Part shown: in pieces, positions 1 through 64,000 of the stretch
Layout of the letters: the number at the start of each line of letters is the position of its first letter
How positions within the stretch are numbered: the stretch's first letter is position 1
Source: Cyanidioschyzon merolae
Taxonomy: Eukaryota
Assembly (NCBI GenBank): GCA_000091205.1
Contig: AP006486.2
Reading direction: 5' to 3' (one strand)
Length of the DNA stretch: 64,000 bases
Made by a program: the position numbers and the translations under genes
The notes under the pieces: model-generated
What the model was told of the DNA's origin: nothing
Database searches by the model: none
Seen by the model: the letters and a program-made list of their open reading frames with translations, nothing else

Positions 1-1971
1 CTGCGAGGCGCCACAGACCAGGAAGATCGAGGACTTGAAATATGAGCGATTTGGGCATGCCCTATGGATCGAGAGGAAAAACGCAGATACTCGTGTGTAT
101 GCATTGGGTAAGGATCTCGGATACTTTACGAACCAGTGTCCGAGGGCGTCGTGTATCATCTCGATTCCGTTCACGCACCGAATGCCAGCACCACAAGACT
201 CGAAAGCGTCACGCTAACACAGACTACGACCGAGGATCCCGGAACCAGGTCTGAACCTGTGAGCACATCTCGGTGCACTCGCAATGTCCGTACAGTACGT
301 CTTGACCTGGGTTCTGAATAGAATCGCAAGGAACAAAAACACCCATCCGTCCAGTGTTCTGGTCTCATTTATGAAGAGTCTATCTCAGCCGATGAGCGCA
401 TTGTCACCCACAAGCAAGGCCCAGTGCCCGAATTCGCATTCGCTTGGCGTTATCCGATGAAGCGTCTGTCACGAGAGCAAAGCGGTGCGCACGCGCGGTG
501 ATCCATTCACTGAACAGCATTTCGAGTGAACGCTTTGCCAGGCGTTCACGAGTGATCAGTGAATACGTCGCAGGCGCAGCGCTGCATTCCGAACAGCGCC
601 AGTGAACGAGCTTCTCTGTGCACGATCCGAGCGCCTCGCAACAGAGGGGGCCGGCATCCCACCCAGCTCTCTACTGGAGAGCACCCAGACACCTGCTGGA
701 GAGCGTCGAATGTTCGTACGGCCCAGTCGCTAGTCGCTATCGTGCTTATGCTGCACGGCGATCAAGGTGCGCATCGCGACACTTGAAATATCGCGTTGCA
801 GAACATCGTCCCCGCTGTCCAGAAGCATACGGTTTATGAAAAAATCGAGCGTAAATTGGAGCAAGTGGCCTGCCTCAGGAGCCTCGGATTCGATGATGCA
901 CTGTGCGCGAGGGAGCGTCTCGAATGCTTGTTGTCATAAAGCGCCTGCATGGGCATTTCCGTGCCTGCGTACCGCACTCAATAGCATGCTGCTGGGCGTA
1001 CTTGTACAAGTACCATTCCACTTGACCTGTGATCACACAGAAGCCTACGCATAGTCGACGGAACAAGCACTGAGGCTTGAAGCAACCATGAGGTTTGCTG
1101 GGATGCCCCCAGGATCGCCCACGTTGCGAGGCGCGTGCCTGCAGCCCCAGTCGTGTGAGCATCCATGCCCTGCGTGCTTGCGTATCCATCTTTGGGTTGC
1201 CTGCTATCAACCGACGCGCCAAGATGCATTCCAGCGCCGTTGTCATGTCAGCGTTCGCCGTCCGCAACTGCGTAGTCGACGGGCCAACAAGCGCCTGCGG
1301 CAGGCTCTGCATCCGCGGATTCGCTGTACCAATCTCAGCGCTATGCAGCGGGAAGAGATTCGATCGCGCCGCGTAGAACGTGAACGTCTGCGCGGCAGCA
1401 TTCAAATCCATGGTATTGACCGTGGCAGCCTTCGGACATCCGCAGAGACGCTCATTACACACATGGACCAGCACGCACCCATCCACCCGCAACCGCACGC
1501 ATGCATCCGACGCCTCGAGCCGATACCCTCAGGGGCATGGCATCGACGAGGTTGTGCTTTCGTGCTGCGCGTGCAGCGGCGACTCACAAACGCTATCGTG
1601 GACACGCATAGGATACACCTGGCAAACGATAGAACGTGACAAATGATCAGCAGCTTCCAAGACCCATGCGCACAGAGGACTATGGCCATACGTTGAACAA
1701 TGGATGTTCGATCGCGCGCTCCGACGAAGCGCATCAGCGAGGATCCCCGGTCATTGGGGCAGGGAGCCGCAAAACATGAGCTGCATTCCAGATGTCCTTC
1801 TTATACAGATTGATCTACTATTGTTGCATAGCGGTCGATTGCTCGAATGCTCCCCGCACCCCTTCGCATGCTGCCTCTGCTACTCGTACGCAAGCGCGCT
1901 GCTTCTCCGACACGTGCGCTAGCCGAACTGGAGACGCCACAGTTCTCCGGGAAAGGAGCAAGCTCGCCACC

Positions 1972-2517
1972 ATGTCTGGCCTGCGGACTTTAGTCGCGCT
2001 TCTTAATCAGCGCGTACGGCCGTTTGTCTTACCGAATGCACACGTTAGTCCGTCGGCGTCCGTGATAGGAAACGTCGCTATTGCGGACCACGTTTTTATC
2101 AAACCAAACGCTGTGCTCCGAGGTGACAGTCTTGTTCCTGACGACTTGATTCGCCTCGGTGGGTATACGGTCATTGGTGAAAATACAGTTCTGAACGCTG
2201 CCGTACAGATAGGATCCTGGTGTCGAGTCGGAGCGGCGTGCTCCATCGGACGCGCCGCACGCATCGGCAACGTGGTCACGCTTGGGGACGGTACCATAGT
2301 GGGCGCTGGTGCGGAAATCCCGCACGAAGTATGCACCGAGCCACGTACAGTTATACCAGACGGAGCGCAACTCGAGCCAAACGCCCGATATGCCGGGAAT
2401 CCAGCAACGCGTGTCGGTGAGTGGTCCGGTTTTGATGTCGAGGAGAGCAAGAAACGAGCGCAAGCCGAGTGTGCACTTGGTGCGCAACATGCGTACGAGT
2501 TCCTGCCTTTGGAATGA
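1972..2517 (+). CDS. Gamma-carbonic-anhydrase-like / left-handed beta-helix (hexapeptide-repeat) protein
   Basis: The translation 'PNAHVSPSASVIGNVAIADHVFIKPNAVLRGDSL...IGENTVLNAAVQIGSWCRVG...IGNVVTLGDGTIVGAGAEI...IPDGAQLEPNARYAGNPA' matches the gamma-CA/CAL family signature (APSASVIGDV...VLRGD...IP.G....GNPAK) and has imperfect hexapeptide repeats. I place the start at the internal Met at 1972 (MSGLRTL), not at the ORF-table start 1792. The gamma-CA zinc His ligands are not obvious, so it may be the 'gamma-CA-like' (CAL) type. Confidence 0.65.
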   Translation: MSGLRTLVALLNQRVRPFVLPNAHVSPSASVIGNVAIADHVFIKPNAVLRGDSLVPDDLIRLGGYTVIGENTVLNAAVQIGSWCRVGAACSIGRAARIGNVVTLGDGTIVGAGAEIPHEVCTEPRTVIPDGAQLEPNARYAGNPATRVGEWSGFDVEESKKRAQAECALGAQHAYEFLPLE

Positions 2518-5500
2518 GCGACGGCAGGTTGGCTTGGCGTGCCCCGACGTGTCTCCTCGACAAGCATGCATGAAGGAGATGACGCACGACGTTCACGAAG
2601 GCATCGGTTTTTTTCTTGTTCCGAAGGGTTGCCCGTGCGGTGCTTGTGCCTGAACAGCTACTGCTACAGGAGCCGCGTTGATTTCATGGCATCTGAGCAT
2701 TGGTTCATAGCGTGCTGCAGATGAGCAGATCAGGTGGCATCCTCGGTGAACTCGACGAGACACGGCAAGGCGACTTGGAGACAGCGCCTCTGGATCTGGG
2801 TACTGCGCGCCCTCATGCTGCTTTGCGAGCAGTGTACGAAGACACTCGACTGTGATGTACTCATGAGTCGTAGCAGACCCGTATGCAGTGCTCGCTGTCC
2901 GGGTGGCTGCAACTTAGTTGGAGGCACAGCTCTCTGCCCGATACCGACGAAAAGCGCCCGTGCGACCTGGTTAGCACAGAGAGATCGGGGCACGGCTCTT
3001 GACGGGAAACCGGGCAACGAATCGAAAACCTTTGATGATTCCATAGCGGTTTGGTTTCACAGCGACATCGAACCGGGACGGGGCATGAGCGTTGCGCAAG
3101 GCGCCACGAACGCTGGTGTTACCCCCGGAGTGCTACGTAAAAGCCTCCCGACAGCTGCATTGGTTGATTCTCTGGAATGGCGAGCCAAGGCTCTCTATGA
3201 TCGTTTGTTAATTGCCCTGGGAAACCTTTCCCAGTGTATATATATGGATTGAAGAACTGTACCATGCCAGTGTCATGTTCGAGACGGGACTGCAATGCCC
3301 TGTGTCTTGGCCACTGATTACCGCATTGCAAGTCTGCAGCGTTTCAGCATAATGCCCGCACTGAGTACAACACCACTTCCGTCGACAGCGCACGCTGTAG
3401 AAATCGTATGGACGCTCCCGATGCACAGGATATTTCCGGATGTTGATCGAGGCGTCCCAATCTGGATGCAGGAACTGCTTACACGCGTATTTGCCGATAG
3501 ACTTATACTGTGGAACGTATCTCAACGTCGATAGCCTCGCTATTAGAGGTTCGATAAACTTGCCATACTCGATTTCACGCGTCCGGCGATGTTGCACGTT
3601 CGTCGTGTCTACGAGGTTAGCGTTGCACCCGTGCTCGTGTTCGGTTAAGATCGCCCTGAATCCATCAAAGCGAAACGTGCAGCATCGGTTCCCGGACTAT
3701 GGTATGCGCACGTCGAAGGAGCTGGAGCGCAGCCTTTACACGTTGCAGCACGTCCGCCACTGTACGCTACCATTACACCAAGGTATCGTATCAATCAAGT
3801 TGTATGCATCTCATTCAGAATTCGGTGAATGCACGCGCTTTGTCTCGGCATAACGGAAACCGTTAGCGAGCCCAGCGCACTCTCATGTAGGTATGCCAAT
3901 GAGCATTTGCGTACGCCACTGGGACCATCATGCATTCTTTCTACACGAAGCGTACAAAGCATCGCTCTTCGGGTGATGCGGTGCACTGAGGCTCGACCTG
4001 CGTTCTCATTCTGGTATTCCACTCGCTGAACTGCCTCTAGACGCCCATGATGTCCGACGCCATCGCATACCAAAGCCTGAAATATTCGAGCAGCCTCGTA
4101 TGCGTTCCGTACAGATCTTCGGTTCCATCGTCTTTTCTAGGAGGTACGGCGACGGACATGGCGACCTTCAGCCCGGGATGCACAGCCGACCCCGAGTCCT
4201 TCTCTTCATCAGCGTCAAATGCTTGAGAATGAGTCCCGTTGGTCAACTGAGGCAAACGATTCACACAGTGCATTCAGAATGATGCTGTGTCGGTCTGCAT
4301 CGTCCCAGTGAGTGCCGTACCAGTATGCCCCTGTAGACAATGAGACTTGAGCCAGCATCGCCAATGCTGTCTGCGAGCGAGTTCGTCTGCTTCATAGCGC
4401 TGCACGCGGACACTAGCAGTGCCTCATTGAGAAGGTCGTACTGCACGCTACACGAGAGAACGCCCAGATGCCCTGAGTTTTGACGTGACCTGTGCGGACC
4501 ACATCGACTAGAAACTGAAGTACACTCGCGTACGCCGAGGGACGCTATTTTGCGCTTGAGCGCTCTGTACAGGATAATCTGGTGGTGCACGATACAACGA
4601 GGGTGTGCATCGAGCTCAGACCATGATTCGGATGGTACGTCCGTCGGTCCGAAACCCACAGCCGCACGATGAGCTCGGATGATCCGAAGCGACACTCGCT
4701 CTCATGGCGACAGCGCTTCCTAACTCGCTTCCATCTCGAGCGCTCTTCGCCGCCACGAACTCGGCATTTGAATCCATCGAGACCTACCCAGAATACCGTC
4801 CATAAATCCCCACGTTTCCGGCTCAACGGGATGAGGCCTCAACGCCCACACGGTGCACGTCATGAAGCGCTCGCGACGGACCCGCATATGGTACTTGAGT
4901 TTGGTTTGATAGGTTTTCGCACCTACCCTGGAGACGTTGTCTTCGATGGCCGACGTGGCGCTGCCAGGCGAGATGATCTCCTGGAACGGGGGTGTGCGAA
5001 TCTCGGATCCCACGTAGAGGCCGTCATCCATCTTCTTTCCCGAGCACCAGATGCGTTTTCATGCGACGGTTGAATGTAGAGAATTCATGGGGGATGTGCA
5101 TCGCTAAGTGCACTGCGTCCGGAACGCCTGTCGAGGACTTGCTTGCCGGGTTGCATCAAGTTGAGCGAAGCAAGCAAGTCGTCCCTCGAGCGATAAGCTG
5201 CAGGGCATCCACGACGACGTGCAACTTACTATGTAGACGATCTTCACCCTTGATTTGTTTTGCTTCACGGCCTTTAGAGCGGTTATAGTCGGGCTCTGTC
5301 GCCGAGATGGTTTGTAATTCCTGTTCTTGCACGTCTTCTCTTGGGTAGGATCTTTCTTTTTCTTGTCCGACGCGGTATTTTGCGTCTCGATGACCCAGCG
5401 GGATAGCGTAGAGGTGGTCGCTATATGCGGTATCCGCCTCTTCATGCGGACTCAGGCGCACTGGATTGCTTTTGGCCCCGAAACCCGTATTTCCTATGTA

Positions 5501-7769
5501 TGCATCTACGATTCCCAAACAACTTTTTCTCACCCTTTTCCGAGGCGAGTTTACCGACGAACCGGAGCGGGCCTATCCGCTCACTCCTGCGTACGAGCAG
5601 AGACGCAACGCAGCATTTCCAGGCTAGTGAAGTTGAATTACGATTTGTCGTGGAAGGGTTCCACGATGCCGCACGACTCCCTTTCTAATCCACGAGTCTA
5701 AACGTGGCGTTTCACGTTGAGAAGACGCTTCCAACTGCATTAAACCAGGTAGCACGTGCACCCATGAAGAGCAGAACAACACCTACTGCGGCTACGTGTT
5801 CCTTTACCGCTTCACAGGTGCGGACAGCGACGTGGCCCCAGGGCAAGACTTGCGAATGTGGTACAGAGACGGGATCAGGAATGCCTCGACGGAGGATGCT
5901 GTTTTGAAAGATCATGCCCGTTAGACAAGTGGTAAGCAACCAAGCCAAAGCACCTCCGGTACGGCTTGTGATGTCGAAATGCTGGACTGTCTCTGCTTTA
6001 TAAACAGCGGTTTGCCCCTGTTGAAGCACCCATATGCAGGCGTGCCGAGTCGCCAGAATACATTCTCTCATCGAGCGGATCAAACACACCTCATTCCTGT
6101 CGTCATCGTCCGTCATTCAGATCGAACTCGATCCTGGGTTGCTCAGCGCTCGACGGCCTCTCATTCAAGTGCAAGTTTTCATTCGTCCAAAGGTGTCCGT
6201 TTATCGCCGGTCGTGTAAACTGCACGAACGTTTCACGTTTTCTGGCTGCTTCGGCAGCGTTTCTCAGATACAGTATGGAGCAAAATGAATGAAAGAAGAG
6301 AGGATGGTGCAGATAGCCTATGATTAGTTTTGCTAAGAGTGCACAACGTTCCGGATCAGGACAACGAGAACGTGGGTTTACGCACCTCCTGCACGAAGAA
6401 AGACTGACCTGTACCGGTGAACGCGCCATGCCAACATCGAGTCTTGCACCGACGCTGCTCCGCGATACAGGACGCATGTCCTACTTTGAATACGTTCGAG
6501 AAAGACAAACAGAACCAAAAAGGATGTGTTCGTACAGGTGTGTGAGAAATACCTGATCTGAGTATAAAGCTGCTCTCGTCGATCCTGAAAACGCCTAGTA
6601 CTGGCATAGCCAAACAGACCCAAGCGGCATCGAGACGCTGCTCGAACACTCATACCGGTACAGGCATCGCCGGGAAACCCGGTCACAGGTGGCAGAACGG
6701 AAAAATGCACTTGGACCCGGCTTCCGCAAAAGCAGGAGCAAAGCCATCCTGTCTTGCAAGATCGACCACGGTGATGCTGCAAATTCCAAAATTAATCTCA
6801 GCGTCGCGTAACTCGTTGGGTGCATCTAGTCAATATTCCATGAAGCAGATGTTCACTGAGGGTCCACGAACGCAGAGGCGTGCTCAGGCGGGCAAGGTTC
6901 TCTGCCCGTGTGCCTGGTGGCTATTGCGCTCCCGCAGTTTCTGATTAGACTCATCGATCTTACACTAGAACGAAAAAAGGAACGCGGGCACCAAGCGTGT
7001 ACCTCGAAGTGCCGTTCTACGGCGCCGTAGCGAACTGGCGTTGAATAATGGTGGTTCCGGTACATCGATCACGCTGCCGCTTGGCAAACAGTGAGTCTAG
7101 ACGGCAGTCAATCTCATGTGGCGTGTACAATCATGAGCTGATGATCACCAAATGATTTTCGGTTGCAAAATTCCAGCTCTTTGTTGGACACGCGCTGACT
7201 GTGAGTAAACACGGACGCTGTCTGTGGCTTTTGGGGCTCTCTCTCCTCTCTTCATAGAGAAGATCACTTGGCAAGATGACGCTGTACAAATGCAGTGCAT
7301 TCTGCGAGATGAAGCTGTTTCGAGCCGACTGCGATACCCAGTCGAGATCACTGTATACGGGGTGCTGAGCATAGGCCTTGATGTGGAGCTGTCGGCTGCC
7401 GCATCAATGCAGTTCCCCCGGGATGCAACCCGGTTCCAGCAACGGGCACCTGCAGTGCCGCTGCCGATCCGGTTTCGAACGAGCATCCGCAGACCCTGTT
7501 CTACGCCTCATTCAACGATCCGAGATAGCCACGGATGCAGCGCGCCCGTAGAGGCGTCTTCGACGATATTCCAGCGTTGGATATCGATTTCAGTCATCCC
7601 ATTCCTGATATCGCAATGCGACATACCCAGAAATGCAGCGGATTCAATGCAGCCTCGCCGGTGATTCCCCAGCTTTGGTTATCCATTCCCAGCGGGTGGA
7701 CTCGATGCAGTGCAGTTGGCAACAGGAGATCTCTGGTCGGTGACTTGGCGTCTGCGCCGACCCAGTGCG

Positions 7770-9065
7770 TCATAGATGATGCCCGAGTTTGCCCTCTGTT
7801 TCATGGTCCCATACATCGCTGCTTGAAGACTTGAGAACGGCGCCCTGAAATGCGGCCATGGCAGAAGGTGTTGGTGCCACAAATCGACCCGGCAACTGCA
7901 AACGATGCTGTAAGTACGCAGGCAGCTCGAGCTCAGCTGCGTGAAGCATCATTCGGGAAAAGCGCTCGTCCTCGTCGGGCAACGTCGGATAGGTCGCGTC
8001 CCCGACGATGCCGTGACCTACACACCAAAGATGAACCCGCAGCTGATGCCGCCGTCCCGTTACAGGACGCAACTCGAGCAGCGAAGCAGGCAAACCCTGA
8101 TAGCTTCCGATCCCCAGTACTGTGCCCAGCGTCAGTGCACTAAAGATCTTTTTCGTCGTGGCGGTTGGTGCTGGCTGTAGTTGTCGACATGGTCGCAGCT
8201 TTACGGCATCTGCATGGCGTCTGTCGCCGTCGCACTCGGGAACAGCGCAATACGAGTCGGTTACCCGGCTTTCCGCAAAGCCGCGAATGCCGGTGCTGCT
8301 CTTGCGTGAGACAGAGCCAGCACGGCAGGCACACCCGGGGTCTATTTTGATTTCGCCAGTATCCGAACTGTTCCTGGAATCCTCGGTACTTGCATGAGCC
8401 GTATGATCGTCGACCGTAGCCAGACGCACCCGAAAATCGTCCGCATACTCTACAAGTGGAGCATCTATCCAGAAGTGTGCGTTTGCATCACCAGGCACCA
8501 CATGTCCGTGAACAATTGCAAGATATCGTTTCCGAATCTCGCGTTTCCGAAAGGCGGCTGTGATCTGAGCCGTCGCTCTTCGCTGTAAACCAAGGAGCAG
8601 CACCCCAGATGTAGCATAGTCGAGTTGGTGGATCATGCGAATTTTCGGGGGCGGCAGCGGCGCGCGAAGGTGCCCGACCCGGTGCCAACCGGTCGGTTGG
8701 ACCCGCTCCGCGAGCGCTGAACCCCGTTCACTGATCTGTTTCTGAGCAAGCGACTCGACCGTGGACGTGAACGCTGCGCCACTCATTCGCATGTCGGCCG
8801 GTTTGTCGACCACAAGCAAGTGCTCCGACGCGTACACCACAGGCAGACGAGTGCAGGAGCTTGGCGCCCGCCCTCGAGCCGTGGAACCGTGCGGAAGCGG
8901 CTCATCGAGTGCAGAAGCGCGCGGTTGGAGCACCTCAGAAGTGCCACCGTGAAAGTACGGCATAGTGCCGGTCGCTCCGTGCAACCGCTGGTGCAGCGGT
9001 GCAACGACAACGAACCCCATGAGGTTTGGTTTCGCGTTCGCCGAGTAGGTGCCGGTGCTTTGCAC
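7770..9065 (-). CDS. RluA-family pseudouridine synthase
   Basis: The 431-aa ORF has the RluA catalytic motif 'HQLDYATSGVLLLG' (HRLDxxTSG with the catalytic Asp) and the conserved downstream motif 'GRRHQLRVH' (GRxHQIRVH). There are lineage-specific insertions between the motifs. Confidence 0.8.
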   Translation of the reverse strand: MQSTGTYSANAKPNLMGFVVVAPLHQRLHGATGTMPYFHGGTSEVLQPRASALDEPLPHGSTARGRAPSSCTRLPVVYASEHLLVVDKPADMRMSGAAFTSTVESLAQKQISERGSALAERVQPTGWHRVGHLRAPLPPPKIRMIHQLDYATSGVLLLGLQRRATAQITAAFRKREIRKRYLAIVHGHVVPGDANAHFWIDAPLVEYADDFRVRLATVDDHTAHASTEDSRNSSDTGEIKIDPGCACRAGSVSRKSSTGIRGFAESRVTDSYCAVPECDGDRRHADAVKLRPCRQLQPAPTATTKKIFSALTLGTVLGIGSYQGLPASLLELRPVTGRRHQLRVHLWCVGHGIVGDATYPTLPDEDERFSRMMLHAAELELPAYLQHRLQLPGRFVAPTPSAMAAFQGAVLKSSSSDVWDHETEGKLGHHL

Positions 9066-10660
9066 GAGAAAACGTTTGGGTAGTGCAAAAATGTTTATTT
9101 ATGTGCGTTTATGGAATCGAGCGACATAGGCGATAGTGTGATGCCTCGCCTCACGTTTTGCTCCATGACACGTTTGATGGTTCCAATCAGTTACCCGCGG
9201 AAGCATACCACGCGCTCATTAACCAGGATGGAGAGCTTCGTTCATCTATTGATAATATGCAATATGAACTAACAGTTGGCCACGCGGTCTGCGCGCTCCG
9301 TAGCCACCGGATCGGGGAAAGTCGTGCGATTTCTGGATGCGGTACGGAGGCTTCATAGGGATCGACTCTTTCGTGCGGGTGTTCGTGGATGTTCGCTTGT
9401 TTTGGTGTCGATGCACTTGCGAAACGCGAGTGACTTGCAGACCGGAGCTGCGGTATACTGTCCCGGACACACACACACACCTTACAATGGTGATCGGGGG
9501 CAGCACTTCTCTATCGGGAATCATGGCTTGATCAGGGCAACGGTCGAGGAGACGCAGCATTTCGTATGTCGGTGAGTGCGCCAAAAGCGCCTCGTTCTTT
9601 GCATCTGGGGTTCTGTACTGGACGATACGGTTATCATGGGAGAGTGCTCCTTGTTATCGCTCGCATCATACCCGAGGTGCTCATAGACATCCCGAGACCG
9701 TCTGTATCGTTTGCGTTGTTCCTGATGACGCAGCGAGAGACACATATCAGATGCGTCAGGATTTCAGTGGACGGTTTTTTTATCGCTCACGACTGGTTTC
9801 ATGGAGATGCATCACCGCAAATATCGATACACCAGAACGCGTTCCAATGCTGTAAGCGTGCGCGGTGGACGCAGTATTCGGCAGACCGCCGGATCCATCG
9901 AGTCACGAGTTCGAGCAAGGAACACTGCTTCGGGGCAGGTTGAACTCGAAAGCCTTCGTAAAAAGATGATACTGAAAAGCTTTTCCAAGCAGCATCCTCT
10001 GATCCAGAGGCATCTGTTGAGATCGATCCATGCCGTACGCTAAGAATCCCCACGAAAATGCGATTGTAGTGCGAACCAACACCCTTGCACGCTGATTCCC
10101 ACTCGCTCTTCTTTCCTCGACGAGGGACCCCTTTCCGACGCCATACAAGCGGCGCTGCCGCTTGTATGGTCATCTGCTACCGTTGCAATGTGTCCGCAGT
10201 TGGCAGGAGAGCATCATGCACATGCATCATGGACTTTCTGAACCTATTGCGGCCGAGCCTGTATACGCGCAGTAACATATTCTGCGCTCTGTCTATGGTT
10301 CTATCCGGGTTTAGAAAGCATTTCCAAGTAGAGTGCCTCGACTGAAGCACCTTTTTCTCAACTGAAAACTTGCTCGGGTAGATACTCGGTTCCTGCAGTA
10401 GAATAGATACTCAAGTTCAGGTCCCGAATATCTACCGGAAAGCGCGCTCAACAAGAACTAGGAGCGAACTTTTCCACCGTCAGACAGGACGGGATTTGCA
10501 ATCGAAATCATACATTATTCCGAATTACAGAGAATCCGGGTCCCGCCTCCTCAGCAACTTCAAAAACACACCCCGAATCCGCCCTCACCAGGCACGAAGC
10601 TACGCACCCGAGGCGGGCCTCCACCGTCGGGCTCCGCGGTACTGCCGGCGTTCGCTGGGC

Positions 10661-10691
10661 ATCGCGTGTGTTGCGCGGGAAATGGGATTTG
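10661..10691 (+). promoter_or_regulatory. Two direct copies of an E2F-like motif (TTGCGCGGGAAA, reverse complement TTTCCCGCGCAA) ~110–140 bp upstream of the MCM2 ATG
   Basis: 'ttgcgcgggaaatgggatttgcgcgggaaaac' is seen directly in the sequence. The reverse complement contains TTTCCCGC, the canonical E2F consensus TTTSSCGC. MCM genes are classical E2F targets in plants, algae and animals. Confidence 0.45.
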
Positions 10692-10800
10692 CGCGGGAAA
10701 ACGCATCGCCTCGCTTTGCCGCTGCGTGCTGCCTGCGCGATGCGTGCGCTACAGGCGTAACGTGCTTGTTTTCGTTTATCGCACAAGTGCAGTGTTCGTG

Positions 10801-13800
10801 ATGGTATCATCTCCTGAACGTCAACGCGGTCGAAGGTATGAGAGCAGGGAAGCTGGAGGTGCAAGGGCCACTGGTCGTACAGATAGCCAATCGGGAAGCT
10901 CCGGGTACTCGAGCTCGCGGATTGAGAATACGCCTCTTGAACCGAATATCATCGGTGACCCGGAGACTGATCGACGTTTACCTGGGGCGTCTGTGGCTGG
11001 GAACGCTTCAGAATGGGGTCAGGTTCTCGGTGCATTGGAGTCTGCAGAGGAAGGAGAATCTTCGGACGAGGGATTGTTGGACGATAGTGCTGCAGATGCG
11101 GCCGAAGCAGACTCTGAGGTTTCCGGTGAGGATCTTTTGGAAAACATGGAACGCGACTACCTGCCCGACCCAGAGCGTGACCGTTATGAAATCGATCCGG
11201 AGGCGGAATATGACTCTGAGGCAATGGAGCAGATGGACCCAGTTACCCGTAGACTAGCTGATGCTGCGGTAGACAGGCGTCTGCGCGAGGCCCGTCGTGA
11301 GCGGGCCCGTCGCCGGGCAAGTCGCACGCGTTCACGTCTAATGCATATGTTATGGTCAGAGTCAGCGGAAAGCAGTTCTGAAATGCATTCCCTTCGTGCA
11401 AGTGCAGCTGACGCGTCCGAAAGCGGTGCAGAACGCACACCCCATAGTGGCTCGTCATCCTCGCCGCGAAGGCGACAGTCCCAACCGCCACTGACGTCGT
11501 CCCCAATTTCGACCAGTATCATGCTGGCAGACGGTCTGTCTTCCACAGCAGATCCACTCGATGATGGCGCTGAAGAGGGCAGTTTCCATTTGGATGATCA
11601 CGGTAGCGATATTCGATCGTGGCTGTGCCAGGAGCGCGCCCAACGCGCCTTGCAACGGCGCTTCATTACGTTTCTGCGGCAAGCCGTCGATGACACCACC
11701 GGCAGAGCGATCTACGTTGATCGCATCAAGCACATGTGCGCAGAGAACACCCAGAGCCTTGTTTTGAGCTATCACGACCTGATGACTGCGGACCCTCTGC
11801 TTGCTGTCTGGGTCTCTGAGGCTCCGGCCGAGGTGCTCCGCATCTTCGATGATGCAGCGATGCATTTTCTGCTCAGCATGTTTCCCCAGTATCGCACCAT
11901 CCACCGAGAGATCCATGTGCGCATCGCGGACTTGCCTATAAGCGACCCGCTGCGCGACATTCGGCAGGTGCATCTGAACTGTCTGATTCGAACATCAGGG
12001 GTGGTCACAAAGCGCAGCGCAGTACTCCCGCAGCTCAAGCTTGTCACGCTAACCTGCCGAGCATGCAGTGAATCGCTCGGTCCAATCGCTACCAATTCGT
12101 TGAATCCAGAAAAGTCCGTGAGATGCTGCGCGAGATGTGGGTCCAGGGGGCCCTTCGAGATCGACGCACAGCAGACTGTTTATGGTAACTATCAGAGAAT
12201 GCTGATTCAAGAGCCACCGGGTACGGTGCCTCCCGGACGCCTGCCTCGCTACAAAGAAGTGATATGCACTGGCGACCTGATCGATGTCGCACGACCCGGC
12301 GATCTCATCGAAGTGACTGGCATCTATCGTCACAGCTTCGACGCGTCGCTGAACTTGCGTCATGGATTTCCCGTTTTTGCGACCGTCATAGAGGCCAACT
12401 ATATCCGACGCCTGGACGGGGCTCTCGCTGAGCTCGACGCCCTCACCGACGAGGACGAGAAAACGATCCAGGCGCTCGCTCGTGATCCGTACCTGGCCGA
12501 GCGAGTCACAGCGACGATCGCGCCTTCCATTTACGGACACGAGAACGTGAAACGAGCCCTTGCGCTTGCGCTTTTCGGTGGTCAGGCGAAAGAGATCGGC
12601 GAGCGGCATCGTACCCGCGGCGATATTAATGTCCTTATTCTGGGGGATCCAGGCATGGCCAAGTCCCAGTTCCTCAAATATTTGGAGAAAGTCGCCCCGC
12701 GCGCTGTCTACACGACGGGAAAGGGTGCGTCGGCGGTGGGCCTCACAGCGGCTGTCCACAGGGATCCAGTCTCACGCGAATGGACCCTAGAGGGCGGCGC
12801 ACTCGTTCTCGCCGACCAGGGCGTGTGCCTTATTGATGAATTCGACAAAATGAATGATCAGGATCGCACCTCTATCCACGAGGCCATGGAGCAACAGAGC
12901 ATATCCATCTCTAAGGCTGGGATCGTTACGACCTTGCAGGCGCGCTGTGCGGTGATTGCGGCGGCGAATCCTACCAAAGGGCGCTACGATCCGGCGGTCT
13001 CATTCATGGAAAACGTGGACCTGACAGAGCCAATCCTGTCCCGTTTCGATGTGCTCTGTGTCGTGCGCGATGTTGTCGACCCGTCTGCTGACGAGCAGTT
13101 GGCGGATTTCGTTGTCCAGTCGCACATGCAGGCACATCCATACGGCGTCTTGATGACGTCCCGGAACGCGGGTGCTGAGCGTACCCACGGCAACGACAGT
13201 GCCGACGAAACCGACGTTGGTGCATCGCAGCCGCTGGTCCCAGTGCTGCCACTGTCGCAGCCTGCGGAGGCTGCCCCCGTGGAGGCACGAGATCCGCCAT
13301 CGACGACAGCAGTCTCGCCGACTAGGCCACTCGCAGGGGCTCTTGATCCGGTCAGCACATCTGGACGCATGTGCTCGCCAGGCGAGCGCCGGTTCGAGCC
13401 CATTCCTCAAGACCTCTTTCGCAAATACATCGTGTACGCACGCCGCCGCGTTCATCCACGTCTTGCCAACGTAGATGAGGAGAAGATCTCGCAGCTTTAC
13501 ATCGATCTGCGACGTGAGTCGCTTGCCTGCGGCGGTATGCCGATAGCGTTGCGACATCTCGAGTCTGTCATTCGACTCGCAGAGGCGCATGCGCGAATGC
13601 ATTTACGCTACCAAGTCATTGATGAGGATGTCAATGCTGCCATTGCAGTCATGCTCGAGTCGTTCTTCTCATCCCAGAAGTATTCGGTGATGCGCGGTCT
13701 GAAGCGAACCTTCCACAAGTACCTCGCCTTTCAACGCAACGACGACGAGCTGCTTCTCTACTTGATCAACGGTTTGGTGCGCGAGTATGCTTCCGCGGAA

Positions 13801-14073
13801 GCGGCAGCGCGTTCCGGAGCAGAGACGTACCAGTTGGCGCTTTCGCAGTCAGCATCGCAGGGCGCAGCTGGCCAAGGCCAGCGGGCATCGGGGTCGTCCG
13901 GCGCCACGTCTGCAGCGCTCTCCAGAACAGTTCGTGTTCCTCTTGTCGACTTTGAGAACCGCGCACGAGCGCTGGGCATCACCAATATCGAGCGCTTCTA
14001 TACGAGTGACCTCTTGCGCGCCCGACGTTTCGAGCTCGATCGCCGCCACGGTTACATCATCAAGCACATTTAA
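10801..14073 (+). CDS. MCM2: DNA replication licensing factor MCM2 (MCM family AAA+ helicase subunit)
   Basis: The AAA+ MCM box has Walker A 'GDPGMAKSQFLKY', Walker B 'CLIDEFDKM' and the arginine finger 'SRFD'. A C4 zinc finger 'CRAC...CCARCGS' is present, and 'GFPVFATVIEANYI' matches the MCM2 OB-fold region. The long Ser/Asp/Glu-rich N-terminal tail is typical of the MCM2 histone-binding region. The ORF opens at 10666, but the Met at 10801 (MVSSPERQ) is the more plausible start. Confidence 0.9.
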   Translation: MVSSPERQRGRRYESREAGGARATGRTDSQSGSSGYSSSRIENTPLEPNIIGDPETDRRLPGASVAGNASEWGQVLGALESAEEGESSDEGLLDDSAADAAEADSEVSGEDLLENMERDYLPDPERDRYEIDPEAEYDSEAMEQMDPVTRRLADAAVDRRLREARRERARRRASRTRSRLMHMLWSESAESSSEMHSLRASAADASESGAERTPHSGSSSSPRRRQSQPPLTSSPISTSIMLADGLSSTADPLDDGAEEGSFHLDDHGSDIRSWLCQERAQRALQRRFITFLRQAVDDTTGRAIYVDRIKHMCAENTQSLVLSYHDLMTADPLLAVWVSEAPAEVLRIFDDAAMHFLLSMFPQYRTIHREIHVRIADLPISDPLRDIRQVHLNCLIRTSGVVTKRSAVLPQLKLVTLTCRACSESLGPIATNSLNPEKSVRCCARCGSRGPFEIDAQQTVYGNYQRMLIQEPPGTVPPGRLPRYKEVICTGDLIDVARPGDLIEVTGIYRHSFDASLNLRHGFPVFATVIEANYIRRLDGALAELDALTDEDEKTIQALARDPYLAERVTATIAPSIYGHENVKRALALALFGGQAKEIGERHRTRGDINVLILGDPGMAKSQFLKYLEKVAPRAVYTTGKGASAVGLTAAVHRDPVSREWTLEGGALVLADQGVCLIDEFDKMNDQDRTSIHEAMEQQSISISKAGIVTTLQARCAVIAAANPTKGRYDPAVSFMENVDLTEPILSRFDVLCVVRDVVDPSADEQLADFVVQSHMQAHPYGVLMTSRNAGAERTHGNDSADETDVGASQPLVPVLPLSQPAEAAPVEARDPPSTTAVSPTRPLAGALDPVSTSGRMCSPGERRFEPIPQDLFRKYIVYARRRVHPRLANVDEEKISQLYIDLRRESLACGGMPIALRHLESVIRLAEAHARMHLRYQVIDEDVNAAIAVMLESFFSSQKYSVMRGLKRTFHKYLAFQRNDDELLLYLINGLVREYASAEAAARSGAETYQLALSQSASQGAAGQGQRASGSSGATSAALSRTVRVPLVDFENRARALGITNIERFYTSDLLRARRFELDRRHGYIIKHI

Positions 14074-14179
14074 ACCTATCTGCTGGTATATCTGGTGAGG
14101 CCTGGTACGCCCCGAGGCACTGCCGCTGACTAAGCAAGCACCAGCTTTACGCTCTCGAGCAGTCCTGGCGACCGCTGCT

Positions 14180-14704
14180 CTAGCCCAGAACGCCTAGATA
14201 GTCGGCCCGCAGCGTCCCGACGGCCGCGATCTCCGTAGCGTCACGACGCATACCCACAATACGCAAGCGTACCATGGTGCCTACCTCTAATCGATCCTCG
14301 CTACCCTGAACAACAGAGGCGAAGCACTGCTCGCTATCGTCAAACTCCATGTCACTGGGGACGTTACGCGCGCTCACGAAAACGCTGAGCGGTCCGACCG
14401 CCACGAATACCCCGTGTCGCGTAACCGATGCGATGACACCGTCCAGAACCTCACCCAAGAACGGTCGATATACCAGCGCTTTGTAACGAAGTCGAAAGAT
14501 AGCGTGTCCGGTTCCGGGAAGGATTCTACCGGGCGGGAGTGGTCGCTCGACCTCGACCACGGCGAGCAGGTAACCATAGAGGCCGGAGGTTGTTCCCTCG
14601 GTCAGTGTCAGCAGTCGATTGATGACGTGATCGGGAAGCTTTGCGTGAAAATGTCTCGGATGAACCGTGACGCTTTTTGTGAGTTCCAGTATAAAGAACG
14701 CCAT
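14180..14704 (-). CDS. RPB7: DNA-directed RNA polymerase subunit RPB7 (Rpb7/Rpc25 family, best fit Pol II Rpb7)
   Basis: The 174-aa product 'MAFFILELTKSVTVHPRHF...GRILPGTGHAIFRLRYKALVYRPFLGEVLDGVIASVTRHGVFVAVGPLSVFVS...IAAVGTLRADYLGVLG' aligns along its whole length with Rpb7. Shared blocks are MFF..L...HP, GRILP, Y+A.VF+PF.GEV.DG.V, HG.F.VGP..VFV and IGSIKEDYLG. Confidence 0.78.
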   Translation of the reverse strand: MAFFILELTKSVTVHPRHFHAKLPDHVINRLLTLTEGTTSGLYGYLLAVVEVERPLPPGRILPGTGHAIFRLRYKALVYRPFLGEVLDGVIASVTRHGVFVAVGPLSVFVSARNVPSDMEFDDSEQCFASVVQGSEDRLEVGTMVRLRIVGMRRDATEIAAVGTLRADYLGVLG

Positions 14705-15924
14705 CAGCAGCTACTGCACAACAACATCCACCGCCACCTTTCGTCGAGGAGCAAGCACCAGCCGGTGAGGCTGTGCAGCGGTTACACACCGCAGCAACGC
14801 GCTACGGCCTCAACATGCATCCAAATGAGTCAAACGTGACAAAACAACGGGAACTAGTCACTGATGTGTTGCACCTGTACCGGCAGACGCGATACGGACC
14901 CGTCACTAGCAACCCGATAACAGTGTCGTTGCAGCTTCATGGAAAGCATCGCAAGCGGGGGAAAGGTTTCCGTACTCTGGAACGTTTACTTTCTAGGTGG
15001 ACGGTTCCGCGAGCGGGACTAGACTGCCAGGTCTGGTGCTTCTTGCTCGGCCCAGTGTGGCGGGTGCTTTCGTGAGATCTGAACAGCTCGTCCACAACGC
15101 AGTTTATTCTGGGACTAGGGGCCGGTTATTTGCATCCGGGTGTCGTCCTGGTTGCGGTGGTCTCCGAGCATATCGCTTCGCCTAGTCGCCGGCATTCGGT
15201 TTGTTTGCGCAGCGTACCGGCCCGCACGGCGTGATCATGTAGCCCGCGGACCCTCTATCAAGGGAAGCATTCCTCGTGCCGACCCACCGCCAGTTATATG
15301 ACAAGGCCGTTCCGCGTACGTGCTGCATCCGCACCGGCGGTCTAGGCGCTATGGCGGGTGCAGCAAGGCAAGCACTCGGCATACGCTAGAACGTACGAAC
15401 ACGACCAGTGCATCCGAGAGGAAGAAGACGTGATGGAACTTTGAGGTAGAGTGCATCGTCATGGACGCTTTTCCGAGTGCCAGTATGCATTCCGCAATCC
15501 GGAGTCTATGCTCAATGTAAATATTTTGTCAAACAGACAGAAAAACACACCCGGCAACGTTGAATGCCCCGCCCAGCGCCGGTGTGCGCCCCGTGCGGGA
15601 CCCGTAAGCGCCATGTGCACTGGATGAGCGCTTTGGTCTCATCGTTGAAATGATCTGGATGTTGTTGGACGTTCGATGGTTGCCATCAAGACGAGAAGAG
15701 AGCGAGTCTGCTCCAAATAGCACCCCGTTTCCCAGCGCTCAAGAACAGACGTCCGGTCGGGAACAGGGATGCGTTCAGTCGACTTCGTACATTCGAGTTT
15801 TCCGTACGCGCCGGATGCACTGCACGAGTTCCCCTACGATACAGAACACTGAGTCCGTGCTTGAATCATCAACTGAATGAAGATGTAACGAATGAGCACT
15901 GCACAGTAGCGGCGCTATCATTCA

Positions 15925-16172
15925 ATCAATCATTCACTCAATGTTTCTTTCTTTCATGCAATCATCCATTCAATCACTCATGCTTTCTTTGACTCATTCA
16001 CTCAATGTTTCTTTCTTTCATGCAATCATCCATTCAATCATTCACGCTTTCTTTCTTTCACTCATTCAATTACTCAATCTTTCCTTCTTTTCATCCAATC
16101 ATCCATTCAATTATTCACGCTTTCTTTCTTTCACTCATTCAATCACTCAATCTTTCTTTCTTTCTTTCAAAA
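15925..16172. repeat. Tandem repeat, ~64-bp unit × ~3.8, G-depleted and pyrimidine-rich on the + strand
   Basis: The unit is ~'cattcactcaatgtttctttctttcatgcaatcatccattcaatcactcatgctttctttgact' and is repeated head-to-tail. The + strand is almost G-free with (CTTT)n runs. It lies in the divergent intergenic region between RPB7 (−) and the Nudix gene (+). Confidence 0.85.
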
Positions 16173-16400
16173 TGGCTGATGCGCACGTGCTCGCCTCTGC
16201 GGTATTCGTAACGCACTCGGCGTTGCTGAACGCAACGTGTATTTTTTTGTCAAACCTATTACGTTCTGCAACTTCACGCGCACCACAAACGTCAGTGAGA
16301 AGCGTCTTCCGCGAACGACGGCTCGTTACGCGGCAGATCCACTTCACGGTAGCGTTTACAGGTCGCTTGCACGAGCTACAACGACACAGCACGGTGGGCA

Positions 16401-17177
16401 ATGTTCTGCACCTTGGCCGGCTACCGTTGGCTGAACAGTGGCTCGCTACTGAGACGTTTGTCGCAGCGAGCAGTGCGCCGCTTGCCGACAGCACCGCTGT
16501 GCCACCTGCACAACGGCGCCACTGAAAGCGCAGCCTCAAACGGAGCTCTACGCATTGTCGACGAAAAGGTTGCCTACCGACGCTATGCAACCGTGTTTGA
16601 ACGAACTGTACAGTACCCGGACGGCCGCCACGTCACTTATGACATTCTCGGTCAGCCGGCCGTTCAGAGCGCCTCGGTGCTGGTGTTTCCCTTTGATACG
16701 CAAAGCAAAACCTGCTACGTTATTCGAGAGTACTGTCCAGGTCCGAACCGTGTACTCTATGGCTTTCCAGCTGGTATGGTCGAAACGAAACACGAATCAT
16801 TGGAAGCCGCTGCTCGGGCAGAGCTTTCGGAGGAAGCACATCTGCGTTGTGCGCAACTCATCGATCTGACAGCTCAGGCCGCAGTTTGGGAGCGGTCCTT
16901 CGAAGTGCCGAATACCGCATCAGATGCTGAGAACTGTCTGCGAGGATTCTTCGCTGACAAGTACTCCCGGAATGTCTGCAAAATGTATTTGGCGTTGAAT
17001 CCCGAGCCCGATGGACACCCCGGCTCGATGGACGCTGAGGAGCTTATCGAGCAGGTTGGTGCGGTACGGGTGCCGCAGTTGGAAGCGTGGCTCTGGAGTG
17101 GTCAAATGACCATGCCACACATGCTGCTCGCGATGTGCGCGTTGACTTACCTGCGACAGCGCGGGATGCTGACGTAG
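16401..17177 (+). CDS. Nudix hydrolase (ADP-sugar/ADP-ribose pyrophosphatase-like)
   Basis: The Nudix box 'GFPAGMVETKHESLEAAARAELSEEAHL' fits GX5EX7REUXEEXGU. The upstream region 'YRRYATVFERTVQYPDGRHVTYDIL' resembles ADP-ribose pyrophosphatase N-terminal domains. The Arg/Ser-rich N-terminus (MFCTLAGYRWLNSGSLLRRLSQRAVRRL) looks like an organellar presequence. Confidence 0.7.
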   Translation: MFCTLAGYRWLNSGSLLRRLSQRAVRRLPTAPLCHLHNGATESAASNGALRIVDEKVAYRRYATVFERTVQYPDGRHVTYDILGQPAVQSASVLVFPFDTQSKTCYVIREYCPGPNRVLYGFPAGMVETKHESLEAAARAELSEEAHLRCAQLIDLTAQAAVWERSFEVPNTASDAENCLRGFFADKYSRNVCKMYLALNPEPDGHPGSMDAEELIEQVGAVRVPQLEAWLWSGQMTMPHMLLAMCALTYLRQRGMLT

Positions 17178-18600
17178 CGCTCTCGGTCGTTTTCGCAGTC
17201 GATTGCTAGACCAGAGCTCAGCACGCTCTGCGCACGATGTCCATGGTCGGGCAGAGACCCTTATGGAATGCATCCGCGACGTGACTCTAGTCGTCGTTGT
17301 GTGCGATAGGCGACTTTCTCAAGCGTGCATGTACGTACTCTTTTGTCGCTGCGATGTGCTTCGAACATGACCCATCACGGCTGGTTCGGGTCTAAACGTA
17401 AAGAACCTCCAATCCAGTGGAGACGTGGGTGCGCATGATTCGTATGTCTGTGCGGGCTCCAGATCTTTGGGAGAACAAGCTACGGACAGCTGCATCCCGA
17501 GCAAACCCCGTACTGGTTAACGTGAAGGATAAACTCGCCAGGAGGCTCAGATGTCGAGCGCGTCGCAGCGTTGACATCGGATTCAGAGCTTTTGGTAGGC
17601 GCTTGTTTGCAGAACACCTCCGAACTCATCCAGAGACACTTGCATGCGCTTCTCTGGACTGATACCAAGTACGGCAGCTTTGCGGAAAATGGATAACCTT
17701 GCCAGGTCGAAGCAGCGCGCGAATGGACCGGCGATCGTGTCGGTGTACCGCGGGATGATGTTGTTCCAGAATACTTTAGGAGGCGGCTACGCCCGCCGTA
17801 GGACATTCGGTTCAGGTTTATGTAGCGGATAGATGCCATTCCGGGATACACTGGATGGCGGTTTCGCCCGCTGGAGCCCGTTCTGATACGGGAGCATCTG
17901 CCCTCTCGTTTACGCGCTTTCCAGCCACGATTGTTCGCTAAGGGCGCGCTCCATAGCCTGCACGGCGAATGCTCCGGGTTGTCGTAGGCGTCCGCGCGCT
18001 GCGTTTACAGCAGCGCCGCTCGTCCCGTCGACAACCCCAGTCTAACGTTCCTGATCCCGTCCACAGTTCATGCACGTTGCTGTGGATGCTGCAACAGAGC
18101 TGACTCCGCCTCCGATCACCAGCCACAATTCAAGACGCCGCTGGACGGAACGACGCGCCCGCGCTCTCTTCGATGCACATGGCATCGTTGACGTCGCCGA
18201 TGACCTCGGTGCGTACCTGCAACATCGCCAGCACGGCACGTCTGAGCAAGCGCACGGCTAGCACCGTCGGAGGCAAGCTCGTCGCGTGGCGGGAACTTGA
18301 CGGCACAGTCGCTTCGAGTCCATGATTCGTATGCCTGTCCGTGTGGGCGTATAGGTGACTCGAGTCCGCATGGTGTGCAGTTGAAGATGAACCCACTCCC
18401 TGGATCAGGGGCACGGTGGCGGAACATGCACCGGATCCAGGTATCGACCACGACGTACCGTTCACGTGCACCGTTGCTGCGTGGCTACCCAGACGCTCCC
18501 GAAAGGATCCAGTGGGCAATATGGCTGCAGCGGCGCTTGAAGAACTGTGGTTCGGTCGCAGGCATAGGGTCCTGCACAACATCGACGCCGCCGGCGTTCG

Positions 18601-18816
18601 CTAAACTTTGCGAATCGGTCGAATGATGGGATTCATTTGATCCATGTAGCACATGATCCACATGAACCACATACAGAATCCCGACATAAACACAGTAAGC
18701 CGCGCAATGGCGTAAACATCTGCGTTTTTCCGCCAGATCATACCCACCACGAACCAAGATACTAGCGTTAGGACGACAAACAGCAAACTGCCTGCAACGA
18801 TGCCACCCCATGCCAT
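18601..18816 (-). CDS. V-type H+-ATPase subunit e (Vma9/ATP6V0E-like), ~71 aa
   Basis: The product 'MAWGGIVAGSLLFVVLTLVSWFVVGMIWRKNADVYAIARLTVFMSGFCMWFMWIMCYMDQMNPIIRPIRKV' has two TM helices. Its C-terminal 'Y.FW...ILAQLNPLFGP'-like motif (here WIMCYMDQMNPIIRP) is characteristic of V0 subunit e. I used the internal Met at 18816; the in-frame upstream ORF extension to 19410 is low-complexity and probably not coding. Confidence 0.55.
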   Translation of the reverse strand: MAWGGIVAGSLLFVVLTLVSWFVVGMIWRKNADVYAIARLTVFMSGFCMWFMWIMCYMDQMNPIIRPIRKV

Positions 18817-19858
18817 GGCTGCCAGACGAGTCAGCAGAATAAGGGCTGCAAGACCAGCTGCACCAAGCAGTGTCCAGCGACAGGCTGAGGCCAGTCGGCG
18901 AAGCGGCCTGCCCAGCTGACTCGAGAGACCGACCCGGCGGTCTGTGTTTCCACCGGCCCCGAACTTGCCACCAGCACGTTGGGACTGAACGAGCCCTTCC
19001 TCCAGATATGCTGGCAAGGTATCAGTGAGTCGCGGATACAACGCGTCTCCGACTGCCAGTGCGCTCACCGAGGTTCCTGTGGCGGGCACTCGCGTTGGCA
19101 CGCTGCGCAAAGTTACAGCACCAGTGTACTCAGTAGAGGTGCCAGTGCCGCTTGTTTTGTGAGAAAGGAGCAGGGCTGTCTGACCTCGCGAAGGGCGCTG
19201 CGTCTGTGGGAACCCGCCGTTTACGAGCTCCGCTCCAGAGAGCGTTAGAAAGTGACCAGAATGTGCGTCGTCGTGGTCGTCGTCGCCGGTTGCCGCAGCA
19301 CGTAGACGCGTCAAGAGCTGCGTTCGCCACCGCTGAAACGAGTCGTCTCCAGCTCTCGAGTCGTGTGAGTTTTTCCGCTTGCGTTGCTCCAAACGAGGCC
19401 GTTCGGGCATACACGGTTCGAGTGACCCTGCCCAAAACGCACGGTCTCCGCTTTTGCGTCCTTCTAACTGTTCTCCGCACTAGGACGCTGTCTGGCTTCG
19501 AGCGCGCCGGAAGCACGAACCTTCCTCGCCCAAAACGAAACCTGACGTCGTACTTCAAACTGACGCCGTTTCGTTGACGCTTATTTTCGGGCAGATAGCA
19601 ATGGTAAACAGAATCTTTATGATATCCAAAGAAATCTGCCGCTTCCAGCGTCGTACAAGCACACTCCAGCGTACAGCGAACCCACAACACAGCGTGCAGC
19701 TTCGGGTCCACAGCTAGGCACCCGTGCGACTCGCTCTTCCAATGATAATCGATGCATCGTGTCGGGTGCGCCGGCGTCAGCGCACGCTGCCGATAACCGC
19801 AGAAGACACCTGCACCGCACTGCATACCCATTTGCTTGCCGTAAACTCCAGCCCAGTG

Positions 19859-19896
19859 TGTTATGTGTGTTATGTGTGTTGTGTGTGTGTGTCTGG
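19859..19896. repeat. Microsatellite (GTTATGTGT)2(GT)n
   Basis: 'gttatgtgtgttatgtgtgttgtgtgtgtgtgtctgg' is seen directly in the sequence. Confidence 0.9.
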
Positions 19897-20370
19897 CGAC
19901 TTCACCGGTCCAGTGATGCTCAAGCACAGCGGCTCCAGCAGGCGCTTCCCGCTGCGCCAACTTTTCGAGCGCCGGGATCGTTTACACTGCGAGTGAATCC
20001 CCGGTTGCGCGATGACGATCGGCATCCAGGAGAAGATGCATCATGTCACGCCAGATCTCGGGGGTTTCAACAGCCACCTAGCAGCTAGCAGCTAGCACCT
20101 CGCAGCAGCTCGCAACAGAGCTTTCTTGCATGCGCGTAGGGCATGCACGATGCTGTGCGCGTAAAATGCGACATAGCTTCCCAGAGCGATACGTCGGCGG
20201 TGGTGCGATCGCCCGCTGCCCCATTCTACGGATCATTATCAACATCTAGCGGGGGCGTCATCGTCGTCGTCGTCGAATCTGCCGTGCGTACGGCGACGGG
20301 TCCCTTGACCTGCGTCGCTGTACGAGGCGCTGCAACGTAGGCTGGTGCCTGCGCTGAACCCAGGTGTACA

Positions 20371-21165
20371 GTGCACCGTCGCGTTACAGCGATGCTGGCC
20401 GCGACTAGTACGGCAGTCGACGAGACTGGCGATCAGCATAGTGCTGTCTCCACGAGCGACAGTGACGAGTGGGTCGTGGAGGCCGCCGCTCTTGGAGTTT
20501 TGCAGGGCAAAAAGGTGAGTGAGTTCATCAACGACACGGACGCGTTGCGAGCAGTCACACGGGAGCTAGCTCCCTCGACAAAGGATAGTGTTGATATGGA
20601 GCGTTCACAATTTGCAGAGCGGTTTCAGGTAACTGTCCCGAGTGTCTTGGAGTTACCCGGTGGAACTGACATCAACCAGGACCAGGAACTGGAGACGCGC
20701 TTCCGGGCAATAGCGGCACTGGGAGCGTGGATCGGCACTGAATGGTGTGCAGCACACGGTATCCGAACAGAGCGTCCTGCGGACTATTTCGCGGAAATGC
20801 TCAAGTCCGACGATCACATGGCACGCGTGCGCAAGGCGCTGCTCGAGGAGCGCCAACGCCTCCACGAAATTCAGCGAATACGTGCTGAAGCACTGACACG
20901 TTTGGAGGCAAAGCGGCGACAGCGGGAAGCCCGAGTGCGTCTGCAGGAGTCCAAGCGTGCAGGTTTTGCCGAAGTCGAACAGTGGAAGCGCGAACAGGGT
21001 CTAAGTTCGGGCCAGGCGGTCGGCAGCGAGCGGTACAGGCAGCGAGTGGTTCAGCGAAATCACTCGAAAGCAGCGGGGAGACCTCGGGGGAAAAGACGAG
21101 AAATCAAAAAACGACCGGGAAAGAAGCGACGTGAGCAGCTTCGTGCGCGGCGGCAGCAGTCGTAA
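20371..21165 (+). CDS. EBP2: rRNA-processing protein EBP2 (EBNA1-binding protein 2 homologue)
   Basis: 'DYFAEMLKSDDHMARVRKALLEERQR' matches the conserved Ebp2 block (DYFAEM.KSD.HM.K.R.KL). The central region is coiled-coil. The basic C-terminus 'GRPRGKRREIKKRPGKKRREQLRARRQ' matches the Ebp2 C-terminal 'GKK...KRPGK..R' motif. Confidence 0.6.
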   Translation: MHRRVTAMLAATSTAVDETGDQHSAVSTSDSDEWVVEAAALGVLQGKKVSEFINDTDALRAVTRELAPSTKDSVDMERSQFAERFQVTVPSVLELPGGTDINQDQELETRFRAIAALGAWIGTEWCAAHGIRTERPADYFAEMLKSDDHMARVRKALLEERQRLHEIQRIRAEALTRLEAKRRQREARVRLQESKRAGFAEVEQWKREQGLSSGQAVGSERYRQRVVQRNHSKAAGRPRGKRREIKKRPGKKRREQLRARRQQS

Positions 21166-23009
21166 GCCGGAGGCCGAACTCCACTGACGCTGTTCGGAGC
21201 CTGTCAATGCTGGGCGAATACAGCGCTTCGGACACGGTTTGTTGCTAACGTCGATGCGCATAGGATGGGCGGGACCGGTCGAAGCCAGAGGCTCCCACGC
21301 TTGCCTTGGTGCGAATAGGAAGCGCTCATCCCCAGAGAGATATTTCGAGGAGAAGCAAGCACATTGGCTTTGTTGCTACTTGGTAGCAGCCTGAAATACC
21401 CGGGTCGCTTTCGGTTACCGTCTGTCCGTCTGTGGACTTCATTTTCGGATCTATTGTTGCTGTGATCACATCCGAATGATGCTCAACTGATAAAGTCACT
21501 CGGATGCCGCGAACCGCTCTCTGCGGTAAGGGTTGTATGATGCGCTAATCGAGTGAGCCAAGGAATCCATGCATGCAGCAGCAAGGTATGTCGCTTTTCA
21601 TGACGCATGACGCACTGGTTTTGCGTTATGCAAGCTGGTATTGCATGGCATTCGTGGAGATCCCAGGGATCATCGATATGACGTTGAGCGTCATGCACCG
21701 CACGGGTATGCATGGTGTAGATTGTCTCTGGTGGCTGGTGCCCGACATCATGCACCAGCCACGAGACGCTCCAGAGAGACTCCCCTGGTGGTGGAACGAT
21801 AGCGTCGCGTACGACGTAGCAGAGTCGGAACCTTCGCGTAGACTGCAGACAATCCGATATCCCTGTTATGTTGTGCACTTTACGCGAAATACTGCGCTCC
21901 ATGTATCCTGTTTGTCTTTCAGCTGTTCTCAAGCTGTGTTCATAAACACGGAATACCTTCATAGCAAGATACAGGGCTTGGATGTGTGCACGTCTGTAGA
22001 AGGCTCGCAATTCCGCCCAACTTTGCTGCATTCTTCAACCTCGCATTTTCGTCGAATCAAACGCAGCTTGCGAAAACCCGTGGCAGCAGACTTCGTGTCG
22101 CTCGCGTCCGGGTTACATGGTCAGCCCTTTCTATCACGAGGTTTGAAGACTTGAAAGCAAGTAGCGGAGACTGCTGGCGCAAGACATCAAACATGTTCGC
22201 GCGTATGAATGACTTGGCAAGCCCCGTGCCCAGCCTGACCTGGGCTCTTTCGTTCAGCTCAACGGTTTTCTAGCATAGGCAGCGACTTGAGCAAGCTACT
22301 GTTGTTTCGAGTGCACACTGCACGGCGAAGCGGTGTCAACGCCTATTACCATACAATCGCGCAACGTCACGGAGTGCGGGTTGATCGCTTTTGCTTTGCA
22401 CGAGTTGTACGTGAGCGGGCTTTTGGGCGAGCACCCTGGAACGCCTTCGCCCTGCACGTCTGTTGACTATCTATTCCTCGGTGTTGATGCTTGGACGACC
22501 ACACCAATGGAACAGAGACTTGACTCCAGTTATCCTATGCGTTCACCGCGCTATGCATTTGAGTCGCTTCAGGCGCGCGTTCTCAATTACAGACGACGGC
22601 ACCGTCGGAGTGATGCCGTTCCGCTCCCGGGGGAACACCCGAAAACGGAGGCTCTCGGCACGACGCTGTCGCCAAAGTCCGGCCACTGCCTCTCCAAGAC
22701 CCAGAACGCTGCGGTAAATACATCTACGACGAGAGCATATATTCTAGTACAGCATACTCACAACTGTCTCTGGAGGCACCATTTTGGGCAGTTCGCAGCC
22801 AACGTCTCCCTGCAACAGCAGCTGGGAGCAGCATCAAGCCACTGATAATGGCCTCGCGCCATTGGCCTCGAACGCCCAGGCGAATTCGCTTTGTAGGCGT
22901 GTGTGTGCTCAGGCGTATAGCACTTATCGATGAGATCATCTGTTGCGAAATTCGGTAGTTCAGTGAGATCCTTTGCAATCATAGACCAGTAGTTGCCTAC
23001 TGTGTTTTC

Positions 23010-24113
23010 ATGGAGTACCCCGAAGCGGACTCCCAGCCCCAACCAGAGCCACTCGACGTGGTGTTGCCTCGGGGGGCACCCCCGGACGTCGTTGGGCCGG
23101 TGGTCAACGGCCTCAGTTCCAGCGACTACTATTTTGCTTCCTATAGCCACTTTGGTATTCATGAAGAGATGATTAAAGACAAGACGCGGACGAAGACCTA
23201 CATGCGAGCGATCCTTGACAATAGGCACGTTTTTGATGGCAAGGTCGTCCTCGACGTCGGGGCAGGGACAGGTATTCTGTCGCTTTTCGCGGCTCGCGCA
23301 GGCGCAGCTAAAGTCTACGCTATCGAATGTGCCGACATTGCTCGACAAGCGCGCGAGATCGTAAAGGCGAACCATTTCGACCACGTAGTTGAGGTCATCA
23401 CCGGCCAGATCGAAGAGGTGCAGCTGCCGCGGGACCCACAAACGGGTGCAGAGCCTCTTGTCGATATTATCGTATCGGAATGGATGGGCTACTTTCTCTT
23501 CTACGAGAGCATGCTGCAAAGCGTTCTCTTCGCCAGAGATCGCTGGCTCAAACCTCGTGACGGGCATCTCTTTCCCGATGGCGCAACGCTCTACATCTGT
23601 GGGATCGAGGATGCTTCCTTTCGTAGTGAAAAATTCGATTTTTGGGAGAACGTCTACGGTTTCGATTTCTCGTGTGTTAAGCGGCTGGCGCTTACCGAGC
23701 CCCTCGTGGATTATGTGGACGTCGATCAGATCGTTACAGACACGTGCCCCGTGCTGCGGCTGGATCTGCATCGCCTCCAGCCGCAGGATCTCGACTGGAG
23801 TGCGCCGTTCCACATCACTGCAGAGCGAGATGACTTTGTTCATGCCTTTGTTGTGTTCTTCGACGTGCATTTCGGTGGGTGTCATCGACCGTTGACGCTG
23901 AGCACAGGGCCGTACGCTTCGCCAACGCACTGGAAGCAGACAGTGCTCTATTTGGATCGGGCGTTGCCGCTGCGAACGGGCGAGCGCATCGAGGGCACCC
24001 TTGCCTGTCGACGGAACGCACAGAATCCTCGCGATCTCGATATAGGTATCTCGTATCGCTTTCGGGGTTCGCAAATGAGCGCGAAGAAGATCCTCCGGTA
24101 TCAAATGCATTGA
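23010..24113 (+). CDS. PRMT1: Type I protein arginine N-methyltransferase (PRMT1-like)
   Basis: 'DYYFASYSHFGIHEEMIKDKTRTKTYMRAI', the motif I 'VLDVGAGTGILSLFAARAGA', the post-I 'YAIECA', the double-E loop region 'IIVSEWMGYFLFYESML' and the THW loop 'ASPTHWKQTVLYL' cover all PRMT1 signature motifs in order. The protein is 367 aa. Confidence 0.92.
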   Translation: MEYPEADSQPQPEPLDVVLPRGAPPDVVGPVVNGLSSSDYYFASYSHFGIHEEMIKDKTRTKTYMRAILDNRHVFDGKVVLDVGAGTGILSLFAARAGAAKVYAIECADIARQAREIVKANHFDHVVEVITGQIEEVQLPRDPQTGAEPLVDIIVSEWMGYFLFYESMLQSVLFARDRWLKPRDGHLFPDGATLYICGIEDASFRSEKFDFWENVYGFDFSCVKRLALTEPLVDYVDVDQIVTDTCPVLRLDLHRLQPQDLDWSAPFHITAERDDFVHAFVVFFDVHFGGCHRPLTLSTGPYASPTHWKQTVLYLDRALPLRTGERIEGTLACRRNAQNPRDLDIGISYRFRGSQMSAKKILRYQMH

Positions 24114-25384
24114 CAAGGCGACAGCGGCGCAGTAGGCGTGTGCGCACACAGGTTGCCATGCGAACCCCCGGGGGCGAACTGCATCACTGTCGCGAGAATT
24201 GACCGCAAATTGCGATTCCGTTTCGCGGGTCATTGAGCCGGGAAAGGGAGCCTCGATATCCCCGATGATCAGCTGTGGTTAGGTATGGATCGCACGTGGT
24301 GCTACGTCACGGATGACGCGTCTGGTCTTTCGTAGCGCAAAAGGGCACAGCATCCTCGTTCGGGTGAATGCCGCGTTGGTATTGCTGTATTCCAGCCCGT
24401 GGAAGTTGCGGATTGCGTTCGTTCGTGGATGGAGGCGGTGTACTCGTTCGCGATGCTCATGGTCGATGTTCGTCGGTGAGAGAGAGAGTTGAGATCAGCG
24501 TTTCACCAGCGTCTTGCATGGCGTGCAGCAACGCCACATGCCCCGAGCGTTTGCTCGAAGAAGAAGAATAGCCGTTCTTTGCGTATATACGCACTGGGTA
24601 AACGAGCGAGCAGATGCATGATTTCTGGTCCAGTGGTAATCACTTGAACCCGCTCGCGCCCGGCAGCGGAGTCGAGGCTCGTAAGCGCCACTGCGCCCTG
24701 CTCTCGTTTGCGTGCCTCATTTCATGCGAGTCCAGGTGCGGCTTTTTGGTGCCTGTGAATGCGGCGACCTCGGTGATAGACACTGGTGTATGCTGGGCGT
24801 TCCTTGACGCAATCTGTGTCAGCGGAGCGTCGTAGAAGGTATCGAGCATAGAACCTGCCTCCGAAAGTTAAAACTCATTTGATTTTTCATCCCGAATTCG
24901 TGATGAGAATCATATGAGCGCGTGACACAGCGTATGGAGTCACCAAGTGCGTCTAACCGGGGGAACGGTGACGCAAGTCAAATATCCGAGTCCAAGTTGA
25001 GCCGTATGCCTTCCGAAACCTTTTTCGGTTTGATTTCAGACCCAGGCAAGAGCGAACGATCACGCGCCAAAGAATGAAAGCGCACCAGCGTGGTTCTGTG
25101 GGCTCTTTGACGGGAATAGATGCCTCCAAAGTCGCCACTGCCGTCGCTGAAGCATAGCGTCGCGTTATAGACTGGGCACGGGACTGCGTAACGTCCAGGT
25201 TTTAGGGCTCGTAGCAGGTATTTCCAAGCCTGGCCGGATCGAACATTCCTAAGTAAACCGCACCATATCAAGAAAAAGAGATCGTCCTGATGACAAGCGG
25301 CATATCCAGCTTTGATCGAGCTCAGCTCCACATGTCGAATCATGGAATGCCATGATTGCTCTTCATTATCCACAGAGCATCGTT

Positions 25385-27252
25385 CCCAGTGCGAACAGGC
25401 TGCGCTCCATGCATCTGGACTGCTGAACCCGAACATACCGATACTTCGAACCAGGCGCCACGCGAATGCCCATTGCATTGACCACTGATGTTTCATAGCG
25501 GATGTCTACAGCAATTCAGTACAATGCCAATGAAGCGTACGAAACAAGTCCCTGGAGAGCTCGCTCGACGCCGTGCGATCAGGCGCTGTGGAGACATTCC
25601 ATATTTCTGGATGCTGATCGAGGCACTACTACCTCGATGCAGCAAGTGCTTGCGCACTCGGTTGCTCGTGGAATCACACCACAGAAGCCGTCCGACTTTC
25701 CATTGCCTGGCCAGCTGGGGTTTCGGCACCTTCCCGTCCAGCATCTCGTGCGACTAGCTCTGATGAAGGCACATCTTCTGTGACTGGTACACCGGGTACC
25801 GATATTCCCCGTGCGTCAATGGCTTTCTGTACGCATCGGAGGCAATCGTACGGAATCTATTCCGTCACACACACACACACACCTCAATGGAACGCTCTGA
25901 CCTACAGGCAGGAGTGCTGCCTCTGCACCGCACAACACATCCAGTGCTGTACGCTACGGCACAATGACACGAACGCTCGGTCACTTGCTTTCGCTACTCA
26001 TGGACGCAGCTGGTGAACGCTCACTCCTTGCCTCCGTCCAACAGAAAAGAGACCGTTGCCGAGCCCGACGCAGTCGTATGTCCCCCGGCTCGAAAAATCG
26101 TCTGCATGAGGAATGAACGCTTCTGCACAGTCCCTGAATGGAGCGTACGAAGCATCCGCCGCTGCTCGATACGGTGCTCAGGGCGTCGAGACGGGCCCAG
26201 ACACAGTCATGCTGCTGGCTCGTTTGCATGCTGGCGAGCATTCGGAACCCCGGCGCAGGTGAAAAGCATCATGTGCTTGCACGACTCTCCCGAGGAAAGT
26301 GCACCTAAACACTGCGTCGGTCGCCGCTGTCCCTGGAGAGCTCTCCCCGTGTACCCCTATTCATCGAGATACGAGGAGCAAGGCCCGCCAATGCATTTCG
26401 TAAAGCAGCTCGAATGCTGCACACGTGCTCCCAGAGACTAGCAGTAGACCTCTCGCAGCGCAGTGCATCCAGTAGCCAAGTATCTGTGGGCACGGAATGG
26501 GCCCTGCAGCGACGCCCCGGGAGCGCCGCCAACAGCTGCCGTTGGGGGCTAGCGCACTCGAACTCCGGGCATCCATCTGCGCTGGGCTGGGGAGCGCGCT
26601 TCAGGAAAGCGTCGTCGCGTGAGCTACGGGCAAGGAACGCAAGCATCCCATTCCAACCGTGTTACGGGCATGACGTTCGTGGATCCGAGGCCGCGAGCCG
26701 CACCAAGCGCTTCATCGATCCGAAGCGACACTCGCTCCGATCCCGACGTTTCTTCTGAGGGTTTTCTCTACGAGCTCGGGCTCTTCCGCCGCCAGCAGCG
26801 AGTCACTCGCTTTCATCGACATTGCGAGAATCGCCTGCACCAGCTCCGACTTTCCTGGTCCGTTATGCTCGGGATGATCATGCCCACAGGTTGTGCTTCT
26901 TAGAGGACTGGTCATTGGTGAGCGTATGCTTTTGCGGTGTTTTTCTGAGGATCATTGGACGCTTCTCGGCACATCCGTCGTAGACGTTTTCTTCGATCGC
27001 CGATGTGGTGCTGCGACGCCAGGGGGCACTCTGAGCAGCGAAAATGCAAATCCCTGATCCCACGATCAGTGCGTATTGCATCTCCTGCCCGTGCATCAAC
27101 TGTGTTACCAGGTGAATGTTTGACAGAAAAATCCAGCAGAAGAAGAGGGACAGCTGGCAACCCTGCGTTGGGATCCCCACGAAGCAGCTGCCTGACGAAG
27201 CATGTCAAGGCGAGTGCATCTAAGCGAGCCGTCCTCGGGTAAGAGGCTATCC
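25385..27252 (+). repeat. Dispersed direct repeat, copy A (~1.87 kb), near-identical to 47713..49663
   Basis: The six-frame ORF products inside it are identical or near-identical to those in copy B; for example 25488..25757 equals 47814..48083 and 26013..26441 roughly equals 48339..48767. Both boundaries are readable by eye, from 'ccagtgcgaacaggctgcgctccatg' to '...cgtcctcgggtaaga.gctatccaa'. It contains a (CA)7 microsatellite and one unit of the 42-bp VNTR. No recognisable protein domain is encoded. Confidence 0.85.
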
Positions 27253-29420
27253 AAACCCTGATGTTGTCCCGTGCCTCTCAACTTTGCTGGTATCAACGGC
27301 TCTGTCATGTATCCAGTAGCCTAAAAGTGACCTCTGACATCGGATAACACTCATCGGACTAGACTGACCCATGGAGCATTGGCTGGCACGAACTGCAGCT
27401 GAACGCCAATCGCAGTTATGTGTTCGTTGACGGCCTTTGAGTCATGGAAAGTGATACGGTCTTTGGGCACATCAGAATCATGTGAGAAGTAGAAGCCATA
27501 AAATGTATCGACGAAGGATGAGGTGTTGCAAGGTCCTCCCGTTTCACGATGCGTTTGCGGCGACGAGATCAATCGCCTCTGAACCTGATGTTGTCGGCAT
27601 GCTCGTCTGGCGCTTCCCCGCAAACGGCGATTCACCCGCGCTTGGGTACCCGTCTGCAGCTCTACCACATTTCCGAATAAAATCTTACGGAGTGAGACGC
27701 GCACTCGTTCCACATGCTGTAATCGCTTGTGTTGCATTTTGTAATGAACAGGGCGTGTTGCTGAACACGTGATTGTCTCCAATAGAGGTGCGCCCCGTAA
27801 AACGAGGAATGTTTCACAACCAGAGTCTATGTATGTACACTTAGTCAAAGGGCGCTTCCGAGCCATTCTCCATCGGCCTGTGTGCTATCGGATTAAGTTT
27901 CATTCGACGCACACATCGAGCGTCAGAGCTTGCCCCACAAAGTTAGATCGCCTCAGTTCTCCGGGGCTCGTATGCTGCACCATACATCGACTCACGAACA
28001 ACATGCGTGCGTTGTCGCTGGTGGAATTCATCATTACAGGGAGTCGTCGAGCTCGCGCCCTATGAGCCACTACAGTCTCGTCATCGCCCCGTCGGGTGAA
28101 CAGCTGTTCCGGCCTATCTATTTTCTTCTTCTTCGTCACTTGTTCTTCTGCGCTCGATGTTTGGCAATGAGGGATTTTTCCGTTCGTTTTCGACAGGCGG
28201 CGATGGCGGCGCTCCGGGATCCCCGAATTCCCTGTGCATAACTTTCCCTTGGAATTTTTATTTCTTCAAAATGAACCGAAATCTATATTTCCGTAGCTGC
28301 GGACCTTCTTGGAGTTTCAAGGACTCGCAGGTGAATGACGAAAAATGCACCAGTGCGCCACCGAGCTGAAGACTTCAGCGCTTCGCCGGATTGAACAATC
28401 ATTACTTTTCCCGATAGAAAGCACGCCCTCTATGGGGTTGAATCACGGTGCGTGTGTGTGTGTGGAGGAATAAACAGACGCTCTAGCCCCGACAGCATCA
28501 GCGAAAGCTCGAACACAAGCGGAATCGCACCATACCACATTGTCAAATGCACGGACGTTGTCAGATGTCGGGTGAAAAGTCTTCTATGATTCGACAAAGT
28601 CATTGGTGCTGTTGTGTGAGCCTTTCCTGCGAGCAAGACCGCGGCAACCTCATTGATGCACTGCTGCACAAAAGAACACGATAATGTCCTGGTTCTCTTC
28701 GAGTTCGATCGCACATACAGCGGACTCCTTCACCTCGAAAACATATAAACGCTCGGAAGATTTTGTTTGAAGGAAGCCTCATCGACTGAAAAAACATACT
28801 GACGTGCCTCTGCTTCATAGCGAAGGCGACTTTCCACGAACGCTCTAGTTTCGATTTCGATGCAAGATGGCCGTGAGTAAACTACGAATTACTTATTGCG
28901 ACTATATTCCGGGGTTTCCGGGACCACACGAACACGCTGTGGAGAAGCAGAGACGCCCGTTGCGACTGCGAACTTCGCTTTCGCTTTCCGTAAGGCGATC
29001 AACGGGTAGTTTTTCTATCATTGGCAGCAAGTAATCCGTGAGCATATCGGTTTTCTGCACGCAACGCATATTCTTGTTTCTTTCAGTTTTCCCCAAACAT
29101 CAGAATCCTGTGGTATGACTGATCTACAGGAGGAATGTAGCGCACCTTGCTCTGCTCCGTAAAGAATCTACCCTACGGGCAATTCGTCGACGATCTAAAC
29201 ACCACACTGCATCGTGATGTCAATCTCTTGCTCTACACTCCGAAAAAGCACTCGGTTACACCTAGTGGGATTGCAGCAACAGCGAGTTGATAGACATTAA
29301 AAGTGTCTCGTGAGAAGCTAGGATCTTGTGCCCGTTCACGAGTAATGCCCGCACATCTGGCGACTTTCCAACAGTCGGCGAAACGCTTTCCCACATCAGC
29401 ATGCACCAGCGCTGCGTCTC

Positions 29421-30446
29421 ATGGACGATCCGCAGAAGCGGGCAAATGGAATGGACTGGGGCGTTGCTCGCTGGCGGAGCGAGGGCTCGCGGAGGGACTC
29501 GCTTGGCCCCAGTTCTCTAAACCTGATGAAATCCCTGGTGCTTGAAACTACTTTTGTACAGCCTGCACAAGCTCATCCCTTCACCGTTAGGAAGCAAAGA
29601 CCAAGCGCTTGTTGTCCGTGGTACGGCGCCAGCAGCGCAACGCGGCTACTGCGCAGAAACCTGCACCGACGCCCAGGAGCTTTCGTGCTACACCTCAGCG
29701 CGAAAAAGGTTCGTGAGCTGGTACGCATCCGGTTGTATCCTTCAGACTTGAGTTTTCGCTGGAACGCGTGTCGCTTCTGTTTCTGGTTAAAGTGCAGGTA
29801 TGGGGTGGCGATGCGGCCTCCGTTTCCTGAGGTCTTCAACCATATCGATGCGGCTATGAAAGAAGCATTTCATGGGAGAAACCTTCGCTCGGTCGCAAGT
29901 ATCCCAGATGATTGGCCAGACGGAACCATCGACTGCTCCTCCGCGATCGAAAACGTGCGCTCACAAGAGTTCGAGGTGACGACGCACGCGTGGGTACGCT
30001 TCACGATCACAGGTCGACTTGATGGGCTCATCCGCTTCCAAGATGAGACGCTGGGTGTCCTGGACTTTAAGGTTTCTCGGGCGGAGACATCCAAACTGCA
30101 GGAAACGTATGCGATGCAGTTACATGCGTATGCTTTTGCACTGGAGAAAGCCGCGAACCTCCTCGATGCCGATGACACGAGCATAGCACCGGTGCCTCTG
30201 CCTCCAGCGGTGCCTCGGCTTGCGCTCATCGTTTTCCGACCCGATGGATATGAGCTCTTACCGTCGAGTCACGAGAGCTGTCTCCGAGGCCAGACGGAGT
30301 TCATTCCCATTGAGCGGGATGATGAAGGCTTCTACGCACTCTGCCAAGAGATCGCTGCATTGTTTGAGCGCCCCGAGCCGCCGGCCCCGAGCAAGCATTG
30401 CGAAACCTGTAGCTTTTACGCTGCTCGCTATCCATTTCAGTCCTAG
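29421..30446 (+). CDS. PD-(D/E)XK nuclease-superfamily protein, Cas4/RecB/EXO5-like, with cysteine clusters
   Basis: The nuclease motifs occur in order: 'ITGRLDGLI' (motif II Asp), 'LGVLDFKVS' ((D/E)xK) and 'YAMQLHAYAFAL' (QxxxY, typical of RecB-family nucleases). The catalytic core is flanked by Cys clusters 'CRFCFWLKC' (N-terminal) and 'CETC' (C-terminal), reminiscent of the Fe–S cluster of Cas4/AddB/EXO5. The call rests on motifs only. Confidence 0.5.
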   Translation: MDDPQKRANGMDWGVARWRSEGSRRDSLGPSSLNLMKSLVLETTFVQPAQAHPFTVRKQRPSACCPWYGASSATRLLRRNLHRRPGAFVLHLSAKKVRELVRIRLYPSDLSFRWNACRFCFWLKCRYGVAMRPPFPEVFNHIDAAMKEAFHGRNLRSVASIPDDWPDGTIDCSSAIENVRSQEFEVTTHAWVRFTITGRLDGLIRFQDETLGVLDFKVSRAETSKLQETYAMQLHAYAFALEKAANLLDADDTSIAPVPLPPAVPRLALIVFRPDGYELLPSSHESCLRGQTEFIPIERDDEGFYALCQEIAALFERPEPPAPSKHCETCSFYAARYPFQS

Positions 30447-31283
30447 ACGAGCGATTGCAGCGGGGCCTCTCTAACCGACGCAGGTACTGGATGTCAATAG
30501 CGTGATGTGCGACAATTCATGTGCGGTTGCGAGAGTGCATGCGTACAAGTATCGTGGACTTGCGGTTGGGAATGCGGGTACGCATTTCCAAGAAACGCAG
30601 TACGCAAACACGAGCATGTGCCTTGACGGAGATTCAGACGAGAACGCATGATTCCCGGGTCCGTGAATAGAGCCTGTCACATTCTAGAGTGGACACGACA
30701 GCTGCCCGCATACACGGCGTATGGAGCTGGACTTGTCTCCATCATAGCAAGGCAGAAACAGGAAAACAGAGATGAATGATGCGCTTTGCGTACGGGAACA
30801 AGCAGGCTCAAGAGAAGTGTTCCTCCAACAGCTGGACAGCGCATGGAAGGGAGCACTGCTGGACATCTGCGTTCCAACCTGGGCCGCCCGTCGTCTTGGC
30901 AAACGACCAGCGGCCGTGGAGCTCGCCAACAACAACCATCTCTATGCGCACTACAATATCGGGCGATGTGCTGCAAGATATGCCACCAGTACCCGTTGGA
31001 AACGGAACGTGCATCCGTGTCCGGTCTCAACTTGAAAGCGTCTTCCCAAAAGACGTTGCTGAACGCCGACATACGCACCAGACACAATCGGAACTGGTGT
31101 TCCTAGACGTGCGTCGGACTACATGGTCAGCTGTCTGATCGTCCGGACTCAACAAACCTGCTCTTCAGATACGAAACGAATAGAGTCACCAGTTCGAAGC
31201 GCCACGCAACGATGCGATGCTCTGAGGCATCTCCAGTGAACATTCGTTGGTCGATAGCGGAGCGTGCACGCGCCGCGAGGGTC

Positions 31284-32762
31284 TCAACTGGAAGCTGAGA
31301 CCTTTTGCTCACATAAAACGCGTACCGTCCAGGGCGATAATTCACAAAGATTGGTGGCATCGGGATTGAGCAAGTCGCAGGGATACGCGTGCTGGTAGTG
31401 AACCGCCTCATCCGAGTAATTCGCTGCAATGTGCAGATGCCGGATAGCGTCGCAATCACCGGGCGCCCGGTTATCCAGGTACCAATTCCAGGTGATGATT
31501 CGCCAGTGCTGCATCGGGCCCTGGTCGCTGTAGACAAACCTGCCCTTCCTGAGAATAGGCAACATCAAGATACGATGTAGGCGATCATAAAAACCTGTTT
31601 GAGCGGAGCTTACTGAACGCTCGGGCTCTGCCGCAGCTCGACGCAGGTGCACATCGAGACGTGCACGACGACCTTCGGACTGGCCCCAGAATTCGAGGCG
31701 GATTCCCGGCAGCAGAAAGCTCAGCGCCGCAGCGGCGTTTGCGACACGAACGTCACCGAAATGGCTTGCGGCCCGCGGCTCATCGTGATTCTCGACAAAG
31801 TGTACACAACGAGCGTGAAATTCTGCCGAGCGTTCTCGTAGGTAGCCTCGCAATCGATCCAAGTGCCGCTGGTGGAGCAAGTCATACAGTTTCTTATCGT
31901 ACGTGGCATCGAATCCGAGAGCTTGCAGTCGCTCCTCATAATCCCAGTACACTTCGGCGAGGAAAAGAAAGTCGGGGCGACGCTGACGCACTGCAGCAAT
32001 GGCCTCTTCCCAGAACTCTTTGTTGTCCGGAGCAGGTCCAGCGGTTTCAACTGCTGCTGCGTCTCTCCAGCTCCATTCGAAAACATCGTTGAGCACCATC
32101 ATCGCCATATCGGCCCGTATGCCATCGGCCATATCTGCGATGCGACAGAGCACTTGGCACTGATGCTGCCGCAGCGCCGGCTCGCGATAGTTGAGCTGGG
32201 CTGTGTCAGGCCACGGGCCACAGTATGGATCCCGGCCTGCGAGCCGCTGGTGGTGGCGTTCCTGGAACCGCTCTAATTCGCCCTGTTGAAGGTTTTGCCA
32301 ATGCCTGGTGGCGGTTTCGGTGACCGGTGGAAGCGCTTCAGCGCCGTCCATGCTATGTAGAAAAAAGCGTTCCGGCCAGGGGCAGTCACGCGCCATGTGA
32401 TTGGGTACAAAGTCCAGCAATAAACGCGTTGGATGCAGGCGCTCACGAAACCTCTTTAGTGCATCATCGCCGCCTAGCTCCGCGGCGACGCGATAGTCGT
32501 AGATCGCATACGGCGAACCGACAACGTCATCCTCGGTCCAGCCAGGAAGTACCTGGTCGTAGACGGCACGGCGCTCAGGGAGGCCACGATCGAGTTCGAC
32601 TCCCAGTTTGCCCGTCTGCCAGACGCCCTGCAACCATACGTAGTCGAACGTGCGGAGATAGTTTAGGGCAGCGTCGGGTACCCCGTCCAGCCCGCTATGT
32701 CCGACTCCAAGCGCATAGAGCCAGGCCCGGGCGGGTATCTCGAGCACCAATGTACCACCCAT
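31284..32762 (-). CDS. Alpha-amylase-family glycoside hydrolase (GH13)
   Basis: All four GH13 conserved regions occur in order: I 'LLLDFVPNHMA', II 'GIRADMAMMV' (nucleophile Asp), III 'FLFLAEVYWDY' (acid/base Glu) and IV 'FVENHDEPR'. The protein is 492 aa with no obvious signal peptide. Confidence 0.8.
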   Translation of the reverse strand: MGGTLVLEIPARAWLYALGVGHSGLDGVPDAALNYLRTFDYVWLQGVWQTGKLGVELDRGLPERRAVYDQVLPGWTEDDVVGSPYAIYDYRVAAELGGDDALKRFRERLHPTRLLLDFVPNHMARDCPWPERFFLHSMDGAEALPPVTETATRHWQNLQQGELERFQERHHQRLAGRDPYCGPWPDTAQLNYREPALRQHQCQVLCRIADMADGIRADMAMMVLNDVFEWSWRDAAAVETAGPAPDNKEFWEEAIAAVRQRRPDFLFLAEVYWDYEERLQALGFDATYDKKLYDLLHQRHLDRLRGYLRERSAEFHARCVHFVENHDEPRAASHFGDVRVANAAAALSFLLPGIRLEFWGQSEGRRARLDVHLRRAAAEPERSVSSAQTGFYDRLHRILMLPILRKGRFVYSDQGPMQHWRIITWNWYLDNRAPGDCDAIRHLHIAANYSDEAVHYQHAYPCDLLNPDATNLCELSPWTVRVLCEQKVSASS

Positions 32763-33390
32763 GACGTAATGAGCACCTATGAACCTCCGTTGAAAACGTA
32801 GCTGGTCGTGGAGACTCCCCCAAGAACAGACCGTATTGCTCCCTTTTCAACTGGTCGTACTACCAGCTTGTCGGGACAATCAAGTCGTGGTGCTATTCCT
32901 TCCACAAAAAAAAACCTAGGATTCTCTTCTATGCTAATCGTGATACCCGCTTGCCCGTACTGAAAACGTTGTGGTGCTCGTCGTTCCCAGAGCGCCCGGG
33001 CACGTCGCTCTCAGATACGGGCGTCCAACGGGGCTAGACGCAGGGGGCGAGCTCCGCCAGCTGCTCCCAGCAGCGAGTCACGGTGCCCCAAAACAAGCTT
33101 CGGATCACTCGCTCAGCTATGCTATTCTCAGAGATACCTACTCTACTAGGGTCTTGGAGCTCGAATAGCTGAGAAAGAGTCCTTTTCCGCATGCGCGATG
33201 TTCATGAGTGCATTCATGCGAGGTGCGTCGCCTCGGTCGGCCACCATCACCGGCACCGCCATGACCTCCTCCTCATCGTTCCCGTCCGCGTTATTGTCGC
33301 GAGCTCGGAAAGTTTCGGCTCTGGGTACTCATCCAAGCCGTTCGTCCGTATCGCAGGTACTTTGGGGGCGGGTAGGCACTGTTCTAGGCC

Positions 33391-34125
33391 TTGGATCACG
33401 CGCGTTATCTGCCGATGTTCATCTCACTCGTTCGACCTGTCAGCTTCCGAGCACAGAACGCACCTGGTGCTGGAAACAGGTGTGTGCCCAGTACGAGTCG
33501 TCTAGCACGACCGTGCCTAAGGCTTAGCGGGGAAGGCTTGGGCTCAGGGGCTGCGAGGCAAGCTTTTTCTGGACTCTCAAGAGCTCTTGCAGGGCTCTTG
33601 GCCTCCGTCTGGTTGCTTGCGGATCCAACGGTCACACAAAGGTCCCTGGCTTTTGCGGCAAACCCGTACGACCTGGGCACAGACCGGGGCGTACAGGCAG
33701 TTATGGTGTGTCGGGAGCTACTTGAGCCCATCCCACGGTATGTGGAGAGCGGTTCCTGGGACAAGGCTCGGTCCAACGTCAACTACTGTACACGAACGCT
33801 GCGGCTACATACTGCGCTCCGGGCCGTAACCGACCGCTTGCTAACACCAGAGTACGATTTGGAGAAGCACGAATCTGCGATGCGGGTAAGCAGTGACCTC
33901 CCGAACGTGATGACCCAGCTGGATGCAACGCTTTACACACCTATTTTCATGGCGAGCGATCAGGGTGTCTCGCCTGCACAACGCAAATATGGAGATGAGG
34001 CGCTCGGATATTTAGAGCAGGCGAAACAAATGCTGGATCATTACCTGAGTCTTCTGCCGTCTGAGGTTAGGGCTCGAAACGCAGCGGCTGCAGCACAAAT
34101 GCGCGTTCCACTAGAGCGCCAGTAG
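33391..34125 (+). CDS. Possible PsbQ-like thylakoid-lumen protein (oxygen-evolving-complex PsbQ/PsbQ' family); otherwise hypothetical
   Basis: The C-terminal ~150 aa is predicted helical and has weak resemblance to PsbQ blocks: 'SWDKARSNVNYCTRTLRL' versus 'KAWPSLQNDLRLRASYLRY', and 'AQRKYGDEALGYLEQAKQML' versus 'AEKYYGQTVSNINEVLAKL'. The N-terminus is a presequence followed by a hydrophobic stretch 'ALAGLLASVWLLA', as in a bipartite lumenal targeting signal. The similarity is low. Confidence 0.35.
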   Translation: MDHARYLPMFISLVRPVSFRAQNAPGAGNRCVPSTSRLARPCLRLSGEGLGSGAARQAFSGLSRALAGLLASVWLLADPTVTQRSLAFAANPYDLGTDRGVQAVMVCRELLEPIPRYVESGSWDKARSNVNYCTRTLRLHTALRAVTDRLLTPEYDLEKHESAMRVSSDLPNVMTQLDATLYTPIFMASDQGVSPAQRKYGDEALGYLEQAKQMLDHYLSLLPSEVRARNAAAAAQMRVPLERQ

Positions 34126-36470
34126 GGTGCCTTTGTAGTGCGTACCACCGGGGAAATCGATTGAGCTGCAACCTGAACGCTCGATAGGACGGGCGACGTC
34201 AGCTTGTGCGGTGGGCACTTCACCGATCACCACCGATGATATCATCACCTTTCTGGAATCACGCCATGTGCATAGCGGGTCGTGTGCACGAAAAGTTTCC
34301 GTTTCTTGGCGAAAAGCTGGGAAACAAGGCCTGGGCGACGCCCCTCCATGTGCGGAATGAGAGGAACGGCGCTCCGGACATCGAAGCAGAGAGTGCCACG
34401 TTCAACATGCAACGCCTCAAGAATCGAGCATGAAACTTTCCTAGCGCTTTCTAAGCTGGAGGGATTATCTTGATACCGAGCCAGATGCAAAGCGGGTGCC
34501 GTTCTCTACATGGCGCAGACGGCGCGCCGGCTTATCGAGTAGGCGCCTGCACAAGTATACTCTAGTGAGGCGGTTCCGTAGCGGTACAGCATCTATGGTG
34601 ACGTGTTTAGCGTCGCGAGAAGCGCCCGCTGTAGCCACAGCGCCCCCGGGGAGTGCCGGATGGATCGAGTTGCTGGGCATTCGGCAGGCACTGCGCTGGA
34701 GCACGGGCACTTGCAGATGCTGCACTTGTCCTCGGGAGCTGCGCGGTGGACATGTCGGCAACTGAGCGCGTTCGCGCATCAGCGGGCATCTGGTTCGATT
34801 CATCGATCGAATACTGCAGAAGACGCGCCCGCATTCGAATGAGGAAAATCCCACCGACATATCGCATGACGTACCGAGCATTGTTTCAGGACAGTGGAAG
34901 GAAATACGCAGTGCGTTTTGCGGGTAAAGCCTACAAGTTGCGTCGCAGGGTGTACTCGTTGAAAGTGTTTCCAAACCGCACTCAGCTGGACACCTCTTGC
35001 CGTTTTCACGTATCCAGTGCATAGTCTTACGATGTTTATCTCGCAGCATTGTATCGCTATGACGCTACAAGTCTGGCAGGAAAGACCAATCAATCCCCGA
35101 TGACCGTCATGAGCAAGCTGGGTTTGTGCTGCCTTCGGAAAACTTTTCAGGGAAGCTCTCCCTTGGCGCCCTGAAAACCAAAGCACCGGCCTTGCGGGGC
35201 GTGCGAAATCGTGCTACAGGTGCCTACGCCTCAACAGGTTGCGTGTTTCCAGGGGTCGCCTCAAGCATCCCGTGCTAGGTGTGCGATGCCCTCAACGCAA
35301 CAGGATCCAAATCCAGAGGACATGCTCAGCGCAGTCGACGATCAGTCGTCGAAGCAAAGCTCGATTCGCTTCACCGAAAATGCAACGCGCGTTCTACGCT
35401 TCCGCGAGCTCCCGTTGAGCTTCCTGCGCTGATGAAGCAGTGGCTTGGCTGAACGAATGCTACAGGCGTTACGTGCATGATGTGCAATTCGAACTGCATT
35501 GCTGCGTTGCCGTGCGGATGCTAGCGTATCCAAAAGCGTGTATTCGTAAACGTCATGCCGGCGCAATACGCAGCCTTTCAGGTCCATATGAACGACGCCT
35601 GGGACAAGTGCTCGTATTGCACAAGAGCAAGCAGTTGCGCATACGCTACGACGGCCAAGCAGGCCTGCGTCGCTCGATGAAGACGCCACTTTTATGGGAG
35701 CGCTCGCCGTCCACCACAAGACAATAGTCTTAGAATGGATCGCTTCCGATACAGTGCGCAACGCGATGCCCAGCCCAGCGAGAGCGGCAGCACGCCCTCC
35801 AGGACACGCTTCTTGCTTGCACCAGCCCCTTTTACGCGTCTGGGGTGTGCGAGGCGCTCCATAGCTCCAAAACGTGAACTGATTTCGATGAAGTGCTATG
35901 CGCACCTAGCGTCCAACGCAGACAATCCACAGAGCCTGCACGCTACGAAAACGTCATGCACGGCGAAATAGGAATACCAGCGCCGTTCTCTCGAACGCTT
36001 GACAAGGGTCAGCACGGGTGCCTTACTTTTCATACCCAAAACTGCGGCAAAATAATGATCGCCGCTTCCTGTTTACCCTTGACCCTGACCAGAGCGCATC
36101 TGCTTCACACGGGGCTGCGTCTACACCAGTCGTCTGCTACAGCGGGACGCCACCAACCTTCGACACAGTGAACGTCGCGCAGAGCCCACGAGGCACTGCA
36201 CGCCAAGACGACCTCTCTTTTGGGTCGGAATCACTTTCGCAGAGGTCTGGGTACCTGCTTGGACTCGGTATTCTATCTGTGGTCGACGGTTGCTTCCCAA
36301 GGACACTGGGAATCGTCCTCGCGCTACCCTGAACGTTTCGTCTTTCTCCATGAAGCGATGCCTTGCAGCGAGTGCGCTGCGAGGCCGCACACGAGCGCAT
36401 CGGTAACGGGATTCGGGGTCTAGTGCTTGCCGCTGCACCTGCAAGAACGCTTTCACTGTATCGTATCAGC

Positions 36471-36953
36471 ATGTTTTGGAGTGCGGATACGATTCAAAAC
36501 TTGCCACATTATGTTTACTGGTGTGTCCTTGCAGTAGCAGTTGCTTTTGAGCTCATGGGCACGACATTCATTCGCGAAGCGAAGGGTTTTGCGCACCCGG
36601 CTGCCGCGCTTAAAGCGTGCCTCTGCTACAGCGTTTGTACAGTGCTTTGCGTTGTTGCGTTCGCTGCACACATCGATCTTTCTGTTGGGTATACCGTATG
36701 GTGTGTATTAGGGATTTCTGCTACTGCACTCATTGGAAAGTACCGGTTTGGGGAACAGTTTACTTGGCTGAAGGTGTTTGCACTACTTCTCTGCGCCTTG
36801 GGCTCGATGATACTCGTTTTTCAGTCTGAGAAGCCCTTATTCGTCACGAGCAAGGCGGCGGATGGACGTGTTGAGGCGATACGTGCAGTTTCGAACGGAT
36901 CTTTGCGGAGTACAGGCGAGCCGTGCTTGGCGACGCAGGACGCGCTTCCGTAA
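36471..36953 (+). CDS. Small multidrug resistance (SMR/EmrE/SugE-like) 4-TM transporter with a ~50-aa C-terminal extension
   Basis: 'VAVAFELMGTTFIREAKGFAHPAAALKACLCYSVCTVLCVVAFAAHIDLSVGYTVWCVLGISATALIGKYRFGEQFTWLKVFALLLCALGSMILVF' aligns with EmrE 'ILAEVIGTTLMKFSEGFTRLWPSVGTIICYCASFWLLAQTLAYIPTGIAYAIWSGVGIVLISLLSWGFFGQRLDLPAIIGMMLICAGVLIINL'. This includes the essential TM1 Glu (E14 equivalent, 'FELMGTT'). Start is at the Met at 36471 (MFWSADTI); the ORF table opens at 36363. Confidence 0.6.
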   Translation: MFWSADTIQNLPHYVYWCVLAVAVAFELMGTTFIREAKGFAHPAAALKACLCYSVCTVLCVVAFAAHIDLSVGYTVWCVLGISATALIGKYRFGEQFTWLKVFALLLCALGSMILVFQSEKPLFVTSKAADGRVEAIRAVSNGSLRSTGEPCLATQDALP

Positions 36954-37495
36954 GCGCAGCGACACCTGCGAGGCGCCCGCACCCGAGACGACGCTCAGAC
37001 AGTATGAGTCACAGGACAAGTTCTCGGCTGGATTACATACAGTCGAAAGAAACCTCGTCGAGTGATAAATTCTATGCCATACGGTGAAAAGGGTTGGCGT
37101 TTGCAATGGGGAGCGCGAGTATCGGTCGGATCCACCTGACGGATCCCACGGAGCGACCCGCGAAACGCTCCTGAACACCGCGATGATGGACGTGCAGTCC
37201 CTCTCTGGTATGTGGTTGATGTCGTGGAGCGTTTCGGCGCGGTGCTGTCGCCGTTCAATGAGCAAGGAAGCGCAAACGTGCATCTATTTCCAAGGTTCCA
37301 TCGAGTCTGCACAAGCATCAACATGAATGTACAAGGCGTTTCGTCCCCGGAGGTGTGGGACTCTAAATGAATACATCGGAGAGCGCCCGCTTATTCGAGC
37401 GCGAAGTGTCCGGTTCATTTCCTAGTTTATTCTTTAAGGTGTACAGGGCGTAGCGGGGCCTAGAATTCGAAAGCGGGATCATTTGATGGAAAGGT

Positions 37496-37852
37496 TTATC
37501 GAGTCCGGGTCTCGGGTCTATCTGACTCCGTCATGACATGTATCTGACGCTGGAGTTCGTGGATAACGTGTTGGAGGCGCTCTCGCTGGCTCTCGAGCAT
37601 AGGCAGAACCTCGTCTTTCCGACGCTCTAGCAATACGTCCCCTACTTGTTGCCAACAGCGTCTCGGGATCCGCACCGGCGTCTCTGCGTCCGCCTCAGCG
37701 TGCAGCGAGATCTCGGGCTCCAACGAAGCCAGTGTTTCCAAAACTAAATCATATTCAGCTCTCTCCGCCTCTAGTTCGGCAACTTTTCGCACTAGTGCAA
37801 CGACCTGTGGACTGAACCCAGACCCGCCCTGGGCTTGCTCGCTAGACTCCAT
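37496..37852 (-). CDS. Prefoldin beta-type subunit (prefoldin subunit 2-like)
   Basis: 'RRCWQQVGDVLLERRKDEVLPMLESQRERLQHVIHELQRQI' matches the prefoldin-2 beta-hairpin and coiled-coil signature 'RKCYRMVGGVLVERTVKEVLPALE...'. There is a flanking N-terminal coiled coil. Start is at the internal Met (MESSEQ) at 37852. Confidence 0.7.
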   Translation of the reverse strand: MESSEQAQGGSGFSPQVVALVRKVAELEAERAEYDLVLETLASLEPEISLHAEADAETPVRIPRRCWQQVGDVLLERRKDEVLPMLESQRERLQHVIHELQRQIHVMTESDRPETRTR

Positions 37853-40800
37853 GGATAATAAAACCCTCGAGACGCTTCTTGCGTACAGCGAGAACCAGTA
37901 CCGATTGCGACTTGCAAGCAACGACGCGGCGGTGCCCCTGCTGAACACTCCTTAGACGCGCTTGTGCGCTTCCAAGTGCGTGTAGTTCGTGCGCTTCAAC
38001 ACCGCTCAATCGCACTGTCAAGGCCAAGCGCAAAGCTTTTTCAAGTTCACAGGCCGCAATATAGCAGAGCGCCAAGTTGGAGAAACCCGGCGCGTGTCTA
38101 TGCCAGGTGCACTCCTGCTGTGTCAGATTAGGAAACTGGTGCATTCGACTGCTCGCTCGCTTCCTACCTTGCGATATGGTACCGAACGTTTTCCTAGATT
38201 TACAGCCTCGATAGTCAAAATGCATCCACAATGGCTCACAGATCTATATGCAGCTTTGGGATTCTCATTTGTCTATTCATGGTGACTCCTTCTACGCTCT
38301 GCCGCCCGAACTTGTTACGTGATGCGAACCGACAACGCACCGCGACGTCCTCGAGCAAGGCTTCGTCAACTACCCGATAACATCATCCATTTCATATGCG
38401 CATGGATCCAAGTTGTGCCCTTCCCTTACAACTAGGCAGCTCAAATCATGTAATTTTCAAGTTTTCGATTTCTGTGGTCCAAGGCAGCTCGTTCGAGTTG
38501 CGTCTCGCGCCACTGAACTGATGAAGCAAAAACTCTACATCGTCCTCAAAGAATTGTTCACAAGTTCTTGCCGAAACCTCAGTGGACTTGTCATATGAGA
38601 TCATCGATTCCGCTCGATAAACACATCCGTCTCTTATCGTGTCCATTGACGAAACACGATTCGATACCAGCGCGATACCTGTCGCGGGATATGCCACCAG
38701 AGGCTGGTGTCTCTTCTGTTTGCCTGGAAGCGGGCTCTTGGACTCGGACCGCACGCTCCGCAGCGATCATGTCCAATAGGGCGTGCGCCACTGCTTTGCA
38801 CGAACGACGTATAGACGAATCGAGATTTCTCGACTTGTTCAGCTCGAGTTTTCCTTCTCGGTTCTAGTTTCTGCCTGCACAACATCGCGTTCCACAAATG
38901 CTCCGTCGCATGGAGAAGGGTGCGCTCGCACATGCAGCGGACAACATACTCGCCGATAGGATCGCACTGAAGAAGCCACGTCAGCGGACACGGAGACGGA
39001 TGCGGGCATCAGGGGAAGCCATTTGTACCCGTCAAGGACATGTACCGAGCGATGACATGAGCTTTCGTATGCGAGAGAGCAGCGCTCGAAACAGGACGGA
39101 TCGTGGTGGACCTAACGGAACACCCGACCAGAATCAAGCGCCGCCTCTGCAAAGCGCACATCGAGCTGGTAAACGAAGAACATGAATAGAGCGAGTGAAG
39201 CGTAGATCGCAAGTCCAATCTGCTTATGGAGTACAGCGTCAACCGCCTGAAGCTGCGAAATCCGGAACTGAACGCTGCCACCATCGTCATTCGGCTGCTG
39301 ACAACGGTGCTCGAGGCACAGGAGAGACCAGCGCCCATCGAACAGGCACGAGAGAGAGGAAAAGGGAGCAGTCGCAGTCGGAGCCAGCAACAGTATCCAG
39401 AAACGTAAACACTAGTGCGCACACGCGTGTTCGAGGACCCGTTCCATTTTGCTCTGACATGAATGTATGGAAACAGCCCTCGGGAGCGTACCCCAGACGA
39501 CTCAAAACGCTGGACACGGTGCGATCGCCTCCAGCGCTGCATCCTTGTCGCCAGTACGCTGTCGGATGGCATACGTGCACCGCATTCTAGCGGATACCGG
39601 GTTGCAGCGTTTGTTACCTAGAACCATAACTGCGCTCCCAGAGGATTCTGATTCGATCAGCGAGTGTCTATCGTGAACAAGCTCATCCCATGTCGCTGCG
39701 TGTATCGGAATCGCTCGCTCTACGTAGCGTTCAAAAGGGCAAGCAACACCAGACTTCTTTGATGCAAGCGGCGGCGTTCTGGACACGGAAACGAGCAGGG
39801 CTTCGCTCTTGCGATACACGCAATGGAGCAGTCTGCCATTCCCAAGAGTATGTATCAGAGAACGCTGTCAGCCGTGATAGTGATACTCGAGAAAGTATGC
39901 AATACATCCGAACGAGCCGTCTATCCGGCATACTGTCCCCCGACGCTTCCGACGTTACGGATGTTCGTCTCGAGTAGCTGACTGTACACCACAAAAAATC
40001 TGGGCCTCGAGCGCCTGCATGAAGTTCCTCTCGCGAAGCTGCACACACCCTTGGCGCTATATCATGCTTCGCGTCGCACATATGCTCGTATCGACTCCGT
40101 GACAATGTTCCAAACACGGATAACTGGAACCACGCGCAATCTTCATAGGGCCAGGCGTGAAAACTCACAGATAGGCAGCGACGCCTCAGAGCATATCGCT
40201 AGACCCACGAGCGTTCTGGGGAATACACTCCGTGATTCTACAGTCCAGCGGGTTCTTCGTCGACCGGGAAGAATCGGAAAACGGATCATTCGCCACACCG
40301 GTCCTTTGGAGGCAAAGGAAATGAACAAAGTGCATCACGGGTATTTCAGGAAATGCAGCATGGTGGTGTCTTTCTCGACTTTTGTCCTGTGTCAGTGGCG
40401 ACGTCGATAAAGTTGCCGCCGAAGATGCATTGACGGCATGCATGTTCCGCAGTCCCGGCGAATTGTCGATAGACACTTGGACGAGTGACTCGCATCACGA
40501 CTCAAGTCGTCGCTCCATTCGACGATTCAAGAGGCAACTCCTACGCATACCAACAGTTCCCCGTATGTAAGCAAGTTCTGCGAGAAGCGGTCGCACCTTG
40601 TGGGATGCATCACGAGCCAGCAACGTGCGAGGCGTCAACAGAGCGGTGCTCGGCGTTCCGGCGTCCGCGCAAGACCTTTACCGAACCCAGTGCGAGATGC
40701 CGCCGCAGCCGCAACCACCACCACCACCTCCAGTTGACGATCACTAGACGCGTACAGAGCATCTATGCGGCATCCAGGCGCAACGGATCCCGCGGAGCTA

Positions 40801-41810
40801 CGTGGCGGACCTGGTGCAAGCGACCGCTCTGGACGCTGCGGCAGCTTGTGAACCAAACGCTGCGGCAAGCAGCGCTCGCTGACCTGGACACATATGCCGG
40901 AGAGAGCGCGTTCAGGTGCACTCGGCTGGTTCGCTCGTAAAGCATAGAGTCTATTTAGTTCCTAGACATGCAGTAGTTTGCCTCTTCTTTGAGCGGTGCT
41001 TACCCGCACGAACCAGGCTCCGCTCTAGAACTTTGATGCACACCGGCCGCTCGCCAAACAGGACTACCATACCCAAACGCCGTGCTGCTCCGCTAAGAAA
41101 GGCCTCTACTGTCGTCCGTTCGGTCTTGGTATACGCTAGGTCGAACACCAACGCATTCTCACCATCCGCATTAGAACGGAAACCCTGTGCCTTTGTTTTC
41201 GCTTGCATAACGTCGGGAGATCATTTCTTCCAGTCCCAGGACCCTACGTGAGAAACGCGACTCGGACGACCCACCAGCCGTCAATGTAAGCCTATGAACC
41301 CCTAAACTACTCGTCCAAACAACATTCTATCCGCCCTGGAGGCAGTAAAGTGGTGAAACGCTCGTGGAAGCGCTATGGGTTCAACACCAGCGACTTCCCG
41401 TGTCGCTGCATCCGGCAGGGCGTTTGCGTCAACACGACCATCTCCCGTCGTTTTCATATGGTATAAACGCATGTTTCCGAGTGGTGCTCCAGTCGCTACG
41501 CCCGCTTGGTTGCCCATAGCTACACGCGCAGTCAGAACAACGCCCAGCATTGAAAACAAAGGAAAGCAGCACCAGAGTCATACTTGGAAACTTGACGAGT
41601 GCGAAGCGTTGGCTTCGGGAGTGCACGAACGCGTCTCTGTCCCGGTTGAGGACGCCAGGTTGCTGTGACGCTGGCAAGTCCGCGAAGCGCTCAGCGTGTC
41701 GGCACTAGGACTCGGAAAGGGCGCTTTTCTGAGCACGCTTGGGAGGTCGCATCGTGGCAGTTGCCGGTACGGTACCCTGTGTTGTGTTCAGCTCGGGGAA
41801 ACTGCTTGAA

Positions 41811-43247
41811 ATGGATCACAAAATCACCGTGAATATTTCCAAAGACCCCATCCAGGAAGTCCAGGATCGATATGGTACACCAGGACGGTTAACGTTCTTT
41901 CGTGGCAAGGGAGGCCTCGAAATGGTGCTCCTGCAGACCGCTGACGGTGCCTGCGCGGAAGTCAGTTTCTTTGGTGCGCAGGTGTTGTCGTGGCAACCTC
42001 CGTCATGCACCCGCTCTCTGCTCTTTGTCTCCAAAGAGGCCATCTTCGATCGCAGACGTGCCATTCGAGGCGGTATACCCGTTTGCTGGCCGCAGTTCAG
42101 TACGTACGGTGCACTCGCTCAGCAACATGGCTATGCGCGAAACATGAGCTGGGAGCTCGTCCACGCGGATGGCGATCATCCGGAAGGTCCCCTGGTTGTG
42201 TTCCAGTTACCGACAGTTACGCCGGCCGCACTAGCGAAGATGATGGGGTCAAGCTATGCGAATGCAATAGATGGTGCTGCTTCTGCTTCTGCGGCCGATG
42301 TCCACGGAGCAGGCACAGCCGGTGCACCGAGTAGCAGCCACCAGCGCGACACCGGAGACGCGCACCACACCGAATCAACGGCAATGAGTTCCAAGCCGAT
42401 GCAGACGCCCTCTCGTCTACAAACACCGATCATGACGGAGCAAACGACCAATGGAACCGATGCGATACCGGCTGTGGAGGACAACTCGGGAGCGCAACCG
42501 CGCTCAGCACGAGGAGCCGAAGGAGCAGTGGCACCGCCACCGGATACGAGTGCCGCGGCTCGATATGCACCAGCATCTTCCGCGGTTCCAGAGGGAGCTA
42601 CGGAAACCATTCTACCCGCCAATGCAGTCCCTCGGAGTACAAGCACGATCTTCGAAACCGAGCTTCAGCATGCGCAAGTGCTCATGATGGTGCAACTAGG
42701 CGCAGCGCTCGGAGACCTGCGTCTGAGAATGTCCGTCTCTAATCGGGCACCGAACGAGTCGGAGACGCTCGAGTTCACCACAGCGCTACATTCGTATCTG
42801 CGTGTGAATTCTCTGACACAGGTTCGTGTCCTGGGACTCTCCGGTTGCGAGTACGTCGATAGGATGCGACCGCAGGGCATGATAATCGATTCGGAGCCAG
42901 TTCTCATGTTTCGCGACCACGAAGTGGATCGCATCTATCGACGACAACCAGGGAGCAGTAACGCAATCCGTATTGAGCATGTGAACGCCCAGAAAGGTAC
43001 GGTGGTTGTGGAGGCTAGCACAGACGATTTTCCCGAGGTTGTCGTTTGGAATCCGGGGCCCCAGAAAAGCCACGACCTCGTGGATCTCGACGACCGCGAA
43101 TGGATGTTCATGCTCTGTATCGAGCCTGCAGTGGTTTTGGAGCCAGTGCGGCTCGCCCAGAACGAACGCTGGTGTGGCCACGTGAGGTTTACGTACCTCG
43201 CGGGATCCAGTGATATCGCAAGCGCTGCCAAGGCCTCCGGCACGTGA
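41811..43247 (+). CDS. Glucose-6-phosphate 1-epimerase (aldose-1-epimerase-like, YeaD/YMR099c family) with a ~130-aa low-complexity insertion
   Basis: The N-terminal block 'RGGIPVCWPQFSTYGALAQQHGYARNMSWEL' equals the family motif GGIP.CFPQFG......HGFAR...W. The C-terminal blocks 'TALHSYLRV' and 'FMLCIEPAV' are also conserved. Between them, at about nt 42230–42640, is an Ala/Ser/Pro/Thr-rich insert absent from characterised family members. Start is at the Met at 41811 (MDHKITV); the ORF opens at 41739. Confidence 0.75.
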   Translation: MDHKITVNISKDPIQEVQDRYGTPGRLTFFRGKGGLEMVLLQTADGACAEVSFFGAQVLSWQPPSCTRSLLFVSKEAIFDRRRAIRGGIPVCWPQFSTYGALAQQHGYARNMSWELVHADGDHPEGPLVVFQLPTVTPAALAKMMGSSYANAIDGAASASAADVHGAGTAGAPSSSHQRDTGDAHHTESTAMSSKPMQTPSRLQTPIMTEQTTNGTDAIPAVEDNSGAQPRSARGAEGAVAPPPDTSAAARYAPASSAVPEGATETILPANAVPRSTSTIFETELQHAQVLMMVQLGAALGDLRLRMSVSNRAPNESETLEFTTALHSYLRVNSLTQVRVLGLSGCEYVDRMRPQGMIIDSEPVLMFRDHEVDRIYRRQPGSSNAIRIEHVNAQKGTVVVEASTDDFPEVVVWNPGPQKSHDLVDLDDREWMFMLCIEPAVVLEPVRLAQNERWCGHVRFTYLAGSSDIASAAKASGT

Positions 43248-44056
43248 ATCTTTCATACCGGGACAGGTCAGCGTTTTTACGCGTTGAGGCACGGGTGAAC
43301 ACAGTGGCGCTGGCCTCGAGCCTCACCTGTCGCTTGTTGCCTCCTTTCGATGTCGAGGTCGTAGCAATGCGGAACAGCGCCCAGTATCGTTGGTATGGGA
43401 TCGTCGTCATCGAGGACCGAGTTCGCAACTGGCTAACGCATACACTGGCATCAGCATGGCAGTAAATAGCGCTCACGCCGTGCCCCTCTACCTCGCATAT
43501 TCCTGGGATGGCGGCATGCACTGGACACATCGCCTGCAATCAATATGTATAGGGTACGCACTGGTGCTCAATGCATCGCGCTCTGTCGCAGCGGAAACCG
43601 GCAGTGGCGTCCGCATGCCTACAACGGAACGCTCCGCGAAACGGCACAAGATTTCCCAGCTGTCGCTATTGCAGTTGGCTCTCGAGTTGGGCAACCTGAT
43701 CGCTGGGGTGCTGCTCCCGTCTCGGCGACCCGGGCGTTGCAACAGGTCGGAGGCGCACGAACCCTCGTCTGCCGTGCAACGCAATGGGCACAGATGACAC
43801 CCGTCACACCGATTCATTCATCGTCTTTCGCTTCCTGCTTTGTCGAGCGGCAGGATACGTGCAGGTACCCGCTCCGCTGGGGTAGATACTTGGCTAGAAG
43901 CGGATCGAAAGAGCACTTGAAAGGTGCGAGCATCGTCTGCAACAAGCGACACGTGACGTGCTGTGCTTCACCATCGAAAGTACGCGGCACTAGCGTTGCT
44001 GCGTACGCAAGGGCCTCTCTTCAAATGAGGACTCTCGCTGGAGGCCGAGGCACCCC

Positions 44057-45328
44057 TCAATCGGAGTCTTCCAGTAGAAACGGGGGCACGCTCGCCAGCA
44101 CACCACCAACTGTCTGGAGCGGTGACCACGGCGCTTGTGTCGCCTGTACATCATCGGACAAGCGGCTGCGCGCTCCCCATTCATCAACTGAAACTGAACG
44201 TCGAAGTAGGAACATCGGATCCCTATCTATTTTTGCAAGTAGTTGCTCTAGCAGTTCAACATCATTCACACTGCCCATGTATGCAGGTACGCGTTCGTGC
44301 AGCGTCGTTGGTCGTCGATCAAAAAGCGCCAGTCTTCCATCCGTAGCCCGACCTCCTGCCTGCTCTACCAGGAATGCCAATGGTCCCGCCTCGTACAGGA
44401 GCTTCAGATGGCCCTGCGGTTGGGCGGTGCATGGCGGATACAGCAGTACACCGCCGTACAGCATCACGCGATGCAGGTCTGCAACCATGGAGCCAGTCCT
44501 TCGTAGGGAACGTCGTTCTCCATTCAAAGAAACCGATTCCTTAAATCGATGCAAAGCGCTTCGCAGGTCGGCATCCCACAGGGACTCGCTTCCTTCATCC
44601 AGACTGTACCAGTGCCCGCAGATCGGTATGCGGACTTGTGGCGAGGTTCGAATCCACTCATTCATAGCTCCATCGAGGGTGAAAGCTTGCACCCCAGCGC
44701 CAAGTGACACATACAGCAATACCGCTGGACCATAGAGTGCATAACCTGCACCAACTAGTTGCCGTGCGGGCTGCAACACATCGCGTGGGTTGAATTCGTC
44801 CCCTTGCGTGTCGCTCTGACCTAGTTGGCGAAAAATGCCGAAAATAGCGCCCATCTCTCCACACGGCGGCTGCGCTCGTCCTGTTAGTGGGTCAAACACA
44901 ACCACAAACTTGCCCTGTGTGGCGTTATCTATCACAAGCGGTTCGGGGTCGTCCTCGCTTACCAGCACGCAGCTGCGCTGGCTCGCTACCAGCTCTTCGA
45001 CCCAGACGCGGTTCGCTGCTTGCTCGAGGCTAGCGGCACTGAGATGCTTCTCGTGAGGCCGAGCCCCAGCCGACAGACCTTGTCTACGAACCAGGACTCC
45101 AACACGCTTCACCGCAACGCTTATCGCCATGAACACGGCAACCAGGTCGAGCCAGGCATCGTAGACTGGAAACTGACGATGGTCTTCACCAGTGCAGCAC
45201 TCCACGTTTTCCAGCACGTTCAACGCATGTCGCAACTGACTCAGGTATTGTATGAGAGAACTGGTCTCAGTTCCCATGCAAGCGTACGTTTGTGCGTCTC
45301 GTGACGCTACCGAGCCCCGCCACTGCAC
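44057..45328 (-). CDS. FBP: Fructose-1,6-bisphosphatase (FBPase/SBPase family)
   Basis: 'SCVLVSEDDPEPLVID', 'VVVFDPLTG' (metal-binding DPLDG-like), 'GHLKLLYEAGPLAFLVEQAGGRATDG' (GKLRLLYE.NPMA...E.AGG) and 'RRTGSMVADLHRVMLYGGVLLYP' (RY.GSMVADVHRTL.YGGIF.YP) are all FBPase signature blocks. The exact start is uncertain; the Met at 45328 or the one 17 codons downstream. Confidence 0.85.
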   Translation of the reverse strand: MQWRGSVASRDAQTYACMGTETSSLIQYLSQLRHALNVLENVECCTGEDHRQFPVYDAWLDLVAVFMAISVAVKRVGVLVRRQGLSAGARPHEKHLSAASLEQAANRVWVEELVASQRSCVLVSEDDPEPLVIDNATQGKFVVVFDPLTGRAQPPCGEMGAIFGIFRQLGQSDTQGDEFNPRDVLQPARQLVGAGYALYGPAVLLYVSLGAGVQAFTLDGAMNEWIRTSPQVRIPICGHWYSLDEGSESLWDADLRSALHRFKESVSLNGERRSLRRTGSMVADLHRVMLYGGVLLYPPCTAQPQGHLKLLYEAGPLAFLVEQAGGRATDGRLALFDRRPTTLHERVPAYMGSVNDVELLEQLLAKIDRDPMFLLRRSVSVDEWGARSRLSDDVQATQAPWSPLQTVGGVLASVPPFLLEDSD

Positions 45329-46342
45329 AGCAACGCAACCAACATCAACAACTGAGACAGTACAAGTCGTTCGGTTGGCACTGGTGCGCCCACGAAGTGC
45401 TGCGATTCTTTCACATGAATTCTGTTCCAGGTCCAGGTAGGGGTTCCCATTGCTTTTTCACGGATTATAGCAGATTTGTTGAAAGCGCGTTCATCTGAAG
45501 CGATAAAAAATCCAAGGCGAAGATATGAGCATGGTCGTTGGCGATCCCGGAGGCCCGTCATTGCCAGCTGCAGAAAAGCCAAAAATTCTCATGTCGTCGA
45601 TTTTCGATCGAAGAAGCGCAAATGACGAGGAGGAATACGACGACGAAAAAGCGGGGACGCAGACGATGACGGGTGCTTACCCGACGCGACGATCACGAGA
45701 ATACATTGGCACTGGGAGCACGACTTCGAGGAAACCATGCATGAATGCGTTCTATCAGTGTCACTGCGTACTTGGAGTTTCTGAACCGAGACTCGAACGC
45801 CGTCATTCAGTATCAGTCGCTGAGTGTACTGCATAACGGGCAAACACATTTGTTTGGTATTCAAAACACGGATTCTAACCTGCTTTCAGGTACAGCTTGG
45901 CGGTAGCGTGTCCACTGCAACGCGAGGAGCGCGCAGAGCATCGCCTACCACTCGGACGAGCTCGGGAAGCGAACCTCTGCCTCTGTCGACTGGGCAGGTG
46001 CCGTCAGGAAAAAGCGCCGCTCGGAGAGAGAGACGGTGATAGTCGGCTATCGGAAACAGGTACCGCTGGACCTGCTGAGCGAGTCGCTGTTCGACGAGCT
46101 TCACTGGTGCGGCGCAGCACCCGGGTCGAGGCAGTTTGCTTCACTGTGCGTGCTACACACTCGGTACCCGCCGTGCTCTGTGCAGCGCTGATTCATCACT
46201 GCACGGGTAAATTACAAAGCGGATCTTGGTTTGCGCTCAGCTGCGACTTAGTCTGGACTGGAAGGAAAACTCGTGTGCTTGGTGCGTGTGTGTCCGGGAA
46301 ACTTGTACCATTAGACCGCACGTACGGCATCGCGTTTCGTTG

Positions 46343-47137
46343 ATGAACTGGATGTGGGAGACACCAGCGCTAGGGGCTGCAGTGGCGCTGGTAGTGTTCG
46401 CTGTCGCTGTTCGTGGTCTCCTCTTCAAGCGCGATCCGGAGACACGTGTACCCACGAGAACTGGGGCTGCGCTTCGCGAGGAGAACTCGTCACGGCCTCA
46501 GCGGCTGGTGCATGGACCGCCACTGCAGCCGCCAGTGTCGGAGACTTCGACGCCCCAGCGCGTGCTAGGTGCTCCTCGAGTGGTGATTACCATCGTAGAG
46601 GAGGTTACATCCAAGTCCCTGTGGGTGCACGGAGAGAGCCTCGACTGGGCGCCCTGGGTTCCAGAATGGTTTCGACGACTTGCACTGCTTCACTTTGTAG
46701 ATGTGTACTTCATTCTACGCGTTCGAAACGATCAGGATTGCTCTCTATGGTACCAGCAGGTTGGCGCCTTGTGTCGTTCTCCTGCAGGACAGATTCTGGA
46801 TGAGCGTAAGTTTCTGGTTTGTGACACCGCCGCTGGAGCAGCAGCGATGGTTCGTCAGCTGGAGCCTTCTCTGCATTTGGAAAGCCTGCGGCTTGCATCG
46901 GAATGTGCAGTTCGCCTGCATCGCTTCATTCCAAAAATCATTATCCTGGCTCATGAACCAGAACACACAGGAATCGAACCGTCTACAGTCTTGGAGCAGT
47001 TTACGCGTCATGATACGCAAAGGGCACCGTTTCGGACTGCAGTGGCCGTGCTGGATGACCCCATGGCAATGTTTGCGAATCCGCTATGGCAAGAGGTTGA
47101 ACTCCAGGTCAGAGCCGGGATCCAGTGCCCCCGATGA
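46343..47137 (+). CDS. Hypothetical protein with N-terminal transmembrane anchor
   Basis: The ORF is intact. An N-terminal hydrophobic helix 'ALGAAVALVVFAVAVRGLLF' is followed by a ~240-aa soluble region with no motif I can name. Start is taken at the Met (MNWMWE) at 46343 within ORF 46226..47137. Confidence 0.35.
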   Translation: MNWMWETPALGAAVALVVFAVAVRGLLFKRDPETRVPTRTGAALREENSSRPQRLVHGPPLQPPVSETSTPQRVLGAPRVVITIVEEVTSKSLWVHGESLDWAPWVPEWFRRLALLHFVDVYFILRVRNDQDCSLWYQQVGALCRSPAGQILDERKFLVCDTAAGAAAMVRQLEPSLHLESLRLASECAVRLHRFIPKIIILAHEPEHTGIEPSTVLEQFTRHDTQRAPFRTAVAVLDDPMAMFANPLWQEVELQVRAGIQCPR

Positions 47138-47712
47138 TCAAGCTATCGTTTATCGTGATTGCGTTGTTAGCTGAGAGGTATCTTCAAATTTGAAGAATGT
47201 TGATTGATGATTCAGTGCTGAAAGGTTTGTAGAGCGCCTCCGAATGGCGCTATCTGTTCCAGCTAATCGATACTTTTTCGGGTCCGTGACGGTCAACGAG
47301 TCGATTTCGGGGAGAGGTCAGGATGTTTGGTATGCCCAGGCGAGCGTGTCCTCTGTCCATAGAGAGTGTGTTGGTGTTGTCTCAGATAAGCAGGATGCTC
47401 TTCATCGATACCATCGCAACTATGCAGGGGAATAGCAGTAGCAATCCAGCTACGATCCAGGCACCCAGCGTGCTCAATGGCAACACAACGACTTGCTGCT
47501 AGTGATTGCCAGTCCCGCGAATCCGTAATGACTGCAGGCCTGCTGCGGCTTGGGAATCGATATGGCGTAAGGAAAACGCATAGCATGATGATCGGTTTCA
47601 TGGTCCGAGAGAAAAGCATACACGGTAGCTTGTGCGCTTGTCGAGGTATACTCAGTAGTTCCAATGTGTGGAACATCATGAACGTGTACCTATTGCACTG
47701 TACATACATCTC

Positions 47713-49663
47713 CAGTGCGAACAGGCTGCGCTCCATGTATCTGGACTGCTGAACCCGAACATACCGATACTTCGAACCAGGCGCCACGCGAATGCCCATT
47801 GCATTGACCACTGATGTTTCATAGCGGATGTCTACAGCAATTCAGTACAATGCCAATGAAGCGTACGAAACAAGTCCCTGGAGAGCTCGCTCGACGCCGT
47901 GCGATCAGGCGCTGTGGAGACATTCCATATTTCTGGATGCTGATCGAGGCACTACTACCTCGATGCAGCAAGTGCTTGCGCACTCGGTTGCTCGTGGAAT
48001 CACACCACAGAAGCCGTCCGACTTTCCATTGCCTGGCCAGCTGGGGTTTCGGCACCTTCCCGTCCAGCATCTCGTGCGACTAGCTCTGATGAAGGCACAT
48101 CTTCTGTGACTGGTACACCGGGTACCGATATTCCCCGTGCGTCAATGGCTTTCTGTACGCATCGGAGGCAATCGTACGGAATCTATTCCGTCACACACAC
48201 ACACACACCTCAATGGAACGCTCTGACCTACAGGCAGGAGTGCTGCCTCTGCACCGCACAACACATCCAGTGCTGTACGCTACGGCACAATGACACGAAC
48301 GCTCGGTCACTTGCTTTCGCTACTCATGGACGCAGCTGGTGAACGCTCACTCCTTGCCTCCGTCCAACAGAAAAGAGACCGTTGCCGAGCCCGGCGCAGT
48401 CGTATGTCCTCCGGCTCGAAAAATCGTCTGCATGAGGAATGAACGCTTCTGCACAGTCCCTGAATGGAGCGTACGAAGCATCCGCCGCTGCTCGATACGG
48501 TGCTCAGGGCGTCGAGACGGGCCCAGACACAGTCATGCTGCTGGCTCGTTTGCATGCTGGCGAGCATTCCGAACCCCGGCGCAGGTGAAAAGCATCATGT
48601 GCTTGCACGACTCTCCCGAGGAAAGTGCACCTAAACACTGCGTCGGTCGCCGCTGTCCCTGGAGAGCTCTCCCCGTGTACCCCTATTCATCGAGATACGA
48701 GGAGCGAGGCCCGCCAATGCATTTCGTAAAGCAGCTCGAATGCTGCACACGTGCTCCCAGAGACTAGCAGTAGACCTCTCGCAGCGCAGTGCATCCAGTA
48801 GCCAAGTATCTGTGGGCACGGAATGGGCCCTGCAGCGACGCCCCGGGAGCGCCGCCAACAGCTGCCGTTGGGGGCTAGCGCACTCGCACTCCGGGCATCC
48901 ATCTGCGCTGGGCTGGGGAGCGCACTCGCACTCCGGGCATCCATCTGCGCTGGGCTGGGGAGCGCACTCGAACTCCGGGCATCCATCTGCGCTGGGCTGG
49001 GGAGCGCGCTTCAGGAAAGCGTCGTCGCGTGAGCTACGGGCAAGGAACGCAAGCATCCCATTCCAACCGTGTTACGGGCATGACGTTCGTGGATCCGAGG
49101 CCGCGAGCCGCACCAAGCGCTTCATCGATCCGAAGCGACACTCGCTCCGATCCCGACGTTTCTTCTGAGGGTTTTCTCTACGAGCTCGGGCTCTTCCGCC
49201 GCCAGCAGCGAGTCACTCGCTTTCATCGACATTGCGAGAATCGCCTGCACCAGCTCCGACTTTCCTGGTCCGTTATGCTCGGGATGATCATGCCCACAGG
49301 TTGTGCTTCTTAGAGGACTGGTCATTGGTGAGCGTATGCTTTTGCGGTGTTTTTCTGAGGATCATTGGACGCTTCTCGGCACATCCGTCGTAGACGTTTT
49401 CTTCGATCGCCGATGTGGTGCTGCGACGCCAGGGGGCACTCTGAGCAGCGAAAATGCAAATCCCTGATCCCACGATCAGTGCGTATTGCATCTCCTGCCC
49501 GTGCATCAACTGTGTTACCAGGTGAATGTTTGACAGAAAAATCCAGCAGAAGAAGAGGGACAGCTGGCAACCCTGCGTTGGGATCCCCACGAAGCAGCTG
49601 CCTGACGAAGCATGTCAAGGCGAGTGCATCTAGGCGAGCCGTCCTCGGGTAAGAAGCTATCCA
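47713..49663 (+). repeat. Dispersed direct repeat, copy B (~1.95 kb), near-identical to 25385..27252 but with the internal 42-bp VNTR expanded to 3 units
   Basis: See copy A. Only a few point differences are visible, for example 26059 'gacgcag' versus 48405 'ggcgcag'. It is longer than copy A because of the VNTR. Confidence 0.85.
48879..49004. repeat. 42-bp in-frame tandem repeat (VNTR), 3 units here versus 1 unit at ~26537..26578 in copy A
   Basis: 'cgcactcgcactccgggcatccatctgcgctgggctggggag' occurs three times with one variant unit ('cgaact'). It accounts for the 141-aa versus 113-aa minus-strand ORFs and the extra 'HSHSGHPSALGWGA' and 'APQPSADGCPECEC' units. Confidence 0.9.
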
Positions 49664-51753
49664 AGCCCCACGGCCTCCTGTATCTCGGCTTTTTCGAAAA
49701 TTCTTCCCGTGGATCTGTTTCAGGTGGAGTGCCTTGAGAAGGGTTTCAGAAATATCTTTCCTCTTCGGTATTTCTCATACGTCTCTCTTCCTAGGAATTG
49801 TCTTTCCCTTCTTCGTTCAGTTGCTTGGTCCTTTTATTCATCTGCGGCTTGTCGTTGACATCGCGGTGTAGCGAGAATGTGATCCCTCTAATCTGTATCG
49901 ATTTTGTTCATGGGGATTCATAGCCACTGATTTCACTGTTCCGCTGAAACTCACCTGTATTCTAGACGTATATACCTGCTTTTCGGAAACTGCATCTTCG
50001 TCACGTCCTCCGTTGTGATGACGTCTATGAGCAGAGGCGCGGCATGGCGCTCCTTATCCCACGCCTGCAGAGACGCAAAGAGCCATTCAGTGCTGGAAAA
50101 CTTTGTAGAGAACGGCATGTTGAATAACTGTGTCAAAGAGGCGAACGTATCATCTATTGACCCGTGAGTGTTAGCTTGGCATATGATAACAGAGCGGACA
50201 GCTTGGACTCGACTGAGCCAGGGAACATCGAGGCGTAAGAAGAGCAGCGTACCTGGAGTCACAGCTGCGTAATCCTTGACAGCTTTCAAGTGATGGAACG
50301 CAACATATTCGAACAGCGGCACAAAAAATGTGGGAAGCAGGAGGCATGAAGCTTGCCCCGATGAAAGGCAAAGTACTGAATGATCATGACCGCATGGCAA
50401 CTCGTCGGCGACTATACGATAGAATCGCCGCTAGGTCTGACATTGTCCTCATTCTCGGATGACTCCTGTTTGCAACCAGCGGTCGATGCTTTTTTTTTCG
50501 TTCGCAAGCCGGCCACTGCTTCTCTCAAACAGCGTCCCATCGAGTTTGACGAATACCGTTCGATCCGGTGATGAGCACTCGCGCTTTCGTTCGAGATCGA
50601 TAGACGGTTACTGAACGCACGACTGCCTCCCGCAGAAGCGTACTTGTTTCTTTGTCCACCCGGGTCGCTTCATCATAATTCGCATTAAAGATGCCGAAGC
50701 TTCACGGTACGGCGCTATTTCGGTAGTATTCTTTCGCTAAGGTTAGAGATTGACTTGGATGGACAAGGAAAAATTCATGTACATGGAGTTTGCTTTGCTC
50801 TGTCTTGGTTGTACGAGGTCAAGCATCAACACTAGGAGAAGCGGGCGTCATCCACCTGCGGATGGTAGAATAACTTTCTTCCAGCATTAAGAGCGTTTCC
50901 CTCCCAAGCAAGCAATAGTAGCGTACGTTCTTGTCGTGGCATTTCTCGAATCACCAGAATACATTGCTTTTGTTGAATACGTGAGAGAAAATCAACCGAG
51001 AACGTAGAGAGTGTGCAGGTGCATGTGTTCGAGCATCCCCCGTTCTGAGTATAACGCAGCTGACGCTGGGCATATACGTACATGCTTGAGCACCCGCAGC
51101 TGCCACCTCTGCTTGCTGATTCGTCTCACATCTCTAAAGTGACCTTGGTACGCGTCGACAAGCGTATCGCATCACCAAAGCGAAGTGATCTCGATTCGTC
51201 GATGCGTCTTAGACCCCTTACGTGACCTGGGCACTAGCACATACGCACATCGCATCTCTATATCGCTCTTGCTCAATTCCGAAGCAGTGCTGCTAGGTTA
51301 CAGGGTCCATCGTCCCGCTGATGAACTGACTATGGGCATCGAAATCAACAAAAGTGCAGCTCGTTGCAGTATGCAGCTTCCCGAGCCAATCGCCCTACAT
51401 ACCATGGCAAAGCAAGCGCTCACTTTACTGGTCAGGGAACCCTCGTTGCATATGAGGGAGAAAGGTCGCAAGAAACCCATATTGCAAGGCTGTGTCTGCA
51501 ATCCTCAAGCGGAACGCTTCATGACATAACAACACATATCGCATGCGGAATGAACGTGCACCGACCTCCTGACCTTGAATACAATACGACATTCAGAAGC
51601 AAGAGTACACCAACGAAACGGTACCAACTGAAGATGCTTGGATAAAGCTGGTATCGACCTTGATCATCCGCGACGGCATGCAGCGCTTCACGATAAGGCA
51701 GCAGCACGCGCCGCAGTGCCTTCCTCGTCACTGGGCATCCAGCAGGACTCGGG

Positions 51754-53814
51754 CTAGGGCGTCGACCTCCAGTACACGTCCAGGGCGAGCCTCGAACGGA
51801 TCCAGGGGCGTAGTGCCTCATCGCGTCGTCCCTGAATGGACAAATGCGCGCTCCAGTGCGGAAACAGCTCACTTTTGCGGTAAAGCTGACTCCAATTCGT
51901 TGGCACGGGATACCCGCGGGGAACAGCAATTACGATGTCACCCGACGCTTGGCTTGTACGCATTTTGGCGTCCGTTGTTAAAGATGTTGTTGCGTTCTCG
52001 TATGCACGCACCGCTATGGAGGATGCCAATTCAAGCTCCGTGTAGTAGTGCAGAAACGCCGGTGACGGGGCACGCAGATGATGTACCTGCACAGAGGCTA
52101 AAGGTCCCGTAAACAGCATCCGCGGTGGCATATCCGTATGCACGTAGATCACGTGCTCAGGTTGCAGACCCGTCTTGAAAAGGTACATAGGGAGCAGAGC
52201 GAGACCAGCTTCGCGGCAAAATATCATGAACAGCAGCACAAGAACATGATGGACTACAACAATCATGCAGAAAAAGCTTCGGAGTGCTCCAGCGCCAGCA
52301 TGTTGAGCGTTAAGTAAGCTGAACATCACGAGTCCCAGACAGGGCGCTACGAGCCGAGGCCAATCTCGTTCAAGCTGCACACTGTAGCAAGCGAGGCCTA
52401 CAAGCGCTACCCATAGCCACGGTTCTGCCATGGTGATCACTATGTTTGTGGGTCGTCTCCAGTCAGTGCCGCCCTTTGGTGAAGGTCTCGAAAAACGACG
52501 CAACGAGCTCCGCGGTCGCTTTTGTTCGGAGCTGCGGTATAACATACAGCGGTTACGACGCTCCCCAAAGGCGATCTCGAAGCAACCGTACACGACGGAC
52601 AGGGCGTGTGGACCAAGCATCCACGGCAGTGTATTCCATACAAAGTCCAAACGGTAGCGGTATTGGAAACGCCACAAACCAAGCATACCCATCCGGAATG
52701 TCTGCACTGACAATACAGCTGTCCAGTGGCTAGCAATGTCCGCAAGCATCTGCCAGTCTATACGGTTCGCGAGTACATCCGCAAGTGCAGCAAGCGTCCG
52801 GAGCACGATGAAAAAGCCCAGCACGAAACCGCTACGCTGGGTTGCAGGCCTCCGTCGATACACGCGAGCCGACGTAGCCGTCTGCTGATGATCTGAAAAT
52901 GCGACTGCAAACAGTGGGAGAGTGTACAGCATACTCGACGGAGAAACGCACGCAGCATAAATGGCGAAAAAGAGGCAGAGGCGTTCCAGAAGTTGCGCGC
53001 TCTTGCGAAACGAGTTCCCAGCTGACTGCGATGCCTTGCCAGTTATTCGGCTAACGTTGTGCCACATACAAATGGACAGTACCGCCAGTACCTCGAAGGC
53101 CTCCTTGCTGGGTTGCAGTAAGAGCACTGCTGAGGGCCAAGACCAAATGGTGCCGATATACAACCAGCGCAGCGAGGATGCATTGGGGATGCTGTCCAGA
53201 CAAGACCACAAGGCCCATTCAAACAAAGCGATGAGCGGTTGCATGAAGGCTACCGACGGTAGCTGGTGCAAGAGTCGCGGACTGAGTGCTGCACCTGCAG
53301 CTGCATATAGCGGGCGCAGCAGACAAGTCGCCAACAGCCAGGGCCAGCAAAAGAGCATCCACGCTGCGAGTTTCTCCGCGGAACGCTCGAAAAGTGTGTC
53401 TCCAACGACTTCGCTTCCTTGCTGAGCGCCAAATTGTGCGCCTTGTTCCAAGTTTAGCAGCTGGAGCGCGCCTTCAACCCGCAAACTTCCGGTCTCGATA
53501 GCCGGTGCTTGCACATCGGAGAACGCCCCCAAGCTATTCTCCGTACCAAGTCGCCTAAACTGGACAGGTACCCAGCCTTTTACACCCAGGAGACTCGATG
53601 CGACCCACTCAGCACCGTCTCGAAGCTTATGTCCGTCATATGGGTTGCCCGTACCGAGCGACAGCACGACGCGGAAACACCAGAGCGCAACTAGAAGCAC
53701 GTACCAGTGCGTCGCCCGTGTTCGTCCACGACTTGGAGTGTCGGCTGCTGCCTGTACTCGATGCGTGCCTGTTACGTCTGTCGACAGCGGTTTACAAGGG
53801 TGATGGCGAAGCAT
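51754..53814 (-). CDS. Large polytopic membrane protein (≥10 predicted TM helices) of unknown family, with a hydrophilic C-terminal domain
   Basis: The 686-aa intact ORF has many hydrophobic helices, for example 'WYVLLVALWCFRVVLSL', 'AAWMLFCWPWLLATCLL', 'LYIGTIWSWPSAVLLLQ' and 'FFCMIVVVHHVLVLLFMIF'. The last ~150 aa are hydrophilic. A GT-C-type glycosyltransferase or transporter is possible, but I see no diagnostic motif. Confidence 0.4.
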   Translation of the reverse strand: MLRHHPCKPLSTDVTGTHRVQAAADTPSRGRTRATHWYVLLVALWCFRVVLSLGTGNPYDGHKLRDGAEWVASSLLGVKGWVPVQFRRLGTENSLGAFSDVQAPAIETGSLRVEGALQLLNLEQGAQFGAQQGSEVVGDTLFERSAEKLAAWMLFCWPWLLATCLLRPLYAAAGAALSPRLLHQLPSVAFMQPLIALFEWALWSCLDSIPNASSLRWLYIGTIWSWPSAVLLLQPSKEAFEVLAVLSICMWHNVSRITGKASQSAGNSFRKSAQLLERLCLFFAIYAACVSPSSMLYTLPLFAVAFSDHQQTATSARVYRRRPATQRSGFVLGFFIVLRTLAALADVLANRIDWQMLADIASHWTAVLSVQTFRMGMLGLWRFQYRYRLDFVWNTLPWMLGPHALSVVYGCFEIAFGERRNRCMLYRSSEQKRPRSSLRRFSRPSPKGGTDWRRPTNIVITMAEPWLWVALVGLACYSVQLERDWPRLVAPCLGLVMFSLLNAQHAGAGALRSFFCMIVVVHHVLVLLFMIFCREAGLALLPMYLFKTGLQPEHVIYVHTDMPPRMLFTGPLASVQVHHLRAPSPAFLHYYTELELASSIAVRAYENATTSLTTDAKMRTSQASGDIVIAVPRGYPVPTNWSQLYRKSELFPHWSAHLSIQGRRDEALRPWIRSRLALDVYWRSTP

Positions 53815-54068
53815 GCATCGTCGCGCTCACTACGTCACGCCAAGCGGTTTTCCAGTAACAAGCTGAATGCCAGCAAGTATGAGGACGACTGGCGAGCTTG
53901 CCGTTCGTTGCCAAGCTCGATCGTTTCGAGCCAAAACACCGAGGCAGCTCTGTCAGGACACGATGATGAGAGAGCGTTCCTGTCTTCAGAATTATCTATG
54001 CAGGCCGAGAGACCAGAATACTGTCAATCCGTACGTTCAGGCTATGTGGAGGTACTCCGAGCGATAAA

Positions 54069-54128
54069 CGAACGTCGTTGCGAACGTCGTTGCGAACGTC
54101 GTTGCGAACGTCGTTGCGAACGCGTTGC
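54069..54128. repeat. 12-bp tandem repeat (cgaacgtcgttg)×4 plus a degenerate unit
   Basis: It is seen directly in the sequence, in the region upstream of the minus-strand membrane-protein gene. Confidence 0.9.
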
Positions 54129-57100
54129 AAAGCGGCGTGCTCTGGTCCGTACCGGACATGTGTATACTTTCGCCGTTGTTTCCGCTCGAACGAACGCCGG
54201 TGTCCAGTCAGGCTCCAATAGACAATCGAAAAGCGGATTTTCTGGGTTTTCATGCGCTGCAACGAGTTGCATGTCGGTGGAGCGCTTGCTCGTAAGAACG
54301 TTCCCTCCATGGGCTCCGAGTGTTTGCCGTTTCTCCGGTTTTTATAGGAGAAACGCCGACCGATGATGACGCGGGCGGCTGAGCTCTGGCTGAAGAAGGT
54401 TCCAGCTTGCCTTTACGCAACGGCAGATTCCTGTAAACCTGCATATGGTGCTTTGTCGCAGCTTGTGCTCCGTGAGGACGAATACTTGGCGTCCACTTGT
54501 TTACAGCGGGAACAGAGTAGAGTTTTTCGGGAGGACTCACGAGGCATTCCTGTGGGACGCTCGTGCCAGGCGCCTGCTATACATACACCTGATCCAGATC
54601 TGATGTCAAAATACTTGGCGTCATCAAGTTAAAAAAGTATTAGAACCATCTTCGAATATCTTCAGCTGTGTCTCGTTATCGCTATGAAACTCGGCGGTAT
54701 ATTGGTGCACTGGGCGAGGGTTGGCGTCGTGTGGGTACGCTTCGCAACGCTTGGTATTGCTGGATATACAGGTAATGCGTACGAAAAACCAACGCTATCG
54801 TTCACGCTTTTGCTCCAGAGGATGCGAAATGTATGCTCTTGCTGACACGCTCTTTGAGGGTGCGCTGCGAGCGCGCTTCGAGGCGTCTCCGGGCGCATAC
54901 GCTCGCTGCACTATTGCTGCCTGCTCTGCTTGGTTATTCGTAGAGAAGTGAATGTTGGTATACCTGCACCAGATCAAGTTTTTGTTTGTTGTTCCGACAG
55001 GTATTCACAAAAAGAACGTATCCAGTGCATTGGGGAGAGGTTGTGAAAACACGTTATGGGGGCATTTCTAGTAAGCGAGAAACGATCTTGCTAGGTTGAG
55101 TCGCTCATCCGACGGTCAGCAGGCACGGTGAACCACTCTTCTCTTGATCCTTGTTTTGAACGACATGCACGCATAAGAGAATGGATGAAACGCTGCCTGC
55201 ACGACTGACTTGTCGTCCATTCATTCCAGTTTATACATTAAGGAAGAAAAACCGACAGAGGGGCCGCAAGTTGCGATATTTCCGCTCGGTTGGAGCGAAG
55301 GGCGATGAAGACAACCCGATGGACAAAGAAGCATATGGGCTTTGATGGAAGATCATCATGCATTGAGCAACAAACCCTCGATTCCGTACTGGAAAGCGAA
55401 CGCGTTTCACGGGAAGCAATAGAGCTCATCTCAGTGGATCCGGTTTCATTTGGGCGCAATGGTAGACACGTATATGAAAAGCCGGAGAGCTACAAGCCGA
55501 TGTTCGTAAATAATCGAGTGGCGACCATGCTGACAATATCAGTCTTCGATGCGACGCAGTCGTGTGGGTCCCCAAAGTCACCAAACCTACGGGATCGTTG
55601 AACACGTCATGATTCTTCGAAGCATGTCGTGGCTCCTTATTAGCATATTCTTTTACCGTGCTCCTGGACAAAGCCACTCTCCATCACTCAACACCTAACA
55701 TGGCATATACAACTGAGATCGGCGTTGAGCTGCGCTTCGTACCAGCCGATCGTTGCTTGGTCAGTCGAGTCGGCGTCATCTTCACAGTGATAAAAATGTC
55801 ATTTTGACGCTGGTAGATACTTAGATGATCCGTCTGCGTCTTGGCGGCACTGTTTGACAAGTCGTTCTCTACCTTTACCAGCACTGAACAGCTCTTTTGG
55901 TACAATCCTGGTGCGGATTAGTGACCGGAACGGCGTGATTTGCTTCGTTGGCGAGCTCACCGGGAACCAGGTAACGCAAATGGCGCTGAAGAGAAGTAGA
56001 CACGTACGTTGAAGAGGCTCATCCTGGTCCAAGCGTCGACCAAGTGCATCTGAATTCAGATGGAAAAACGGGTAAAGAGTCGAGGGACTATATCCATGGT
56101 ACTCTGTCAGGTAGAGGAAAGACGAAGAGGGAGCTGGTCTCTGCGAGCACGTATGCATCATTCGAACAACACCGCAAAGTGCACTGGCGGTGCTTGATCA
56201 AGGCTTCTCGTTTATCGGCAGGTAAAGAACAGACGGTTCCACGTTCCATGGAGACCAATGGCGATCCGGTCGACCTGCGCATCCTGGAACCCAGACCAGA
56301 ATAGAGCAACGAGTCTCACATTCAATCGTTCAAGATTGATAAAGGGACATATTTTGAGTAGTGCGCGGATCCCCGGAAGAAAGTCATCATAGCTGACGAT
56401 CTACCTCCATATCAGGCAGATGAAGCCAATTTCTTCAACGGAAGGCGGTTGCAGGGACTGAGATCTCCCAGGGCGCAGTCCTTTGATGATGTTGGTATGA
56501 TGGACGCCACGGGGCATACGAAAATGGAAACTAACAGCGTCAGGCCAAATCTCTACGCGCTGAGTACTGTATTGGGCCGAGGGAAGTACCTAGGACGCTT
56601 CATCCAGAAAGACGACGTGAGCACCCGACTGGCTCATGCAGAAGATCTCTGGCTGGAGTACAAGAAACCAGGCTGATGACGCCAGTGGCTGCGGTTCCAC
56701 AGAGGTATGGAACGTGCGTTAACCCATTTTTCCAATGATTTGGAAATGCTGCGTCGTTCTGTAATAGCCTGCGGCGCTGAACGTGCCGAAACGCGCCCTC
56801 GCAGTACTCCTCGTCCGCCAACGCCAATGCCAACGCTTAGCGAGTGCTGGAATCGATGCGGTGCGGGCAGCTCCGATGTGCACTTGATGACATCCAAGCA
56901 TCACAAGCGCGGGTACATGCTGAAACGGATGGAGAAGAAAGCCGTGAATCAAAGCCGAATGTACGGTAAGCAAACTGTACGTGACGCAGCGAGACAATGG
57001 CAAGTGAGAGGCTTGCCATGCTGTGAATCGCCAGTAACCAGTCCCGAAAGCACACGCTTCACCGAAGTTAGGGTCCCACGAACAACATCCATGACAGAAG

Positions 57101-57552
57101 CATCGTGCCGGGGCATGAAGCGGCTTCGTGTCGAACACAGTTTCCAGGGTATCGTTGCCTACGCTGTATCGAGCAGCATTTCAAAACGCCGACGACTTTC
57201 GATGAACAAACACCCAATGGTCGCAAGGCAAGGGTTACGTCTCCTACCTTGATGAATCCACCGATACCGTACGTCCAGCAGTCTGCAAAGTGAGAGGCCT
57301 CATCTCCGAGCACACTGGGAACGATCTTCCTCTCCAAGCGTTGAACGATCCCAGTGCTCTATTCTAATTGTTTGCGTCCGAGTATCAGCTATGCGCTTCC
57401 TTCTGCATCCCAGAATCAATGAAATAAAACACGAGCGTTTACGCGTTGTCGATGAAATCCTCCTCGTGCTCCTCTTACTCGCTCAGTCTCAATGCGCTTT
57501 CTCGACACATCCGCCGCCTGCTGAATCACACACAAAATGCGTGCATCGACAA

Positions 57553-57709
57553 GCACGCACGCACGCACGCACGCATGCACGCATGCACGCATGCATACCG
57601 CACAGACACAGCATGCGTGCATGCGCGGCAACGGTGGTTAATGACGGCGGTGGTGCGTTTTGTGCAGTGCGTTTGCGCTTATTCGAACGCTTGTGTGTGT
57701 GTGTGTGTG
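57553..57709. repeat. Compound microsatellites: (CACG)5(CATGCACG)n at ~57553–57595 and (GT)9 at ~57692–57709
   Basis: 'cacgcacgcacgcacgcacgcatgcacgcatgcacgcatgcat' and 'gtgtgtgtgtgtgtgtgtgg' lie ~100–250 bp upstream of the FHA-protein start codon. Confidence 0.9.
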
Positions 57710-57808
57710 GAGGACGCAACGGTTGCAGTACCTGAAACCTGCATCCTTGCTACTGGGGGTTTTACGTCCAAGTAGAGACTCTGGTGTAGAACAAAACGCA
57801 CCTCGTGG

Positions 57809-60800
57809 ATGACGATGCGGGACGAGGGTGCGGAGCGCGCTGCCTCCGAGGAGGCAGCCCTCGAGGCACACCCAGTGCAGCCCGGCCCTTCCGGTGGTTA
57901 CGCGAAACTTTTCCTGAAGGCTTTTGATCCTGATACAGGGCAGACCACTTCAAGAGAGTATGTTATTCGAAAGCTGGTTGTCTCTTTGGGTCGGAGCACA
58001 GCGCCGGATCCGGAGCGGGCGTTTGAAGCCGCAGCGGAGGGTGTCGACCTCGGAGCCGGCTTCTCGAGCAAGCTCTCGCGACGACACGCTACGATTCAGT
58101 GGAATGCAGATCAGCAACGCTTCGAAGTTGTCTGCAATGGTAAGAACGGGATTCTAGTGGTGCACGCGGACACATATCGTCAGTTGCGACCGGGAGACGC
58201 GGCGGAGCCGTTAGATTCCTACTCCACGATCTTGCTCGGCGATTGCCTTGTGGTGTTCGTTTTACCCAAGGCGACGCATGTGCTGCCTGGGGTAGCGGCA
58301 GTTACAGCGGGCGTCACAGCATCGCCGACAAGTGACCCTGCCGTGCAGCGCCTAGCTCCCAGTCGAGCCGGGCTGCAACGAGTCGGGGCTGCACGATCAT
58401 CCAGTGCGCCTTTGGCACGCGATTTTCAGCGGATTCGTGTTCGATGGAATAAATCGGACCAAGAGGCGCTGCTGCGAGGCCTTATGCGATTCGGGTATGG
58501 TCGGTGGAAGGAGATCCTCCAGCATGCAGAGAGTGGGCGGCTGGACCGCAAACCGCTTGATGAGCTGATCATCATGGCCCGTCGGATGGTGATCATGGCT
58601 GCTCTACATGCGGTTGGACCGGAGAATCGAGCGATGCTGCGGATTCTCGCGAGTTCTGGTGAAGGCACACGGGGCAGTGGCTCAGCGGCCGCTGCGTCCC
58701 AACAGCGTGAGCTCGAGCAGGAGGTTTCTTCAGTTGCAGCGGGACTGTCTGATACCAAGACGGAGAGACGCAAGTACGTGCGCTGGGCACGGCGTTTCCG
58801 TCTCCTGCATCGGATTGAGCGCATCGTTCAAAACGCGGCTGTGATGCAGCGGATCGAAGAGGGTGATTTAGACATATCTGGCAAACCGCCTGCTGATTGC
58901 TGGGGCCCGATCGACGATGCAGATTTGCTCCGTGGCGTCTACAAGCTTGGATTCGGAGACTTTCACCGCCTCTGGGAAGAGCCTACGCTGCATTTTCGGG
59001 AGCGCTACAGAGCGCCCGTCACCGCCTCAGCGCCGCAAGTGGAAGAGGACACCCGCTCAGACGCACAGGCAGCACGGACAGGCGAACCATTTGAGGGCTC
59101 GGAAGCGTCCTCCCGCGAGGCTGAACATGACGAGCAGCGAAACCTATTGCCAACTGTTGGCGAGTGTGCTTCGCCATCCAAGAAGAGTTCTGTGGCGGCC
59201 TCAACAGCGGAGACACCGGAAGCTGACGTATCACTCAGCAACAATGAAGCTTCGCTCACGGAAGCAGCATCACTCGGGGGCGGTAGCCCGGCTGACGATT
59301 TAGGGATCTTTGCCGTCGACAAGTCGCAGCGTCCGGAATCGACGAGCAGAGATGAGCGCACGCCGTTTCCGAGCTCGGTAGAACTCATTCGCCGTCTGCG
59401 CATTGTTGTGAACAGAGTGGCGCGTCTTATCGAGCCTCGCAACAAAGAGGAGGCGCAACTGGCCACACCAGCCGCATTCGCCCCTGAATGGCCTGGCAAC
59501 GAGGACGCAGTTCTCGCCCGCGACTGCACCACCAGTGTGAAGCGACTAGCGGTATCGCGCATCGCACGGCAACAAGCGCTCCTAACACCCAAGCCGGATG
59601 CGCTCACGAAAAATGATTTAATGATGGACGCAGCGAGTCTGGAATGGGCCCGGGGCCGACTCGAAAAGGCCCAACGGTTCAACCGAAGGCAAGTTAAGGA
59701 GTTTGAGCGCGCGCTTGTGAATTACGGACTCGACTACTTGCCCACAGAGAGACCCGATGATCCTCATGGCATCGTTCATGACTGGCTGCGCTTTGTTCGT
59801 CGCTGTCCATTTGTTCAATACATGCTCCCGGAGACGCTAGAAGAGTACTATATTGACTTTGTCCGCGAGTGTTATCGAGTCTTGGCCACTGACCCGGCCG
59901 AATCACCGCAGCGGAAGAGTGCTGAACCAGCAGGCAGTGAAGACGACGACGACCACGACGACGACCACGACGAAGAACGCACTCCGAACGAGAGCGCCGC
60001 TGCGGCCCCCGAGCCGCCCTCCGCCGCCGTTGTCGCCGAGCACAGTACGCTGGCGCCTAGTGCTGACACCGTTGCGAACGCTTCCAGTTCGTCCAATCGT
60101 TACGCATCGGCCAGCCCCGAGGCCAGTATTGACCCCGCCATGTTAGAGAGAGCGCGTGACTTTCCACCATCGACGCTCTTTCCTAATCTGGATCGCAAGC
60201 GCGCCCGCAAGGCGCTCGTTCGACTGCATCTGTTTCGGGTTCTTCGGTTGTATGTTCTCGCGTTACCGGCCAAGTCGCTTGCCGATCTCATACAGAGTTT
60301 GGGTTCGGTGAAACTGCCCCAGTCGTCAGCGGGCGAGTTGCCGGTCTGGTGGCGACCTGTTCACGATCGTGCGCTTCTGTACGGCATCGATCGCCATGGT
60401 CTGGGTCAGGGTGCCTTTGAACAAATCGCACAGGATCATGAGCTGGGATTCCCTCAATCCATAGAGTCCTACTGTGCTGCACAGACGTTCGAGGGCGCTC
60501 AGGTGTTGCGAATGCAGCTGGGCTTTCCTCGAGTGCATGCAGCCCTGCGTCGAGCGCGAGCTGTCATGGACTGGATCTGTGCTGCGTTACAGGCGCGCCC
60601 GCTGCCCACCGAGACCAGTCTGTACGATGATGAGGCGCGCGATGCGGCGCTTGCACGAGCGCAACGAATTGGCACAGAATCCAAGTGGATGGAGCGCCTC
60701 CTGTATCAGTTCTTGGCAGAAAACAACGTGCCGGTAAGACTGCAGCGGACTGCACCGACTGGTCAGTCGAACGCCACGTCTGGACAAGATGCCGCGAATG

Positions 60801-61627
60801 ACTCAGCGGAGGTGGCAGCTGCAACGACGACTAAGAGTGCCGCGATCGCTTGCGCGGACGATCAAGCATTGCATCGTTTAGAGCAGCCAGCGAGCAATGT
60901 GCACGCCGACTCCTCGTCAGAGCCGATGAGTGGATCGGTGCATTCGTCGGTGCAACACGTGAAAGGTCGCCCGCGTATCTTCGAGACGCTCAGAATTCTC
61001 GGCTTCATCACTAGGCGAATGCCAGGTGCGCCCGGGCAAGTGCGAGAGCTCACGCAACCCGTTGATCTCGGCAACGGCCTGGTACTGCTCTCGCTGGGAA
61101 CGTTGCCGTCGCCGTCTTCCATGGCACTTGCACCGGCGTCATCGGCGTCCACGGACGACAGTCTGCAACTCCTGGTTCCGTGCGGGTTCCGCTCGGTGCG
61201 CCAGCTGCAAGCATCAGGTCACTGGTATGAAACGCAAGTCGATTTGGCATCGACGAGCGACGCTGAGGCCTCCTACCTGTACCGGGTACGGCAAGTGGAG
61301 TTCGTGCCGCCTCCTGCAATCGGTTCAAGCGCTGCCTCGGTTGCGAGCAGGGATTGGATTGCACCCGTAGAGGGCGGCTTTGATGCAATGAGCTCGAATC
61401 TCAACACCCTGTGGATCCGAGTACTGAACAGTACCACGGAGACCGGGCTAGCAGCGGGGACAGCCTCGTTCGTCACCCTGGTGAGCGGTGTCGAGCGCGC
61501 CGGTCTTGCAGATCCGCTCGTGCAGCGCTACTTGCAGGCACTGGTGCCCACTGAGGAGCACGCTGACCCGCCGTCATCGCTCCGGGATGATGCGTTGCCG
61601 CCGCAGCTCTCGACTACATCCGATTAG
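57809..61627 (+). CDS. Large nuclear protein with an N-terminal FHA domain and three SANT/Myb-like repeats
   Basis: The FHA core is 'VIRKLVVSLGRSTAPD...KLSRRHATIQWNADQQRFEVVCNGKNGILVV...GD...LGDCLVVFV' (GR...SR.HA.I...F.....NG..VN). The SANT/Myb-like units are 'RVRWNKSDQEALLRGLMRFGYGRWKEIL', 'GPIDDADLLRGVYKLGFGDFHRLWEE' and 'WRPVHDRALLYGIDRHGLGQGAFEQI'. There is an acidic tract 'DDDDHDDDHDEE' and long Ser/Ala-rich linkers. The protein is 1272 aa with no stop or frameshift. Confidence 0.6.
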   Translation: MTMRDEGAERAASEEAALEAHPVQPGPSGGYAKLFLKAFDPDTGQTTSREYVIRKLVVSLGRSTAPDPERAFEAAAEGVDLGAGFSSKLSRRHATIQWNADQQRFEVVCNGKNGILVVHADTYRQLRPGDAAEPLDSYSTILLGDCLVVFVLPKATHVLPGVAAVTAGVTASPTSDPAVQRLAPSRAGLQRVGAARSSSAPLARDFQRIRVRWNKSDQEALLRGLMRFGYGRWKEILQHAESGRLDRKPLDELIIMARRMVIMAALHAVGPENRAMLRILASSGEGTRGSGSAAAASQQRELEQEVSSVAAGLSDTKTERRKYVRWARRFRLLHRIERIVQNAAVMQRIEEGDLDISGKPPADCWGPIDDADLLRGVYKLGFGDFHRLWEEPTLHFRERYRAPVTASAPQVEEDTRSDAQAARTGEPFEGSEASSREAEHDEQRNLLPTVGECASPSKKSSVAASTAETPEADVSLSNNEASLTEAASLGGGSPADDLGIFAVDKSQRPESTSRDERTPFPSSVELIRRLRIVVNRVARLIEPRNKEEAQLATPAAFAPEWPGNEDAVLARDCTTSVKRLAVSRIARQQALLTPKPDALTKNDLMMDAASLEWARGRLEKAQRFNRRQVKEFERALVNYGLDYLPTERPDDPHGIVHDWLRFVRRCPFVQYMLPETLEEYYIDFVRECYRVLATDPAESPQRKSAEPAGSEDDDDHDDDHDEERTPNESAAAAPEPPSAAVVAEHSTLAPSADTVANASSSSNRYASASPEASIDPAMLERARDFPPSTLFPNLDRKRARKALVRLHLFRVLRLYVLALPAKSLADLIQSLGSVKLPQSSAGELPVWWRPVHDRALLYGIDRHGLGQGAFEQIAQDHELGFPQSIESYCAAQTFEGAQVLRMQLGFPRVHAALRRARAVMDWICAALQARPLPTETSLYDDEARDAALARAQRIGTESKWMERLLYQFLAENNVPVRLQRTAPTGQSNATSGQDAANDSAEVAAATTTKSAAIACADDQALHRLEQPASNVHADSSSEPMSGSVHSSVQHVKGRPRIFETLRILGFITRRMPGAPGQVRELTQPVDLGNGLVLLSLGTLPSPSSMALAPASSASTDDSLQLLVPCGFRSVRQLQASGHWYETQVDLASTSDAEASYLYRVRQVEFVPPPAIGSSAASVASRDWIAPVEGGFDAMSSNLNTLWIRVLNSTTETGLAAGTASFVTLVSGVERAGLADPLVQRYLQALVPTEEHADPPSSLRDDALPPQLSTTSD

Positions 61628-62671
61628 ATGGGCATCGTCAGAGTCTGCATGGCGTCTTGGCGGCAACGGCAGTAGCATTCGTTTCGCCCGAGTCCGCGGG
61701 AATGCCGCACACACGTACCCGACTTGATCGATATGCGCATGTCACCAGCGGAGGAGGATACCATGGTACTCGCGTGCAAGCGTCGTGGTACCCATGTGGA
61801 TCCAGGTGCAGTTGCTTGTCACTGGATTCATGTCTCGTGACGGCGTTCCGGTGCCTGCAAGCTGCCTCGTCGCATATCGGATCCACAGCCGATACGTCTG
61901 TTCCCGTGTCGGGTGCATTTCTGGGAATGCATCGCCTGGGTGCTTGTTTCCGCTGCAGCGCTGCGCTCGAACTCGATATGAACTAGCGCACTGGTATGCT
62001 GCCTGCATACCTGGTATGGATTCAGGGGTTTCCCGCGAACACCCCGGTATCCGTATAAAGACAGGCGTTTGTTCCATGGATAACCAGCAATTGGAATACA
62101 CGATACTTTACGCGTCAATTGGCTCGTGCTGCGTTCCTGGGTACGCACTAGATTCATAAACGCTGCTCTACGTGAATGCATAAGCGTCGGGTCACTGGAG
62201 CGCACCTCTCGAGCTAGTACCAGTAGAACTGGAGAATGAACATGAATCACCGCATCAGGCACCCGATACGATGTCTATGGCGCAAGGATGCTGTCGAGCA
62301 CATCGTGAATTTTCAAATCACGTTTTGTCGCCATAATAAAAATACTCGCAATCCAGTATTCGAGACGATGCTCGGTGACCTTTATTGGCATCTGGAGCAC
62401 GCCGTAGCGTCCCGGACGGATATAGGCGCCACAGAGCGTCATGTGCGTCAGCAGCTGCAGCAACTGCTGCTGCTCATGGGCCACCTCACGAAACATGATA
62501 TCTATGGGCGTTCGGCGAGACGCGGGATGCTCGTTATCACGACAGGCTACGATCCTGTCCAGCACGGCAGTGACTTGGACTGAATCGAATCGAACCGATG
62601 TGCTGTCGATCGCTGGACTACCCATGGAAAGCGTGAAAACATGACAAGCCCCGCGTCGCACTGACATGGCG

Positions 62672-63997
62672 TCACCGATCACTCAGATGCGCGGCATCGC
62701 TATCTTCGAACGCACTACTGGTGGAGGAGTCGGAATTGCGCGCGTTCTTGCGTCGTCCTGGAGCCACAGGCAACGTCACGCTAGAAAACAGTGAGGTCGG
62801 GATCGAAGCCTCCGCAAGCGCTGCACCCGGAAATGCAAAGAGCGCCGCGACCGGTGCAGGCGGTGGTCGCAACGCCTGCACCAACCGACTTGTTAGAAAG
62901 CGCTCCACGGCGAGCATGCGGATTCTTTGCAAGGAGCCGGGCCGCTGATGTGTCGCAGCCAAAGCTGCCTGCAGTTGTTGTCTGCGGCGCTTACTCGTAA
63001 CCAGCACTGTTTCAAGGCTCTTTGCTTCGTCCAGATGTACGGTGGTTGTTTCAGCTGCTGTTGGACAAGCTGTTGTTCTGGTCTGTTCTCTCGATGATGA
63101 CCTCGACGTCGGAGCTGCAGCAGGCATGGACGCTGGCGGCGAGTCGCGAGCTTCGTTCGAGTTGCAGCTTGGTTGCAGGACGGAAGCGGGTTCCAGTATC
63201 CATCCCTCTAAGACAGCGTCTTTCCATACACGAGAGAGCACCAGGAGCTGGTCACGCGAGGCATGCGCCAGCGCCGCTCGAAAATGCTGTTGCAGCGTGT
63301 GATCATTCTTGAATTCGGAGCGCATCAAATGGGCTTGAAGCGCAAGCGGCGTAAGTGACATTTCCAGAATCGCACAGGTCTCCTGAAGCATCTCCCAAGC
63401 GGGCAAGAGATCAGCTATCCATGATGCATACATTTGTTGGCTCGATTCGAGTGCGGCCTGTGCATTTGGTTGCTCTACGAGGCGTGCCTGTACCCAACAG
63501 TACGCGTAACGAATCAGCTGCAGGAGGCCGGGGAAAGCGAGCCTTCCGCAGCGCAGCGCCTTATCAAGCATCATCAGTGCGGTAGCGTCGAAAAGCAGCG
63601 GTCCCGGAAGGAACAAACCATTTCCCATGATCGTTGATTCCAGGGGACGCATCAGCGACGGAATCCACATCGATTTCGTGTTGAAATGTGGACGTTCACG
63701 AACGGTTAGCAACTCATCAAGCACGGATTGCGTAAAGGCGTCCATGAGGGATGTTTTGGGACTAGATACGTTCACGGATTCTTGATCATCTCGCCGCGTT
63801 GCCGCAGAGTTTGCTGCTTCTGAGAACTGTGGTGACTGCTCTGATTTGCCCACAAAGCTCGGACCGAGAGCACTGTACAGTATGAATCGCGACGGAGTCG
63901 CAGATGACGATCGTGCTCCATTTGCGACAAAGTAGAGCACATCGCGAAGCTGCTGCGTCGCGGCGGTATCGGCCAGCACTGCGAGCAAGTCCACCAC
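62672..63997 (-). CDS. Hypothetical protein (≥441 aa), no recognisable domain; the N-terminus may lie beyond the window end
   Basis: This long intact minus-strand ORF reaches to within 3 nt of the window edge. Its amino-acid composition is in line with the other genes, with no low-complexity bias in the C-terminal half. Confidence 0.35.
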   Translation of the reverse strand: MVDLLAVLADTAATQQLRDVLYFVANGARSSSATPSRFILYSALGPSFVGKSEQSPQFSEAANSAATRRDDQESVNVSSPKTSLMDAFTQSVLDELLTVRERPHFNTKSMWIPSLMRPLESTIMGNGLFLPGPLLFDATALMMLDKALRCGRLAFPGLLQLIRYAYCWVQARLVEQPNAQAALESSQQMYASWIADLLPAWEMLQETCAILEMSLTPLALQAHLMRSEFKNDHTLQQHFRAALAHASRDQLLVLSRVWKDAVLEGWILEPASVLQPSCNSNEARDSPPASMPAAAPTSRSSSREQTRTTACPTAAETTTVHLDEAKSLETVLVTSKRRRQQLQAALAATHQRPGSLQRIRMLAVERFLTSRLVQALRPPPAPVAALFAFPGAALAEASIPTSLFSSVTLPVAPGRRKNARNSDSSTSSAFEDSDAAHLSDR

Positions 63998-64000
63998 CAG

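Follow-up and report, generated by a model that had tools for sequence, protein, structure and literature searches.

A near-identical 1.9-kb tract shared by two probable DDE_3 transposon relics is best explained by ectopic gene conversion

Two tracts of about 1.9 kb, lying 22 kb apart, are almost identical in the window (the whole 64-kb stretch of DNA that was analysed). The shared tract, named R, most probably arose when one of two old DDE_3 transposon relics was copied onto the other by ectopic (interlocus) gene conversion, and we give this reading a probability of roughly 0.7. R does not stand alone as an element but forms an interior part of the members of a diverged ~3.4-kb interspersed repeat family derived from a transposon, with R copy 1 inside family copy A and R copy 2 inside family copy C. 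An earlier reading made without database searches (the sequence-only reading) had offered a very recent duplication, ongoing gene conversion, or a mobile or satellite-like element. Gene conversion fits the results best, and neither a very recent simple duplication nor an active mobile or satellite element was supported.

The two copies of R and the variable-number tandem repeat (VNTR) within them were mapped as follows.

25386-27258, plus strand: R copy 1, 1873 bp, inside family copy A; 99.5% identical to 47712-49668
47712-49668, plus strand: R copy 2, 1957 bp, inside family copy C
26551-26597, no strand assigned: VNTR locus of R copy 1, 42-bp unit, ~1.1 copies
48877-49007, no strand assigned: VNTR locus of R copy 2, 42-bp tandem repeat, 3.1 copies, TRF score 255

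The copies are in direct orientation, 22,326 bp from start to start. Self-BLAST and a repeat finder gave two high-scoring segment pairs (HSPs), one pairing 25386-26597 with 47712-48923 (1212 bp, 6 mismatches) and the other pairing 26551-27258 with 48961-49668 (708 bp, 3 mismatches). Copy 1 differs from copy 2 by 9 SNPs and an 84-bp (2 x 42 bp) VNTR, the difference in length being due to the number of 42-bp units. A (CA)n run is also found within R. Identity is lost sharply at either end, and the last 36 bp hold three of the nine SNPs. These results bear out the near-identical repeat described in the sequence-only reading, whose coordinates were wrong by only 1-6 nt.

That reading had treated R as an isolated two-copy sequence, which did not hold. 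Six-frame self-comparison, followed by nhmmer, placed R in a diverged ~3.4-kb family that has four or more members in the 64-kb window (A, C, E0 and ED), with others elsewhere (L031 and L028).

25332-27791, plus strand: family copy A, "short" type; nhmmer matches to the other copies at E-values of 1e-20 to 1e-40
47669-51161, plus strand: family copy C, "long" type, ~3.5 kb; nhmmer, E=7e-152 against L031
3177-6581, plus strand: family copy E0, diverged and full-length; 50-60% identical to A and C across the R part and the H part
54839-57360, minus strand: family copy ED, diverged and inverted, with internal deletions; nhmmer and four-way alignment

The H part is the family sequence that adjoins R. 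Copy A is without a ~440-bp segment that follows R and has other internal deletions as well. With nhmmer, 47669-51068 of copy C aligned to 3188-6581 of E0 (E=7e-142), and 49852-51161 of copy C aligned to 56118-54839 of ED (E=4e-59). L031, which gave the match to copy C listed above, is a further full-length copy on another contig, probably from the same organism. L028 is a partial copy that occurs in three SRA-derived assemblies, and its DNA can be aligned with each of the four window copies. In the four-way alignment, family pairs are ~50-60% identical along the element (52-63% by pair); the sole exception is A with C inside R, where identity is 99-100%. The members are dispersed over non-homologous sites, and the sequence is missing from the syntenic spacers of two relatives.

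Identity between A and C changes abruptly along their length. Inside R it is 93-100 per 100 aligned columns, and in the H part it is ~55-58%. Over the H part, the A-C value of 57% lies among those of the other pairs (51-68%) and the tree is star-like. Beyond R, A and C resemble each other no more than they resemble the rest of the family. On the right, 27356-27629 and 50205-50481 share 62% DNA identity (168/271), with a Smith-Waterman score of 44 compared with 13.7+-1.2 in shuffles. The distance from the right edge of R to this homologous stretch is 97 bp for copy 1 and 536 bp for copy 2. Two features mark the edges of the tract.

25341-25391, plus strand: left edge of R, with the CCAGTG block preceded by 45 nt in which old family homology persists
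49669-50164, plus strand: ~410-470-bp segment present in C, E0, ED and L031 and missing from A and L028, as defined by a six-way junction alignment and nhmmer coordinates

The CCAGTG block stands at the exact left edge of R and is kept in all four window copies. In the 45 nt to its left, compared in an anchored, ungapped alignment, pairs other than A-C share 20-23 of 45 positions (p 5e-4 to 9e-3). A and C share only 17 of 45, and A still has 22-23 of 45 in common with E0 and ED. The right edge of R lies within about 10 bp of the ~440-bp structural breakpoint between A and C, and A is colinear with L028 through this boundary in a single HSP (E=2e-45). R is therefore a patch of identity inside two members whose structural subtypes differ, which means that A and C did not arise by a recent duplication of the whole element. 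On both sides, the high-identity tract is flanked by older, more diverged homology that is in register.

This mosaic of A-C identity is best fitted by gene conversion. The same is true of the tract edges at heterology, the GC content and the restriction of near-identical R to two genomic contexts. GC content is 57.5-58.2% in R compared with 52.0-54.2% in the corresponding stretch of E0, ED and L031; GC-biased conversion would give such an increase, and the increase is suggestive only. The two contexts were the only ones found in a 24-mer scan of metagenome contigs and in an exact look-up of a 67-aa ORF of R.

The family, the relic and the mosaic are direct observations; the mechanism and direction of conversion, and any continuation of it, are inferred. 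A and C are old, dead relics in intergenic spacers, lying in the same orientation and, outside R, as diverged from each other as any family pair (~57-62% identity). During homology-guided repair without a crossover, one relic would have served as the template and 1.87 kb of the other would have been overwritten. The tract would have been bounded on the left by the conserved block and on the right by the ~440-bp indel heterology. Once identical, the two R copies could have been kept alike by further conversion. A point against this reading is that members only ~55-60% identical are too unlike for classical homologous recombination to be initiated. The first copying would therefore have required either an earlier, more similar state of the two relics or microhomology-primed repair at short conserved blocks.

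Another possible explanation, although an unlikely one, is that A and C paired long ago, when they had more sequence in common, with R homogenised continuously since then while the parts past the indel escaped conversion and diverged in place. Such long-term concerted evolution gives the same mosaic pattern with a tract edge at the indel, and it explains how recombination could start, since the copies were once similar. Against this, the H part of A resembles that of C no more than those of other members, and the tree is star-like. The ~440-bp gap common to A and L028 suggests that A and C come from different subfamilies. Also, the part that escaped homogenisation would have to be near saturation while R stays at 99.5%.

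The origin of the family was traced through the sequence just past the right edge of R, where transposase relics were detected.

27318-27527, minus strand: decayed DDE_3 relic of copy A; Pfam DDE_3 E=3.7e-4, 20.8 bits (sub-threshold; gathering score, 28.6)
50205-50481, minus strand: homologous relic of copy C; 62% DNA identity to 27356-27629, ORF-to-ORF BLASTP E=2e-4

The relic adjoins R, 60-100 bp past its right edge. In copy A it corresponds to the C-terminal part of the catalytic domain, and the match reads through one stop codon. A majority consensus of the four copies scored 20.2 bits for DDE_3, which is again below 28.6, and Pfam searches of the right flank of copy C, of E0 and of ED gave no matches. 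A HMMER scan of 1.8 billion representative proteins returned P0128, which is 45% identical to the copy A ORF over 55 aa (library-wide E=4e-5). P0128 is encoded on L028 and scores 57.4 bits for DDE_3 (E=2e-15), with its DN...NPVE-type motifs kept; at the last acidic position, the copy A relic has VSLVR where P0128 has NPVE. Because P0128 on L028 scores as DDE_3 and L028 aligns with the window copies, the family appears to be the relic of an IS630/Tc1/mariner-type (DDE_3) DNA transposon, an assignment that reaches the window copies through transitive homology at sub-threshold scores.

Every family copy seen is dead. The relic is broken by stop codons, and no intact ORF with a catalytic DDE/D triad was found. 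There is no long ORF in any family copy, and consensus reconstruction restored none. Neither the window nor the homologues returned by the searches included an intact transposase. Inverted repeats between the ends were no stronger than in shuffles in any family copy, and neither terminal inverted repeats (TIRs) nor target-site duplications (TSDs) were recovered at the approximate ends of the element. In the HMMER library search, the ORF in the H part of copy A (the transposase relic) had no close paralogue. Its sole match above 51% identity was P0126, at 98%, and we regard P0126 as the counterpart of this locus in a different strain. The missing paralogue is a further detail in favour of conversion. 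P0127, from the same search, is an unrelated fn3-repeat protein.

The window carries ~18 intron-less genes on both strands and has 55% GC. Its PRMT1 is 80% identical to the protein of a related uncultured alga and 67% identical to that of Cyanidium caldarium, and its FBPase is 66% identical to that of Cyanidiococcus yangmingshanensis. These identities place the host, an intron-poor alga of hot springs, among the red algae of the Cyanidiophyceae. C. yangmingshanensis and one other relative share the whole gene order across and past the 22-kb interval, in agreement with the earlier statement that ordinary housekeeping genes lie between the copies. The spacers differ in length. Those that bear R are 5.3 kb here compared with ~1.5 kb in relatives (PRMT1 to PDDEXK) and 4.6 kb compared with 1.3 kb (Pex22-like gene to the 686-aa gene), so that the relatives' spacers are shorter by 3.3-3.8 kb. 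For the orthologue of the 686-aa gene, one contig was too short to reach the syntenic spacer. Another two spacers are also ~3 kb longer in the window than in relatives. No R or H sequence was found at the syntenic loci of C. yangmingshanensis and the other relative. Since synteny is kept while the relatives' spacers are short and contain neither R nor H, the islands are lineage-specific insertions.

This origin of both host islands, together with the membership of R in a transposon-derived family, the near identity of its copies and their sharp edges, could also be read as a sign that R reached the two sites in separate insertions, as a young non-autonomous mobile element or a chimeric subfamily with recent activity. 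We consider this improbable. Near-identical R has two copies only, and on both sides they lie in register within old family sequence. The termini of a transposon are expected to be its best-conserved part, and yet A and C have diverged in the terminal 45 nt to the left of R. An active element is also at odds with the missing transposase described above. As the sequence-only reading had noted, no TIRs, LTR ends or TSDs were found at the edges of R in searches of both the edges and the ends. An LTR retrotransposon or solo LTR was also considered and rejected. R begins with CCAGTG and ends with CCAA(A/G)CCC, unlike the TG...CA of LTRs; there is no TSD, no reverse transcriptase (RT) or integrase match was obtained in the searches of R, and the genes between the copies are syntenic housekeeping genes.

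R shows no sign of genes. Pfam gave no match inside R, either with every ORF of at least 50 aa or with island A translated in six frames. Hexamer scoring, with the window genes as training set, showed no coding signal at any point of 24.1-29.4 kb and 47.1-51.75 kb, with values of at most ~0.1 in the islands compared with ~0.5 for genes. The six-frame Pfam search and the hexamer score thus uphold the earlier view that R is without a transposase, integrase or RT and without coding signal. That view had made one exception for a minus-strand "Walker-A-like" HNGPGKSEL fragment, which proved to be a chance match. Its E-values (SMC_N 0.05, ABC_tran 0.14) fall far short of the cut-offs, and the stretch has no conserved counterpart in E0 and has been deleted from ED. 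A tRNA scan found nothing. Rfam gave no match in the whole window at the gathering threshold and none over R at E<=1. Sliding-window RNA folding picked out one 200-nt stretch, 26286-26485 on the minus strand, with an unusually stable fold (z=-3.8, 0/200 shuffles). A structured ncRNA gene was rejected, as there is no Rfam match and this sole stable hairpin is not kept in the other copies. R is most likely non-functional relic DNA.

One observation is not predicted by conversion alone, namely the low divergence of R between strains. This divergence is 0.46% for R, 0.2-0.6% for coding sequence and 1.16% for the adjoining relic DNA. R was less diverged than its flanks in two of three strain comparisons (Fisher p=3e-4 and 0.02), and the effect vanishes with L007. 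A coding-like rate together with the stable hairpin would be expected if R were a functional non-coding unit (an lncRNA, a regulatory or insulator sequence, or a replication-related one) that was domesticated from the transposon, with selection keeping the loci alike, with or without conversion. Several results make this a poor prospect. The same stretch is 50-60% identical in other family copies, so there is no family-wide conservation, and the hairpin is not kept in E0, ED or L031. R is missing from the syntenic loci of related species, and it contains a polymorphic VNTR and a (CA)n run. The low divergence, lost when L007 is compared, could stem from assembler consensus. A related and still less probable reading is that R is a transposon-derived non-coding module kept alike by use (as lncRNA, in chromatin or in replication), or that the pair of direct repeats serves regulated excision or amplification, with the 20.5-kb housekeeping-gene interval as the unit excised or amplified. 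We keep it in view because of the lower between-strain divergence of R and the locally stable hairpin.

Assembly support for both copies was checked against independent contigs. The window is ~99.2-99.4% identical to JGI metagenome contigs that carry its genes, which were found by exact-protein look-up, and therefore these contigs represent another strain or assembly. R copy 1 is bridged with both of its own flanks by L015, a contig from another sample, and R copy 2 is bridged in the same way by L007 and L008, which are independent assemblies. Because independent contigs bridge each copy with its own unique flanks, an assembly misjoin is ruled out. Short-read contigs from several samples do end within R (L002-L004 and L009-L014), as expected of a true two-copy repeat. 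The possibility that one R copy is an artefact of collapse or misjoin, which these contig ends might suggest, is refuted for practical purposes by the bridging contigs, by the 9 SNPs and VNTR that separate the copies in the window, and by the fact that a true two-copy repeat would itself produce such breaks.

Gene conversion between A and C may have happened more than once. The two R copies differ by 0.5% in the window, the between-strain divergence of neutral flanks is ~1.2%, and R is present at both loci in every sampled strain. Taken together, these values are mild evidence for repeated conversion events. The case for conversion that is still ongoing is weak. Among the variable sites, 15/36 are polymorphic at both R loci, and short-read assemblies probably collapse both copies. 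The R copies of the JGI contig show 2 differences, compared with 9-13 between assemblies. Both differences lie in the last 60 bp, and therefore the pattern fits a collapsed short-read consensus that was threaded twice. The shared polymorphisms and the two-site difference are as concerted evolution predicts, but we do not count them as strong proof of ongoing conversion, since they also fit a collapsed short-read repeat.

Ectopic gene conversion among dispersed repeats is familiar from yeast Ty elements, from pairs of plant retrotransposon LTRs and from human Alu and L1. PMC7251063 deals, in part at least, with gene conversion in an LTR case. R resembles these systems in being a high-identity, GC-enriched tract within older, diverged paralogues, with edges at heterology, and its copies are direct repeats of a single chromosome where no crossover is evident. 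It differs from them in the A-C background of ~57-62%, which is far lower than that of usual partners, in the length of the tract (1.87 kb) and in its host lineage, which is very poor in transposable elements (TEs). The family resembles IS630/Tc1/mariner elements (Pfam DDE_3, PF13358) in its relic of the C-terminal half of the catalytic domain and its dispersed intergenic copies. It differs in having no intact ORF, TIRs or TA duplications, and the window copies score below the Pfam threshold. At ~3.4 kb, with ~1.9 kb of non-coding-looking R downstream of the relic, it is also longer than a typical Tc1/mariner element.

As 1.9-kb direct repeats of 99.5% identity flanking a 20.5-kb gene interval, the R copies also resemble the low-copy repeats that mediate non-allelic homologous recombination. 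They differ from these in that no recombinant junction (deletion or duplication) was found in any contig examined. Deletion of the 20.5-kb interval would probably be lethal, as conserved housekeeping genes lie inside it.

A second comparison concerns an interspersed repetitive element of Cyanidioschyzon merolae, reported as novel by Nozaki et al. 2007, with 253 copies of mean length 3.2 kb that make up ~5% of the genome (PMC1955436). Its truncated ORF is weakly similar to WSV486 of WSSV (PMC1955436), for which the literature gave no function. Compared by description, the family and this element share the algal class of the host, a size of ~3.2-3.4 kb, a scattered intergenic distribution and truncated ORFs only, and both are far more abundant than recognised transposons. 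They differ in that the C. merolae element has not been tied to a DDE transposase, and in the higher density here (4 copies in 64 kb). From size, distribution and host class, the family may be this unexplained 253-copy element.

The repeat is thus ordinary in kind. It is most probably a gene-converted patch common to two old DDE_3 relics and neither a new element nor a new gene, and what looked striking is reduced to an ordinary repair by-product of two dead transposon copies. Templated copying between partners that are ~60% identical elsewhere is unusual for homologous recombination. The density of DDE_3-derived relics (4 in 64 kb) where relatives have short spacers bears on the gain and loss of DNA in compact, TE-poor genomes. 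The family may also explain the unclassified 3.2-kb element of C. merolae; if the two are the same, that element would be a DDE_3 transposon relic.

Divergence between strains was calculated for R, the near-identical tract present twice in the window, and for its flanks by comparing the window with the metagenome contig sequences L006, L005, L015, and L007. R differed by approximately 0.46%, coding sequence by 0.2-0.6%, and the adjoining relic DNA, old family sequence flanking R, by approximately 1.2%. The deficit of R relative to the relic DNA was significant (Fisher p=3e-4) and was missing when the window was set against L007. The deficit could stem from assembler consensus, from biased conversion, or from constraint. 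In the JGI contig Ga0078972_1000415 (L005/L006), each copy of R has one 42 bp unit, and all differences between the copies fall in the 60 bp next to the right edge, suggesting that the assembler collapsed R in this contig. Among the other short-read contigs, L014 may contain the 3-unit VNTR allele of copy 2.

On the minus strand, window positions 26286-26485 in R are predicted to fold as RNA into a long imperfect hairpin (-87 kcal/mol; z=-3.8), which was reached by 0 of 200 shuffles. The same fold is predicted for the corresponding part of copy 2. It was not conserved among the family copies E0, ED, and L031.

Four intergenic spacers in the window exceed the syntenic spacers of Cyanidiococcus yangmingshanensis and another relative by approximately 2.8-3.8 kb, while the remaining spacers are similar in size to those of the same two relatives. 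Three of the four contain a copy of the ~3.4 kb family, the exception being the spacer at 37.9-41.7 kb:
24114-29420, with family copy
37950-41740, without family copy
47138-51753, with family copy
53815-57808, with family copy

Next to copy 2 of R lies a gene:
51754-53814, minus strand, 686 aa protein
This protein has no Pfam domain. The gene is fast-evolving and lineage-restricted, since only a single distant homologue (38% identity) was found among 5.8 billion proteins.

Family copy ED is flanked by short tandem arrays:
54069-54128, CGAACGTCGTTG x5
57553-57595, GCACGCAT x5
A degenerate 32/64 bp array rich in CATTCA/CTTTCTTT (15917-16164; ~3.3-5.5 units) lies directly upstream of the NUDIX gene, within the spurious-looking ORF 15941-16525.

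Besides the ~3.4 kb family, nhmmer detected at least two further diverged repeat families (E 1e-8 to 1e-23):
38031-38490 and 5-487, inverted pair
27987-28279 and 45485-45789, inverted pair
L031 positions 3815-4227 and 1924-2169, further occurrences on that contig
These families are unrelated to R, suggesting that several old repeats are dispersed in the genome.
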